Below are positions 1 through 64,000 of a DNA stretch of 64,000 nucleotides, one piece after another. A program made the translations under genes and the position numbers. Numbering within the stretch: the first letter of the stretch is position 1; each line of letters starts with the position of its first letter. The DNA comes from Thermodesulfobacteriota bacterium (GTDB lineage Bacteria > Desulfobacterota_D > UBA1144 > Nemesobacterales > Nemesobacteraceae): positions 992,001-1,056,000 of the forward strand of contig OZ241855.1 in NCBI GenBank assembly GCA_965202785.1, read 5' to 3'. A model generated the notes under the pieces. It made no database searches and was not told the origin of the DNA. It saw only the letters and a program-made list of their open reading frames with translations.

Positions 1-423
1 TCAGAATTTCGTGTTGGAGATATTCTTTATGGGAAGTTAAGACCCTATCTTAACAAGACGTTAGTTGCGGATGAACCTGGATATTCAACAACAGAGATAG
101 TTGCTCTTCGTTCTTATTTGCCGCTGTGTTCAGAGTACTGTGCCTTAGCACTACGTCGATCGGATTTTGTGAACTACGTAACCAATCTAGGTCAGGGAAC
201 AAAAATGCCGCGTCTCCGCACGAAAGATGCCCTTGTGGCACCATTCCCTCTTCCCCCATTAGCCGAACAATACCGCATCGTTACCAAAGTTAATGAATTG
301 ATGACACTATGTGACCAACTGGAAGTTAGCCTATCTACTTGCAATGACACTCGCTGTCAACTGCTTGACATCCTGTTGGACAAGAGTCTGAAGTCGGCTG
401 CAAATCAAGAGAAAGTTGCATGA
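1..423 (+). CDS. hsdS: Type I restriction-modification specificity subunit, C-terminal part (5' truncated by window edge)
   Basis: Frame open from base 1: FRVGDILYGKLRPYLNK...GTKMPRL...PFPLPPLAEQYRIVTKVNELMTLCDQLE, a TRD plus the conserved PLPPLxEQxRIV helix. Confidence 0.9.
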   Translation, partial: SEFRVGDILYGKLRPYLNKTLVADEPGYSTTEIVALRSYLPLCSEYCALALRRSDFVNYVTNLGQGTKMPRLRTKDALVAPFPLPPLAEQYRIVTKVNELMTLCDQLEVSLSTCNDTRCQLLDILLDKSLKSAANQEKVA

Positions 424-597
424 TTGGAATCAAACCCAGAGGGTAGCGGAAACTGCCTTGGCTGTGATAATCGGGTTTCAGCGTAGAACTATTTTAGGCT
501 GGTTCTGTCTTCAATTACCCCTCCCCTGGTTGCATTTTTGTGTATAATCACACCGGCATTTTCTGTCAACAGGGTCTCTTGGGTTTTTCTCAGAACT

Positions 598-1353
598 ATG
601 TTAAAAAAAGTCACAAAAAAGATCAAGAAACATCTTTTCGGTATTCCTCGAAGCGAGTCTACGCCGGAAGCTACGGACGAACACCTTAAGATTATGGACA
701 CGTGCTCAAAGTACACTATGACTTCAAGGAGTCGTCAGTGGGCGTTAATACAGTCGGTCGAATGGATAGCGAATAACAACATAGAAGGCGACATAGTTGA
801 GTGCGGAGTGTGGAAAGGAGGAAATCTGATACTTTGCGGTCTGATGCTTAAGAGCCTGAATCTTGATAGATTAATATGGGGGTATGACACTTTTACCGGG
901 ATGAGTGAACCAACCGAGGACGACTACTTGATAGGCAATCCCGGGTCAAAGAATTCTTCGTTCACAAGGGACAAATGGTTGGCCAAACAGAAGTCGCAGG
1001 GAATAACGGACTGGAACTATGTGGCAAAGGATGAAGTCGCAAGCAGTTTCAGCAAGGAGGTTGGTACGGACAACCTCAAATTAATCAGCGGCAAAGTTGA
1101 AGACACTCTCACGGTAGAAAACAATCTTCCTGAGAAAATCTCAATTTTGAGGTTGGATACGGATTGGTACGAAAGTACGAAAGTGGAGCTTGAAGTTCTG
1201 TTTCCTCGTCTTCAAAAGGGAGGCGTGCTTATAATCGATGATTATGGGCGCTGGGCGGGGTCCAGGAAAGCTGTTGATGAGTTCTTCGAGGGATACGGAT
1301 TTGTATGGCTGCACCGCGTTAGTAAAAGTTGCAGGCTTTATGTCAATCAGTAG
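598..1353 (+). CDS. TylF/MycF (macrocin O-methyltransferase) family SAM-dependent sugar O-methyltransferase
   Basis: IEGDIVECGVWKGG, YDTFTGM, ISILRLDTDWYEST, LIIDDYG motifs; ATG at 598 preferred over TTG 538. Confidence 0.9.
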   Translation: MLKKVTKKIKKHLFGIPRSESTPEATDEHLKIMDTCSKYTMTSRSRQWALIQSVEWIANNNIEGDIVECGVWKGGNLILCGLMLKSLNLDRLIWGYDTFTGMSEPTEDDYLIGNPGSKNSSFTRDKWLAKQKSQGITDWNYVAKDEVASSFSKEVGTDNLKLISGKVEDTLTVENNLPEKISILRLDTDWYESTKVELEVLFPRLQKGGVLIIDDYGRWAGSRKAVDEFFEGYGFVWLHRVSKSCRLYVNQ

Positions 1354-1560
1354 TTTCGTTCTTTTTTGAATATTTTTTCTTGTTAGGCAATTTTTGCGGC
1401 ATGTATTGCTTTATTGTAAGGAGAATTAATCAAACGGAAAGAAAAAATTCCCGTAAACCGCCTAAAAACATGGCCTGTTTTTGTCGCCGATATGCCGGAC
1501 TTAATGGACCCATGCCGGGTACTGTTGACGCTTTTATTTAACTTCAAGGGGGACTAATTT

Positions 1561-2307
1561 TTGGGTCTTAAGAGTTTTGTTAAACGTAAAGTTTATTTTG
1601 CTAGGATTTGGGCTAGAAAGCAGAGATTTTTTCCCAAAAACAACATTGCACAACCTGGGGAATTAGAATGGCTAATCGAGACTGAGGCAAAATATGGGGG
1701 ATACATACGAGGTTTGCAACGTAAGGTTATAAGTGACCACCATGACTCGCATGGAAGGGCTAAGCTCTTTCGTCGATTTCTGCAGGGTGGGGATCGCATG
1801 TTGTATCATGGTTACGGAAAGAAGTATGCGGAGTATCTGGCCCCCTTTGTTTCCAGCTGTTTCTCCCGCACTGTTACCCTTATAGAACTTGGTATCTTAA
1901 GGGGAACGGGTCTTGCTATCTGGTGTGACCTGTTTAAAAATGGACGTATAGTAGGTCTTGATATTGATCTTGAATACTTCAGTGCGAATGTTGGCAACTT
2001 AAGACGCTTAGGCGCTTTTATACACAACTACCCGGAGTTGTATTATTTTGATCAGTATAAAAGCAATGGCGAATACCTGAGAAGTATTCTGGGAAATGAC
2101 AGGATCGATATTTTTATCGATGATGGTATTCATGATTCCGAGGCTATCATGAATACCATGAAATGCGTTGTTCCTTACCTCTCTGATCAATTCGTATATT
2201 TTGTTGAAGACAACAAGGATGTACATTCGCAGATTCGCCAAAACTATCCGGATTTCACCGTAGCCAGCTATGGTCGCCTTACGGTTATTACGGGAAATTC
2301 CAGTTAA
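1561..2307 (+). CDS. Class I SAM-dependent methyltransferase, MycE/TylE-like
   Basis: HGY..KY..YL, LIELGILRG, W...GRIVGLDID, FDQ, IDIFIDDGIH motifs; GGGGGA SD upstream of TTG. Confidence 0.7.
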   Translation: MGLKSFVKRKVYFARIWARKQRFFPKNNIAQPGELEWLIETEAKYGGYIRGLQRKVISDHHDSHGRAKLFRRFLQGGDRMLYHGYGKKYAEYLAPFVSSCFSRTVTLIELGILRGTGLAIWCDLFKNGRIVGLDIDLEYFSANVGNLRRLGAFIHNYPELYYFDQYKSNGEYLRSILGNDRIDIFIDDGIHDSEAIMNTMKCVVPYLSDQFVYFVEDNKDVHSQIRQNYPDFTVASYGRLTVITGNSS

Positions 2308-2444
2308 TAACGCGGTTCTGGATAACTCTGTAAAAAATTGACTCCGGCAAGGGGAACATGCCCGGTCGCCCTAATCGCAACTTCATTTGACAAGTGCAGA
2401 TATAAGTCAGTTGTCCTATTTCACGGGGCGAAAGTCCAGGAAAT

Positions 2445-3788
2445 TCACTTAATAGGATCTTGCGGTTTCTGTGAAATAGGGGGGGTGGCTCTATGGCGGA
2501 TCCTGTTAAACGTAAACAAGGAAAACACAAGTATTAAAATTGCAGGTACGAGTCTTGATGCGGCGGCTCCGTTATAGGAGTACTCCTGAACCAACACCAA
2601 AAGCACTGCTACATAAGACATAGAGGACAGAGCGACCCTAATCACTCTTTGTCTCAGTCTGTTAAGTGCCAGTTCTGCTGAATCAATCCAGAAACAAAGA
2701 CCCAATAAGACTTCAGAAATGACAATTAGTTGCAGAGCCAATGTGGCGGGTTCGTATGCACTACCGAAGAAAATCGTAATGATTTTGTCCGCGAACAGAA
2801 AAAATATTAGCCCAATCGGCAGGAAAACTTTCAGAAGATTTTTAGTAGAATAGGAAACAATCTCGCTGAAAGCTTCTTTTGAAGCACGACTTTGCGCAGC
2901 CACAAGGGCTGGATATATGGTGTCTTGTACGGGTTTTCGCAATTTTACGCTTACGCCGGAAAAGATTATTGCTACTCTGTATAATCCAACTGCCTCTTTG
3001 CTTGTAAAATGTCCTAGAATCAGCACGGGAATCTGCCTGCTGAAAGCATTGCTAAGAAAACCGGTAAAAGTTGAAACAAGAACAAACGAGCGAACTTCTT
3101 CAAAAGTAACTCCCAAATCTTTGACTTTGGCGGCTGTCCATCTTTTTAACCCCGATTGCCTGAGAACTCTGAGCACCTCTACCTGAAGCATCAGGAAGAA
3201 CACAAAAGCTGCTACCACGTAGCAGACAAAAACTCCTTCTATTCCGAATCCAGCAAGAAGGGAAGCCGCTATCAGGACAACTCTTAATCCGGTACGGGAA
3301 GTTCTCACAAAGGCTATAGTCTTGAACCTGTCAAAGACCCTGAGAACCGCTTCCGAACTCTTATTGACGCTTGATACTAAGATGCTTGCTGAATAAATGA
3401 GCGTGAATTTGAACGTGTTCTCAGAGTGGATAAAGAGGTCGTCTGCCACTCCGGCGAGAACAAGGCACACTCCTAGGGCTGCAATGCCCACTAGGAAATC
3501 AAGCACGTAAAAAAACTTGATGAACGAGAGGACTTTGTCCTTTTCTCCGAGTTCTCGGTACTGTCCGACATACCTTACGACGGCATCGGGGGACCTCAGG
3601 TCGATTAGTCCGTTGATTATGCCGACGTAAGCTATTATCAGGGTGAAGAGACCTAACTGTTCAACCCCTAGAAAACGGGCGATTAGTATGGGTTCGGCTG
3701 CCGAGAAAAGAGAAGCTGCCATGCTTCCACTGAAAAGCCAAGACGCGTTTTTGAAAAGGTTTCTTGTTGAATTGCCCGAGGCCGGCAT
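2445..3788 (-). CDS. Wzx-like oligosaccharide flippase (MOP superfamily)
   Basis: N-terminal LFKNASW..., IARFLGVEQLG, about 12 hydrophobic segments, GHF...VGLYRVA. Confidence 0.85.
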   Translation of the reverse strand: MPASGNSTRNLFKNASWLFSGSMAASLFSAAEPILIARFLGVEQLGLFTLIIAYVGIINGLIDLRSPDAVVRYVGQYRELGEKDKVLSFIKFFYVLDFLVGIAALGVCLVLAGVADDLFIHSENTFKFTLIYSASILVSSVNKSSEAVLRVFDRFKTIAFVRTSRTGLRVVLIAASLLAGFGIEGVFVCYVVAAFVFFLMLQVEVLRVLRQSGLKRWTAAKVKDLGVTFEEVRSFVLVSTFTGFLSNAFSRQIPVLILGHFTSKEAVGLYRVAIIFSGVSVKLRKPVQDTIYPALVAAQSRASKEAFSEIVSYSTKNLLKVFLPIGLIFFLFADKIITIFFGSAYEPATLALQLIVISEVLLGLCFWIDSAELALNRLRQRVIRVALSSMSYVAVLLVLVQEYSYNGAAASRLVPAILILVFSLFTFNRIRHRATPPISQKPQDPIK

Positions 3789-3859
3789 ATGAAAAGTTCC
3801 GTCTAGGAGAGTAAAACACCGTGCGATATAACTTGATTTATTCTACCTGAATAGGTGTG

Positions 3860-4975
3860 CTATCTCCGCTTCTCTAGGATTTCTCTAAATATTTTAAGGT
3901 TTTCCTCAGTCATTTTTTCGACGCTTAATTTCCCCACTCGTTTTTTTGCCTCTTCACCCATTTTCGCTGCGAGAGTCCTGTTCTGAAGCAACTTCAAAAC
4001 GGCTTCTGCCATCTTTTCCGGGGTTCCGACCGGAACGAGAATTCCGCTTTTTCCATTTTCGATAATTTCTCTTGCCCCGAAATCGTGATCGGTGCTTACG
4101 ACCGGAAGTCCTAAGGCAAGAGCTTCTAGCAGTGAGTTTGAAAACCCCTCAAACAGCGAGGAGCAGATAAAAATATTGCATCTTGCGGCATACTTGTGGG
4201 GATTGAGAACGGAACCGGTAAAGTCGATTTTGTCTCCCATGTCAAATTCTTTTGCTGTGGATACGATCTTGCTTTTCAGCGGTCCGTCGCCTACAAGAAG
4301 AAGCCTGAGCGGAGTAACATCGTTTACTGCGCTTACTGCTTTCACCAGGTTTTCATATCCCTTTGATGGAAACAGTCTTCCCACCGCCGCTGCCACAGGG
4401 ATTTCCTCATCGAACCACCGGTGCTCTGCTTCTTCCGTAGATAGCTTCTCTATGCGTTCTATGTCCACACCGTTTTGAACTGTCCGCATTCTCTCTCCGA
4501 CTCCTAGCTGTGCAAGGCTTTTTCTTCCTCCATTCGAAAGCACTATTACCATATCCGCCATTCTGTAGCAGAAGACCTTGGCAAATCCGATTGCGTTTCT
4601 GACGATAGGAGGCCAGCGTTTGAGACTTTCCTTTATGTTGCTAACTTCAACCGCAACGGTCTTGATTCCGAGAATCCTGCCCGCAAAGACCACTGCTGGT
4701 TTTGTTGTCCAGAACCTGCTGTAGAGAATGTCGGGCTCTTTTTGTTTAGCGGTTTTGTAGACGAAACGGAATCGTGAAAGAAAATTCGCGTTAGAATTAT
4801 AAGAAATGATCTTAACCCCGCTTGAGATCTGGGAAGTCATATCCATCTTTTTATCGGTAAGCAGAATCGTAACTTCGCACCCCTTGCGGGCAAACCCGTT
4901 GGCAAGCTCTATGGTCTGCTTTTCGGAACCCCCTCCCCCGAGATTAAGACGGGGAGCTACGATCATTATTTTCAC
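3860..4975 (-). CDS. Glycosyltransferase family 4
   Basis: GGGSEKQ, NGVD, VGRL..SKG, EGFSNSLLEALALGLPVV (ExxxxxxxE). Confidence 0.92.
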   Translation of the reverse strand: MKIMIVAPRLNLGGGGSEKQTIELANGFARKGCEVTILLTDKKMDMTSQISSGVKIISYNSNANFLSRFRFVYKTAKQKEPDILYSRFWTTKPAVVFAGRILGIKTVAVEVSNIKESLKRWPPIVRNAIGFAKVFCYRMADMVIVLSNGGRKSLAQLGVGERMRTVQNGVDIERIEKLSTEEAEHRWFDEEIPVAAAVGRLFPSKGYENLVKAVSAVNDVTPLRLLLVGDGPLKSKIVSTAKEFDMGDKIDFTGSVLNPHKYAARCNIFICSSLFEGFSNSLLEALALGLPVVSTDHDFGAREIIENGKSGILVPVGTPEKMAEAVLKLLQNRTLAAKMGEEAKKRVGKLSVEKMTEENLKIFREILEKRR

Positions 4976-5322
4976 TTCTGCGCATACCTCACTGGTGTCT
5001 TAAGGTTTCTATGGTGTCCGGCACGCGCTTTTTTTGCAAGCGGTATGCTGAAAAGATTTGCATGGGGGTGGAGAGTGCGGCGGTAGCCGACACGGACAAC
5101 AGACTTTTCCGGTGATATGTCAAGCGGTGACTGGAAGGATAAGAAGCATGGCTCATTTCCGCCGGCCGGCTTGAGGTGACCGGACTAAGAGTTGTGCATT
5201 TGAAAAAGCCTGAGGCTTTCCCTGACAAGGAACGAACAGGCTTGGGCCGGTTCAAGTTTTTGAGTGCCGAATTTGACAATAACTTCAGGTTCAAACAGTA
5301 TAAGTGCGGCGTGGGGAGAAAG

Positions 5323-5736
5323 ATGAAAAAGCTCCTTTTGATTCTTCCATTCTTTTTGTTGTTTTCAGTCCCTTCCTATTCGGAAGAAGAGGTTTACAGA
5401 ACTTATACCGACATCGGAGAACTTGAGGAACCTGCCCTCACCATCTCACAGGTTCTTTCCTCCCGTGACGAGTTTCACAGAAAGGTGTTTACCCTTGAGG
5501 GGCGGGTGGGCGAAATAAAGTTCAAGGAAATGAGAGACGGAAAGAAATTCACCCTGTTTTGGCTTTTTGAAGATGATCCCGAAAAAAGAATAAATGTCTA
5601 CGCAAGGGGTTTCGTGGAAGGTATTGAGAACGGAAGCAGGATAAGAATTCTCGGCTGGTACAGAAAGCATAAAAGGTATTTCCTGATAAAGCGCAAAAAT
5701 ATTATGAAAGCGAAGAAGATTCATATTCTTCAATGA
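5323..5736 (+). CDS. Secreted hypothetical protein, possible OB-fold
   Basis: Signal peptide MKKLLLILPFFLLFSVPSYS, GGAG SD; 'LTISQVL...FHRKVFTLEGRV' resembles extracytoplasmic OB folds. Confidence 0.55.
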   Translation: MKKLLLILPFFLLFSVPSYSEEEVYRTYTDIGELEEPALTISQVLSSRDEFHRKVFTLEGRVGEIKFKEMRDGKKFTLFWLFEDDPEKRINVYARGFVEGIENGSRIRILGWYRKHKRYFLIKRKNIMKAKKIHILQ

Positions 5737-6173
5737 ATTTTGGAGGGGGCCGGGTCATTCCTTAAGGAGAGAACCTTCCGAAACAACCGCGGGATTGAAA
5801 GTGTTCCGGGCATTTATAAAAAACCGGTTGCCGTTGCAAATTGAAGATGTAGATGCTTGGGGACCAGAAGACTCATAAAGGAATCAGGCAGATAAAAATT
5901 TTGATAAATGAAAGGCATTCTCTCTTTTCTCAACATTTCTGAACTATGCTCCATATATGTTGCAGGATCAAGCCGTTAAGGTATGGCTGGACTGCGATGG
6001 TATTGTATATTTTATTCAAGATGGGAGATGTGCGCGGAGAAGAACCGGAGTTGGTTATATGGTTTTGATTTCTTGGCAAAGATGACAACAGACGAGACCG
6101 TCGCTTGAATCATGTCCCCATACGCCAGGTTTGACAACAACTCATTCCATCTGTTGGTTAGTCGTGAGCAGCC

Positions 6174-7043
6174 ATGATAAAAATGGAACCGTTAGCAAGA
6201 TCATTGCTGAGACTGTTGCCTGATGAAGCGCTTGTCCGCTTAGAGTTTATATACAATTTCGGCAAGTTTCTGAATTTGAGAAATCCGAAGACTTTCAACG
6301 AGAAAATACAGTGGATAAAACTGTATGAAAAAAACCCCCTGATGACATTGTATGCGGATAAATATGAAGTCAGAAAGATTGTTGAGAAAAAAATCGGGCC
6401 GCACATACTAAATGAACTGTACGGTGTTTTTGAAAGTCCGGACGAAATAGATTTCGATTCATTACCTGAATCTTTCGTTCTAAAAGCAACGCACGGTAGC
6501 GGGTGGAACATAATAGTCAAAAACAAATCGGTTTTTGAAAGGGAAGAAGCAAAAAAGAAGATGAAAAAGTGGCTGGGGAGGAATTTTTACACGAAAAAAA
6601 GGGAATGGGCTTACAAAGATATTCCACCGCGGATAGTTTGCGAAAAATACATGGAGAACAAGGACGGGTCACTAAATGACTATAAGTTTTACTGTTTTAA
6701 TGGAGACCCTCTCTTTATACAAGTAGATTTCGACAGATATACTGGGCACGGGAGAGTATTCTACAACCCCGAATGGCAAAAGCTAGATTTCTTTCTGGCA
6801 AAGAGCAGAAAAGTCCGTCACTATGAAGAAGAGCTTGAACGTCCTGACTCTTTGACGGACATGACTGAAATTGCGTGTGTACTCTCAAGTGATTTCACAT
6901 TTGCGCGTATTGATATGTATGAAGTTGAGGGAAAAGCAGTTTTTGGTGAAGTAACATTCTATCCGAAAAATGGGGGCGGAAGGTTTTCTCCAGAATATTG
7001 GGATGCGGAATTCGGTGATTTACTGCGATTGCCTCAAGTGTAA
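6174..7043 (+). CDS. TupA-like ATP-grasp amidoligase (polysaccharide modification)
   Basis: LNLRNPKTFNEKIQWIKL, ADKYEVR, FVLKATHGSG, DYKFYCFNG, RIDMY, FGEVTFYP. Confidence 0.9.
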   Translation: MIKMEPLARSLLRLLPDEALVRLEFIYNFGKFLNLRNPKTFNEKIQWIKLYEKNPLMTLYADKYEVRKIVEKKIGPHILNELYGVFESPDEIDFDSLPESFVLKATHGSGWNIIVKNKSVFEREEAKKKMKKWLGRNFYTKKREWAYKDIPPRIVCEKYMENKDGSLNDYKFYCFNGDPLFIQVDFDRYTGHGRVFYNPEWQKLDFFLAKSRKVRHYEEELERPDSLTDMTEIACVLSSDFTFARIDMYEVEGKAVFGEVTFYPKNGGGRFSPEYWDAEFGDLLRLPQV

Positions 7044-7252
7044 ATAAATCAGTTTGACGGAGCTTGGTTTTCTCACTCATATGTCAGGGCTTCACAGGAA
7101 TCCGAGTTCGCAAAAACCCCTCAACGCTACCACCTGGGAATTAAACAAGCGGATGGCTTGAACGAGGCAGAACAAGCTTTTTTTGAGCATTGAACAACAT
7201 TTCCATAAACGGTACCGAAGTGATATGTCAAGAGTAAATAAAGCTGTCTGCT

Positions 7253-7897
7253 TTACCGGCCGCGCGTAAAGGTCCAGTACTGCAAGCAGGCCAACAATAT
7301 AAGGAGAGGGATACCGAGTTCTAGTATTTCCTCAATCACGCGCATTGGTGTCTTCACTTCGCTCGATAGGATTATTGCGAAATTCTCACGCAGGATTCGC
7401 GGAGCTGAGTCAAGCAACTTAGCGATCAGCATAACGAGCAGCGCTGCAGCAATTGTTAGCGAGTACCCGTATCGGCTGCGCAGTCCAGATACCAAATGTC
7501 TACCGTAGTTCGTCATATAACGGATCAAAGCATATACGCAGATCAGCAGCACAGCGCCTACTGCAATTCTTTCCACGAGCGGTATAGTAGGTTCTATGTA
7601 GTAATTGAGATTGTTGATTCTCAAGGAAGTCAGCCTACTGTGCATGTCAAGCTCACGAAGCACAAACAACAAGACTACAAAAGCCGAGTAGTATCGGAAT
7701 TTCCAGTCCCCTGAGGCGATAAACAAAAGATATGCGATCCCGCTGAGGTACAAAATGACGGTGAGGTTCTCTATCAAGTTGCCTTCCCGAGAAAGCCGTT
7801 CCACGGTGGCGCTATCCAGAAATATAGCCAGAAAGACGATAATCAAGAGACCTGTGATTACATAGAGAAAGAGAAATGGCTGACCCGTATTTTTCAT
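7253..7897 (-). CDS. Integral membrane hypothetical protein
   Basis: About 6 hydrophobic segments with intramembrane acidic motifs (EGNLIE, RELD, EEILEL). Confidence 0.65.
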   Translation of the reverse strand: MKNTGQPFLFLYVITGLLIIVFLAIFLDSATVERLSREGNLIENLTVILYLSGIAYLLFIASGDWKFRYYSAFVVLLFVLRELDMHSRLTSLRINNLNYYIEPTIPLVERIAVGAVLLICVYALIRYMTNYGRHLVSGLRSRYGYSLTIAAALLVMLIAKLLDSAPRILRENFAIILSSEVKTPMRVIEEILELGIPLLILLACLQYWTFTRGR

Positions 7898-7937
7898 AGA
7901 CCTTGGATTCAATTCACAAAGAAGACTGTAGGTTTTT

Positions 7938-9152
7938 TCATTCGTATCTCAAAGCTTCTATTGGATTAAGCGCAGCCGCTTTTTTCGCCGGATATATTCC
8001 GAAGATGATTCCCACAAGTGCGGAGAACATAAAAGCCACTAGTATGGACAATACTGATATCTGCGTCGGCCAGCCCGTGAGAACCGAAGCAACTTTTGAG
8101 ATCAGTATCCCAACCGCTGTTCCAATTACGCCCCCTATAAGGGAGAGCAGCACGGATTCAATTAGGAACTGAACCAGTATATTTCTCTCTCTGGCCCCAA
8201 CGGCAAGCCTGATTCCTATCTCCCTGGTTCTTTCTCCGACCGAAACAAGCATTATGTTCATTATCCCTATTCCTCCTACCACAAGAGAGATAGAGGCTAT
8301 GCTTCCAAGAAGTACGGTCATGATTCTCGAGATGTTCTCTATGGTCTTTATCTGCGTTTGCTGGGTTTTTACGTAGAAATCGTCTTGCATATCACCCTTG
8401 ATTCCATGTTCCCTGCGCAGGGTTTGTTCTATTTCCGCCTTGGCGTATTCCAGATCGTAGTCGGGGTCTACGAAGATCGAGATTCTGTTAAGAGATTTTG
8501 CGCCTATAAGCCTTTTCTGAACCGAGGTATAAGGAAGAAGGACTATATCATCTTGATCTTTTCCACTAGGGGTGGGGCCGATCGGAGACATTATCCCGAT
8601 GACCTTGTAAGTGTATTTGCCAATCCTCACGTTTTTCCCTACAGGATCTTGGCTTCCAAACAGGTTTTGCTTCGCCGTTTTGCCAAGTACGCAGACAAGA
8701 GCTGCTTTCCTTACGTCAAGTTCGTTGAAGAATGTTCCTTTTTCTGGAAACCAGTCGTTTATGAAGATAAAGTCCTTGCCGACTCCTATAACCGCGGTGA
8801 AGACATTACTGCTTCCCGAGACAACATTCGCGTTCGTGTTGGATATTGCAGACACGTATTTCGTTGCTTCAAGATTCCTTATTGCCTCCACGTCTTTACC
8901 CGTAAGCGGTTTCACGTTGCCAGAAACAATGCTTTTTCCGCTTTTAGTCCTTTTCCCGGTATTTACCACTAGAGAGTTTGCCCCAAGAGACGCCAACTGG
9001 CCTTCTATCATGTTTTTTGCGCCGCCGGTTATGGAGACAAGCGATATCACCGCCGCGATGCCTATGATTATTCCCAAGGCAGTGAGAAAAGATCTTATCT
9101 TGTTGCTTTTTATGGCCCTGTATGAAATCTCAACTGAGAGCAGTAGATTCAT
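7938..9152 (-). CDS. MacB/FtsX-family ABC transporter permease
   Basis: RSFLTALGIIIGIAAVI; SLVVGGIGIMNIMLVSVGERTREIGIRLAVGA; PAKKAAALNPIEALRYE. Confidence 0.93.
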   Translation of the reverse strand: MNLLLSVEISYRAIKSNKIRSFLTALGIIIGIAAVISLVSITGGAKNMIEGQLASLGANSLVVNTGKRTKSGKSIVSGNVKPLTGKDVEAIRNLEATKYVSAISNTNANVVSGSSNVFTAVIGVGKDFIFINDWFPEKGTFFNELDVRKAALVCVLGKTAKQNLFGSQDPVGKNVRIGKYTYKVIGIMSPIGPTPSGKDQDDIVLLPYTSVQKRLIGAKSLNRISIFVDPDYDLEYAKAEIEQTLRREHGIKGDMQDDFYVKTQQTQIKTIENISRIMTVLLGSIASISLVVGGIGIMNIMLVSVGERTREIGIRLAVGARERNILVQFLIESVLLSLIGGVIGTAVGILISKVASVLTGWPTQISVLSILVAFMFSALVGIIFGIYPAKKAAALNPIEALRYE

Positions 9153-9348
9153 GAAATTAATTGTAACCAATTGCCCTTGAGTCGCTAACATGGCTAGCAT
9201 ACGTAATGAAATGGTTTGCGGCGCGGTTATACTAGCAGGCTAAATATATTGTGAAAAACAAGGAGTTGCGCTTCTCCTTTTCTCAGGATATGCAGTTTGT
9301 CTTTCACAGTTCTTTGGGTGGAAATCATTTTTTTGTGAGGCCTGATTT

Positions 9349-10131
9349 ATGAAAGCTATAATACTTGCGGCGGGCAGTGGTACCAGGATGTATCCCTACA
9401 CGCACGACAAGCCCAAGTGTCTTCTTGATATCGGCGGTGTATCGATCCTTGAGCACCAGATAAACAACATAAGGGACTGCGGTATCAACGAGATTGTTAT
9501 CGTCGTCGGATTCCGTTTCGAAAGGGTGGAGGATTTTCTAAGAAGTTTCGACGGTTTGGGAATGAGAATCAATACCCTTTACAACCCCTTCTATCAGTCT
9601 ACCAACAGTCTTGTGTCCCTTTGGATAGCGCGAAGTGAACTTGATGAAGATATAGTGGTTATGAACGGAGACGATGTTTACGAGATAGATGTTCTGGACA
9701 AAGCACTCTCGGTAAGAAATGAAAAAATTTGTCTTCCCATAAAGAGGAGATCTCGGTACGAGAGAGAAGACATGAAAGTTATAGTTGACGACGGCAGGAT
9801 TACAAAGATCAGCAAGGATATATCAAACGGCGAGACCTCTGCTGAATCGGTCGGTATAAGGGTGTTTCGGGATACGGGGGTTGAGCTGCTCAAAAGAGCG
9901 GTTGAAGAGGAGATGAGGAATCCCGGGGCTGAGGGGAAATGGTACATTTCCTCAATACACAGGCTTATAAGCAAGGGGTATGGAATCAAGCCTCTTGATA
10001 TAGGCGAACTTTACTGGATGGATGTTGACTGCCCAATGGATCTTTTCAGGGCGAAGAAGCAGGCTGACAGATTCCTGAAAGATGGATACCGTGCCCCAAA
10101 TCTTCTCAGAATCGTTGACTCTTCCGAATAG
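9349..10131 (+). CDS. LicC-like phosphocholine/sugar-phosphate cytidylyltransferase
   Basis: MKAIILAAGSGTRM...KPKCLL, NPFY..TNSLVSLW, NGD, WMDVD. Confidence 0.8.
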   Translation: MKAIILAAGSGTRMYPYTHDKPKCLLDIGGVSILEHQINNIRDCGINEIVIVVGFRFERVEDFLRSFDGLGMRINTLYNPFYQSTNSLVSLWIARSELDEDIVVMNGDDVYEIDVLDKALSVRNEKICLPIKRRSRYEREDMKVIVDDGRITKISKDISNGETSAESVGIRVFRDTGVELLKRAVEEEMRNPGAEGKWYISSIHRLISKGYGIKPLDIGELYWMDVDCPMDLFRAKKQADRFLKDGYRAPNLLRIVDSSE

Positions 10132-10360
10132 TCCGTCGTGGAAAAATCCGCACTCGCAATTGAGGTGAAGTACCGTGAGGAGATTTTCACGAAACTTTTT
10201 ATTGAATTCTCTTTTTTCTTTCTGCTTGGCTTTCTCCGAGCACGGTAAGGCATCGGAAAAAGCTTTCTTTGAGGAGAAGCCATGGGTGCTTTATAAAATA
10301 GATCGTGTTTAATTGTTCTCTATGTTTCCGGAGACGAAGGAAAATGAATTTGAAGCCCGG

Positions 10361-11518
10361 ATGAAAAAATACGAAGGACTTAGGGTACTTTGCGTAGAAA
10401 GCCACCCGCTTTTTACAGAAGGGGTAAGTGCTGTTCACATGCTCAAGATGTGCCAGGCGATGGCCAACCTTGGAATCGAGGTTGAGTGCGTTCTGCCGGG
10501 GCGCGTTAACAAGAAAAGACTTTTTTCGTATTACGGCATCAAGAATCCTTTTCGCGTAACCTCGATTGCGCTTTCGGGCGGACTGGCTAGGCGGCCGCTC
10601 CATGGTTTTTTAAGCGCCCTTTACGCTTGCGGAAAAAAAGAAAATTTTGATCTTGTGCTCACCAGGGACCTTATTTTTGCCTGGTTTGCGACCAAGGTTT
10701 TCGAGGTTCCGACGGTCTACGACGCTCACCACCCTCCGGTTAACTGGGCGGCTGAAACAATAATAAGCTCTTTCTCCCGTTCAAAGAACCTGCTCGGGAT
10801 GTCCTTTAACTCGCGAGGACTACACGACATATACTTCTGCCTCGGGATGACGGGGCAAAATCCCATAGTGGCGCCGAACGGCTTCGAACGGGAGGCGTTT
10901 GAGGGAGAACACGACATCCCCTCGCTTCGGGAGCGCCTCGGTCTTCCACTCGAGAGAAAAATAGTGTGCTACTGTGGAAACACTTACAGGGGAAGGGGGA
11001 TTGAGATCCTGGTGCGCGCAGCGGCGCAGATGCCCGAGGTTGAGTTTCTCATTGTCGGAGGCAGGGAACGGGACAACGTGCTTTGGCGCGAGATGGCGAG
11101 ACAGCAGGGATCGGGCAATTTCAGAATAGAGGGGTTTGTGCAACAACGGGAAGTACCCTCTTACCTCCTTGCCTCAGATGTTTTGGTCATGCCCTATTCG
11201 TCCAAGATAACTATAAGGGATGGAACAGAGGCCGGGAGGTTTACTTCTCCGCTTAAGCTTTTCGAGTATATGGCCGCTGGAAAACCTATTGTTGCGACCG
11301 GGGTTCCGTCGGTTCTTGAGATACTGCGTCCGGGAGAGAACTCGGTTGTTACTCCTCCTGATGACAGTGGGGAGTTTATTCGGGTGCTTGGCCTCGTGCT
11401 TGCTGATTCAAAGCTTTGCACACGGGTTTCGGAGCGTGCCCGCTCGGACGCGGTCGGGTACACGTGGGAGAAGAGGGTTGAAAAAATAATTGATGGGGTT
11501 GGAGTTGCTGTCGAGTAA
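10361..11518 (+). CDS. Glycosyltransferase family 4 (start uncertain, 10313-10361)
   Basis: PNG, YCG...GRGIE, SPLKLFEYMAAGKPIV, YTWEKR. Confidence 0.9.
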   Translation: MKKYEGLRVLCVESHPLFTEGVSAVHMLKMCQAMANLGIEVECVLPGRVNKKRLFSYYGIKNPFRVTSIALSGGLARRPLHGFLSALYACGKKENFDLVLTRDLIFAWFATKVFEVPTVYDAHHPPVNWAAETIISSFSRSKNLLGMSFNSRGLHDIYFCLGMTGQNPIVAPNGFEREAFEGEHDIPSLRERLGLPLERKIVCYCGNTYRGRGIEILVRAAAQMPEVEFLIVGGRERDNVLWREMARQQGSGNFRIEGFVQQREVPSYLLASDVLVMPYSSKITIRDGTEAGRFTSPLKLFEYMAAGKPIVATGVPSVLEILRPGENSVVTPPDDSGEFIRVLGLVLADSKLCTRVSERARSDAVGYTWEKRVEKIIDGVGVAVE

Positions 11519-11701
11519 GTTTTTGGTCTGAATGTAATGCGAGGTCAAGCTTAAATGGGCCTCGAGGAGTGGACCCCTAATTTTAGGACAGTTTTTTCGT
11601 TTTTTTTTAATGAACCATCCTGTTCACCGCAAACACTTTTTCTTTCGTTCGTATAAACTTGTAAACTAGTTCTAAACTCATAAATCACATGGAGGTGTGT
11701 A

Positions 11702-12031
11702 ATGAGAAAAGTATTGATGTTTTCCGTATTGGCAGTTCTGTTTCTCGGCGGAGCGACATTTGCCTCGGCCCATTGCGGAGATTGCGGTAAGAAAGCAGAT
11801 TGCCCTAGGAAGTCCGCTAAAATGGATAAAATGTTTGAGAAAAAAGACACAAACTCTGACGGCGTCATCTCAAAGGCTGAGTTTATGTCCAGTGCGGAGA
11901 AAAAATTCGCCAAGATAGACGCTGACGGCAACGGCAGTCTTACAAAGGAAGAAGTAAAGAACTACTGGACCGCCAAGAAAGAAAAGCACAAAGACAAGAA
12001 AAAAGATTCCGGTCAGTGCGCCGACAAATAG
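11702..12031 (+). CDS. Secreted EF-hand protein with Cys-rich N-terminus
   Basis: Signal peptide, GGAGG SD, two EF-hand loops DTNSDGVISKAE and DADGNGSLTKEE. Confidence 0.8.
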   Translation: MRKVLMFSVLAVLFLGGATFASAHCGDCGKKADCPRKSAKMDKMFEKKDTNSDGVISKAEFMSSAEKKFAKIDADGNGSLTKEEVKNYWTAKKEKHKDKKKDSGQCADK

Positions 12032-12047
12032 CGTAGAAACAGTACTT

Positions 12048-12087
12048 CATCTGCGGTTCGCGTTGCTAATACTGCGGACCGCGGATG
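12048..12087. terminator. GC-rich hairpin between convergent genes
   Basis: CATCTGCGGTTCGC pairs with GCGGACCGCGGATG (two G-U pairs); no strong U tract. Confidence 0.45.
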
Positions 12088-12090
12088 GGT

Positions 12091-12774
12091 TTAGATGGTT
12101 TTCTGGGTAGTGTCCGGCAATAGATCGTGGAAAAAGAAACCGCCTCTTTCCACTGTTTCACCGTGCGCGAACTCAATCGGCCGGGAGAATGTCGGCCCGT
12201 CGAAAACAAACGTGTGAAATTCTCCGTTCTCCCCGCAGGGGTCGACACTGCTTGGAAGGTCGTTAAGAAACGCTGTGTCGAAAAAGCGTCCGGCGAAAGA
12301 CTCATCTAGCACCTTGGAGTAAACGCATACCGTTACCGCACGAAACCCTTCGTCTATAAAGGTCCGTGCTAACGACCGAGTCGGCTTTTTCCACAGGGGG
12401 AAGAGGCAGGTTAATCCCAAGGCAGCAAGCTGCCGTTCCCTGTAATCCCTAAGGTCTTCCAAGAATATATCGCCAAAGGCAATCCGGCGAATGCCCTTGT
12501 TGCGGATATTGGAGAATGCTTTTCCCATTTCCCGTTCGTAGACGGCGTTTGACGATTCCGGTGGCACCACGACTTCAGTTGCCGGCAGATCCAGAGACTC
12601 CGCCTGCCTGCGAAGCAGTGCGCGACGCACTCCGTGCATGCTAACCCGGTCGTAGGTGTCAGTCACCGTCGTCACAAGCTCCGCCACGCGGTATTCCCCG
12701 CGCCTTCGGATTTCCTGGAGCGCCATGGCGCTGTCCTTGCCGCCGCTGAAGCAAAGGGCAATCGGTTCGCTCAA
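12091..12774 (-). CDS. Dph6-related ATP pyrophosphatase (PP-loop)
   Basis: FSGGKDS, RVSMHGV, FGDIFLEDLR, DPCGENGEFHTFV. Confidence 0.9.
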   Translation of the reverse strand: MSEPIALCFSGGKDSAMALQEIRRRGEYRVAELVTTVTDTYDRVSMHGVRRALLRRQAESLDLPATEVVVPPESSNAVYEREMGKAFSNIRNKGIRRIAFGDIFLEDLRDYRERQLAALGLTCLFPLWKKPTRSLARTFIDEGFRAVTVCVYSKVLDESFAGRFFDTAFLNDLPSSVDPCGENGEFHTFVFDGPTFSRPIEFAHGETVERGGFFFHDLLPDTTQKTI

Positions 12775-12825
12775 TTGAATAATACTCCTTTCAGAGTGTC
12801 ATAGGGGATCGCCCGCGTAGAGGAA

Positions 12826-13557
12826 TCAGACCGCCTTTCGCTCCTTCTCGATCCGGTCATAGGCATCGTTTATGATCGCGAGTTTCTCGTTTGCCGTATC
12901 AACAAACTCCTGGGGAACGCCTTGGGCGATCAGGGTGTCGGGATGGTGCGCGCGGACAAGTTCGCGGTACTTGCTTTTAAGTTCGTCGTCCGGGATGTCC
13001 CTCGCAACTCCCAGGACCTCGTACGGATCTGGCTTATCGACGCCATGTGCGGCGCGGATCCGTCTGAATGCCGCTTCGCTCAGTCCGAATATCTCGGCCA
13101 CGCTTTCGAGATACTCATTTTCCTTGGGGTGGTAGACGTTATCGGCCTTGGCGATGAGGAACAGGCAGTTTAAAAGCTCTTCAAGAACCGCGGGGTTGCC
13201 CCTGAACATCTCGGCAAGCTGCTGTGCGTAGGGCTCGAAACCTTCCGAGTCTTTCTTAGCGATATTGAAGACGCGGGCGACCTCAGCTTCTTTTACCTCG
13301 TTTCTCAAGATCGGATGAAACACCTTTCGGAAAGCCTGGATTTCCTCTTCCCTCACTACCCCGTCGGCTTTAGCCATCTTGGCCGCCAGCACTATGACTC
13401 CGGCCGTGAAGGCGACCTGTTTTCTCGAGCGCGTGTCGGTTGGTCGCTCCCCGGTATCCACAAACGCGTGGCCCGCCATAGCACCGAGCAACGCCCCGAT
13501 AGGGCCGCCGAGAGCAAAGCCCGCAGCACCGCCGATTATTTTTCCCCATATGCTCAT
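12826..13557 (-). CDS. djlA: DjlA-like co-chaperone (TerB + J domain)
   Basis: MSIWGKIIGG..GGPIGALLG; AKMAKADG; DPYEVLG; HHPD. Confidence 0.85.
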   Translation of the reverse strand: MSIWGKIIGGAAGFALGGPIGALLGAMAGHAFVDTGERPTDTRSRKQVAFTAGVIVLAAKMAKADGVVREEEIQAFRKVFHPILRNEVKEAEVARVFNIAKKDSEGFEPYAQQLAEMFRGNPAVLEELLNCLFLIAKADNVYHPKENEYLESVAEIFGLSEAAFRRIRAAHGVDKPDPYEVLGVARDIPDDELKSKYRELVRAHHPDTLIAQGVPQEFVDTANEKLAIINDAYDRIEKERKAV

Positions 13558-13638
13558 GTGATTTTCTCCTCTAAAAAATGTACCAGAAAAATTTCCCTTC
13601 GAAATCTCCTCCAGGACTCCCGGACGCGAAAAAATACG

Positions 13639-15069
13639 CTAGGGAATTGCCTGCACTCTTGCCCTAACCCTGCCTTCTGCCGTGAGGACTAAACGCAGGT
13701 GCTCGGGTCCCACGTCAAGGCGGGTTATACGCACTTGGCGCACCTTGCCCGTAACCGAGACGTTCTCTGATGAAAGTGTGGAAATCGCTTCCTCCGCACC
13801 GTCTCGCAGTTCTTCAAGCTTAGGCCCTAGGTCAAATGGAAGACGCTTTGAGACGGCTTCCAGCAGTAGTGGCTCCGCTGCCTTTCCAGCCATTGAGAAT
13901 AGCACGTTTTGCGAGTCGATATCGAGTGCTACGTTTTCCAGCGTTATGGTCTGCGTCTCGGCGTCTAGTTCCGGTTCGGCAACCACGTACAGAATTCCCT
14001 TCACTTCCGTGCCTGAGAGTATTTTAGCCTCCACAGCCACCTCGGTTTCAAGCAGAAGCCTTTCTCCATACGGGAGGACCCTTACTGCCTTTATGGCTAT
14101 GGAGATGTTTTTGCCCACAGACTTGCCGACTACCTCCTCGGCAAGTGTTCGCTCAAGCGTTTCGTAGTCAATTATGGCGGGCATAACGATTTCGAAGCCC
14201 CCCGGCTTTGGTTTTTCCAGGAGCAGGGTTTTCGGGAAGGGGCATTCTGGCTGCGTCTGCTCTGTCAGGATGCGCGTTTTTACTTCAACCCCAATCGTGG
14301 TCCGGATGTCTTTGCGGCCGATGCGGACCTGCGTCGCGCGCGCGACTACGGGGCTTGTTTCAAGCCAGAGATCCGAGTCTTCTCCAAGCGGTGTTGAACC
14401 GCAAAGTCTCTTCCAGCCTTTTCTTGCCGCCTGCTCGAAAAAATCGCTTCGGGCCACGCTCTGGTTAAGTTGCGTGCGAAGCGCATCGGCCGTGATTCGA
14501 ACTCCGGGAAGTATATCTCCTCTTACGTTAAGGTTTCCAATGCGTTTTATCGGTATGTCGGCCCTTTGTATATCTATTTTTACCTCGGAGAGGTTCGGGG
14601 AGACGCGCCAGTTGCTTTCGAGGGTCGGACTCGCGGTTAGGGAGGCGCTTGCAAGTACGTCGCCGCTTGCGCTGAAGTCGATTTTCCTTGCCAGCTGAAT
14701 GGCCCCCGTCGCGAGAGCCTCTCCGCTAAGCTCGGTCGCTATGTTTAGCGCTCCGCTTCGACCCGATACCTGAAGACGGGAACGGCTTAGATTCCAGCTG
14801 AGTTCGCTTTGGGCGAAAGATCTTCCGAAACTGTTTTTCCTTGAACCCGACTCCTGCTTCGGCGTCTTGCGCTCAAGCGCTTCCCCTACAGCAGCTATGG
14901 AAACGGAGACCGGGATAGTTGCTCTTGAAAGATGCTCCGCAAGGGGCTCAAGCGCCGGGGTTTTGTGAGTGGGTCTCTCAGCGTCATGCCTCGACACGTT
15001 CTCCGAGAGGAAAACCCCCGCTGCGAGAATCACTCCGAGCACGAAAACAACCAGTATTATCCTTCTCAT
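13639..15069 (-). CDS. DUF4403-like exported protein
   Basis: N-terminal TM/signal segment, long beta-rich protein, 'DLWLETSP' motif and size resembling DUF4403. Confidence 0.6.
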   Translation of the reverse strand: MRRIILVVFVLGVILAAGVFLSENVSRHDAERPTHKTPALEPLAEHLSRATIPVSVSIAAVGEALERKTPKQESGSRKNSFGRSFAQSELSWNLSRSRLQVSGRSGALNIATELSGEALATGAIQLARKIDFSASGDVLASASLTASPTLESNWRVSPNLSEVKIDIQRADIPIKRIGNLNVRGDILPGVRITADALRTQLNQSVARSDFFEQAARKGWKRLCGSTPLGEDSDLWLETSPVVARATQVRIGRKDIRTTIGVEVKTRILTEQTQPECPFPKTLLLEKPKPGGFEIVMPAIIDYETLERTLAEEVVGKSVGKNISIAIKAVRVLPYGERLLLETEVAVEAKILSGTEVKGILYVVAEPELDAETQTITLENVALDIDSQNVLFSMAGKAAEPLLLEAVSKRLPFDLGPKLEELRDGAEEAISTLSSENVSVTGKVRQVRITRLDVGPEHLRLVLTAEGRVRARVQAIP

Positions 15070-15183
15070 CTGAAAACAATATGGTAAGGGAATTTTCGTG
15101 AATTTAAAGATTTTGGTCTTCTTAGGGGATTTCATCTGCCGCGGGACAGTTGCCCCCTGATTTCAACAAGCCTAAATTTCTCC

Positions 15184-15230
15184 TTGACAATTTTTTAAGT
15201 ACTTGTTAATCTGACTGACGAGTCAGTCAG
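15184..15230 (+). promoter_or_regulatory. Sigma70 promoter overlapped by a TetR-type operator
   Basis: TTGACA(15184)-N17-TAATCT(15207) with TG extension; perfect inverted repeat CTGACTGAC-GA-GTCAGTCAG at 15211-15230. Confidence 0.8.
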
Positions 15231-15233
15231 TGG

Positions 15234-15872
15234 GTGAGGAATATGGTTCAGACTAACAGCGTTCCCGAGAGGGGTGCGCAGAGCACACAGAGATCCCGCA
15301 AGTTCAGGCGCCGCGACGAGATACTGAGGGCCGCGACCGATCTTTTCTCCGAGAAAGGCTACCACGAGGTCACCATGGAAGAGATAGCCGAGGAGATGGG
15401 CGTATCGAAGGGAACCCTCTACAACTACTTCTCTTCCAAGGAGAATCTCTACCTCGAAATCCTTAAGGGAAGCTTCGAAGCCATAGAGGCGCTTCTGCAT
15501 GAGGAAGTAGAGAATTCTGACCCAGCCCCCCTGAAGCTCCGCAAGCTGCTCGCTACCATATTCACTTTCTACAGACGGAACTTGAAGGTTCTTCGCATAC
15601 TGAGTCGCGACGAGACACATCTTCTTAAGGAGCACTTCGAGCTTACCGAGAGGTGGAGAACGCGGCGGGTGAGACTCTACGAAAAAATAATAGAAAAAGG
15701 CATAGACGAAGGAAGCTTCGTGAAGCAGAATCCGAGGCTTCGCGCCCTAATGCTCTACGGGGCCGTGGGCGCGGTAATGGTTCACCACGATTTCTCGATG
15801 GACGCGGGAGAGGTGGCCGACGCGGTTTTCTCGCAGCTTGCTTCCGGACTGCTGATAAACGAGGACTCTTAG
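15234..15872 (+). CDS. TetR/AcrR family transcriptional regulator
   Basis: ILRAATDLFSEKGYHEVTMEEIAEEMGVSKGTLYNYFSSKE HTH. Confidence 0.95.
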   Translation: MRNMVQTNSVPERGAQSTQRSRKFRRRDEILRAATDLFSEKGYHEVTMEEIAEEMGVSKGTLYNYFSSKENLYLEILKGSFEAIEALLHEEVENSDPAPLKLRKLLATIFTFYRRNLKVLRILSRDETHLLKEHFELTERWRTRRVRLYEKIIEKGIDEGSFVKQNPRLRALMLYGAVGAVMVHHDFSMDAGEVADAVFSQLASGLLINEDS

Positions 15873-15904
15873 CTTTTTGAAAAAATTTAAGGAGGAGAGG
15901 AGTT

Positions 15905-17077
15905 ATGTCATCATATGCATACAGTTCGCGCACCTCGCACTTTGTTCCGCCCAAGCAGTGGGCGAGCATGAGGGTCGCGAGGGAACTTGAGAGGAAAACG
16001 GGGAAAAAGATCATTCACTTTGAAAAGGGTGATTATCAGGGACCCGATTTTGATACGCCGGAGCATGTTCTTGACGCTACGGAGAAGGCGCTTAGAGACG
16101 GTTACGTAAGGTACGATCCAGGGCCGGGACTTCCCGAGCTTCGGGAGGCCATAGCGGAGAAGATGGGAGAGCGGGGAAGACCCACCGAACCCGACGAGGT
16201 CATAGTGACGGCGGGAGCTAAACACTCCCTTACGATGAACCTTCTTACCTTTCTTGAGGACGGGGACGAGGTGATATTTCCGAACCCGGGATATCCCCCC
16301 GATGAGGTATGGGCCAAGTACGCAAACGCGGTGATAAAGCACACCCCGCTTACAAAGCCCGACTGGCAGTTCGACGTTGAGAAGCTGGAAGAACTCATCA
16401 CCCCGAAAACAAAGCTCGTGATCATAAACACACCCCAGAGGCCGAACGGCCACCTAGTGGAGAACCCCCAGGAGATAGCCGCCATGCTTGAGCGCCATCC
16501 CCAAGTGATGATCATATCGGACGAGATATTCTCCCAGGTAACCTTTGGAAAGCCTCATCTCTCGATCTCCTCGATAGAGAGCATACGCGACAGGGTGATC
16601 TGCATAGACACGTTTTCAAAGACATGGGCGATGACGGGCTGGAGAATAGGTTGGACCGTGGCCCCGAGACCGGTTATCGAGCAGCTCTCGATATTCCTTC
16701 AGGACTCGATCACAAACGTGGCTGCGTTCATACAGAAAGCGGCGCACGCCGCGCTCACGGGACCGCAGGACTGGGTCGAGAACAAGCTAGTTCTGCTTGA
16801 GCAGAAAAGGGACCGCATGGTCGCCGGACTGAACAGCGTTCCGGGCATAACTTGCGATACCCCCGACGGAGCGTTTTACGCCTTTGCCGACATCTCGGGA
16901 ACGGGACTTACCTCTCAGGAGTTCACCGACAGGCTGGTTGAACGCGCGGCGGTCGCCGTGGTGGCCGGCACGGCTTTCGGTAGCCAGGGAGAGGGTTACG
17001 TGAGGGTCACCTACGCGTGTTCTGACGACGATATAGACGAAGGAATGAAGAGGATGAGGGAAGCGGATCTTTCCTGA
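15905..17077 (+). CDS. PLP-dependent aminotransferase class I/II
   Basis: GLPELREAIA, SDEIF, TFSKTWAMTGWRIG (PLP lysine), GAFY. Confidence 0.92.
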   Translation: MSSYAYSSRTSHFVPPKQWASMRVARELERKTGKKIIHFEKGDYQGPDFDTPEHVLDATEKALRDGYVRYDPGPGLPELREAIAEKMGERGRPTEPDEVIVTAGAKHSLTMNLLTFLEDGDEVIFPNPGYPPDEVWAKYANAVIKHTPLTKPDWQFDVEKLEELITPKTKLVIINTPQRPNGHLVENPQEIAAMLERHPQVMIISDEIFSQVTFGKPHLSISSIESIRDRVICIDTFSKTWAMTGWRIGWTVAPRPVIEQLSIFLQDSITNVAAFIQKAAHAALTGPQDWVENKLVLLEQKRDRMVAGLNSVPGITCDTPDGAFYAFADISGTGLTSQEFTDRLVERAAVAVVAGTAFGSQGEGYVRVTYACSDDDIDEGMKRMREADLS

Positions 17078-17156
17078 ATCCATTAGTGTGTAGAAAGTTA
17101 GGCTTTTTATTTGACCTTGGGCCCGCGAGCCTGCGGGCTTGAGGAATTAACGGAAA

Positions 17157-17978
17157 TTGAGGTCGATATTTAAAAGAAAAAGTCTTTTTCCGGCCGGGGT
17201 TCTGCTTTTTCTGCTCCTCCTCGTTGCATGCGCCAAGGCCCCGATTACCAACAGGACGCAGTTTATACTGCTCCCCCAAGCCTTCGAAATGCAGCTTGGC
17301 GCAAGCGCGTACGCGAATCTGCTTGAGACCGAGAAGGTCTCGCGTGATGCGCACTACAACGGGGTCGTGAGGAGGGTCGGACAGCGCATAGCCGCAGTTT
17401 CCCACACCCCCAATCTCAAGTGGCAGTACACAGTTTTTGACAGCAAACAGGTAAACGCATTCGCGCTTCCCGGGGGGAAGATCGGGGTTTACACCGGGAT
17501 GATGCCCGTTGCCAAAACCGAGGCGGGACTCGCTACCGTGATGGCCCACGAGGTCGCCCACGCGACGGCGCGCCACGGAGGGGAGAGACTTACTCTCGGA
17601 ATTCTGCTCGAGATGAGTTCCGCAGCGCTCGCGTCGGCTATGAAGAAAAAGGACAAAAAAACCACAAGCAGGGTTCTTGCCGTCTACGGAGTGGGGACAA
17701 CGCTCGCGGTCGCCCTGCCGTTTTCAAGAAAGCAGGAATCGGAGGCCGACAGGATAGGTCTCATATACATGGCGAAAGCGGGATATGACCCGCGCGAGGC
17801 CATCCCCTTCTGGGAGAGGATGGGGGCTGCGGGACGGGGCGCTCCGCCCGAGTTTCTCTCTACCCACCCCGGGTACAGGACCAGGATAAAAAACATCCGC
17901 AAGTGGATGCCCGAGGCGCTCGAATACTACGAGGCGAGCCAGAAGGCTCCCAACAGGCACATCGTAATCGCCGAGTAA
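17157..17978 (+). CDS. M48 family Zn-metallopeptidase lipoprotein
   Basis: Lipobox LVAC, NAFALPGG, HEVAH, ESEAD, FLSTHP. Confidence 0.92.
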   Translation: MRSIFKRKSLFPAGVLLFLLLLVACAKAPITNRTQFILLPQAFEMQLGASAYANLLETEKVSRDAHYNGVVRRVGQRIAAVSHTPNLKWQYTVFDSKQVNAFALPGGKIGVYTGMMPVAKTEAGLATVMAHEVAHATARHGGERLTLGILLEMSSAALASAMKKKDKKTTSRVLAVYGVGTTLAVALPFSRKQESEADRIGLIYMAKAGYDPREAIPFWERMGAAGRGAPPEFLSTHPGYRTRIKNIRKWMPEALEYYEASQKAPNRHIVIAE

Positions 17979-18033
17979 ACCGGGCACGCGCAAATGAAGG
18001 CACATTTCTTCTCGAATTCTTTTTTTACCCCTT

Positions 18034-18063
18034 TTTAATTGCTTCTTAACACCCGCTTAACCT
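18034..18063 (+). promoter_or_regulatory. Putative Pho box (three 11-bp-spaced repeats)
   Basis: TTTAATT, CTTAACA, CTTAACC with TTAA at 18035, 18046, 18057 upstream of pstS. Confidence 0.7.
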
Positions 18064-18128
18064 TTCGGGGTTTAAATTAACTCAAATTGTTTGGTTTGCT
18101 TTTCACTATCTTAAGGAGGATTCTCGTA

Positions 18129-19121
18129 ATGAAGAATTTGAGTGTTAAATCGTGTTTTACGCTTTTTGCGATCGTTTGCGCGCTTGCTCTCGGTCCGGTC
18201 GCCTCTGCCCAGACGGTCACAGTTGACCAGGCCATACCTTCCTACACGAAGGTGACGGGTGTTTCGGGGAACATAGACAGCGTGGGTTCCGACACCATGA
18301 ACAACCTTATGACGTTCTGGTGCGAGGGATTCGCAAAGTTCTACCCCAACGTTAGATGCCAGATAGAGGGCAAGGGTTCGAGTACCGCTCCTCCGGCTCT
18401 GATAGCGGGGACTTCCCAGTTCGGACCCATGTCAAGAATGATGAAATCAAAGGAGGTTGACGAATTCGAAAAGCAGGCCGGCTACAAGCCGACCGCGGTT
18501 CCGACGTCGATTGACGCGCTTGCGGTTTACGTGAACAAGGATAACCCGATTGGCTGTCTCTCGATAAAGCAGGTAGACGCCATTTTCTCAAAGAACAGGA
18601 AATGCGGGGGTGGCTCCGATATTTCCACTTGGGGAACTGCGGGACTCGGTGGCGACTGGGCCGGGAAGCCGATAAGCGTCTACGGGCGAAACTCCGCGTC
18701 GGGCACCTACGGCTACTTCAAGAAGAAGGCGCTTTGCAAGGGCGACTACAAGGACACCGTTAAGGAGCAGCCCGGATCTTCCGCCGTCGTGCAGGGAATT
18801 ACCGAGGATCTTCAGGGAATCGGCTACAGCGGCATCGGATACAAAACATCCGGGGTAAAAGCGATCGAGCTTGCCAAGACTGTCGAGAAGGGTTGCTTCG
18901 GACCCGATCTTGCAAACGTAGTCAGCGGGAGCTATCCGCTCGGAAGGTACCTCTTTCTCTACGTTAACAAGAAGCCGAACGAAGCTCTTGATCCGCTTCG
19001 CCTCGAGTTCCTGAAGTACGTTCTTAGCCGGCAGGGACAGGAAATAGTCATAAAAGACGGATATCTGCCCTTGACCGCTGAGAAGGTTTCCGAGTTAAGA
19101 GTTCTTATAGGTGCGAAGTAG
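18129..19121 (+). CDS. pstS: Phosphate ABC transporter substrate-binding protein
   Basis: SVGSDTM, GSSTAPPAL, MSR, GRNSASGTYGYF; AAGGAGG SD. Confidence 0.95.
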   Translation: MKNLSVKSCFTLFAIVCALALGPVASAQTVTVDQAIPSYTKVTGVSGNIDSVGSDTMNNLMTFWCEGFAKFYPNVRCQIEGKGSSTAPPALIAGTSQFGPMSRMMKSKEVDEFEKQAGYKPTAVPTSIDALAVYVNKDNPIGCLSIKQVDAIFSKNRKCGGGSDISTWGTAGLGGDWAGKPISVYGRNSASGTYGYFKKKALCKGDYKDTVKEQPGSSAVVQGITEDLQGIGYSGIGYKTSGVKAIELAKTVEKGCFGPDLANVVSGSYPLGRYLFLYVNKKPNEALDPLRLEFLKYVLSRQGQEIVIKDGYLPLTAEKVSELRVLIGAK

Positions 19122-19148
19122 GTATACTATTATGGTTCCTTACGCGGA

Positions 19149-19173
19149 CGGATCCGGAAGTGTTTCGGGTCCG
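19149..19173 (+). other. Stem-loop downstream of pstS (possible mRNA stabiliser or attenuator)
   Basis: CGGATCCGGA / TTCGGGTCCG hairpin in the pstS-pstC spacer. Confidence 0.4.
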
Positions 19174-19257
19174 CCTACGTTTGGCCGTTTACCCCGGGGA
19201 GGTCGGATCTTAGGCCGTCTTTTTCGCATCTGATATCCCAGATGCAAGGTAACTTCA

Positions 19258-21552
19258 TTGTCAAGCGATAAAACTGACGAACTCGGAATCGAAGAGAGTT
19301 CAAAGCAGAAGCAGATACGGAGAAGAAAGCTCTACGATAGGCTGGCGAGACGCGTGGTATTTGTCGGCGGTGCGGGAATCATCTTCTGTATCATAGCCAT
19401 ACTTTTTTTCATAGGGATCGAGACCGTTCCTCTGTGGAAAAGTCCCGGGAAAAAGCTCGAAAGCGTTTCGGAAATGAAGGACCGTCTGGGCTCCGCGGCG
19501 GTCGCCGACAGAGTACGTATTTTCGATGTAGGAGTGGATGAGTACAGAGAGCAGTTTTTCACGGTAGACTCTCTCGGGTCGGTACGCTTTTTCACCCTCG
19601 AAGAAGAACCTAAGCTTATTAAGGCCCACACGGTCTCTCACGAGACAACAGGTTACACATCTTTTTACAACTCCCGAAGCAACACGTCCTATGCGATTGC
19701 CGACAGGGAAGGTTACGTGGTTCCGTTCGAGGTGAGTTTCAGAGTCGAGTTCCGCGAGGGAACCGAAAGAACCGTAGTATCGAGGGTTACGGAGGGAGAG
19801 GCTCTCCGGATAACGGAAGAACCGATAGAAATCTTCGCCTATCAGAGTTCGCCCGAAACAGGAGCCCCCGTGGTTGTGGCCTACACGGCTTCCGGGCGCC
19901 TTCTTGCATACGCCGAGGTTGAGGAGGAAGGGTTTTTAGGCGAGAGCCAAACCGAGGTTTTTACGACCGATCTTGCCGGGGAGCTTGGAGGAGCGGTGGT
20001 CACCGGAGTGCAGGTCGATTCCGAAGCGGAGAACCTCTACGTCTCTACAGCAAACGGGAAGCTTTATCACTGGTCGCTTTCAGATCCCTCTTCTCCGGAA
20101 CTCAAATCCACGCTTGCGGCTACAGCGGATCCCGGGGTGGCAGTTACTGAAATAGGGTTCCTTCTGGGTCACCGTTCCCTCATTGTCGGTGACGCCGCGG
20201 GAAACGTGAGCGTGTGGTTTGAGACCACGGGCGGCGGCGGGGAAAGCAAACTTGCGAAGATACACGTTCTCCCCCCGCTTCCCGCTGCGGTTGACAGGTT
20301 TTCCGCGTCGCAGAGAGGAAGGGGCTTTCTGGCTTCCGATACTTCTGGAAACATAGCCCTCTACCAAGCCACTTCCGCCACGAAGCAGCTTGATTTTCCG
20401 GGCCGGGGAAAGCCTTACGCGGGGCTCAGCTTTTCTCCGAAGGCAAACGGGGTGGTGGCCGTAGATTCCGACATGGTGCTTTCAAGCTACTATCTTGACA
20501 ATCCGCACCCCGAGACGAATTTCCACACTCTTTTCGGAAAAGTATGGTATGAGGGCTACGACAAGCCCCGGTACGTGTGGCAGTCAACGGGGGGAACGGA
20601 CGAGTTCGAGCCCAAGTTCAGCCTGACACCGCTTGCCTACGGAACTCTGAAAGGCGCCATTTACACGATGATACTTTCTATTCCGCTTGCGGTCCTCGCG
20701 GCAATCTGCGTCTCGCAGTTCCTCCATCCCTCCATAAGGAATGTGGTGAAGCCCGTGATAGAGGTGATGGCGGCGCTTCCAAGCGTGGTGCTCGGTTTTC
20801 TCGCGGGTCTATGGCTTGCGCCGCTGCTTGAGAAAATCTTTGTTGCGACCCTGATAATGCCGTTTATTGTGATCAGTCTTACCCTTCTTGCGCTTTTCCT
20901 CTGGTACCGTCTTCCGTTCTCGCTCTCCGGGAGGTTCCGGGTGGGGGCTGAGCTTTTCACGCTTGTGGGTGTGATAGGGATCGCGGCTGCGCTTTCTCTG
21001 TGGTTAAACGGTCCGCTTGAGAGCCTTATTTTCGCAGGGGATTTCAGGGACTGGTTTTTCAGAATGTTCGATCTTCGCTACGACCAGAGAAACATGCTGG
21101 TCGTGGGATTCGCGATGGGCTTTACCGTGATCCCCATAATATTCACCATCTCCGAAGATGCGCTCTCAAGCGTTCCGAGGACTCTTTCTTCGGGATCTTT
21201 GGCCTTGGGAGCCAACAGGTGGCAGACGGCCATGAGGATAGTTGTGCCTGCCGCGAGCGCCGGAATATTCTCGGCCATCATGATAGGTTTCGGAAGAGCC
21301 GTGGGAGAGACGATGATCGTGCTCATGGCCACGGGGAACACCCCGGTTATGGACTGGAGCTTTTTTAACGGCTTCCGGGCGCTTTCTGCCAACATAGCGG
21401 TTGAGCTTCCCGAGGCTCCGCACGGGGGGACGCTCTACAGGGTGCTTTTCCTGACAGCGATTCTGCTGTTTGTGGTCACCTTTTTGCTTAATACCCTGGC
21501 GGAGATTCTCAGCCAGAGACTGAGGAGGAAGTACGCGCAGTCCGATGCCTAA
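19258..21552 (+). CDS. pstC: Phosphate ABC permease, long form with extracytoplasmic beta-rich domain
   Basis: KVWYEGY...WQSTGGTDEFEPKFSLTPL, LPSVVLGF, GRAVGETM. Confidence 0.93.
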   Translation: MSSDKTDELGIEESSKQKQIRRRKLYDRLARRVVFVGGAGIIFCIIAILFFIGIETVPLWKSPGKKLESVSEMKDRLGSAAVADRVRIFDVGVDEYREQFFTVDSLGSVRFFTLEEEPKLIKAHTVSHETTGYTSFYNSRSNTSYAIADREGYVVPFEVSFRVEFREGTERTVVSRVTEGEALRITEEPIEIFAYQSSPETGAPVVVAYTASGRLLAYAEVEEEGFLGESQTEVFTTDLAGELGGAVVTGVQVDSEAENLYVSTANGKLYHWSLSDPSSPELKSTLAATADPGVAVTEIGFLLGHRSLIVGDAAGNVSVWFETTGGGGESKLAKIHVLPPLPAAVDRFSASQRGRGFLASDTSGNIALYQATSATKQLDFPGRGKPYAGLSFSPKANGVVAVDSDMVLSSYYLDNPHPETNFHTLFGKVWYEGYDKPRYVWQSTGGTDEFEPKFSLTPLAYGTLKGAIYTMILSIPLAVLAAICVSQFLHPSIRNVVKPVIEVMAALPSVVLGFLAGLWLAPLLEKIFVATLIMPFIVISLTLLALFLWYRLPFSLSGRFRVGAELFTLVGVIGIAAALSLWLNGPLESLIFAGDFRDWFFRMFDLRYDQRNMLVVGFAMGFTVIPIIFTISEDALSSVPRTLSSGSLALGANRWQTAMRIVVPAASAGIFSAIMIGFGRAVGETMIVLMATGNTPVMDWSFFNGFRALSANIAVELPEAPHGGTLYRVLFLTAILLFVVTFLLNTLAEILSQRLRRKYAQSDA

Positions 21553-23161
21553 ACTCTGGAAAGCAGGCGACTCCTACATATGGATATCGGGACTTGCCCT
21601 CATGGTCACGCTAGTGATGATAGGGGGGCTTCTGTTCCTGATAGCCACAAAGGGTCTGGGCTCGATGTGGCCGGCGGACATAGGACGCTACGAGCTTAGA
21701 GACGGTTCTACTTACTTGGGGAAGTTTCGCGCGAGAGAATCCGTGCGGGGAGGGGACGGCGTGAGGGGCTCCGAGTTCCGCGTCAAGCTCAAGATAGGAA
21801 ACAGGGATGTCTACGGCCTTGACTTCAGGTGGATAGACGAGGCGGACATAGCGTCGCGCGACTATCCCAACGATGCGGTGGTCCTTGAGCGACGCGAGTG
21901 GGGAGATTACCACGGCTACTTAAAAGAGATAAGAAAAAACGGCGAAGTAATCCCGGGCGGGAATCCAGACGCTTTCTCGATGCTTCTGGGTCTGATACGC
22001 GACGCGAACAGGATACACGAGAGGATACTCAAGATAGAAAAAGGGGAGATAGGAGACATAAACTACGGAATCGAGCGGCAGCGTCTAAAGCTCCGCGGCC
22101 TTTCAGTGCGCGGCGAGGATAATCCGGCGAAGGAGGCCGAGTACCGCCTGAGAATAAGAGAGTACGAGCAGCGCTACGAGGCAAGCGAGTCGAAACTTGA
22201 AACACTCTATGCGGAGCTTTCGAGAAACGAGGTGGTGATGCTCTCAGCTGGTGGAGACGAGAAGGTAGTGCCGCTTGGAAAGATCGTCATGGCTCATCGC
22301 CCAAACGATATGGGATTTACGGCGAAAACCGGTTTTTACATAAAAAGATTCTGGGGATTTGTCTCCGATAACCCGAGGGAAGCCAATACTGAGGGTGGGA
22401 TATTCCCCGCCATTTTCGGCACGGTACTCATGGTGCTTATCATGAGCATAGTGGTCATGCCCTTCGGAATCGTAGCGGCGCTTTACCTGCGGGAATACGC
22501 CAGACAAGGAGTGATGGTGAGAGTAGTCAGAATATGCGTTAACAACCTTGCGGGTGTTCCCTCCATAGTGTTCGGGGTTTTCGGAGTGGGATTTTTTCTC
22601 TACGGAATAGGGGGCATAATCGACGCGGTGTTTTTCAAAGAGGCTCTCCCAAGCCCGACTTTTGGTACGGGAGGAATACTGTGGGCGTCGCTTACCCTCG
22701 CTCTCCTCACTGTTCCGGTGGTGATAGTTGCGACTGAGGAGGGACTCGCGGCAGTTCCGAGAAACATTAGGGAGGGGTCTCTTGCGCTCGGTGCCACAAA
22801 GTTCGAGACTATCTGGAAGGTTGTTATCCCGAGTGCGCTTCCGGCCATACTCACGGGTCTTATCCTCGCAGTCGCCCGGGCCACGGGGGAGGTGGCGCCA
22901 CTTATGATAACGGGGGTCGTTAAGCTTGCGCCTGATCTTCCCATAGACGGGCACTTTCCCTTTCTTCACCTTGAGAGAAAGTTCATGCATCTGGGATTCC
23001 ACATATACGATCTCGGCTTTCAGTCTCCAAACGCCGAGGCTGCGAAACCCATGGTTTTCATGACTGCATTTCTGCTCATACTGATAGTGGTTGTGCTTAA
23101 CATAACGGCGATAATAATAAGAAACAGGCTAAGGAAAAAATATGCGACTTCCGCGGTGTAG
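21545..23161 (+). CDS. pstA: Phosphate ABC permease
   Basis: PREANTEGGIFPAIFGT, NLAGVPSIVFG, ARATGEVAPL. Confidence 0.95.
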   Translation: MPKLWKAGDSYIWISGLALMVTLVMIGGLLFLIATKGLGSMWPADIGRYELRDGSTYLGKFRARESVRGGDGVRGSEFRVKLKIGNRDVYGLDFRWIDEADIASRDYPNDAVVLERREWGDYHGYLKEIRKNGEVIPGGNPDAFSMLLGLIRDANRIHERILKIEKGEIGDINYGIERQRLKLRGLSVRGEDNPAKEAEYRLRIREYEQRYEASESKLETLYAELSRNEVVMLSAGGDEKVVPLGKIVMAHRPNDMGFTAKTGFYIKRFWGFVSDNPREANTEGGIFPAIFGTVLMVLIMSIVVMPFGIVAALYLREYARQGVMVRVVRICVNNLAGVPSIVFGVFGVGFFLYGIGGIIDAVFFKEALPSPTFGTGGILWASLTLALLTVPVVIVATEEGLAAVPRNIREGSLALGATKFETIWKVVIPSALPAILTGLILAVARATGEVAPLMITGVVKLAPDLPIDGHFPFLHLERKFMHLGFHIYDLGFQSPNAEAAKPMVFMTAFLLILIVVVLNITAIIIRNRLRKKYATSAV

Positions 23162-23179
23162 TTTAATAGTGTATAAGTA

Positions 23180-24055
23180 GTGGAGGAAGATTTAATGCTG
23201 TCTGGAGAACCGATGGAGAGACAAGAATTCAGAGCCCCGGAGACAAACGGATCCGTCCCGGCTCCCAAGGCCAAGAAACTGAAGAGGGTAAAGGCCGTCC
23301 CCCACCCTCTGGTTGAAGTTGAGGACCTGAATCTTTTTTACGGCAAAAAGCAGGCCCTTCAGGATATCAACATGAACATCCCGAAAAACCGGGTAACGGC
23401 TTTTATAGGCCCTTCGGGCTGCGGCAAATCCACTCTGCTTCGCTGCTTTAACCGCTTAAACGATCTCATTGATGACTGCAGGATCGAAGGGGAGATATCG
23501 ATTAACGGGAAAAGCATATTCGATTCCGATGTTGACATCACCGACCTTAGAAAAAGGGTCGGCATGGTGTTTCAGAAATCAAACCCGTTCCCGAAATCGA
23601 TCTACGAGAACGTTGCCTACGGGGCTAGGATAGCAGGGATCAACAAGAAATCCGTTCTTGACGATATCGTGGAGAAAAACCTCAAGCGCTCTGCCCTCTG
23701 GGACGAGGTAAGCGACAGGCTTAACGACAGCGCCATGAGTCTTTCGGGGGGTCAGCAGCAAAGACTCTGCATCGCAAGAGCCATAGCTGTGGAGCCGGAC
23801 GTGCTTTTGATGGATGAGCCGTGCTCGGCACTTGATCCCATAGCGACTGCTAAGATAGAGGACTTGGTTACGGAGCTTAAAAGCAAGTTCACCATAGTGA
23901 TCGTGACCCACAACATGCAGCAGGCCGCCCGCGTTTCGGATTACACGGCCTTTATGTACATAGGCGACATAGTGGAGTTTGATACCACGGAGAAGATATT
24001 CCTTAATCCCGCCAAAAAGCACACCGAGGACTACGTCTCGGGCAAGTTCGGCTAG
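23180..24055 (+). CDS. pstB: Phosphate ABC ATP-binding protein
   Basis: [41 protein letters not shown]. Confidence 0.97.
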
Positions 24056-24066
24056 GGGGTGTTCCA

Positions 24067-24747
24067 ATGAGGCGATCACGGATGATAAAGTACGAAGAGG
24101 AACTCACGCTCCTTAACAGGAAGCTGCTTGAGATGGCGTCGCTTGTCGAGAGCCGCATCGCGAAGAGCATGAAGGCTCTTCGGGAAGGGAACATGATTTT
24201 GGCTCAGGAAGTGATCAGCACCGACGAGCAGATAAACGCGATGGAGATCGAGATAGATAACCTCTGCGTGAAGATCCTGGCCCTTTACCAGCCCGAGGCC
24301 AAGGATCTTCGTACCGTCACCATGATAATGAAGGTTAACAACGATCTTGAGAGAATAGGGGATCACGCCTCTAGCATCTCGCGGATGGCCATCTTCATGT
24401 CCGACTACCCGCCTATAAAACCGCTTGTGGACATTCCGAAGATGGCGGACAAGGCAATGGAGATGCTGAGGGAAAGCCTTGACGCGTTTATAAGAAGAGA
24501 TGCGAAACTCGCCGTGGAGGTCTGTCGCAAAGACGACGAGGTCGATAACTACGAGCCCCAGATAGTTAGGGAGCTCATAACCTTCATAATGTCGGATCCC
24601 TCAACGCTTAACCGGGCTCTTCGCTATATCTACGTCGCAAGGCACCTTGAGAGGGTGGCGGATCTCGCGACGAACATAGCGGAGAACGCCTACTACATAG
24701 CTACCGGAGAGATGCTTAAGCACCAGCACACTTCGGAGATGAACTGA
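24067..24747 (+). CDS. phoU: Phosphate signalling protein PhoU
   Basis: QPEAKDLR, DLERIGDHA, LERVADLATNIAE. Confidence 0.96.
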   Translation: MRRSRMIKYEEELTLLNRKLLEMASLVESRIAKSMKALREGNMILAQEVISTDEQINAMEIEIDNLCVKILALYQPEAKDLRTVTMIMKVNNDLERIGDHASSISRMAIFMSDYPPIKPLVDIPKMADKAMEMLRESLDAFIRRDAKLAVEVCRKDDEVDNYEPQIVRELITFIMSDPSTLNRALRYIYVARHLERVADLATNIAENAYYIATGEMLKHQHTSEMN

Positions 24748-24755
24748 CCGCCGTT

Positions 24756-26123
24756 TTACTGCTCGGTCCGTGGAAGCTCAACCGTAAAAGTGCTTCCCTC
24801 TCCTTCCGTGCTTCTAACTTCTATGGTTCCCCCGTGCTGTATGACTATGTGCTTCACTATGCTGAGGCCAAGCCCCGTCCCGCCTATTTCTCTTGAGCGG
24901 TTCTTATCCACCCTGTAGAACCTCTCGAATATCCTTTCTTGATGCTCGGGGGGAATTCCGATTCCGTTGTCTTCAACCTCTATGCGGAGGGTGCCGTTTA
25001 GGGTTGCGGCGCGTACAGACACCGAGCCATTTTGCGGGGTGTACTTGGCCGAGTTCTCAACAAGATTGATGATCATGCGCTCCACGAGGAATCTGTTTGC
25101 CCTGTAGGGGGGCATGCCGACCTCAATTTCAAGCGAGAGAGCGACTCTGTTTTTTGAGAAAAGAGAGCCAAGCGAGCCCACGGAGCGGACAATTGTTTCC
25201 TCTATGTCGATCTCTTCGTATCCTTTCCTTGAGTCCCGGGGGTCTGCCTCCCCGCTTTCAAGTTCCGAGAGCACCAGCAGGTCGGAGGCTATTGCTATCA
25301 GCCTGTCGGTGTTTTCCTCTATTATTTCGAGAAATTCCTTTTTCTCCTCGTCTGTGTCGTAGCTTTTGTCAAGGAGCGTTTCTATGTACCCCTTTATGGA
25401 CGTAAGCGGGGTTCTTAGCTCGTGGGAGACGTTCGCCACGAAATCCGCCTTTATCCGCTCAAGGTTCTTGAATTCCGTTATGTCGAAGATGACCACTATG
25501 ATTTCCCTGTAGCGGGGACTTACTCTGACGCTTACAAGATACGATCTTTCCTTGGGATAGAGAACGGAGATTTCCTGAGTAGCCGATTTCTTCTTTCGCT
25601 GCATGCGGGAGATGAGTCCCTGGAGGTCCGGGTTTCTTACGGTTTCCATGTAGGGGCGGCCGATTGCTGCGTCGTCTATCGTGAACATTTCCTTTGCGGC
25701 GTCGTTTACGAGCAGGAGGTTCTCTTCCCTTGATATCACTATAACCCCTTCCCTCATGGATTCGATTATGCTTTTGAGCTGGTTTCCCTCCCTCTCGGTT
25801 TCGCGCATCTGAAGGGAAATTCTCTCAGATAGCTCGCTTATGGAGATTGAGACTCCCGTTTCGAAGCCGCCTACCTTGCGCCCTGTCTTTCGGGCCTTTT
25901 TCTGTCGTTCCGGCAGAAGCTCAAGCGCCTTTGATATCCTCGAGAAGTCCTTTAGGACGTCTCTCTCGATGATACAGCAGAGGACGAATCCGAATACAAC
26001 GAATGCTGCTGTGTACGCGATGTAGCCTAGGGTCCCGCTGCCAGGGGAGAGCAGCACGGCAAGCAGCGCCGCGGCGGCGGCGAGGCAGAGCAGGTAGAGA
26101 AAATGTTTTCTGAATATCTTCAA
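24756..26123 (-). CDS. phoR: Sensor histidine kinase PhoR-like (2 TM, PAS, HisKA, HATPase)
   Basis: DFVANVSHELRTPLTSIKGY, IFERFYRVDK.RSR..GGTGLGLSIVKH; pho context. Confidence 0.88.
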   Translation of the reverse strand: MKIFRKHFLYLLCLAAAAALLAVLLSPGSGTLGYIAYTAAFVVFGFVLCCIIERDVLKDFSRISKALELLPERQKKARKTGRKVGGFETGVSISISELSERISLQMRETEREGNQLKSIIESMREGVIVISREENLLLVNDAAKEMFTIDDAAIGRPYMETVRNPDLQGLISRMQRKKKSATQEISVLYPKERSYLVSVRVSPRYREIIVVIFDITEFKNLERIKADFVANVSHELRTPLTSIKGYIETLLDKSYDTDEEKKEFLEIIEENTDRLIAIASDLLVLSELESGEADPRDSRKGYEEIDIEETIVRSVGSLGSLFSKNRVALSLEIEVGMPPYRANRFLVERMIINLVENSAKYTPQNGSVSVRAATLNGTLRIEVEDNGIGIPPEHQERIFERFYRVDKNRSREIGGTGLGLSIVKHIVIQHGGTIEVRSTEGEGSTFTVELPRTEQ

Positions 26124-26818
26124 ACCGGTTGGATCTCTTCTAGCTTGTAACCGATTCCTCTAACGGTCTTTATCATCTTGCCGGCGGAACCGAGTTTTTC
26201 TCTCAGGTTTTTTATGTGAACGTCTATAGTCCTGTCAAAAACCACCCTTTCATCTCCCCAGAGGGTCTTTCTTTTGAGCAGCTGATCACGGGTGAACACC
26301 TTTCCCTCCGCCTCCCCCAGAGTCTCAAGTATTCTGAACTCGGTTGTGGTAAGCTCGATTTTCCGCGAGTCAACCGAAACCTCGTAGCTTGCCGGGTCTA
26401 TTCTGAGAGAGCCGATCCGAAGCGCCCCGTCCCCAGAATTTTTCATCGCATATCTTCTCAAGAGGCTTTTTACCCTGGCGACGAGCTCCCGGGTCCGGAA
26501 GGGCTTTACTATGTAGTCGTCGGCGCCGAGTTCAAGACCCACTACTACGTCGGCCTCGGTGGATTTTGCTGTGATCATTATTATAGGTATTGACTCCGTC
26601 GAGGGTTTGCTTTTAAGTATCCTGCAGAGTTCAAGGCCGTCCATGCCGGGGAGCATGATGTCGAGCAGCACGAGATCGGGCGGGACGGAATTTATGTAGA
26701 GCAGAAAGTCCTTTCCGCTCTGAAAGGGTTTTACCTGGTACCCCTCGCGCTTTAAGTGATGGGTTATCAGGTTAAGTATGTCCTTTTCGTCATCTACTAC
26801 CGCTATGAGTTTTCTCAT
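26120..26818 (-). CDS. phoB: OmpR-family response regulator PhoB/PhoP
   Basis: VVDDE, LLDIMLPG, GADDYIVKPF, RTIDVHIKNLREKL, TVRGIGY. Confidence 0.88.
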   Translation of the reverse strand: MRKLIAVVDDEKDILNLITHHLKREGYQVKPFQSGKDFLLYINSVPPDLVLLDIMLPGMDGLELCRILKSKPSTESIPIIMITAKSTEADVVVGLELGADDYIVKPFRTRELVARVKSLLRRYAMKNSGDGALRIGSLRIDPASYEVSVDSRKIELTTTEFRILETLGEAEGKVFTRDQLLKRKTLWGDERVVFDRTIDVHIKNLREKLGSAGKMIKTVRGIGYKLEEIQPV

Positions 26819-26877
26819 CTGTGTTCCTTCTTAATTTACAGAATACAAATGCGTACATCAATTGCGTACCAAGGCCT

Positions 26878-26895
26878 CTTAACATAGAACTAACA
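26878..26895 (+). promoter_or_regulatory. Putative Pho box (two repeats)
   Basis: CTTAACA-TAGA-ACTAACA, 11-bp period, between phoB and the porin gene. Confidence 0.6.
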
Positions 26896-26984
26896 ATTTA
26901 TTTATTCTGAATTAATCATTCACGCATATCATTAGGTCAGAGTTGTTAAAAGCAGAGCAACAAACACATCAAGGAGGATATGAG

Positions 26985-28259
26985 ATGAGATTTTTAGCAG
27001 TTTTAGCCGTGTCTTTTGTGACGCTGCTTTCCTTTATGCCTGTTCCCGCTCAGGCCGGCGGCGATATGAGCATCGAGGAACAGATTCAGGAACTGAAAAA
27101 GCAGATAGAGAGGCTCGAGGAGCAGAGCCAGCAGATGAACATGAAGATGTACGAGGCCACGGACTCCAAGGCCTGGTACAACAAGATAAAGGTCAAGACC
27201 AAAAAAGGCACAGGTCTTACTTTCCAGACCGCGGACAAGAACTACAAGATGAGGATGAGGCTTCGCGGCCAGTTCTTGACTAATTACATAAATCCTGACG
27301 GAGAAGATGACGAAGGTCTCGGTTTCAGGGTAAGAAGGCTCAGGGTAACGTGGGACGGTAACGCCTTTGCCCCGTGGATGAAATACAAGGTTCAGTACGA
27401 TTTCGGAAGAACTGGTGAACTCAAGGACATGAAGCTTTCGTTCGCAAAGAACAAGATGTTCGTTCCCACGGTGGGCCAGTACAAGGTTCCGTTTAACAGA
27501 GAGGTTCTTAACTCTTCATCCGCACTTCAGGTCGTAGGCCGCTCGATCATAACCGACTACTTTGAGTACGACAGGGATATCGGTGTAGGCGCTTACGGTC
27601 TTCTGGGCGGCGGGAAGCTCCGCTACGACTTAGGTCTTTTCCAGGGAGAGGGCACAAACACCAAGAACGACAAGGGTGATACCGGTATGATCTGGGCTGC
27701 CAGGGTTCAGGCGGCCGTTATCGGCGGAAAAGCCAAGAAGGTAAAAGAGAATTTCACCAAGAAGCCCACGCTCATGATTGGAGCCGCTGTCGCGGGCATA
27801 GATGTTGAAGATGGAAGTGACGGCAATATCGGAATTCCATCCGGAGAGAGGGCGCTTGAAAATGGTACGGTTACTTCCTTAACGGCAGATATAAACTACA
27901 GGGACCCGAGGTTTAACCTTACCGGTGAGTATATCGGAAGGTGGGCCAATCCCGATGAAGGCGGAGTAGGTACTGCCTATGATCAGGGTTTCAGGGTTCA
28001 GGGCGGTTTCTTCGTGATTCCGAAAAAGGTTGAGGTTGCCTCCAGGTACGCGATGGTAATGTTTGACACTGACGCAGGAGTTCTCGGGGGAAATGATCTT
28101 GACAATGTCTGGACGTTCACGCAGGGGCTTAACTACTACCTCAGCGGCAATCACAAGTGGAAGATACAGCTTGACTACACGTTCCAGAGAGAAGAGGATC
28201 TCGCTGGCGCAGAGTCTGATGAATCGATGGTAAGAGCGCAGGTTCAGGCCTACTTCTAG
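26985..28259 (+). CDS. OprO/OprP-like phosphate-selective porin
   Basis: Signal peptide, coiled coil, FRVRRLR, GQYKVPF.RE, C-terminal Phe; AAGGAGG SD; pho context. Confidence 0.85.
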   Translation: MRFLAVLAVSFVTLLSFMPVPAQAGGDMSIEEQIQELKKQIERLEEQSQQMNMKMYEATDSKAWYNKIKVKTKKGTGLTFQTADKNYKMRMRLRGQFLTNYINPDGEDDEGLGFRVRRLRVTWDGNAFAPWMKYKVQYDFGRTGELKDMKLSFAKNKMFVPTVGQYKVPFNREVLNSSSALQVVGRSIITDYFEYDRDIGVGAYGLLGGGKLRYDLGLFQGEGTNTKNDKGDTGMIWAARVQAAVIGGKAKKVKENFTKKPTLMIGAAVAGIDVEDGSDGNIGIPSGERALENGTVTSLTADINYRDPRFNLTGEYIGRWANPDEGGVGTAYDQGFRVQGGFFVIPKKVEVASRYAMVMFDTDAGVLGGNDLDNVWTFTQGLNYYLSGNHKWKIQLDYTFQREEDLAGAESDESMVRAQVQAYF

Positions 28260-28311
28260 AACCCGCGCGAAGGAACAAGTTTTTTTCTCCTTCCTTTTAA
28301 TCTGTTAGGCC

Positions 28312-28351
28312 AAAGCCCCTCGCTCCGGAGACGGTGCGAGGGGCTTTTTTT
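28312..28351 (+). terminator. Rho-independent terminator
   Basis: AAAGCCCCTCGC...GCGAGGGGCTTT followed by a T run. Confidence 0.9.
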
Positions 28352-28407
28352 GTTCATGCTCGGGCACGGTTAATTAATTCCGCCCCATCGGTTAGGATTA
28401 ACCGCAA

Positions 28408-29028
28408 ATGACAAGAGTAAAGGTATGCGGAATAACTAACTCGGAGGACGCGCTCTGTGCGGTGCGGCTGGGAGCAATGGCGCTCGGTTTTGTTTTCTAC
28501 CAAAAAAGCCCGAGATTCATTAGCCCCGAAGAGGCGGGAGAAGTAATAAGACAGATTCCCCCATTTGTAACCAAGGTGGGGGTTTTCGTAAATGCCGAGG
28601 CGGATTACCTGAAGGAAGCAAGGGACGTTGCAGGTTTTGACGTCTATCAGTTCCACGGGGATGAGACCCCGGAGTTCTGCGCCGCGTTCGCAGAGAACTA
28701 CATAAAGGCAATAAGGGTTAAGGACGCGGAAAGCCTTCATGCGGTGGAACTCTACGATACGGACGCTTTTCTTTTCGATACCTACTCGCCGGATGCCTAC
28801 GGAGGCACTGGAGAGAATTTCTCGTGGGACGTTCTTTCCCGCCGGAAACTTGAGGATAAATTCGTTATACTTTCCGGAGGACTTAACTCGGATAACGTGC
28901 GAGACGCTATACGGGCGGTGAATCCCTACGCCGTTGACGTGAGTTCCGGGGTTGAAAGCTCGCCGGGGATAAAAGATCATCTTAAACTTAAGCGGTTCAT
29001 GGAGGCCGCAAGTTATGGGCAAGGCTAA
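28408..29028 (+). CDS. trpF: Phosphoribosylanthranilate isomerase
   Basis: [26 protein letters not shown]. Confidence 0.96.
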
Positions 29029-30214
29029 CCGGAAATACAGCTACCCTGATACGGGAGGTCATTTCGGAGACTTCGGCGGCCGCTACGTCTCAGAAACCCT
29101 GATGCCCGCTCTGATTGAGCTCCAAAGGGCTTACGAGGAAGCCGCAGCTGACGAGACTTTTCACGAGGAGATTGATTACTACCTGAAGCAGTACGCAGGA
29201 AGGCCCACTCCGCTTTATTACGCCCGTGCGATGACAGAGAGTCTCGGAGGCGCCAAGGTTTACCTTAAAAGAGAGGATCTTGCCCACACTGGCGCGCACA
29301 AGATAAATAACACGATAGGTCAGGGGGTTCTCTGCGGGAGGATGGGCAAAGACAGGATAATAGCTGAAACCGGAGCGGGACAGCATGGGGTTGCCACGGC
29401 TACTGTTGCGGCGCTTTTGAACAAGGAATGCGTGATATACATGGGGGAGGAGGACACGAAACGCCAAGAGCTTAATGTTTTCCGTATGAAGCTTCTGGGT
29501 GCTGAGGTAAGGCCCGTGGTCTCGGGCACGAAAACACTCAAAGACGCCATGAACGAGGCCATGAGAGACTGGGTTACGAACGTGAGGAACACCTTTTACA
29601 TAATAGGAAGTGTCGCCGGTCCCCATCCCTACCCCATGATGGTAAGGGATTTTCAATCCGTGATCGGGCATGAGGCGATAGAGCAGATACTCGCCGCGGA
29701 AGGAAAGTTCCCCGACACCTTGGTTGCCTGCGTTGGGGGCGGCTCAAACGCCATGGGTCTTTTCTTCCCCTTCATAGAGGAATCCGGGGTAAGGAAGATC
29801 GGTGTGGAGGCGGCGGGCCATGGTCTTGAGAGTGGCCTTCACTCCGCGACCATAACTGCGGGCTCGGTAGGGGTTCTTCACGGAAGCAAAACCTACCTGC
29901 TCCAGGACGAAGACGGCCAGGTAAAGGGAGCCCATTCCGTTGCCGCCGGCCTTGACTACCCTGGCGTGGGTCCCGAGCATTCGTATTTCCAAGACGCGGG
30001 CGAGGTCGATTACGTTTCTGTAACGGACGAAGAAGCGCTCTCGGCGTTTTCCTATCTCTCGGAAGTAGAGGGAATAATACCCGCGCTTGAGACTGCCCAC
30101 GCAATAGCACACGTGCGCAAAATCGCTCCGTCCATGTCTCCAGAGCAGATTATAGTTATCTGTCTCTCCGGCAGAGGGGATAAAGACATACATACCGCTT
30201 CCTCTCTTATATGA
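29015..30214 (+). CDS. trpB: Tryptophan synthase beta chain
   Basis: [37 protein letters not shown]. Confidence 0.98.
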
Positions 30215-30253
30215 AGCGATTCGGACTGACCGGTTTTTCTGGTTTTTCTCCCC

Positions 30254-30293
30254 TGTCAACCCGCTTGACAATACCCATACGCGCGTATATAAA
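30254..30293 (+). promoter_or_regulatory. Internal sigma70 promoter upstream of trpA
   Basis: TTGACA(30265)-N17-TATAAA(30288). Confidence 0.7.
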
Positions 30294-30376
30294 GCTTCCG
30301 AAGGTTGGAGGTTCGTTTTTATTCTGTTTGCTTGCGATTTCTGCGTTTCCAGGCTGCCGGCTTCTTATAAAAGCAC

Positions 30377-31177
30377 ATGGGAAGAATAAAGGAAAAATTC
30401 CACGAACTTCGGGAGAAAAACAAAGCGGCTTTAATCTGCTATGTTACCGCCGGGGACCCTGATGTCGACTTGACCGAGCAGATCATTGATCACATGGAGG
30501 CAAGCGGTGTTGACATGGTGGAAATCGGCATACCCTTTTCGGACCCCATGGCGGACGGGCCGGTAATCCAGGCTGCTTCGGAACGGGCTCTTGCTAACTC
30601 GACATCCGTTTCCGACGTGCTTTCGCTTGTTAAAAGGATAAGGTCCCGCTCGGATATTCCCGTGATACTTTTCGGCTACTACAACCCTTTTTTCTCCTAT
30701 GGCACCGAGCGATTCGCACGCGACGCCCGCGAGGCGGGAGCGGACGGAGTTCTGGTCGTTGATCTTCCACCCGAGGAAGCTGGGGAACTGAGCATCCATG
30801 TTGAGCAGGAAGGGCTTGACCGAATCTTTCTGCTTGCCCCTACGAGTACCGAAGAAAGGATAGAGATGGTGTCGCAAAACGCCTCGGGTTTTATCTACGT
30901 GGTTTCGGTTACCGGGGTCACAGGAGCGCGTCCTGACATGGACTACGATCTCGAGGATCTGGTGGGAAGAATAAAGCGCCGCTCGGAGCTTCCCGTCGGG
31001 GTAGGTTTCGGGGTTTCCTCCGCGCGTCAGGCCGCCGCGATAGCCTCTTTTTCCGACGCTGTTATCGTGGGAAGCGCCCTTGTGAGAATAATCGAGAGCG
31101 GTGGAGAGGAGAGGCAGGAAATGCTGGGTAGGATTTCAAGCTTTACGGAGGAACTTAGCGCCGCCTGCTACAGGTAG
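30377..31177 (+). CDS. trpA: Tryptophan synthase alpha chain
   Basis: EIGIPFSDPMADGPVIQ, DLPPEE, GVTG, VGFG, IVGSA. Confidence 0.97.
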   Translation: MGRIKEKFHELREKNKAALICYVTAGDPDVDLTEQIIDHMEASGVDMVEIGIPFSDPMADGPVIQAASERALANSTSVSDVLSLVKRIRSRSDIPVILFGYYNPFFSYGTERFARDAREAGADGVLVVDLPPEEAGELSIHVEQEGLDRIFLLAPTSTEERIEMVSQNASGFIYVVSVTGVTGARPDMDYDLEDLVGRIKRRSELPVGVGFGVSSARQAAAIASFSDAVIVGSALVRIIESGGEERQEMLGRISSFTEELSAACYR

Positions 31178-31198
31178 ACGTTCTGAATTCCAGGTACG

Positions 31199-32515
31199 AT
31201 GAGTACGAACGGGGAAAGGCGATATATGTTCATCGGAGAATTTGACATTCTCCTGATGAGTCTTTTTAAGAACAGGGGCCAGGTAACAGAACTTGATTCT
31301 CCTGATGATGCGCTTAATCAGAAGGGAGTCTTTACGCTTATAGTTGTAAACAACGAATTTGCAACCAAGGAGTTTCTGAGATCTCTTGCTTACAGTTATC
31401 CCGAGAGCCCGATAGTTGTTTCCGCCGACGGTGAGCGGCGCAAGGACGGCTATATAGCGAGATATGTGAAATTCGATGAAGTTGCAACCAACCAGATATC
31501 CTTTGAGGAGAAGCTTGCGAGATCCGATATCTCCGTAAGACTGATAAGAGAGGTTCACCGCGACGCGAAGAAGCTTCTCATACTCGTTCATAACCAGCCT
31601 GACCCGGATGCGATCGCAAGCGCCATGGCCCTTCGGACCCTCCTTAGAAGAAACAAGAAAACGGCGACCATAGGATATCTGGGGGAGAGAATTTCAAGAC
31701 CCGAGAACGTGGCCATGGTGGAGCTTATGGACATAGACTTGCAGGTGATTTCCCAAAATGACATAAAAAATTTCAATTCCATAGCACTTGTTGATGTGCA
31801 GCCTTCTTATTTTAGAGGGGAGATTACAGATGTCGATTCGGTGATCGACCATCATCCGATAACCCCCGAGTGCGACGCGAAATTCACCGAGATAAGTTCC
31901 GAAGAAGGAGCCACCGCGACGATCATGACCCGGCTCCTCAGGGCCGCCCAGGTTGAGATTTCCGCAAAACTTTCAACCGCGCTTCTCTACGGAATAAAAA
32001 CCGACACCATGATTCTCAACAGGGGTGCGGATCTTGACGACCTAGAAGCGTTCACATATCTCTACAATCAGGCCGACTTGGGTTTGCTCAGGAAAATAGA
32101 GTCCAAAAACCTGTATTCAGAAGAGATCAAGCATTACGGCCAGGCGCTCTCAAAACACTGGATAAATGACGGAATAATTTTCATGAACTTGGGAAGGATA
32201 GAAAAGGAGCATCTTATTGCCCAGGTGGCTGACATGGGGATGAAGGTGGAGGGGGTCAGATGGTCTGTTGCCTTTGGGATTGTTTCCGGTTCCCATGTAG
32301 TTATGTCCGTAAGAAACAGCGGGTCCGTCAAGAGTGCCGGGCGTCTGCTTTTCGAGCTTTTTGACGAAATAGGAAGCGCCGGAGGACACAGATCCTACGC
32401 CAAGGCCGTGATTCCCATACAAGAAGTGAGGCAGCTCATAGGAAAGACCTCGCGCAAGAACATAGAGCAGTGGATCGATAGGGTATTTAGAACCGCAACT
32501 GCTCAGAACGTCTGA
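31199..32515 (+). CDS. DHH/DHHA1 phosphoesterase with extra N-terminal domain
   Basis: HNQPDPDAIASA, IALVD, VIDHH, GIKTDT, SVR, AGGH. Confidence 0.88.
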   Translation: MSTNGERRYMFIGEFDILLMSLFKNRGQVTELDSPDDALNQKGVFTLIVVNNEFATKEFLRSLAYSYPESPIVVSADGERRKDGYIARYVKFDEVATNQISFEEKLARSDISVRLIREVHRDAKKLLILVHNQPDPDAIASAMALRTLLRRNKKTATIGYLGERISRPENVAMVELMDIDLQVISQNDIKNFNSIALVDVQPSYFRGEITDVDSVIDHHPITPECDAKFTEISSEEGATATIMTRLLRAAQVEISAKLSTALLYGIKTDTMILNRGADLDDLEAFTYLYNQADLGLLRKIESKNLYSEEIKHYGQALSKHWINDGIIFMNLGRIEKEHLIAQVADMGMKVEGVRWSVAFGIVSGSHVVMSVRNSGSVKSAGRLLFELFDEIGSAGGHRSYAKAVIPIQEVRQLIGKTSRKNIEQWIDRVFRTATAQNV

Positions 32516-32585
32516 GGACGGAAGCCAACATTTTTTCCGCTGAACTTGGTTTTTCCCTTCCGCTTTTAAAGCTATATTAATTCCA

Positions 32586-32654
32586 ATGATAGCAAGTACC
32601 ATGTTAATCAAAGTGGATTTGCGATGGGCAGCTTGGTTTCCCAAGAGAAGATGA
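32586..32654 (+). CDS. Putative 22-aa leader peptide MIASTMLIKVDLRWAAWFPKRR
   Basis: ATG 7 nt after TATATT (32573); its stop overlaps the next ATG (ATGA 32651-32654). Confidence 0.35.
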   Translation: MIASTMLIKVDLRWAAWFPKRR

Positions 32655-33679
32655 AACTCAAGACGGCAATTCTGGGAGTTACGGGTTATGTCGGCCAGCA
32701 GCTTCTTTCCCTTCTGGCGCGCCACCCTAACATTGACCTGCGTGTGCTTACGTCTGAGAAGTTCTCGGGCAGGAGGGCGGATGAGGCGTTTCCGCATCTT
32801 TTGGGCTACTCGGATCTTATCCTAAGCCCAGTATCGAAAATTCCTGACTCAGAACGTGTGGATCTTCTGTTTTCCTGTCTTCCCGGGGGAACTTCTTGTG
32901 TTTTCGTGCGTAAGTTCCTTGAGAAAGGAGTAAGGGTGATCGATCTTAGCTCCGACTTAAGATTCCCTGACCCTGCTGACTACTCCCGGGCTCACGGCGT
33001 GGCGCCGCGCTTTCCCGAGCTTCTCTCACAGGCGGTCTACGGACTTAGCGAGCTTAACCGCGAGAAGATAAAAAACGCCCCGTTAGTCGCTAATGCGGGT
33101 TGCTACTCTACCTGCGTTTCTCTCGCCGTAGTGCCTTTTCTTCAAGAGCATGAAGTGGAACCCGATATTATAGTGGACGTAAAATCTTCTTTTTCGACTT
33201 CGGGACGAGCGCCGAAACCCGAGAGTCACTACACCGAGGTAAAAGAGGACGTATCCGCTCGTGGAGCTGGAGGGGATGACCAAAAACATGAGATTCTTCG
33301 CGTGCTCTACGATTTCTGCGGCGTGAAGAAAAAGCTCCTTTTCTTCAATACACGTATTCCGGTTAAGAGGGGGATAATGGCCACTTCGTATCTCAGGCTC
33401 CGCTCGGAGATCTCCCCCGATGAGGTAAGGGAATTTTACTCCGGATTCTACAGAGATGATGCTTTCGTCCGGGTCTGCGACGGGCCCCCTGGGATAGCGT
33501 CTGTTTCCGGTTCCAACTATATCTCTTTAGGTTTCTGTGAGAGAGAAGGGCACCTTGTCATCGTATCGGTTCTTGACAATCTAATGAAGGGGGCCGCGGG
33601 CCAGGCCGTTCAGAACATGAATATAGTCTTTGGATTTCCTGAGGACACTGGACTCGGACAAGTTCCCCTTTTCCCGTGA
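32651..33679 (+). CDS. argC: ArgC-family (N-acetyl-gamma-glutamyl-phosphate reductase-like) protein with divergent active site
   Basis: GVTGYVG, IDLSSDLR, AVYGLSE, ANAGCYST, DNLMKGAAGQAVQNMN; lacks SGxSGAG and HRH motifs, so the symbol denotes family only. Confidence 0.75.
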   Translation: MKLKTAILGVTGYVGQQLLSLLARHPNIDLRVLTSEKFSGRRADEAFPHLLGYSDLILSPVSKIPDSERVDLLFSCLPGGTSCVFVRKFLEKGVRVIDLSSDLRFPDPADYSRAHGVAPRFPELLSQAVYGLSELNREKIKNAPLVANAGCYSTCVSLAVVPFLQEHEVEPDIIVDVKSSFSTSGRAPKPESHYTEVKEDVSARGAGGDDQKHEILRVLYDFCGVKKKLLFFNTRIPVKRGIMATSYLRLRSEISPDEVREFYSGFYRDDAFVRVCDGPPGIASVSGSNYISLGFCEREGHLVIVSVLDNLMKGAAGQAVQNMNIVFGFPEDTGLGQVPLFP

Positions 33680-33686
33680 CGGGGCG

Positions 33687-35132
33687 ATGAGAAACTACTG
33701 CGAAATACTGTATTCAAATCTGGAGCGAAATCCCCGGGGAGCGGCCGTCTGGTATCAAGGAGAAATCTACAGTTACGCGCAGCTCTGCGACTTTGTTGAC
33801 GGTTTTTCCTCGTTTCTTTCCAAGCTGGGGGTGTCACGGGGGGACAAGGTATGCGTTTTCCTTCCCAATTCACTTTCTCTTGCCGTATCCGTTTTTTCGA
33901 TAGCAAGACTTGGAGCCGCCTGCGTTCCAATTGATAGCGCCTGCGGAACCGAAGAGATGAGACACTACCTTGAGTTCTCGAAGCCGCTCCTGATCGTTAC
34001 AGACGAATCTCTTGCGCATACCGTGAATACCGTTTCCGGAGGCATAACCACTGTTTGCGTGACCCGGGACAACTTTCTGGGTGACGCTCCCGCGGATCTG
34101 CCTGGAAATCATCCTTCGGAGAAAGCCATCTACCTTTTTTCCACGGGCTCAACCGGAAAGCCCAAGTGCGTTGCGAGAAGCCACACCAACATGATCGCCC
34201 TTGCCCAGAATCACACGGCCACAATAAACTGGGATAGCGGGGACAGAATTCTTTTTTCGATTCCAATATCGCATACCTATGGTCTCGGGAACTTCGTAAG
34301 CGCCGTAAGCGTCGGGGCCTGCTGTTATTTCCTCCCGAGGTTTACCAGAAAAGAGGTTCTCGGCGTGCTGGAAGAAGAACAGATAACCGTCTTTCCCGCC
34401 GTTCCATTCATGCTAGAGACTCTCGCTCGAAGCGTGAGCCGTGGTGATTATGATTTCCCGCAGCTAAAGCATGTTATTTCCGCCGGGGCTCCCTTGCCCG
34501 AGGAGACCTTTTTTTCCTTCCACAGGGCTTTCAGTGTCTACCCCCGCCAGCTCTACGGTTCATCTGAGACCGGGGTGATGGCAATTAATATCGCGGAAAA
34601 TATAGAGGAGAAGCGTCTTTCAGTCGGAGTACCGGTTGAAAACGTTGTTATAAAGGTGGTTTCGGAAACCGGGAACGAACTTCCAGTCGGGCAGATCGGC
34701 GAGATAATAATAAGGAGCCCTTCCATGACAGACGGCTACGTTGATTTTCCGGAAGAGACCAAGAGGGTTTTTGTCGACGGTTTTTACCACACCGGGGATC
34801 TCGGAATGTTCGACGGCGACGGGTATCTTTTCATTCGCGGAAGAAAGAAGCTTTTCATCAACATTTCTGGGAACAAGGTTGACCCGTTCGAAGTTGAAAA
34901 CCTGCTTATGACTCACGGGAAAATAACGGAAGCTGCCGTGATAGGAACCCCTGGAGCCCAGGGCAGAGAAGAGGTGAAGGCCTTTATCGTTGCGGATGGA
35001 CTCACAAGGCGGGAGGTTGTCGATTTCTGCAGGGGAAAAATTTCCGACTACAAGATCCCCGCGAAGATGGAATTTGTGGACGCACTTCCGAGAAGCCCGG
35101 CAGGCAAAGTGCTTAGGGAGAAGCTTAAGTGA
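33687..35132 (+). CDS. Class I adenylate-forming enzyme (acyl-CoA/acyl-ACP ligase)
   Basis: FSTGSTGKPK, YGSSETG, YHTGDLG, GRKK..INISGNKVDPFEVE, LPRSPAGKV. Confidence 0.92.
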   Translation: MRNYCEILYSNLERNPRGAAVWYQGEIYSYAQLCDFVDGFSSFLSKLGVSRGDKVCVFLPNSLSLAVSVFSIARLGAACVPIDSACGTEEMRHYLEFSKPLLIVTDESLAHTVNTVSGGITTVCVTRDNFLGDAPADLPGNHPSEKAIYLFSTGSTGKPKCVARSHTNMIALAQNHTATINWDSGDRILFSIPISHTYGLGNFVSAVSVGACCYFLPRFTRKEVLGVLEEEQITVFPAVPFMLETLARSVSRGDYDFPQLKHVISAGAPLPEETFFSFHRAFSVYPRQLYGSSETGVMAINIAENIEEKRLSVGVPVENVVIKVVSETGNELPVGQIGEIIIRSPSMTDGYVDFPEETKRVFVDGFYHTGDLGMFDGDGYLFIRGRKKLFINISGNKVDPFEVENLLMTHGKITEAAVIGTPGAQGREEVKAFIVADGLTRREVVDFCRGKISDYKIPAKMEFVDALPRSPAGKVLREKLK

Positions 35133-35389
35133 CCGAGCGAAAAGAAGTTCTTGGGGAAAAGATAAAGCGGCTTGTCATCGGCAAGTTCAATCTCGACATC
35201 AGTCCCCAGGATATATCGGCTGAGCAGTCGCTGATCGAACTTGGAGTTGGCGTCGATTCCGTTTCGACGCTCGAATTCATTATGGAGCTTGAAGAGGAAT
35301 TTGGGGTCTCAATTGACGAGTCCGAGATTCCCCCCGGAATTCTTGAGACCGTTGAGAGCCTCTCTGAGTTTATTCGCTCGCTTAAGTGA
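35129..35389 (+). CDS. Acyl/aryl carrier protein
   Basis: Acidic 86-aa protein with GVDSVSTLE phosphopantetheine motif and LEEEFGVSI; GTGA overlap with ligase stop. Confidence 0.88.
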   Translation: MTERKEVLGEKIKRLVIGKFNLDISPQDISAEQSLIELGVGVDSVSTLEFIMELEEEFGVSIDESEIPPGILETVESLSEFIRSLK

Positions 35390-35398
35390 TTTGTCCTT

Positions 35399-37138
35399 TT
35401 ATTTCTTGTAGAGGTTGGTTATCGGGAAGCGGCGGTCCTTTCCGAAAGCAAGCGACGTTATTTTTACCCCCGGGGCGCTCTGCCTTCTTTTATATTCGTT
35501 CATATTTACCATTCTGATTATTTTCCGCACTACGCTTCTTTTCTCCCCGAGCTTTACTATCTCTTCGACCCCGAGGCCGTCTTCCACGTAGGCTTTCAGT
35601 ATCCTGTCGAGCGTGTCGTATTCGGGAAGCGAGTCAGTATCTTTCTGGTCTGGGCGAAGTTCGGCTGAAGGGGGCTTTTCGATCACAGATTTCGGTATTA
35701 TTTGTTTTCCCCGCAGGCGGTTGTAATAATGAGAGAGTTCGTAAACCATGGCCTTGGGCACATCCTTTATCACCGCAAAGCCCCCTGACATGTCTCCGTA
35801 GAGGGTAGAATAGCCGACCGCGAGTTCACTTTTGTTCGATGTAGCAAGCACTAGCCACCCGAACTTGTTTGAAAGCGCCATGAGGATATTTCCTCTTATC
35901 CTCGCCTGAATGTTCTCTTCCGTTACGTCTGAATCCATTCCAGAGAAAAACTCGGCGAACATTTCCTCGTAGCATCTGAAAGTTTCTTCTATTGGAATGC
36001 TGAGAAGCTCGATTCCGAGATTGCGCGCGAGCTTTTTCGCGTCGGTGACGCTTCCCTTTGAACTGTACATTGAAGGCATGGAAACTCCGACGACTTTTGA
36101 GGGTCCGACGGCTTCTGTGGCAATGACGGCTGTAAGCGAAGAATCTATCCCGCCGCTTAACCCGAGCACCACCTTTTCAAAGCTGTTTTTTCTTATGTAA
36201 TCCCCGGTGCCGAGGACAAGTGCCGAGAAGGCGCATTTTAGAGGGTCTTCTGAAGGGTCGGCTTGTTTTCCCGGGATTTTCACTTTGCGCTTTGTTTTCG
36301 CAGGCTTAAGCGTGAATGTTTCCAGCTGGCTTTCCTCGAAGGAAAGCTCGTATCTCGTTTTTCTTATGGTCGGAGTGTTAAGCCTTGATTTGTAAACTCT
36401 CTCGGCGTTAACGTCGCAGACCAGCAGGTCTTCTTCGAAGTGTCGTGCGGTGGCGACGATCTTGCCTTTTTCGTCTATGAACATGCTGTTTCCGTCAAAC
36501 ACAAGCTCGTCCTGCCCGCCGACTATGTTGCAGTAGGCTATTATTGTGTTGTAGTCAACCGCCCTTGTGGCGAGCATCCTCTCCCTCGCCAGAGGTTTTC
36601 CCATGTAGTAGGGTGAAGCCGAGAGGTTGAATATGATCTGGGCGTTTCCTAACAGAACCTGGCTTCTTATGGGTTCTCCTGGGTACCATATGTCCTCGCA
36701 GATCGTGACCCCAAAAGTCATTTTCCCCATTGAGTAAACGGGAAACCGTCTTTCTGACTGGAAATAGCGGTTCTCGTCGAATACTCCATAGTTGGGAAGG
36801 CGAAGTTTGTGGTATACGTCTATTATCTCTTTTTTCTGGATTACGGCTGCTGAGTTGAATATGTCGTCCTTTTTATCGACAAAGCCCACTATGACGACCA
36901 TGTTATCCGGACAGTGCTTCTTTATTTCGTCAAGCGCCCGCATGTTGTCGTTGATGAATTCGGTTTTAAGAAGAAGATCCTCGGGAGGATAGCCGGTCAC
37001 GGCAAGCTCGGGGAAACACAAAATGTCTATATCGAGACCTCGCGCCGCCTCGATCACTTCGGTTATTTTCTTCGTGTTTCCGGTTATGTCCCCCACGCTC
37101 GGGTTGATCTGGGAGAGCCCGGCCCGTAACTGTTTCAT
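35399..37138 (-). CDS. nadE: Glutamine-dependent NAD+ synthetase
   Basis: FPEL..TGYPPEDL, LPNYGVFDE, ICEDIW, GLSGGIDS, ENIQARIRG, PPSAELRPDQKD. Confidence 0.96.
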   Translation of the reverse strand: MKQLRAGLSQINPSVGDITGNTKKITEVIEAARGLDIDILCFPELAVTGYPPEDLLLKTEFINDNMRALDEIKKHCPDNMVVIVGFVDKKDDIFNSAAVIQKKEIIDVYHKLRLPNYGVFDENRYFQSERRFPVYSMGKMTFGVTICEDIWYPGEPIRSQVLLGNAQIIFNLSASPYYMGKPLARERMLATRAVDYNTIIAYCNIVGGQDELVFDGNSMFIDEKGKIVATARHFEEDLLVCDVNAERVYKSRLNTPTIRKTRYELSFEESQLETFTLKPAKTKRKVKIPGKQADPSEDPLKCAFSALVLGTGDYIRKNSFEKVVLGLSGGIDSSLTAVIATEAVGPSKVVGVSMPSMYSSKGSVTDAKKLARNLGIELLSIPIEETFRCYEEMFAEFFSGMDSDVTEENIQARIRGNILMALSNKFGWLVLATSNKSELAVGYSTLYGDMSGGFAVIKDVPKAMVYELSHYYNRLRGKQIIPKSVIEKPPSAELRPDQKDTDSLPEYDTLDRILKAYVEDGLGVEEIVKLGEKRSVVRKIIRMVNMNEYKRRQSAPGVKITSLAFGKDRRFPITNLYKK

Positions 37139-37209
37139 CTGAAAATTATACTTGTAACCGCAGGATATTTCGAGAATTCTACGGCTTGCGGGCTTAAGGG
37201 AAACTCTGA

Positions 37210-37815
37210 TTAAGCAAGTCTAAAAGACAGGTAAATGATATTTGCGACGAAGTGAAAGAAAACACTTGACCAGATGTTTCCGGTTCTCATGTATAGATAT
37301 CCCATGACAAGCGAAGGGAAAAAGGTGAGGGCGTTCTGCGCGCAGTAACCCCCGCCGGAGAACACGCAGATCACGAGAAGATGCGCCAAGGCGAAAAGCA
37401 CGCTTGCCGCGATAATCGCGCCCCATCCGCCGCCGAGAGTTCTCTGAAGGTATCCCCTGAAGAAAAATTCCTCGGGAAACGCGATAACTAAAAGGTGTGT
37501 GAGCACAAAAAGCGCCGTCGGTTCAACGAACTTAACCGTTTTTCCCAAGTAGGCTGAAAGAAGGTATAGGAAGACTAGGTAAGAAAAAAGAACCGCAATG
37601 GAAATTACCGCTCCCCGAACCAGCCCCCGCGGATCGAACCTCAAAACGTCCACCGCACCGCGATCAAGCAGAAACGGGACCCAGAGCATGACCCCCGCCG
37701 AGAGCAAAAGGGCGTACTCACGGCCAATCGTAGCCTTTGAGATTATTATTGTTGCTATCACCACCCCGTAGGCGGCAAACGGTATCGCAAGATTTTTCGA
37801 AAGAAGTTGTTTCAC
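37210..37815 (-). CDS. CPBP family glutamic-type intramembrane protease
   Basis: EEFFFRG, FALAH, HFVAN motifs. Confidence 0.88.
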   Translation of the reverse strand: MKQLLSKNLAIPFAAYGVVIATIIISKATIGREYALLLSAGVMLWVPFLLDRGAVDVLRFDPRGLVRGAVISIAVLFSYLVFLYLLSAYLGKTVKFVEPTALFVLTHLLVIAFPEEFFFRGYLQRTLGGGWGAIIAASVLFALAHLLVICVFSGGGYCAQNALTFFPSLVMGYLYMRTGNIWSSVFFHFVANIIYLSFRLA

Positions 37816-37889
37816 GGAACCGGGTTTTTTCTTGAGCCGAGGTTCCGACTATAATACTTGAATATGGCGCAAAAGGAGTGTTTGTCTGC

Positions 37890-38675
37890 ATGGAAATCTC
37901 GAGAATAAGAAAACATCTTCAGGCGGAAAAGGTCGGCGACCAGCTTTTTGTCTTCAATGAGGTAGGTTCCACAAATGACGTCCTGCGTGAACTCATAGCG
38001 GAAGGCTCAGACGCGGATGGAACGGTGCTGGTTTCCGATTCGCAGACCGGGGGTAGGGGACGGCTTGGGCGAAAGTGGTTATCTCCCGGGGGAGTGAATC
38101 TTTATCTCTCCGCTTTGTTTCGCCCGGAGGTCTCCCCGCAGAAATCTTCCGTCTTTACCTTTCTTGCATCCTGCGCCCTTGTCGAGGTTTTCTCAGCTTA
38201 CGGAGTAGACGCCAAGATAAAGTGGCCGAACGATATTCTTGTCGGAGGGAAGAAAATTTCGGGGGTGCTCACGGAACTTGGGACCTCCGACGGCACTGTG
38301 GATTACCTCGTGATCGGCATCGGGGTTAATCTCAATTTGCCCGAGGAATTCATCCGCCGTGAAATGGAGGATATTTCGGAGAAAACTACCTCTCTTTCTA
38401 TACTCCTCGGAGAGGAAGTTAACAGAGAGAAGTTCTGCGCGGAGCTTATTAACGCCCTTGACCGGTTCTACGGGGAGTTTCGCCGCCGCGGGACACAGGT
38501 GATTGTAGATATGTGGGTCGAGAGGTGGGGGTTTATCGGAAAGGAGATATCCGTAGATGTCTTGGGGGAGATTATCAGCGGGGTTGTGGAGCGCGTCGAC
38601 GCAAACGGATTTCTTTATCTGAGAACAGATGTAGGCGACCTTCGCAAGGTGATTGCGGGAGATACCGTTTTTTAG
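37890..38675 (+). CDS. birA: Biotin-protein ligase, class I (no HTH)
   Basis: STN, QTGGRGRLGRKW, KWPNDI, KISGVL, GIGVN. Confidence 0.95.
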   Translation: MEISRIRKHLQAEKVGDQLFVFNEVGSTNDVLRELIAEGSDADGTVLVSDSQTGGRGRLGRKWLSPGGVNLYLSALFRPEVSPQKSSVFTFLASCALVEVFSAYGVDAKIKWPNDILVGGKKISGVLTELGTSDGTVDYLVIGIGVNLNLPEEFIRREMEDISEKTTSLSILLGEEVNREKFCAELINALDRFYGEFRRRGTQVIVDMWVERWGFIGKEISVDVLGEIISGVVERVDANGFLYLRTDVGDLRKVIAGDTVF

Positions 38676-39013
38676 AGAACCCCGATTATTTCGTGGCGAA
38701 GCCTGCGCATCAGGTCCATCCATTCATTTATCATCTCTTCGGTCTCGTCGCTCACGTCTTTTTTTATGACTATTCCGTAGACCCTGGGTTCTACGGCGCA
38801 TTTTCCGTATCTTTCCGCGACGATGGAGCCAAACCTGTAGAGTATCTCGAGGGCCTTTCTATCCTTTCCCTCGAACCTGCTCACAAGGACCATCTCGGAG
38901 GAAAAACCCTCGAATATCCTGTTCCACAAAGTTGCGCTTGACTCCATGTGAAAAGAGAGGATTATGCTTTCCGGGTCTTTTTCCCCTTTGATTTTTTCGG
39001 TATTAGCCTTCAT
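38672..39013 (-). CDS. Hypothetical protein (113 aa)
   Basis: AAGGAG SD before ATG; fills the birA-gltB gap; no recognised motif. Confidence 0.6.
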   Translation of the reverse strand: MKANTEKIKGEKDPESIILSFHMESSATLWNRIFEGFSSEMVLVSRFEGKDRKALEILYRFGSIVAERYGKCAVEPRVYGIVIKKDVSDETEEMINEWMDLMRRLRHEIIGVL

Positions 39014-39160
39014 CTCCTTTTGTTTATTATAACCACGGGCAGAGCGTGTGCGGAGTTTCGGATTTATGTTATAATTACCGGAAGGCGTCTGAAGAGGTTG
39101 CTTACGCCGCATTAGTTCTCACGTTGTTTTTTCATAAAAACACAACAGGCGGACAGTTAT

Positions 39161-43759
<4,599 letters not shown>

Positions 43760-43791
43760 CACGGAAGCTTTAACGGAGGAGAAGTTTTTCA

Positions 43792-45276
43792 ATGGGTGAT
43801 CCCACAGGTTTTATGAATTACGAAAGGAAGCTCGAGCCTGACAGGGATCCTGCCCGGAGAATCAGCGACTGGGACGAGTTCCACGGCCATCTCCCGGAAA
43901 AAGAGCTTGCCACCCAGGGCGCAAGGTGCATGGACTGCGGGGTTCCCTTCTGCCAGACGGGCCAGGTAATCGGCGGTCTGACTGCGGGGTGTCCCATAAA
44001 CAACCTTATACCCGAGTGGAACGACCTGGTTTACTCGGGACTCTGGAGAGAGGCTCTTGAGAGACTTCACAAGACGAACAATTTTCCCGAGTTCACGGGC
44101 CGGATATGCCCGGCTCCCTGCGAGGGGTCGTGTGTTCTCGGCATTAACGAACCCGCGGTCACCATAAAGAGCATAGAGTGCGCAATAGTTGACAGGGGCT
44201 TTGAGGAAGGGTGGATAACGCCCGAACCCCCCGAAATTAGAACCGGGAAGAAAGTCGGCGTCATAGGCTCCGGGCCCGCAGGACTCTCCTGCGCCGCGCA
44301 GCTTAACAAGGCAGGACATCTGGTCACGGTGTTTGAAAGGGACGATCGTATCGGCGGACTGCTCATGTACGGAATTCCCAACCCCCATCTCGATAAGAAA
44401 ATAGTTGACCGCCGCGTCGATATACTTGCGAAGGAGGGAATCGAGTTTGTCACCAACACGGAAGTGGGAGTGGATATCGACGGAAACGAACTCGTGGAGA
44501 ACTTTGACGCGGTCGTAATATGCACGGGAGCTACGAAACCTAGAGACCTTCCGATTGAGGGAAGGGACCTTGATGGAATCCACTTTGCTATGGAATTCCT
44601 GAAGGCCAACACAAAAAGCCTCCTTGACAGCGGCCTCGACGACGGTCGCTATATCTCCGCCGCGGACAAGGACGTCATTGTTCTCGGGGGCGGCGACACC
44701 GGAACCGATTGCGTCGCGACTTCCATGAGACACGGATGCAGAAGCCTTCTTCAGTTTGAAATACTTCCCAAGCCCCCGCTCGAGAGGGCTGCGGATAACC
44801 CGTGGCCGCAATGGCCTAGGGTGTACAGGCTTGATTACGGTCAGCAGGAGGCCATGGCGGTTTTCGGGGAGGACCCGAGAAGGTACCAGGTTCTTACCAA
44901 AAGATTCGTGGGAGATGCAGAGGGCAGGGTGGCGGAACTTGAGACCGTGCGCATTGAGTGGTACATGGGAGATGAAGGAAGGATGACTTTTCGAGAAATT
45001 GAAGGTTCCGAGCAGAGATGGCCATGCGGGCTCGTGCTTTTGGCCCTCGGATTTCTGGGGCCCGAGCAAGGACTTCTGCAGCAGATGAATATCCGTACCG
45101 ACGAGCGCTCAAACGCCATGGCGGAATATGGAAAGTATATGACGAACGTCGAGGGAGTTTTCGCTGCTGGGGACTCGCGCAGGGGACAAAGCCTTGTGGT
45201 GTGGGCAATAAACGAAGGAAGAGAAGCCGCAAGAGAGTGCGACAGGTATCTTATGGGATCAACCGACCTTCCATAA
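43792..45276 (+). CDS. gltD: Glutamate synthase small subunit
   Basis: [50 protein letters not shown]. Confidence 0.98.
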
Positions 45277-45310
45277 ATAGGCTAAACCTGCTGCGAGGAG
45301 GAATTTCCAG

Positions 45311-46510
45311 ATGGCCTTCGCTGATCCAGAAGAACAATTAAAGGTAATAAGAAGGGGAACCGAGGCGATAATTCCAGAAGAGGAGCTTCTTTTGAAACTT
45401 GAAGCCTCGAAAGAAAACGACCGCCCCCTTAAGGTAAAGGCAGGGTTTGACCCCACCTCTCCCGACCTGCATCTGGGTCACGGGATAATTCTCAAGAAAC
45501 TCCGCGATTTTCAGACTCTGGGCCACGAGGTTCTTTTCCTTATAGGGGATTTTACCGCCTATATAGGGGACCCCTCGGGCAGAAGCGAAACCCGCCCGTC
45601 GATTTCAAAAGAGGAGATAGTCAAGAACTCGAGGACCTACGAACGTCAGGTTTTCAAGGTTCTTGACAGGAAAAAGACTCAGATTCTTTCAAACTCCCGC
45701 TGGCTCAGCAAACTCGATCCGGAAGAGTTCCTCGGGCTTACCTCTCTGGTTAACGTTTCGCGTATACTGGACCGGGATGATTTCTCAAAGAGGTACAGGG
45801 AAGGGATATCCATTTCTCTCATGGAGTTCATATATCCCTTGGTGCAAGCTTACGACTCGGTGCAGATGCGCTGCGATGTTGAACTCGGCGGCACGGATCA
45901 GACCTTCAACATACTGCTCGGCCGCGATTTCCAGAGACATTACGGACAGTCTCCTCAGGTGGGAGTTTTTCTTCCGATACTTGAGGGAACAGACGGGGTA
46001 AAGAAGATGTCGAAGTCGCTTGGAAACTATATAGGTCTTGACGAATCTCCGCAGGATATATATGGGAAAATGATGTCGATTTCTGATGACCTTATGTGGA
46101 GATATTATCTTCTTTTAAGTACCTGCAATGAAAAAAAGATACGAAAGTTAAAAGCCGGACATCCTATGGATGCGAAAAAAGCACTTGCTAGGGAAATTGT
46201 TTCCTGGCTTCATGATTCCCAGGGCGCCCTTGAAGCCGAACGGGATTTCGAAACCAAGTTCTCAAAGAGATCTTTTCCAGAAGATGCGAAGGAAAAGGAT
46301 TACGTTGCTGATTCCCGAAAGATAGTTGATCTTGTTATGGGAGTATCCGATTCCGTCAACACTAAGGGGGAAGCTAAAAGGCTTATATCCCAGGGAGGGC
46401 TTGTCATAGACGGAGAGAAGTACACCGATCCGAATTTGGAATTTCCCGACAAAGCCGCCTTCGAGGTTAAAATCGGAAAAAAAGAGTTCCTGAAAGTCGT
46501 TATCAAGTAA
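45311..46510 (+). CDS. tyrS: Tyrosine--tRNA ligase
   Basis: GFDPTSPDLHLGH, YPLVQAYD, GGTDQ, KMSKS, C-terminal S4 domain. Confidence 0.97.
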   Translation: MAFADPEEQLKVIRRGTEAIIPEEELLLKLEASKENDRPLKVKAGFDPTSPDLHLGHGIILKKLRDFQTLGHEVLFLIGDFTAYIGDPSGRSETRPSISKEEIVKNSRTYERQVFKVLDRKKTQILSNSRWLSKLDPEEFLGLTSLVNVSRILDRDDFSKRYREGISISLMEFIYPLVQAYDSVQMRCDVELGGTDQTFNILLGRDFQRHYGQSPQVGVFLPILEGTDGVKKMSKSLGNYIGLDESPQDIYGKMMSISDDLMWRYYLLLSTCNEKKIRKLKAGHPMDAKKALAREIVSWLHDSQGALEAERDFETKFSKRSFPEDAKEKDYVADSRKIVDLVMGVSDSVNTKGEAKRLISQGGLVIDGEKYTDPNLEFPDKAAFEVKIGKKEFLKVVIK

Positions 46511-46624
46511 TCTGTCTCGGTTTTCCCTTTTTGCAGATAGCTCTTACCATGCCGCCTTTCCCTATGCGGAAAGTTCTAAAACCGTCCTGTTGCCTTATCA
46601 ATGTGGTGGCCGATGAAATTTTTA

Positions 46625-46653
46625 TTGACATGTGTGCCGGCACGCGGTACATT
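46625..46653 (+). promoter_or_regulatory. higBA promoter with palindromic operator
   Basis: TTGACA(46625)-N17-TACATT(46648); GTGCCGGCAC palindrome at 46634-46643. Confidence 0.75.
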
Positions 46654-46658
46654 GCTCT

Positions 46659-46937
46659 ATGGTTCGAAGTTTTCGCCATCGTGGTCTCAAGCGGCTGTAC
46701 GAGCGTGGTGACCCGGGCCGAGTGCGCGCGGACCAAGCGGAACGCATAGCGCTTGCGTTGGCGGATCTTGACGATGCCCGCACGCCCTCGGATCTCGATT
46801 TGCCTGGTTACCGTCTTCACCCGTTAAAAGGGAGCCTGAAGGGATTTTGGAGCATTTCGATTTCCGGTAACTGGCGGATCATCTTCCGCTTTGACGATGG
46901 CGATGCCTACGATGTCGACTTGGTTGACTACCACTAG
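46659..46937 (+). CDS. higB: HigB (RelE-like) toxin
   Basis: [47 protein letters not shown]. Confidence 0.95.
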
Positions 46938-46951
46938 GAGGAAGCAGCAAC

Positions 46952-47254
46952 ATGACGATGAACAATCCGCCGCATCCCGGCCGTAGCATTAGGGAGAACT
47001 GCTTGATCCCGCTTGGTCTGAACGTTACCGAAGCGGCGAAGGTGTTAGGCGTTGCCCGTCACACGCTTTCGCGCGTATTGAACGGCCATGCGGCAATTTC
47101 ACCGGAGATGGCCATTAGGCTGGAGAAGGCGGGATGGTCCAATGCCGAGTTCTGGCTGCGTCGCCAGACCACCTACGATCTGGTACAAGCGCGCAAGGGC
47201 GAGGACCGGATCAATGTCGAGCGCTACCGATCACAGCAGACGGAGCAGGAATGA
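46952..47254 (+). CDS. higA: HigA antitoxin
   Basis: [28 protein letters not shown]. Confidence 0.95.
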
Positions 47255-47322
47255 AGGCCAAATCCTCAAGAAACCCGTAGCAGCATGTAGTCGGACTTGA
47301 ATCCGGGTGCGAAGGTAAAAAA

Positions 47323-47687
47323 GCGAGTCGGCCTGTAAGCCGAGTTCTGTCAAGTACGGTCATCCATCTGAGATACCTGTTGCCAGAATACCTTAAGCGA
47401 CTACCCGAAAACCAGGACGGGCCGTCCTGACCGGACAGTTGTCCGGGTGTTTTCCTATTTGTCTTTCTTCGGGCGGGGTTTACCTTGCCTCCTCCATCAC
47501 TTTCGGAGCGGTGGTCTCTTACACCACCTTTTCACCCTTACCGGAACGCCTGCGGCGCCCAGGCGGTATACTTTCTGCTGCACTCTCCGTTGTCTCGCGA
47601 CACCTGGTTGTTAACCAGCGCCCTGCCCTGCGAAGCTCGGACTTTCCTCCCGCGTACAAGCCGCGGGCGACCGCACGGCCGACTCGC
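47323..47687 (-). ncRNA. rnpB: RNase P RNA (bacterial type A)
   Basis: Minus strand carries GAGGAAAGTCCGAGC and ACAGAACTCGGCTTAC (P4); termini GCGAGTCGGCC/GGCCGACTCGC pair as P1. Confidence 0.95.
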
Positions 47688-48103
47688 TAATCATTAAAAT
47701 ATCTATCTATCGCCTCGTTCGCAAGACTGTCGGCTTCTGCGTTATTCTCCCTAGGGATATATTCTATTTCGAGTGCCGGAAGGGATGAAGCGAGTTTCTT
47801 CGCTTCCGAGTGAAGTATTCTAAGCTTTGAATCCTTTACTTTCCAGAGCCCGTTCATCTGGCTTGCGACAAGCTGGGAGTCGGTATGGATTTTTATCTCG
47901 GTGCTATCTTCAGCCACCAAGTGGCCGAGCGCTTTTATGAGCGCCTTGTATTCCGCCTCGTTGTTCGTTCCCCTCCCTATATACTCTCTTATCTCCTCTC
48001 TTGTTCCATCCGGGCGGATAACAAGAACCCCGATGCCGGATTCTCCCGGGTTTCCCCTTGACGCTCCATCTATATAGACTTCGGTTGTTTTTTCTGGGGA
48101 CAT
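47687..48103 (-). CDS. rnhA: Ribonuclease HI family protein
   Basis: IDGASRGNPG, TNNEAEY, TDSQLV, IPRENNAEADSLAN. Confidence 0.93.
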   Translation of the reverse strand: MSPEKTTEVYIDGASRGNPGESGIGVLVIRPDGTREEIREYIGRGTNNEAEYKALIKALGHLVAEDSTEIKIHTDSQLVASQMNGLWKVKDSKLRILHSEAKKLASSLPALEIEYIPRENNAEADSLANEAIDRYFND

Positions 48104-48132
48104 GTTCTTAATTTGTGTAACCACTCGGGTGG

Positions 48133-48834
48133 TTACGATTTTGTGTAAAGAATCTTCTTGCAGTTCGGACACTGAACCAGTTTTGTCTGTTTCAGTATTT
48201 CATTGTAGAGTTGAGGCGGAATGTTTATGTTGCAGCTTGTGCATTTCTCGTTTTCGGCAAGCGCAAGTGCCCTGCCGTTTTTTTTGAAGATTCTTTCGTA
48301 AAGCGGGAGTATTTTCGGATCTATGGTGGATAGGATTTCACTTTTTTCCTTCTCTGCCGGTTTGCGGGAAATCTCGAGTTCTTCAATCTTTTTTTCTTTT
48401 TCCGCGATCTGCTCTGCGTATTGGTTTTTTAGAGTCGCGTAGTTTTCTTTTTCTTCGGAAAGTACTGCCTCGGTCTCTTCGATCTCCGTCATTACCGAGA
48501 TCGTGCGATCCTCTATTTCGAGGTTCTCCTTTCTGTTATCGGTTATTTCTTTCTGAAGCGCCTCGTATTCCTTGTGGGTCTTTATGGCAAACAGCCTTTC
48601 CTCGGATTTTTTTATGGATTCCTGATTGGAGCGAAGAGAGGATTCAAGACCGTCTCTTTGCGACTTGAGTTCCGAGAGGGTGGTTTCCTTGAGGTTTATC
48701 GATCCTTCTTTTTCAAGGAGGTCTTTTTTAAGGTCATTGATTTCGTTCGGGTATTTTTCCAGTCCTTCAGTTAACTCTCTGATTCTTAAGTCAACTGTCT
48801 GAAGCTTCTGGAGGCTTTCAATATGCTGTTGCAT
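48133..48834 (-). CDS. Coiled-coil protein with C4-type zinc ribbon (CT398/HP0958-like)
   Basis: LQKLQTVD, long coiled coil, CTSC...QCPNCKKIL. Confidence 0.88.
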   Translation of the reverse strand: MQQHIESLQKLQTVDLRIRELTEGLEKYPNEINDLKKDLLEKEGSINLKETTLSELKSQRDGLESSLRSNQESIKKSEERLFAIKTHKEYEALQKEITDNRKENLEIEDRTISVMTEIEETEAVLSEEKENYATLKNQYAEQIAEKEKKIEELEISRKPAEKEKSEILSTIDPKILPLYERIFKKNGRALALAENEKCTSCNINIPPQLYNEILKQTKLVQCPNCKKILYTKS

Positions 48835-48965
48835 AATTTTTTACTTCAGGCGAAGCAGTCCCGATGCGCTTTTTATGGAGAAAAATGGTATTTCGGGGGC
48901 TTTGGTTGGAGGGAGTTGCTTCGGCTTTGTCTATATTGACCTTCATGGTCTCTATTTCTCAATTC

Positions 48966-49039
<74 letters not shown>

Positions 49040-49058
49040 TAATAAAACTAGGCAACAG

Positions 49059-49086
49059 AATATAGTTAATCGAATTTTTTTGTCAA
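49059..49086 (-). promoter_or_regulatory. Sigma70 promoter of the tRNA operon
   Basis: TTGACA-N16-TATATT on the minus strand. Confidence 0.7.
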
Positions 49087-49133
49087 ATTGCCGGTTCAAA
49101 AAATGTAGAAGGCGATTTTCAGGCCCCCCGAGT

Positions 49134-49901
49134 TCACCGGAAAACAAGGAGATTTCCCCTTTCGGGGTCCCAGGAACCTCTTACCTTGAATACCGAGGAG
49201 AGAAGCTTTTCGGAAAGCACGTGCGACGGTTCTCCCAGGGCGGAAACTCGGCCGTTTTCAAGCACAAGGATCCTGTCGCAGAACCTGCTCGCAAGATCAA
49301 GGTCGTGGAGAACGGCCGTGACCCCTCTTCCTTCTCGCGCCAGCGACCCGAGCAGTTCCATGAGGACGAACTTGTGGTGTATGTCAAGGTGGGAGGAAGG
49401 CTCGTCAAGGAAAATAAAATCGGTCCCCTGCGCAAGCACCCTCGCGATCGACGCTCTCTGCTGTTCTCCCCCTGAGAGCGTCGTTACCTTTCTTCGGGAA
49501 AACCCTTCCATGTCCACGAGCGAAAGACAGTCCTCGGCGTGCCTTATGTCCTCTTCGCTCTCGCTCTCGAAAATTCCTAGGTACGGATATCTCCCCGTAA
49601 GCACTACCTCGAGCACGCTCAGCGGAAAATCGAAATACGAGGTCTGCGGGAGAAACGATATTTTTCTGTAAAGCTCTCTTGTCTCATATTCCAAGATATC
49701 CTCTCCGTCAAGCAGGATGCGGCCTGCGGTGGGATCGACTATACGGGCAAGAAGGCGAAGAAGCGTGGATTTCCCCGCGCCGTTTGGTCCGACTATGCAT
49801 AGAAACTCGTTTCTTTTAATCTCGAAGTTTACGTCGTCAACTATGGTTTTTCCGTTTACGCCGTAACTTAGGCCCGATATTTTTATTAACCCTTTCTCCA
49901 T
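49134..49901 (-). CDS. Iron-chelate/cobalamin ABC ATP-binding protein (FecE/BtuD-like)
   Basis: GPNGAGKST, GRYPY, LSGGEQQR, LDEPSSHLDIHH, LHDLDLA. Confidence 0.92.
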   Translation of the reverse strand: MEKGLIKISGLSYGVNGKTIVDDVNFEIKRNEFLCIVGPNGAGKSTLLRLLARIVDPTAGRILLDGEDILEYETRELYRKISFLPQTSYFDFPLSVLEVVLTGRYPYLGIFESESEEDIRHAEDCLSLVDMEGFSRRKVTTLSGGEQQRASIARVLAQGTDFIFLDEPSSHLDIHHKFVLMELLGSLAREGRGVTAVLHDLDLASRFCDRILVLENGRVSALGEPSHVLSEKLLSSVFKVRGSWDPERGNLLVFR

Positions 49902-49902
49902 T

Positions 49903-50940
49903 CTACAAGATTCCCCTCCCGCTGAAATTTCGCCTCAACAGAAACACGAAGAAAGGAACTCCGATGAGGGAGGTGATTATTCCGAGGCGAAGTTCCTGGG
50001 GGCTCATGACGGTTCTCGCTACGAGGTCTGCTGCGGGCAGAAATATGGCCCCGGCGATAAAACTTGCGGGCAGAAGCCGGCGGTGATCCACCCCGATCAG
50101 CAGTCTTACAGAATGCGGAATTATAAGTCCGACGAACCCCACGATGCCGCTTACCGCCACGCTTGCTCCAACTATTAAGGAACTCAGGACTATGAGATGT
50201 TTGGTTGTTTTCTCTATGTCGATACCGACGGTCTTCGCCGTTTCGTAGCCTAGGAGTCTTGCGTTTAGATTCTTAGCGTAAAAAAGCAGCATGACCGAGG
50301 CGGCAAGCACGGGTACCGCTGCCATTGCAAAATGCGTCCAAGTGCGCGAGTCGACTCCGCCCATTATCCAGAAAAGCATTTCCTTCATTGACCACGCGTT
50401 TGATACCGAGAGTACGAAAGTCGTGAGAGAAACAAAAAGTGTTCCAAGCGCCACTCCGCAGAGAAGAAGCGTCGTGTTCTCGACAAATCCCCTGTAACGT
50501 GATATTCCGTAGACTGCGTATGCCGTGAGAAGTGTGCCTGCAAACGCTGCGAGCGGGAGCAGGAGAAACCACTGCTGATGAATACCGGTGTAGATCGCCA
50601 GAACGGCGAAAAAAGCCCCTCCACTTGACCAGCCCAGTATCCCGGGTTCGGCTAAGGGGTTTCTGAACATCGCTTGCATTACCGCTCCCACAATTGAGAG
50701 TCCCCCTCCTATGGTGGCAGCGAGCAGAACCCTGGGGAGCCTAACGTTCCAAACAATAAGTTCTTGTGATTTTTCGATTTCCGCTCCGGTATCGAGCCAG
50801 AGCAGCTTGCCGGCTGTTATACCGATTACCTTGTCAAACGGAACGTTCACAGCCCCGAGCGATACGCACACGATGACGGTCACCATTAGCAGGGAGGCGA
50901 GTACTGCGTATACGGAAAGCGTTTTCTTACCGGTCGGCAT
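49903..50940 (-). CDS. FecCD/BtuC-family ABC permease
   Basis: RLPRV, MQAMFRNPLAEPGILG, GFVGLIIPH, GVPFF. Confidence 0.93.
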   Translation of the reverse strand: MPTGKKTLSVYAVLASLLMVTVIVCVSLGAVNVPFDKVIGITAGKLLWLDTGAEIEKSQELIVWNVRLPRVLLAATIGGGLSIVGAVMQAMFRNPLAEPGILGWSSGGAFFAVLAIYTGIHQQWFLLLPLAAFAGTLLTAYAVYGISRYRGFVENTTLLLCGVALGTLFVSLTTFVLSVSNAWSMKEMLFWIMGGVDSRTWTHFAMAAVPVLAASVMLLFYAKNLNARLLGYETAKTVGIDIEKTTKHLIVLSSLIVGASVAVSGIVGFVGLIIPHSVRLLIGVDHRRLLPASFIAGAIFLPAADLVARTVMSPQELRLGIITSLIGVPFFVFLLRRNFSGRGIL

Positions 50941-51781
50941 TGTTCTCTGTTCCGAATATCAGGTTTACCAGATCAATTACGGCCCGTGCCGCATAATGAG
51001 ACGCGGCGTCTAGATGTTTTCCCGCGACGACTATGATTTTTTTGTCCCTGAAGGCGGAATTTTTGAACATCTGGCCGACAAAATCCGGGTGAGATGGATT
51101 ATAACTACTTGTAAGCACTAGGTCAGGATTGTTCTGGATTACGTATTCGGTAGATATGTTGCTGTATCCGCTTAGCCCGAGGCGTGCCGGGAGGTTAATG
51201 GCTCCGGAACTTTCTATTATGTCGTTTATGGTTGAGCGTTTGCCGACCGTGAACCCGGGGGCTCCGTAAAAAAGAACCGTCGGGGCTTTTGCGTGAGGCG
51301 GAATCTTTGCCTTGGCATCCGCGATCAGGGTTTCCATTCTTTTTACGAGGTTTTTCGCCGCGGCTTCCTCGCATACAGTCTCTCCAACCAGTTCTATATT
51401 CTTTTTTATGCTCTCAAGAGAGACGATTTCGCGGAGCACCAATACTTTTATTCCTGCTGCCTCAAGATGCGCCCGTATGTTCGGGTTGGTGTGGCCTGCG
51501 ACTATCACGAGATCCGGAGATTTTGCGATTACCTGCTCGAGGTTTGCTCGGACCTGTGGAATTCCCCGCGCTTTTTCCACAACATTCGAGATCAGCGGGT
51601 CGGTCGAGAAATAAGTGAGTGCAGCTATTTTTTCTCTCTCGCCGACTATATCGACCAGGATTTCGTCTGAAGCCAAAGTGAGGGATATTATGCTTTTTGG
51701 GCAAGGCGGTTTTGCTAGGCACACAACTGGCGCGGCGACGAGGGCGAACAGGATCGCCGCGAACAGATTTTTGATACTCAC
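50927..51781 (-). CDS. BtuF/FecB-family substrate-binding protein
   Basis: Signal peptide, IISL....DEIL, NLEQVIAKSPDLV, ISTEYVIQNNPD. Confidence 0.85.
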   Translation of the reverse strand: MSIKNLFAAILFALVAAPVVCLAKPPCPKSIISLTLASDEILVDIVGEREKIAALTYFSTDPLISNVVEKARGIPQVRANLEQVIAKSPDLVIVAGHTNPNIRAHLEAAGIKVLVLREIVSLESIKKNIELVGETVCEEAAAKNLVKRMETLIADAKAKIPPHAKAPTVLFYGAPGFTVGKRSTINDIIESSGAINLPARLGLSGYSNISTEYVIQNNPDLVLTSSYNPSHPDFVGQMFKNSAFRDKKIIVVAGKHLDAASHYAARAVIDLVNLIFGTENNADR

Positions 51782-51801
51782 CTTGAAAATCAGGCTTTTC
51801 C

Positions 51802-52797
51802 TTATGGGTTCAGAATGACTTTTCCGAACTGCTGGCGGTCTTCAAGAATTTTCTGCGCCGCCGCTGCCTCGCTCAGGTGGAACCTGCTGTGTATTGAAGG
51901 TTTCAGGGTACCTTCTCCGGCAAGCTGCGCGACTTTCTCGAAATGTTCCGCCCGGGCGTTAAACACCGTTACTCCGAGTACGGAGAGATCTTTCATAATA
52001 AGTGGGCCGATGGCTGCTTCCGTAGCACCTCCTCCCGCGACTCCGATCAGCAGAAGCTTTCCCCCGGGGGCCAGATACTGCGTGTTCTCTTTCCATACCG
52101 AAGCTCCCACGGGGTCGAAGATCATGTTTATCTTATGCGTTTTTGTAATTTTCTTTAGCTCTTCTCCGAGATCCGAGGAGTTATAGTTTATGGTGACATC
52201 GGCTCCGATTTCTTTTGCTTTCTCAAGCTTTTCGTCGCTTCCCGCGGTAGCTATCACAAAAGAATCGAAAAGCTTGGCTACTTGGATCGCGGCGCTCCCC
52301 GTTCCGCTTCCCGCTGCGTGCACGAGCACCGTTTCTCCCTTGCCGATATTCGCTCTTTCGCAGAAGGCGTACCAGGCGGTAACGTAGCAGGTTGGAATGG
52401 TCGCCGCGTCGTCGAAGGAGAGCCCTTCGGGGATCGAGACCACGTTAGATGAAGGTATCTTTACGTATTCGGCGAATCCTCCGTGGAGGTTGACCCCGAC
52501 TATTTCAAGTCCTCTCTCTGAGCGCACGGCCGGCATGATTATGACCCGATCGCCCGTGTCCACGTCAGACACGTCATCGCTTTTCTCACAGACAATACCC
52601 GCCACGTCTACTCCCCCCACGTGCGGCAGGGGTACCGGGCGGGGTGATTTCCCGCTTCTGAGCCTGAGGTCGACGAAGTTTATGGAGGAGGATTTCACCT
52701 CTACAAGCACTTCTCCCGGTCCAAGCTCCGGCTTGCTTACTTCTTCGTATTTAAGAACATCGGTTTCTCCGAATTCGTGATAGATAACAGCTTTCAT
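51802..52797 (-). CDS. MDR-family NADPH:quinone oxidoreductase-like protein
   Basis: INFVDL, GGFAEY, VHAAGSGTG, FGKVIL; no Zn ligands evident. Confidence 0.88.
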   Translation of the reverse strand: MKAVIYHEFGETDVLKYEEVSKPELGPGEVLVEVKSSSINFVDLRLRSGKSPRPVPLPHVGGVDVAGIVCEKSDDVSDVDTGDRVIIMPAVRSERGLEIVGVNLHGGFAEYVKIPSSNVVSIPEGLSFDDAATIPTCYVTAWYAFCERANIGKGETVLVHAAGSGTGSAAIQVAKLFDSFVIATAGSDEKLEKAKEIGADVTINYNSSDLGEELKKITKTHKINMIFDPVGASVWKENTQYLAPGGKLLLIGVAGGGATEAAIGPLIMKDLSVLGVTVFNARAEHFEKVAQLAGEGTLKPSIHSRFHLSEAAAAQKILEDRQQFGKVILNP

Positions 52798-52941
52798 TCT
52801 TGTGAACTCCTTTTGAATATTTGTCGGATTAAGGTACTTGGCTTTGAGGGTTTGGCAATAAGGGGAGCTATACTGCCGATAGGGTCGAGAACTTAACAGG
52901 TGGCGGACGTCCTCGGAATCTGCGACACGATCAAAACATTT

Positions 52942-54222
52942 TTACAGAACAGGGGCGGGGAATAGTAAACCGCCGAAGAGAATCCACGCCACGATCAGCG
53001 TCCAGATGACGTTCATTCCCTGCGCTATGAGAAACGCATAGGCCGGACGGCCTTCTTCCATGCCGACTAGGGTGGAAAGGCGGGTCTCAAGGCCTATGCA
53101 GACAAAAGCAAGGGCGAACCACCAGCCGCGAAGCCCCTTCATGAGACCCTTTGTCTGTGAGACGAGATCGTCTCCCACGACGAAAGAAAAAAGAAGCGAC
53201 GCCGCCATGAAACCCAGAATGAACTTTGGAAAGCGATCCCATATGACTCCTGCCGACGGCTTTACCCCTTCATCCGCGCCTTGGCGGAACGTCCACCACA
53301 GGGAAAGAGCGAAGGCTGCTAGACCCAGCATGGCGTTCTGCGAGAATTTCACCACCACGGCGGCGTTCATAGCCGACTCTCCCACCAGTTCCCCCGCTGC
53401 CACAACTGCTCCGGTGGTGTCAATGGTTCCTCCTATCCACGCTCCTCCGATTGCTGCGGGAATCTGGAAATGCTCTATGGCCCAAGGCATGATCAGCATC
53501 ATGGGGACGGCCACTATGAGGACGATGGATGTTACGTAGGAGAGCTTCTTTCTGTCTCCGCCTATGGCTCCGCAGGCCGCAATGGCGGCTGAGACTCCGC
53601 AGATGGAAACGGCCGTGGAAAGCATGGCGGCGAACTCGGAATCCACGGCAAGCTTCCTGCAGATCCAGTAGCAGGCATACCAGATGACTAGGACTACTAG
53701 CAGAGCTTGCAGAATCCCTGCCGACCCCGCGGAGAGTATCTTGCCGAACAGGATGCCGGAACCCAGAATAATGAGTCCGATCTTGATGTAGTATTCGGTG
53801 CGGATCGCCTCCCGGAAGCGTTCAGGGAAAACGTTGCCGACGAACATTCCGATGAAAAGGGCGAAGATGACATAGCTTATACCCCATTCCTTGGCCATTG
53901 CGTTTCCGGCGAGAAACTTGGATACCCACGCAAGTGCAAACACTATGGGGAAGCCCGCTATATAGCGGGCGACCGACCCGCCCATCATACGGATGCCGAA
54001 GCTTGAGAAAAATAAAAAGACCACTCCCAGCGAGAGGGAAAGAGAAATGTTCTCTGCGCTTAGGATACTGCCTACGGAATCAGGGGTCCACGAGAACTTG
54101 GGAAGAGAGATATAGGGAAAAAGGAGCCCGAGAGCGATGAGAATGAAAGCCGGTCCGAAAACCACCCAGTCTTCGGAGAATCCGTTACTTTCCTCGGGAG
54201 GAACTGCGGTTTCGTTTTCCAT
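52942..54222 (-). CDS. YeiH / putative sulfate exporter family membrane protein
   Basis: SEDW, EYYIKIG, SICGVSAAIA, GGTIDTTGAV, FPKFILGF. Confidence 0.88.
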   Translation of the reverse strand: MENETAVPPEESNGFSEDWVVFGPAFILIALGLLFPYISLPKFSWTPDSVGSILSAENISLSLSLGVVFLFFSSFGIRMMGGSVARYIAGFPIVFALAWVSKFLAGNAMAKEWGISYVIFALFIGMFVGNVFPERFREAIRTEYYIKIGLIILGSGILFGKILSAGSAGILQALLVVLVIWYACYWICRKLAVDSEFAAMLSTAVSICGVSAAIAACGAIGGDRKKLSYVTSIVLIVAVPMMLIMPWAIEHFQIPAAIGGAWIGGTIDTTGAVVAAGELVGESAMNAAVVVKFSQNAMLGLAAFALSLWWTFRQGADEGVKPSAGVIWDRFPKFILGFMAASLLFSFVVGDDLVSQTKGLMKGLRGWWFALAFVCIGLETRLSTLVGMEEGRPAYAFLIAQGMNVIWTLIVAWILFGGLLFPAPVL

Positions 54223-54272
54223 GAAGGTAAGATTGACACGAACTCCCGGTTTTTCAATACTTTGCTATCTAC

Positions 54273-54815
54273 TTACTGACCGTGCGGTCGGGAACCAGTC
54301 GCGAGCCGTTCTCCTTTTCGCCAGCTCCAAGGCGCGACGAACTCCCCGGCCCACAGGCCGCGGCTGTTTTCGCGGGCTTCCTGCTCGGCGGAGACATAAC
54401 GGCCCGAGTAGCGCGCGTAGGCGAGAGCGTAGCCGTTTCGGACCATCCAGCCGTTTAGGTCGAGCTCATTTAGGTAGCAGATCCCGAGAAAGCGTCCGTA
54501 GCGGTCGCGCTTTGTTCCCTTGCACTTAATAGAGTTGCGCCCTATTTTGGTTCTGAGAGCCGCGGTTGAAACAATGCCGCAGTCATAGCCTTTTCCAGAT
54601 GCGTCTTTGCACCGCTGGTTCCACTCCGGCGCGTCGATTCCTTCAAGCCTGATCCGTTCCCCCGAAATTTTGACCGTATCGCCGTCTGTAACGTAAGGCT
54701 TACCCGTCAGGGTTCCGGCTTCCGCCGAAATCGGGCAAAGCAGCAGGAGAAGCGTTAAGCACAGTAATTGACAGAGCAATCTGGGATCGCACTTTGAATC
54801 AGGGGTCTTTTTCAT
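54273..54815 (-). CDS. Exported thermonuclease (SNase) family protein
   Basis: DGDT, IRLEGIDAPE, DRYGR, GLWAG. Confidence 0.9.
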   Translation of the reverse strand: MKKTPDSKCDPRLLCQLLCLTLLLLLCPISAEAGTLTGKPYVTDGDTVKISGERIRLEGIDAPEWNQRCKDASGKGYDCGIVSTAALRTKIGRNSIKCKGTKRDRYGRFLGICYLNELDLNGWMVRNGYALAYARYSGRYVSAEQEARENSRGLWAGEFVAPWSWRKGERLATGSRPHGQ

Positions 54816-54840
54816 TACGCACCCGACAGCTGGCGGTTTA

Positions 54841-55218
54841 TCACTGGGTGTTTCCGCCATCCCCGGCAAGCTTTTTCGCCGTCCTTCTTTTTCTTCTTTT
54901 TTTCTGTTTTATTATTTTCTGCGCTTTTTTTCTTTCCGCTGAGTCTTCTCCGTGAACCTGCGTTGCAATTTTCTCGGCGAGACTTCTCCTCGCGAGGAAT
55001 CTGTTAAGCGCTTGGGAGCGCTCCCTCATAACCTTTACGCTAATGCCGCTTGGACGGTGTCGCAAGTGAACGCAGGTGGCCAGCTTGTTTACATTCTGTC
55101 CGCCAGGTCCCGAAGATCTCGTGAAAGTTTCCTCGATATCTTCTTCTCTTATGCCAAGACGCTTCATTTCCCGCCAGAGCGCCGTTTGTTTTTCCTTTGA
55201 AACTCCGAAGCTTTTCAT
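54841..55218 (-). CDS. Short GGQ peptide-release-factor homolog (ArfB/C12orf65-like)
   Basis: FTRSSGPGGQNVNK, RHRPSGI, RSQALNR, basic C-terminal tail. Confidence 0.88.
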   Translation of the reverse strand: MKSFGVSKEKQTALWREMKRLGIREEDIEETFTRSSGPGGQNVNKLATCVHLRHRPSGISVKVMRERSQALNRFLARRSLAEKIATQVHGEDSAERKKAQKIIKQKKRRKRRTAKKLAGDGGNTQ

Positions 55219-55246
55219 GATGGTGGCACGGCGGGCCGAAGGCGGA

Positions 55247-55690
55247 TTATCTTACGATCAGTTTCAGAAAATCTGATACCGAGACGAGTCCCACGGGCTT
55301 TTCGTCCTCGACCACGACGACGCTGTGGACGCCAGTTCCGGCTAATTCTTCGAACACATCTTTTACCGATGCGTCCGGGCCGATGGATATGGCTGGGCTG
55401 CTCATTACTTCCTTCACTGTGATACGCCCGGCATCCTCGTATATCTTTTCAATTGCTCCTTGGTCAAACCACTGTCCGAAGAGTTCAAGGATTTCGGTTC
55501 TCGAGAAGGAGACCGTGGTTTTTTTGGCGACAAAGTCGCTTGCGGCTATGAATCCCGTGAGCGTTCCGTCGTCCTTAACCACCGGAAGCTGGTCGATTCT
55601 TAGTTCAAGCATCTTGCGCGCGCACCGCTCAAGGGAGTCGTTCTCGTTGGCGGTGACCGCGGGGCTGCTCATTATCTCCTTTACTTTCAT
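55247..55690 (-). CDS. Stand-alone CBS-pair protein
   Basis: Two repeats: MKVKEIMSSPA...LPVV and TVKEVMSSPA...VGLVSVSD; GAGG SD. Confidence 0.9.
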   Translation of the reverse strand: MKVKEIMSSPAVTANENDSLERCARKMLELRIDQLPVVKDDGTLTGFIAASDFVAKKTTVSFSRTEILELFGQWFDQGAIEKIYEDAGRITVKEVMSSPAISIGPDASVKDVFEELAGTGVHSVVVVEDEKPVGLVSVSDFLKLIVR

Positions 55691-55813
55691 CTGTGTATGG
55701 AAACCTCTTTTTTCAAACAGATTAAGGATAAGACAGCCGGGGATTTTTGCAAGGCGGATTGCGTCGGCTCCTTTTCTTGGAAACGCACTGATATGCGTAT
55801 ATAATTCCCCGCT

Positions 55814-56056
55814 GTGATGGAAACGCAGCGGATTCGCGAAATGATAGAGCAAGGCATTCAGGCGTCGTTTGTCGAAGTTGACGGGGACGGAACGCATTTT
55901 CAGGCGGTAGTCGTATCGGAGCAGTTCAGGGGCAAGCCTCCTATTGAGCGTCACAAGCTTGTTTACGCGGCGCTTGGAGACGCCATGGAATCCGAGATTC
56001 ATGCCATCTCGATAAAAACCTACACGGATGATCAGTGGGAGAAGCTTAAAAAGTAA
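55814..56056 (+). CDS. bolA: BolA/IbaG family protein
   Basis: GDGTHF, ERHKLVY, IHAISIKT. Confidence 0.93.
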   Translation: MMETQRIREMIEQGIQASFVEVDGDGTHFQAVVVSEQFRGKPPIERHKLVYAALGDAMESEIHAISIKTYTDDQWEKLKK

Positions 56057-56067
56057 GGAGCGGGACA

Positions 56068-56388
56068 ATGTCGGATATACAGAAAAAAATAGGGCGTCAG
56101 ATCGAAGAGAACCCTATTATCCTTTACATGAAGGGGTCAAAGGATGCGCCGCAGTGTGGTTTTTCGGCGCAGGTGGTAAACATTCTCAACTACTACAAGG
56201 TGGATTACGAAACCGTTGACGTTCTTTTGGATCCGGAGATCCGCCAGGGAATAAAGGACTACTCGCAGTGGCCGACGCTTCCGCAGCTCTACGTTAACGG
56301 CAATTTCATAGGCGGATGCGATATATGCACCGACATGCACGTAAACGGGGAGTTGGGGGAAATTCTCAAGGGAGATGCGGGGAGCTGA
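56068..56388 (+). CDS. grxD: Monothiol glutaredoxin
   Basis: MKG....PQCGFS, WPTLPQLY, GGCDI. Confidence 0.96.
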   Translation: MSDIQKKIGRQIEENPIILYMKGSKDAPQCGFSAQVVNILNYYKVDYETVDVLLDPEIRQGIKDYSQWPTLPQLYVNGNFIGGCDICTDMHVNGELGEILKGDAGS

Positions 56389-56485
56389 GGAGCTTTAGCG
56401 GTGGTGGCCGGTGGGTATTAACATTTTTTTGGGATTCGGTATAATTGCGTTTCCCTGATAATTTTTTCACCATTTTGGAGGTTCC

Positions 56486-56980
56486 ATGAAATCGAGACAC
56501 ACCATATCCATAACGGTAGATAATGAGGCCGGAGTACTCTCAAGAATCGCTGGGCTTTTCAGCGCGAGGGACTTTAACATAGAGAGCCTTAACGTTGCGG
56601 AAACCCAGGAACCGGGGACGTCCAGAATAACTCTGGTCACAACCGGCGACGAAGCCATAATTCAGCAGATAATAAAAAGGTTCAACAACATGGTCAACGT
56701 GATCAAGGTTGTCGACATGACCGAACTTGACCGCGTGGAAAGAGAGATGGTTCTCATCAAGGTTGATGCGAAGGCTGATTCCAAGCCGGAGATTCTGCGG
56801 ATCGCCGACATATTCCGGGCAAAGGTCGTCGACGTGTCTCCGAGATCCTACACGTTTGAGGTTACCGGGGATGAACAGAAAATTCAGGCGTTTGTTGAAC
56901 TTCAAAGACCTTTCGGGATAAAGGAAATCGCGAGAACGGGAACCGTCGCCATGTCCCGGGCGAACAAGAAGAGCAAGTAA
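56486..56980 (+). CDS. ilvN: Acetolactate synthase small subunit
   Basis: VDNEAGVLSRIAGLFSARDFNIESLNV, EREMVLIKV, EIARTG. Confidence 0.96.
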   Translation: MKSRHTISITVDNEAGVLSRIAGLFSARDFNIESLNVAETQEPGTSRITLVTTGDEAIIQQIIKRFNNMVNVIKVVDMTELDRVEREMVLIKVDAKADSKPEILRIADIFRAKVVDVSPRSYTFEVTGDEQKIQAFVELQRPFGIKEIARTGTVAMSRANKKSK

Positions 56981-56995
56981 AGGAGGATATAACCG

Positions 56996-58012
56996 GTGAA
57001 AGTTTACTACGATGAGGATATTGATTCGTCTAAGCTTAAGAAAAAGAAGATTACGATCATAGGCTACGGAAGCCAAGGTCACGCCCATGCCCAGAACCTG
57101 AGAGAAAGCGGACTCTCGGTTACGGTTGCGGACATTAAGGACAGTGCCAACTGGAAAAAGGCTAAGGATGCCGGTTTTAACGTGAAGTCGGTTTCCGCCG
57201 CTTCCAAATCCGCGGACATAGTGGTTATGCTGGCTCCGGACACTTACCAGCCGGCGATATACCATGAGCATGTCGAAAAGAACTTGGTTGCTGGAAACGC
57301 GCTTATGTTCAGTCACGGTTTTAATATTCACTACGGACAGATCAAACCGCCCGCGGACGTGGACGTGTTCATGGTCGCTCCCAAGGCCCCGGGCCACACG
57401 GTAAGGGACCAGTACGTCGGAGGCGCCGGCGTGCCGGGACTCGTTGCTGTTCACCAGAACCCTACGGGCAATGCTAAAGATCTCGCTCTTGCTTACGCTA
57501 GGGCCATCGGATGCTCGAGAGCGGGAGTTATAGAGACGACTTTTAAGGACGAGACGGAAACCGATCTTTTCGGGGAGCAGTCAGTTCTCTGCGGAGGGCT
57601 CACGGCCCTTATCCTGGCCGGGTACGAGACGCTTGTTGAGGCCGGTTATCCGCCCGAGATGGCTTATTTCGAGTGCTGCCACGAGGTAAAGCTTATAGTT
57701 GACCTCATATACGAGGGCGGGATAGCCAACATGCGTTACTCGGTGAGCGATACGGCCAAGTACGGAGACATAACCAGGGGCCCGAGGCTTATAAACGACT
57801 CCGTAAAACAGGAGATGAAAAAGATAATCGGGGAGATTCAGTCCGGACAGTTCGCCTCGGAATGGATACTTGAGAATCAGGCTGGAAGGCCTTCCTATAA
57901 CGCGCTTCTCAGGCAGGGTGAAGAGCATCCGATCGAAAAAGTCGGCGCCGAGCTCAGGGGGATGATGAGTTCGCTTTTCCAGAAGAAACTGGTCGATAAA
58001 GACAAGAATTGA
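56996..58012 (+). CDS. ilvC: Ketol-acid reductoisomerase
   Basis: [34 protein letters not shown]. Confidence 0.98.
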
Positions 58013-58659
58013 TGGATTTCCGGTTCGTGAGGGTCGCAAGCGAGGGACTCAGTATAATCTACGTTTCAGCCGCGCTTTGTATTCTCCTTGCGCTTCTGGG
58101 GTCTTTCTCTTTATTTTTAGTATTCTTCCTGCTTACCGCTTTTTCCGTCTTTTTTTTCAGGGATCCCGAAAGGGGGCTTCCTCCGCTTGAGCCCGGTTCC
58201 GTGATCTGTCCCGCGGACGGAAAAATAATAGATATCTCAGAGACCTTTGAAGACGACTATCTTAAGCGGAACACCCGAAGAATAAGCATTTTCCTCTCCA
58301 TCTTCGACTGCCATATAAACAGATTTCCCGTTTCCGGCAAGGTCGCCGGAACCACTTATTACCCCGGGGAATTCAAAATGGCCTTTGAGGGGGATTCGTC
58401 CGAGGCCAACGAGCGGCTTGCGACCCTGATTGAATGCGAGGACGGGGTCCGGGTGGTCATAGTTCAGGTGGCCGGTTTTCTCGCGAGAAGGATCGTATCG
58501 CGTGCGAAATTCGGCGACGTGTTGGAAATCGGGGAAAAATTCGGGATTATAAAGTTTGGTTCAAGGGTGGATGTTTACCTGCCCGAGGATGTGAAGGTGG
58601 GTGTTGAGGTGGGACAGAGAGTCGTGGCCGGCAGGACGATTATAGCATGGCTAACTTAA
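58009..58659 (+). CDS. psd: Phosphatidylserine decarboxylase (short type)
   Basis: FFRDPER, PADG, IFLS...HINR, NER, KFGSRVD self-cleavage site. Confidence 0.93.
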
Positions 58660-59480
58660 GAAAAAAAAGAAGGAGAAGATCTCCCCGTCCGGGGAGGGTT
58701 ATCCCCCTGCTGCCAAGCATGCTCACGACTGTGGGCCTTGCGTTCGGGCTTGCGTCCATAGTGACTTCGATTTCCATTCACGGGGACCGTGCCTCGGCCG
58801 TAGTTTCTGAGGAATGGCTTTTTAATCGCTTCTGGTGGGCGGCGGGATTTATCGGCATGGCGGTACTTGTCGACATGCTTGACGGCAGAATAGCAAGAGC
58901 TCTTAACTCGGAGAGCCGCTTCGGCGCGTCCTATGATTCACTCTGCGATCTTGTATCGTTCGGGGTCGCTCCGGCGGTGCTTCTTTACGTTTGGGGGCTT
59001 TCGGAATACGGAAATCCGGGACTTATGGCGATGCTTTTCTACGTGGTTTGCGCAGCGCTCAGGCTTGCGCGTTTTAACGTGCAGTTTACGACCAAGGAAA
59101 AGCGCATGTTCACGGGTCTTCCGAGCCCTATGGCCGCGGGGCTTATTCTCTCTCCGATACTTCTTCTCTCCGAGTTTCAGATCATCGCTACGCCGCTTAT
59201 AAAATCTTTTTATCTTTTCTTCGTTCCTGTTGTGGGACTTGTCATGGTTAGCGAGGTTCCATACAGAAAGTTCCCGCGAATCGCCAGATTCGGACCTTTC
59301 AGCACTCTTGTTGCGGGTTCCATAATAATTGCGGCGCTTATTACCAATCCCGGAGTGATCGCGGTCGCTATAACTTACTGCTATTTTATCCTCGACCTCG
59401 GACGTTGTGCCTGGAAGCTGGCCGCAAAGGCTACATCTCGGGATAAAGAGTCAGAAGCCCTGGCTGGCGACGAGTCCTAG
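58647..59480 (+). CDS. pssA: CDP-diacylglycerol--serine O-phosphatidyltransferase
   Basis: DMLDGRIAR...FG..YDSLCDLVSFGVAPA, RLARFN, FTGLPSP. Confidence 0.93.
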   Translation: MANLRKKRRRRSPRPGRVIPLLPSMLTTVGLAFGLASIVTSISIHGDRASAVVSEEWLFNRFWWAAGFIGMAVLVDMLDGRIARALNSESRFGASYDSLCDLVSFGVAPAVLLYVWGLSEYGNPGLMAMLFYVVCAALRLARFNVQFTTKEKRMFTGLPSPMAAGLILSPILLLSEFQIIATPLIKSFYLFFVPVVGLVMVSEVPYRKFPRIARFGPFSTLVAGSIIIAALITNPGVIAVAITYCYFILDLGRCAWKLAAKATSRDKESEALAGDES

Positions 59481-59507
59481 GGGCTTTTCCTCTGGAGGCT
59501 GGAGTCG

Positions 59508-62177
59508 ATGAAAAGGGTTTTCAAATTACTTTTTTTGTTCATTCTGATTACGGGAGCAAGTCTTATGAGTTTAAATGCGCAGACCTTTGCGGGTGTCGAA
59601 GGAGCAACGAAATACAGTCTTTCTAACGGCATGACCGTGCTTCTTGAGAGAAACGACTCTTCTCCGGTTGTCGCCGTTAACGTGTGGGTGAAGACCGGAA
59701 GCGCGTGCGAGGTGGAGGGCGAGTACGGCCTTGCGCACGTGCACGAACACATGCTTTTCAAGGGGACGGAAAGAAGACAGGTCGGCGAGATAGCCGGGAT
59801 GGTCGAGGCAGGGGGCGGAGACATAAATGCGTTTACTTCCTTTGACCAGACGGTTTACTACATCGTAAGTGCACGGCGCTTTTTGCCTATGGCTCTTGAC
59901 GTGCTCTCAGACGTCATGGAGAACTCGACTTTTGACCCTGCAGAGCTTGAGAAGGAACTTGAGGTTGTCCAGGAAGAGATAAGAAGGGGAGAGGACTCTC
60001 CCTCAAGGGTGCTCAGCCAGAAGCTTTTCTCCACGGCCTACAGCGTTCATCCCTACGGAAGGCCCATAATAGGAAGCAAGCAGAGCGTGGGGAGCTTCAC
60101 CAGAGACGGAATACTGGATTTCTACAGAAAGTGGTATTCCCCGGACAACATGATTCTCGTTGTGGTTGGGGATTTTGATCCTGAGGGAATAAAGGACTCG
60201 GTGGCCCGGACTTTCGGAAAAATAAAGAAAAGAAAGACTCCTGAGTGCGAACTTCCCCCAGAGCCCGAGCAGAAACGCACGAGAACCTTCGTTATCGGCC
60301 GCGACGTAAGCACTGGCTACTTCAGTTTTGCCTTTCATACCCCCTCGGCAAGCCACGCCGACACTCCCGTTCTTGACGTTATAAGCGGCGTACTCGGCAC
60401 AGGGGAAAGCTCCAGGCTCTACAGAAAGCTAAAGGAGCAAAACGCCACCGTAAACGACATATACGCCTACGCTTACAGCCTCAAGGAAAACGGTCTTTTC
60501 TTCGTGGGCGGAGTACTTGATCCCGGGAAAGTGCAAAAAGCCTCAAAGGAGATAGTGGCGGAGATAGATCTTATAAAAAACGAACCCGTCGGGGCCGAGG
60601 AGCTTGCCCGCGCCAAAACTAACATAGAACGGGACTTCATCCGCGCCAAGGAAACAATGCAGGGACAGGCGAGAAAGCTCGGTTACTTCGAGCTTGAAAC
60701 GGGAGATTACGGCTACGAACGCCTCTACCTTGAGAGAGTGAGGAACGTGACCCCGGAGGACATATTGCGCGTGGCCGGAAAATACCTCGTGCAGAGAAAT
60801 CTCACCGCTGGAGTTCTGCTTCCAGAAGACAAAACCAAGGGGGTTGAGAAGGGCTTCAGAAAAGCCCTTGTTTTTCCCGGAGGGGCCAAGAAAGAAGAAA
60901 GGAAGAAAGTTTCCTCAACGCAGGCGGAGTTTAAGAAACACGAACTTTCAAACGGAATCCGGGTTCTTTTGAAACGCAATCCGGCCGTTCCGCTTTTCTC
61001 CGTTCACGCGGTTTTCCTGGGGGGCCTCAGGTATGAGGATGAAAACACAAACGGAATTTCGAACTTCATGTCCGGGATGTTTACCCGCGGCACCTCGAGC
61101 CGCTCCACAGAAGATATAGCCACTCAGATAGAAGGGCTTGGGGGAACGGTTGACGGCTTTTCTGGGAAAAACAGTGTCGGGGTGACTCTCTCAGCCTTAA
61201 GTGAGAACTTTGAAGGGGCAATGGACATTCTCTCGGACGTGATACTTAATCCTTCTTTTTCCGATGAGGAAATGGATAGGGAGAGAAGGGAAATTCTGGC
61301 CGCTTTGGAAAGACAGGAGGACAACCTCACGGGAAAGACGGTCAGGAATTTTCTAAAGACTCTTTTTCTGAAGCATCCTTACAGGTTCAACGTTCTGGGA
61401 ACCGAGGAAAACGTAGACAGGTTTGTCTCATCCGATGTCCGGAAGTTTTACAAAAAAGTCATAAGGCCCGAGAACATGGTCATCTCCGTTGCGGGCGACA
61501 TTGACGCGGAGAAAACTCTCGGGACTCTTGAAAAGCTGTTCGGTAGCATGAAGCGGGGAGGTTTCGAAAAGACCCGGCCGTCGCGTGAGTCAGCGCTCTC
61601 TGCCGCGAGGGAAACAGTCGAGTTTGAGAGAGACAAGGCCCAGACCCACATTATCGCGGGTTTTCACGCCCCGGGTTTTAAAAGCCGCGACCGCTATGCG
61701 TTCGAGGTGCTGAATTCGGTGCTCTCAGGTCAGGGAGGAAGGCTCTTCATTGAGCTTCGGGATAAAAAAAGCCTTGCCTATGCTGTTACCTCGTTCTACG
61801 TTCCCGGGATGGAAGGTGGCTATTTCGGCGTCTACATAGGAACTGCTCCGCAGAAGGAAAAAGAGGCGCTTGAATCGATAACGGAGCAGCTCCAGCTTGC
61901 CTTGGGTGGTGTCGGGGAGCAGGAGCTTGAGAGGGCGAAAAACTACATAGTCGGCAGCTTCGAGATAGGGCTTCAGAGAAATTCCGCCCAGGCGTCCACG
62001 GTCGGGTTTGACGAGCTTTACGGAATAGGCACTTACGAATACAGAAAGTTCCCGGAGAAAATACTTGCCGTGACTGCAGATGACGTAGCGAGGGTGGCCA
62101 GGAAGTACATAAATCCTGAGGCGGCCGCGGTTTCTATCCTGAGACCCGGGGAAGATTCCTCCGAGAAGGGGCAGTAG
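59508..62177 (+). CDS. M16 family zinc peptidase (fused two halves)
   Basis: GLAHVHEHMLFKGT (HxxEH), INAFTSFD, second half lacking metal ligands, RLFIELRDKKSLAY. Confidence 0.93.
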   Translation: MKRVFKLLFLFILITGASLMSLNAQTFAGVEGATKYSLSNGMTVLLERNDSSPVVAVNVWVKTGSACEVEGEYGLAHVHEHMLFKGTERRQVGEIAGMVEAGGGDINAFTSFDQTVYYIVSARRFLPMALDVLSDVMENSTFDPAELEKELEVVQEEIRRGEDSPSRVLSQKLFSTAYSVHPYGRPIIGSKQSVGSFTRDGILDFYRKWYSPDNMILVVVGDFDPEGIKDSVARTFGKIKKRKTPECELPPEPEQKRTRTFVIGRDVSTGYFSFAFHTPSASHADTPVLDVISGVLGTGESSRLYRKLKEQNATVNDIYAYAYSLKENGLFFVGGVLDPGKVQKASKEIVAEIDLIKNEPVGAEELARAKTNIERDFIRAKETMQGQARKLGYFELETGDYGYERLYLERVRNVTPEDILRVAGKYLVQRNLTAGVLLPEDKTKGVEKGFRKALVFPGGAKKEERKKVSSTQAEFKKHELSNGIRVLLKRNPAVPLFSVHAVFLGGLRYEDENTNGISNFMSGMFTRGTSSRSTEDIATQIEGLGGTVDGFSGKNSVGVTLSALSENFEGAMDILSDVILNPSFSDEEMDRERREILAALERQEDNLTGKTVRNFLKTLFLKHPYRFNVLGTEENVDRFVSSDVRKFYKKVIRPENMVISVAGDIDAEKTLGTLEKLFGSMKRGGFEKTRPSRESALSAARETVEFERDKAQTHIIAGFHAPGFKSRDRYAFEVLNSVLSGQGGRLFIELRDKKSLAYAVTSFYVPGMEGGYFGVYIGTAPQKEKEALESITEQLQLALGGVGEQELERAKNYIVGSFEIGLQRNSAQASTVGFDELYGIGTYEYRKFPEKILAVTADDVARVARKYINPEAAAVSILRPGEDSSEKGQ

Positions 62178-62196
62178 GGGGCTCGTTTTCCCCAAT

Positions 62197-63108
62197 TCAG
62201 AGAGCGGGGTTTGTTGTGCTTTCAGGCGGGGTATAAAGACGCGTCGTCGGGTAAGCGAGATCGATATCGGGATACTTTTCAAACTCAGTCAGTATCTCTT
62301 CCCAGATACCCTGTTCGGAGCCCCTTTTCTGTCTCGGGTTTATCATGTACCTCATCGAGAACAGAATTCCGCTGTCTCTTGTCGACATATAAACCGCCGG
62401 GGTGAGTTTTGAGAAATGTATCATATATCTCTCGGCGGCTAGGCGGAGTTGTTGTTCAGCCTGCGTTGAAGAGGATTCGATTTTTTCTTTCGCTACCTTC
62501 TCAAGAATTTCGCGGGTTTTTCTCCAGTCGCTCTCAAACGTTATGAGGACTTGTATCTCATTCCATATGTAGTTAAATGCGCCGTGGTAATTTGCGGTTC
62601 TCTCCTTTAGCACGTGGCTGTTGGGAATATGTATTATCCTTCCCGTGCTTTGTTCGGCTTCAACCCAGTTTCCGATCTCGACTATGCTGAACTGAAACAG
62701 CCTTAAGTCTATTACGTCTCCCTTGGTTTCTCCTATCTGTATGCGGTCCCCTATTACGAAGGGTTTTCTCCAGAGGATAAAGAACCAGCCGGCAATGTTG
62801 GCTATGGTTTCATGAAGGGCTATAGCCAGACCGGCACTTGCGATACCAAGGTAGGTTCCTACAGGGCCCAGGCCCTTTATCCACACGCTACCGACCAGTA
62901 TTATGGCAAGAAAGCCGTAGACGTACCCTATAATGCGTTTTGAGTAATAGATTGTCTTGGGATCTTTCGTGTTCTTGGTTATTAGTGAGATAAGAATTTT
63001 TCTGAGGAAGAACAGAATCGCCACTATTAGAATAGAAAGCAGCAGGTTTTCTATCTGCGTTTGGTAGGCGTTATGATATTCTTTGAAGTGAGTTGTCAGG
63101 TTTTCCAT
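62197..63108 (-). CDS. Small-conductance mechanosensitive channel (MscS family)
   Basis: 3 TM segments, GLAIAL, PFVIGDRIQIG, GRIIHIPNS, AYPT. Confidence 0.92.
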   Translation of the reverse strand: MENLTTHFKEYHNAYQTQIENLLLSILIVAILFFLRKILISLITKNTKDPKTIYYSKRIIGYVYGFLAIILVGSVWIKGLGPVGTYLGIASAGLAIALHETIANIAGWFFILWRKPFVIGDRIQIGETKGDVIDLRLFQFSIVEIGNWVEAEQSTGRIIHIPNSHVLKERTANYHGAFNYIWNEIQVLITFESDWRKTREILEKVAKEKIESSSTQAEQQLRLAAERYMIHFSKLTPAVYMSTRDSGILFSMRYMINPRQKRGSEQGIWEEILTEFEKYPDIDLAYPTTRLYTPPESTTNPAL

Positions 63109-63386
63109 AACTTCAAAAGTATACAATCTTGGCGGAGAGTTCAAAAAAGCGGGATTTTTTCAGGTGCCTCGACTGATAAGTACTTTGTCGCGCCCGTAAC
63201 AGCGTTCCACGTCACATGCAAGGGTTTTTCGCGCCGTCCCGGGAGCCCATTCTTCCCGCCGCGCGACTGTTTCCACTCTCTTTTTCCCTTTTACCGCACT
63301 CGACCCCCGGTTCTTCCAGCGTGAGAGAGTCTTGATTGAATGGTGTTGTGGGTTTCATTTATTTTCTTTTCTGTTATTCTGATTTC

Positions 63387-63460
63387 GGGCTGCTAGCTCA
63401 GTCTGGTAGAGCAGCTGACTCTTAATCAGTCGGTCGTGGGTTCGAATCCCTCGCAGCCCA
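63387..63460 (+). tRNA. tRNA-Lys(CTT)
   Basis: GGGCTGCTAGCTCAGTCTGGTAGAGCAGCTGACT-CTT-AATCAG...GTTCGAATCC...GCAGCCCA. Confidence 0.95.
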
Positions 63461-63531
63461 CTTCGTTTTGCGTCTTACGGCGCTGTCCGGAACCATGATT
63501 CTGGACCTTGCCGATTTTGAGACTTTAAAGG

Positions 63532-63613
63532 GCGAGAGTGGCGGAACAGGCAGACGCGCTAGATTTAGGATCTAGTACCTTAGGGTGTGAGGGTTCGACT
63601 CCCTCCTCTCGCA
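63532..63613 (+). tRNA. tRNA-Leu(TAG)
   Basis: GCGAGAGTGGCGGAA..GGCAGACGCGCTAGATT-TAG-GATCTAG, long variable arm, GTTCGACTCC..CTCTCGCA. Confidence 0.95.
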
Positions 63614-63641
63614 GAAACACGGTTTAGGTAATTGTGAAGGC

Positions 63642-64000
63642 ATGCGCCTGCTAGCGCTTTGTTTAGTCCTGCTTTTCTGTTCCTGCTCCCGCGGTGGGGA
63701 GACTCTCTACGAGAGGTCCTTTCATTCAATGGGCTCAACCGTAGAGCTCAAGTTCTATTCCCCGAGCGAGGAGCTTTTCCACCGTGTTGTTGACTCCTGC
63801 GTGGAGAGAACCAAGGAAATAGACCGGCTTTTCAGCAACTACAGGGACGACAGCGTTCTTACGGAGGTGAACAGAAATGCTGGGGTCCGTCCCGTCTCCG
63901 TCCCCGGGGAGTTTCTCCGTCTCGTGCGGACCTCGGTTAGGTACTCGGAACTTACCGACGGAGCTTTTGACATAACTATCGGCAGTCTTTTCGAACTCTG
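63642..64000 (+). CDS. apbE: FAD:protein FMN transferase, N-terminal part (runs off window)
   Basis: Own translation: MRLLALCLVLLFCSC...SMGSTV...FSNYRDDSVLTEVNRNAG...TDGAFDITIGSL. Confidence 0.9.
   Translation, partial: MRLLALCLVLLFCSCSRGGETLYERSFHSMGSTVELKFYSPSEELFHRVVDSCVERTKEIDRLFSNYRDDSVLTEVNRNAGVRPVSVPGEFLRLVRTSVRYSELTDGAFDITIGSLFEL

Follow-up and report, generated by a model that had tools for sequence, protein, structure and literature searches.

In the LuxC/LuxE system, LuxE activates an acid with ATP, and the acyl group is passed to a cysteine of a separate reductase, LuxC, from which the aldehyde is released. In carboxylic acid reductases and fungal Lys2, adenylation, a phosphopantetheine thioester, and NADPH-dependent release of an aldehyde are combined within single polypeptides, whose R domain is of the short-chain dehydrogenase type. 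According to the passages of PMC12041015 on these enzymes, carboxylic acid reductases and Lys2 reduce the thioester directly, without an acyl-enzyme cysteine, and LuxC belongs to the aldehyde dehydrogenase superfamily.

ArgC, which acts on N-acetylglutamyl phosphate, has a catalytic histidine that is the proposed cysteine-activating base, and its HRH motif binds the phosphate and the carbonyl, as given in the ArgC passages of PMC12041015 and PMC10170137. In the account of DaArgC in PMC10170137, five residues, Tyr203 and Leu233 among them, line the channel for the N-acetylglutamyl side chain, and the single change G182V lowers the native activity about 1000-fold; for MtArgC, the same text places Ser-Glu-Thr at the site for the 2′-phosphate of NADPH. 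LysY (PDB 5EIO and 5EIN) has the ArgC fold and takes a substrate that is tethered to a small acidic carrier. In the section of PMC12041015 that treats it, its acyl phosphate comes from the kinase LysZ, its substrate is amide-linked to LysW, His209 is kept, and a small residue follows the cysteine. The archaeal malonyl-CoA/succinyl-CoA reductase (4DPK/4DPL), of the same superfamily, is described in that source as derived from aspartate-semialdehyde dehydrogenase and as reducing CoA thioesters via a cysteine with the activating histidine kept (PMC12041015), and it therefore sets a precedent for the use of thioesters by this fold.

Here we describe three adjacent genes for an ArgC-like protein, an ANL-family ligase, and an acyl carrier protein (ACP), which may together form a carrier-dependent reduction system; a literature search at record level found no description of such a combination. 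The genes lie in a window of 64,000 nucleotides, by which we mean the whole stretch of DNA that was analysed, and the features of the locus are as follows.

31199-32515, + strand: DHH-family phosphoesterase gene, 438 aa (PF01368, 44.4 bits)
32516-32650, + strand: non-coding spacer of 135 bp upstream of the trio, possible promoter region
32651-33679, + strand: ArgC-like paralog, 342 aa (TIGR01850, PF01118, PF22698; start from ortholog alignment)
33687-35132, + strand: ANL-family adenylate-forming ligase, acyl-CoA-ligase type, 481 aa (PF00501, PF13193)
35129-35389, + strand: stand-alone ACP, 86 aa (PF00550; GVDSV phosphopantetheine site)

A preliminary description of this DNA had claimed three tightly packed genes on one strand, and these are indeed present at 32651-35389 (+). 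The stop codon of the ArgC-like gene (TGA, 33677-33679) is followed by a gap of 7 bp and then by the ATG of the ligase at 33687, and the stop codon of the ligase (TGA, 35130-35132) overlaps the GTG start of the ACP at 35129, so that the two share a GTGA with an overlap of 4 bp. The reading frame of the ArgC-like gene opens with an ATG at 32624, but the aligned orthologs all start at the M-K/R-L-K of 32651, and the latter was chosen as the start. As had also been stated, the window holds no other arg gene among the 45 ORFs scanned (7 plus 38, the 38 at E ≤ 1e-25), and none was seen in the trio neighbourhoods of the window and of the relatives that were scanned. The spacer at 32516-32650 carries small insertions and deletions among relatives, as expected for non-coding DNA. 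For a riboswitch or other known RNA upstream of the trio, an Rfam scan of 30000-38000 gave no match at E ≤ 1. A promoter scan of 31000-36000 reported no promoter-like site on the + strand, and the promoter and terminator counts for this interval did not exceed those of shuffled sequence (2 versus a shuffled mean of 3.6, and 5 versus 5.6), with none of the sites usefully placed. In four RNA libraries, contigs with 90-96% likeness cover this stretch as it occurs in relatives, and in one of the libraries two contigs suffice to cover it entirely, which is a hint and not proof of transcription or of a single transcript.

The first protein of the trio is homologous to canonical ArgC along its full length. 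It matches the argC model TIGR01850 with 325.9 bits (cut-off 233.6) over model positions 2-345 of 345, it carries the domains PF01118 and PF22698 of the semialdehyde-dehydrogenase fold, and its top PDB match is 2cvo (E 9.2e-69, residues 11-351). The motifs quoted in the preliminary description, namely GVTGYVG, ANAGCYST, DNLMKGAAGQA, KSSFSTSGR, ARGAGGDDQKHEI, and FFNTRIP, can all be read in its translation, and the last three align with SGxSGAGR, HRHxPEI, and FTPHL of solved ArgCs. Shared with canonical ArgC are the catalytic cysteine, the dinucleotide motif, the C-terminal DNLxKGAxGQAxQNMN, and Arg104 and Arg186. The cysteine (Cys151), whose NPGCY(P)T motif reads ANAGCYST in the window, is present in all 30 trio proteins compared and in 49 of 49 canonical ArgCs, and equally invariant in the 30 are GxTGYxG, the Ser-Glu at the MtArgC site for the NADPH 2′-phosphate, and the cofactor-contacting Arg186. 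The phosphate-binding arginine (R104 in the window) remains invariant as well. A preference for NADH, suggested by Glu36, was dropped, since MtArgC, in the passage that describes it, employs a Ser-Glu-Thr there for the 2′-phosphate of NADPH (PMC10170137).

Other positions set the trio proteins apart. Where canonical ArgC has its catalytic histidine (49 of 49), all 30 trio proteins have glutamine, Gln211 in the window, and an alanine has become cysteine at position 76, again in 30 of 30. The arginine of HRH, found in 45 of 49 canonical proteins, falls outside the four residues most often seen at its position in the trio proteins (Asp 8, Asn 8, Ser 5, Gly 2); the tyrosine of the substrate channel is retained in 4 of 30, against 49 of 49; and the channel leucine (canonical 47/49) is not among the four commonest residues either (Arg 10, Thr 9, Asn 4, Gln 3). 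The clade-wide changes are therefore the replacement of the catalytic-base histidine by glutamine, the new Cys76, and the loss of the tyrosine, arginine, and leucine of canonical ArgC. The first histidine of HRH is kept in 19 of the 30, the residue after Cys151 is tyrosine in 20, phenylalanine in nine, and cysteine in one, and the clade has constraints of its own in SEKF at 35-38, SC at 75-76, and AP at 187-188. When the channel residues of DaArgC are mapped onto the window protein by motif alignment, S178, G182, A183, Y203, and L233 correspond to S179, T183, S184, R204, and R235. The changed substrate pocket that had been proposed is thus borne out, in that residues to which the consulted parts of PMC12041015 and PMC10170137 assign phosphate binding and the N-acetylglutamyl side chain are altered. 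The charge reversal from HRH to DDQ fared less well: the window protein does read D-D-Q there, but as the defining change of the clade it does not hold, since DDQ, STSGR, and FNTR occur in only part of the window’s genus, and most other trio members have the first histidine, SGxGR, and xxH.

The preliminary description had taken the charge reversal to point to a different substrate, and had named a second canonical argC, with argB and argJ, as what to look for in the genome. All three are present elsewhere in it, and the canonical argC scores 432.8 bits against 325.9 for the window copy, which makes the paralog surplus to arginine synthesis rather than the only argC of the pathway. Also found in the genome, each over its cut-off like argB and argJ, are proA, proB, proC, panD, panC, and lysA; as the pathway genes searched for are all present, the trio fills none of those gaps. 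Its use as a bypass for proline, arginine, or beta-alanine was accordingly rejected (proA/B/C, argB/J, and panD/C all over cut-off), and a place in an aminoadipate-type lysine route is unnecessary with lysA at hand. In the tree, the paralogs form one monophyletic clade, and its sister group is the lineage’s own ArgC. A duplication of argC in the ancestor of a Dadabacteria-like order gave rise to the reductase, which has since been inherited mostly vertically.

The ligase matches PF00501 (237.2 bits) and PF13193 (58 bits), and all its core motifs are intact: across 29 orthologs, STGSTGKPK, YGSSETG, TGDLG, GR, and PxxxGK vary little or not at all. None of 25 listed NCBIfam models reaches its curated cut-off against this protein; the best, PRK06187, gives 343.9 against 476. 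This nearest curated model is a subfamily of fatty-acid CoA ligases and is matched below cut-off, so that, by sequence, the ligase may load CoA instead of the ACP. Activation of an amino acid was rejected from a reading of the motifs: the stretch that we take to be the place where NRPS adenylation domains bear the aspartate that binds the alpha-amino group reads IPISHTYG, as in acyl-CoA ligases.

The ACP (PF00550, 37.3 bits) has the DS motif noted in the preliminary description, in the form GVDSV, and neither Asp43 nor Ser44 varies among 26 orthologs. The genome has four PP-binding domains, of which this is one, distinct from the acpP-like domain, and it also encodes two PPTases. A predicted complex of the ArgC-like protein with the ACP scored 0.36, while the best of three controls scored 0.00; the runs share at least 85% of their contacts, and the pLDDT of the partner is at least 79. 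This mark is reached by 116 of 157 solved complexes and by 2 of 215 mismatches, with only 18 of the 157 and both mismatches at 0.60 or below. At 0.36 the prediction lies in a range in which most passes are wrong, unless the pair was likely beforehand. The prediction thus weakly suggests that the ArgC-like protein may pair with the ACP.

The trio has been conserved as a unit, with purifying selection acting on it. The order ArgC-like gene, ligase, ACP was inspected directly in 30 loci from seven families, in which the outer neighbours vary. Of 120 genomes of the phylum, 81 have an ortholog of the ligase, and by comparison of the coordinates in the two match lists it adjoins an ArgC-like match in 74 of the 81, the remaining seven being rows without a possible comparison. 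The ArgC-like gene and the ligase have the same median dN/dS of 0.13, and no internal stops occur in 27 and 28 genus-level copies, respectively. Conservation of the trio in relatives, which the preliminary description had looked to, is thereby confirmed. The trio is dispensable: it is missing from two families, f6 (0 of 6 genomes) and f9 (0 of 19), and from several genomes that are complete in one contig, G019 and G089 among them. Outside the phylum, a contig pattern search returned at least 80 matches, and among those listed 79 were canonical ArgC and only one (L078) had the trio; the search used generic ArgC motifs and says little on absence elsewhere. The DHH-family phosphoesterase gene is a frequent upstream neighbour and a candidate member of the system; the order TrpA-DHH-ArgC-like-ligase-ACP holds in five of five divergent loci of the same genus and in L039, L041, L047, L048, and L074, but most loci of family f8 lack this order. 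Beside the trio, the neighbourhoods scanned contain no further conserved enzyme gene and no linked aldehyde-consuming enzyme or acyltransferase.

Set against the described systems, the trio protein differs from canonical ArgC in the residues given above, in standing outside the arginine pathway, itself complete, and in its constant place next to a ligase and an ACP. LysY, matched at E 5.1e-41, shares the fold and the principle of a tethered substrate, but the trio has a phosphopantetheine ACP and an ANL ligase, has lost the histidine, and has tyrosine or phenylalanine after the cysteine in 29 of 30. Neighbours of the LysW, LysX, or LysZ type were found neither in the window (Pfam, NCBIfam) nor among 29 neighbouring ORFs at the loci of six relatives (Pfam). 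Of the comparison with LysY made in the preliminary description, an analogy therefore stands, with a carrier gene present; the LysW/LysX/LysZ neighbours, the histidine, and the small residue are absent. With carboxylic acid reductases and Lys2 the trio would share adenylation, the phosphopantetheine thioester, and NADPH-dependent aldehyde release, and it contains their A-T-R components PF00501, PF13193, and PF00550, but on separate proteins. A fused reductase of the short-chain dehydrogenase type is not part of it; the reductase is instead a separate PF01118/PF22698 protein with a cysteine-dependent ArgC fold. The archaeal malonyl-CoA/succinyl-CoA reductase is matched weakly (E 1.7e-06) as a member of the superfamily and, as its source describes it, is unlike the trio protein in its non-ArgC origin, its CoA thioesters, and its retained histidine (PMC12041015). 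The logic proposed for the trio resembles that of LuxC/LuxE in its separate activating protein, the cysteine of a separate reductase, and the aldehyde product; LuxC/LuxE differs in having no ACP and no ArgC fold.

We infer, for each of its steps, that the three genes encode a discrete ligase-ACP-reductase system that converts a carboxylic acid into an aldehyde, a reading to which we give a probability of about one half. The ANL ligase would adenylate the acid, probably a small polar compound and not a long fatty acid, and load it as a thioester onto the phosphopantetheine arm of the ACP dedicated to it. The ArgC-fold protein would then accept the acyl group on Cys151 by thiol-thioester exchange, and the acyl-enzyme would be reduced with NAD(P)H to release the aldehyde. 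With a thioester as donor in place of an acyl phosphate, the HRH motif, which serves phosphate binding and cysteine activation, would become dispensable, and it is replaced, with glutamine for the catalytic histidine throughout. A protein that is not the ArgC of arginine synthesis, a conserved trio, and the changed residues together make this the most economical reading. Against it stand the loss of the sole known cysteine-activating base, which could mean that there is no redox catalysis, the absence of a further conserved enzyme gene beside the trio, and a ligase that may load CoA and not the ACP. The still invariant phosphate-binding R104, the dispensability of the trio, and the range in which the complex score falls count against it too.

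The reaction might also run in reverse, with the ArgC-like protein as an acylating aldehyde dehydrogenase, which would oxidise an aldehyde and hand the acyl group on Cys151 over to the holo-ACP. The ligase would make that acyl-ACP too, starting from the free acid, and both routes would feed an acyltransferase encoded elsewhere. The thioester-forming direction is thermodynamically easier, and the trio has no linked enzyme to consume an aldehyde. The superfamily, as PMC12041015 outlines it, includes acylating aldehyde dehydrogenases, and its cysteine-thioester chemistry can run both ways. The sequence does not tell the directions apart, but a linked acyltransferase is missing as well, and a small operon with two entry routes side by side is less economical than a linear pathway that uses all three proteins, so that we regard the reverse direction as unlikely. 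Redox chemistry may instead have been given up altogether, leaving an enzyme whose cysteine serves acyl transfer or thioesterase-like chemistry, or else a protein that partners the ligase and ACP non-catalytically. The glutamine in 30 of 30 and the lost tyrosine, arginine, and leucine would fit, and the superfamily has branches without catalytic residues in the part of PMC12041015 concerned. We hold this to be quite unlikely, however, because the complete cofactor site has been kept (GxTGYxG, the Ser-Glu, and Arg186, along with Cys151, in all 30 proteins), which argues for redox chemistry, and the gene evolves at a dN/dS of 0.13. Very improbable, finally, is continued activity on N-acetylglutamyl phosphate: the protein scores above the curated argC cut-off, but HRH is gone, the side-chain channel is changed with threonine at the Gly182 position, the genome holds a better canonical argC, and the ligase and ACP stay adjacent across seven families, with the 7-bp gap and 4-bp overlap, while the neighbours change.

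The trio would tentatively represent, at a little under even odds, a third and independently evolved route from acid to aldehyde, in which a stand-alone ligase, an ACP, and a reductase derived from argC within one bacterial order, whose cysteine acts on the acyl-ACP thioester without the catalytic histidine, supply a small polar aldehyde for core or envelope metabolism. If the trio is a ligase-ACP-reductase system, it would be a new enzyme architecture for the ATP-dependent reduction of acids to aldehydes, which is sought in biocatalysis, and an instance of an enzyme of primary metabolism rewired from acyl-phosphate to thioester chemistry through loss of its phosphate-binding and base residues. 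The ArgC-like protein also flags a systematic annotation error, and the trio points to a metabolite pathway that has been retained by the majority of a widespread, uncultured lineage of marine and host-associated bacteria.

The three trio genes lie on the forward strand of the window, closely packed:

32651-33679, +, ArgC-like gene (start set by ortholog alignment; TGA stop ends at 33679)
33687-35132, +, ligase gene (ATG start; stop at 35130-35132)
35129-35389, +, ACP gene (GTG start)

The ArgC-like reading frame first opens at 32624, and the methionine at 32651 is the start in all aligned orthologs. Seven bases separate its stop from the ligase ATG at 33687, and the ligase stop overlaps the ACP start at 35129 as GTGA. 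The ArgC-like protein matches PF01118 and PF22698 (semialdehyde dehydrogenase) and scores 325.9 bits against TIGR01850 argC (cut-off 233.6). The ligase matches PF00501 and PF13193, with PRK06187 its top curated model (343.9, below the cut-off of 476), and the ACP matches PF00550 (37.3 bits), its top NCBIfam match being a cispentacin ACP (41.6, below the cut-off of 80). Rfam found no riboswitch around the trio (window 30000-38000).

The genome, a single contig of 1.64 Mb (near-identical proteins stand in a public source under the name 'Candidatus Dadabacteria'), also encodes the second, canonical argC that the preliminary description proposed to look for (C1:596646-597671; 432.8 bits, higher than the ArgC-like copy), as well as argB and argJ; within the window itself, family scans of 45 ORFs agree with that description in finding no further arg gene. 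In a maximum-likelihood tree of 79 ArgC-type proteins, in which every second one of 80 outside loci was used, one clade holds all trio-linked copies (SH-aLRT 99), its sister group consists of the phylum's canonical ArgCs (support 85), and branching within it largely mirrors family membership. The ArgC-like gene is therefore the product of an argC duplication in this lineage, with mostly vertical inheritance. Separately, proA, proB, proC, argB, argJ, panD, panC and lysA were all found in the genome, which rules out a role for the trio as substitute for a lost proline, arginine or beta-alanine step and leaves no need for an aminoadipate-type route to lysine.

We inspected 37 loci from the phylum and one named record, 'Desulfobacterota bacterium AH_259_B03_O07', which has the trio. 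The order ArgC-like, ligase, ACP occurs in 17 of the 20 best-hit loci of a first set; the other three are canonical argC genes, and the second match of the same genomes has the trio (L058-L060). It also occurs in 8 of the 14 loci of a second set, each taken from another genome not in the first set, the six without it being in G032, G019, G020, G029, G031 (contig C75) and G013 (contig C31); G031 carries the trio on another contig, and in G013 a ligase ortholog starts at base 113 of contig C104. Conservation in relatives, a point raised in the preliminary description, is borne out more widely: a ligase ortholog (E ≤ 1e-80) is present in 81 of 120 genomes of the phylum, so not in every member of the lineage, and by coordinate comparison it adjoins an ArgC-like match in 33/33 same-genus genomes and 41/48 others, the remaining 7 having no ArgC-like match on the same contig among the matches listed, or a cut contig.

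Genomes with a ligase ortholog in families f1 to f9 of the phylum
f1: 32 of 36, plus the window's own genome
f2: 14 of 15
f3: 2 of 2
f4: 2 of 5
f5: 1 of 1
f6: 0 of 6
f7: 2 of 2
f8: 27 of 33
f9: 0 of 19

One genome, G076, is not counted among the 81: its ligase is broken into a pair of overlapping ORFs (locus L044, contig C30: 7036-7962 and 7839-8525), by a frameshift or through faulty assembly, and so misses the threshold; its ArgC-like and ACP genes are intact, and its ArgC-like copy falls within the trio-linked clade. Since genomes without the trio include complete single-contig ones (G019, G089, G026, G028 and G029), the trio is not essential and has been lost on several occasions.

The outer neighbours differ between trio loci, with TrpA and a DHH phosphoesterase upstream in families f1, f2 and f4, and PolA or aspartokinase plus a LeuA-like synthase upstream elsewhere; no other enzyme gene co-travels with the trio among the inspected loci. 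The TrpA-DHH-trio order is conserved in several families, and the DHH phosphoesterase of the window (31199-32515, +) is extended at its N terminus by about 120 aa without a family match, and weakly resembles family II pyrophosphatases and NrnA. Just 3' of the ACP, in eight loci outside the window's genus, lies a convergent gene of 235-246 aa (for example L040:3423-4148, L042:3500-4216, L041:3573-4280, L047:3387-4127 and L051:8955-9674), with a weak Pfam match to a MerR HTH in 3 of 5 scanned copies; in the window NadE occupies its place. In a single case (L040:7111-8331, -, genome G015) the gene immediately preceding the ArgC-like one, and read in the same direction, encodes a zinc-type alcohol dehydrogenase, which could use an aldehyde product. 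Elsewhere the window holds a phosphate uptake and regulation cluster (18087-26818: pstS, pstC, pstA, pstB, phoU, phoR-like, phoB), whose PstC and PstA ORFs are unusually long (764 and 538 aa) with family matches spanning just their C-terminal parts, and an 889-aa protein (59508-62177, +) combining YfmH-like and YfmF-like M16 peptidase matches in a single chain.

The ArgC-like clade is under selection and forms a small, bounded family. Median pairwise dN/dS is 0.13 for the ArgC-like gene (27 same-genus copies) and likewise for the ligase (28), and no copy has an internal stop. When a profile of 32 trio proteins was searched against 1.84 billion representative proteins, 20553 matched at E ≤ 0.001, and the catalytic position was non-His in just 10 of the best 150, a count outside which distant variants scoring under canonical ArgCs would fall. 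These ten fill most top ranks, have SEKF and SC where they span those sites, and all share at least 50% identity with this phylum's trio proteins (best BLASTP segment).

What sets the clade apart emerges from comparing 30 trio-linked proteins with 49 canonical ArgCs. Cys151, GxTGYxG, Arg104, Arg186 and the C-terminal DNLxKGAxGQAVQNMN motif are invariant in 30/30 trio-linked proteins, and other positions have changed.

Positions that differ between trio-linked (n = 30) and canonical (n = 49) proteins
35-38: S-E-K-F, 29 to 30 each; canonical variable, commonest S-R-S-Y
76: Cys 30; canonical Ala 44
187-188: Ala 30, Pro 28; canonical variable
204: Tyr 4; canonical Tyr 49
210 (Arg of HRH): D 8, N 8, S 5, G 2; canonical Arg 45
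211 (third residue of HRH): Gln 30; canonical His 49
235: R 10, T 9, N 4, Q 3; canonical Leu 47

In ArgC of M. tuberculosis the Cys is activated by His219, the second His of HRH, which also joins the first His and an Arg in holding the phosphate (PMC12041015); for ArgC of D. acetiphilus, HRH is assigned to phosphate and carbonyl binding, and S178, G182, A183, Y203 and L233 to the N-acetylglutamyl side-chain channel (PMC10170137). Aligned by motif to the latter, the window protein reads Thr for G182 and Arg for both Y203 and L233. All motifs quoted in the preliminary description were found in the translation, aligning to SGxSGAGR, HRHxPEI and FTPHL of solved ArgCs. Its HRH-to-DDQ 'charge reversal' is likewise seen in the window protein, but it does not define the clade: the DDQ, STSGR and FNTR variants are confined to the window's genus, most other members having xHxQK, SGxGR and xxH. 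As judged from these alignments, the reversal is thus a late, local change, and His to Gln is the clade-defining event.

From their motifs, the partners look functional. In the compact ligase (481 aa) the motifs STGSTGKPK, YGSSETG, TGDLG, GR and PxxxGK vary little or not at all among 29 orthologs, and its top relatives of solved structure are of several kinds (an NRPS adenylation domain, 201 bits; FadD13, 199; feruloyl- and oxalate-CoA ligases, 193). The Asp-Ser of the ACP is invariant in 26 orthologs, and the genome encodes four PP-binding domains, a separate acpP-like one among them, and two PPTases. About 170 kb from the trio, in the same genome, lies a 3463-aa type I polyketide synthase (G000:C1:1194490-1206946; L165:490-12946) with two KS and two AT matches, DH, methyltransferase, ER, KR and ACP, beside a stand-alone ACP, an Sfp-type PPTase and an alpha/beta hydrolase.

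An economical reading, to which we assign a probability of about one half, is that the trio is a split acid reductase. The ligase would adenylate an acid and load it onto the ACP, the acyl group would pass to Cys151 of the ArgC-fold enzyme, and NAD(P)H would reduce the acyl-enzyme to an aldehyde. We propose that the phosphate-binding His pair and base became dispensable, with the Cys and whole cofactor site kept, because the donor is a thioester; the archaeal malonyl-CoA reductase is described as using a thioester within this superfamily (PMC12041015). The predicted ArgC-like/ACP complex weakly favours an interaction: its median score was 0.36 (runs 0.23, 0.44 and 0.36) against 0.00 for the best control, on a scale where 116/157 solved complexes and 2/215 mismatches reached the mark, just 18 of the 157 and both mismatches doing so at scores of 0.60 or less. 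The runs share at least 85% of contacts, with partner pLDDT of at least 79. RNA-library contigs from close relatives span the operon and its gene junctions; such contigs do not prove transcription. The substitutes at the altered channel residues are polar or charged, not hydrophobic; for this reason we consider a small polar acid likelier than a long fatty one.

The same three proteins might run in the oxidative direction, from aldehyde to acyl-ACP, which we hold to be unlikely. Slightly less probable still is a non-redox or non-catalytic ArgC-like protein, left so by loss of the His that activates the Cys; the Cys itself and the cofactor motif are invariant, and the gene is under selection. 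A plain ArgC isozyme would fit the score above the argC cut-off; with Gln at 211 throughout the clade and a canonical argC in the same genome, we consider it very improbable.

In a keyword search of the literature we found no account of a ligase and an ACP coupled with an enzyme of the ArgC fold. The logic proposed for the trio is that of known carrier-protein-dependent acid reduction, whereas its reductase fold differs. If the split acid reductase is the right reading, the interest of the trio would lie in its carrying out carrier-protein-dependent acid reduction on a different reductase fold.
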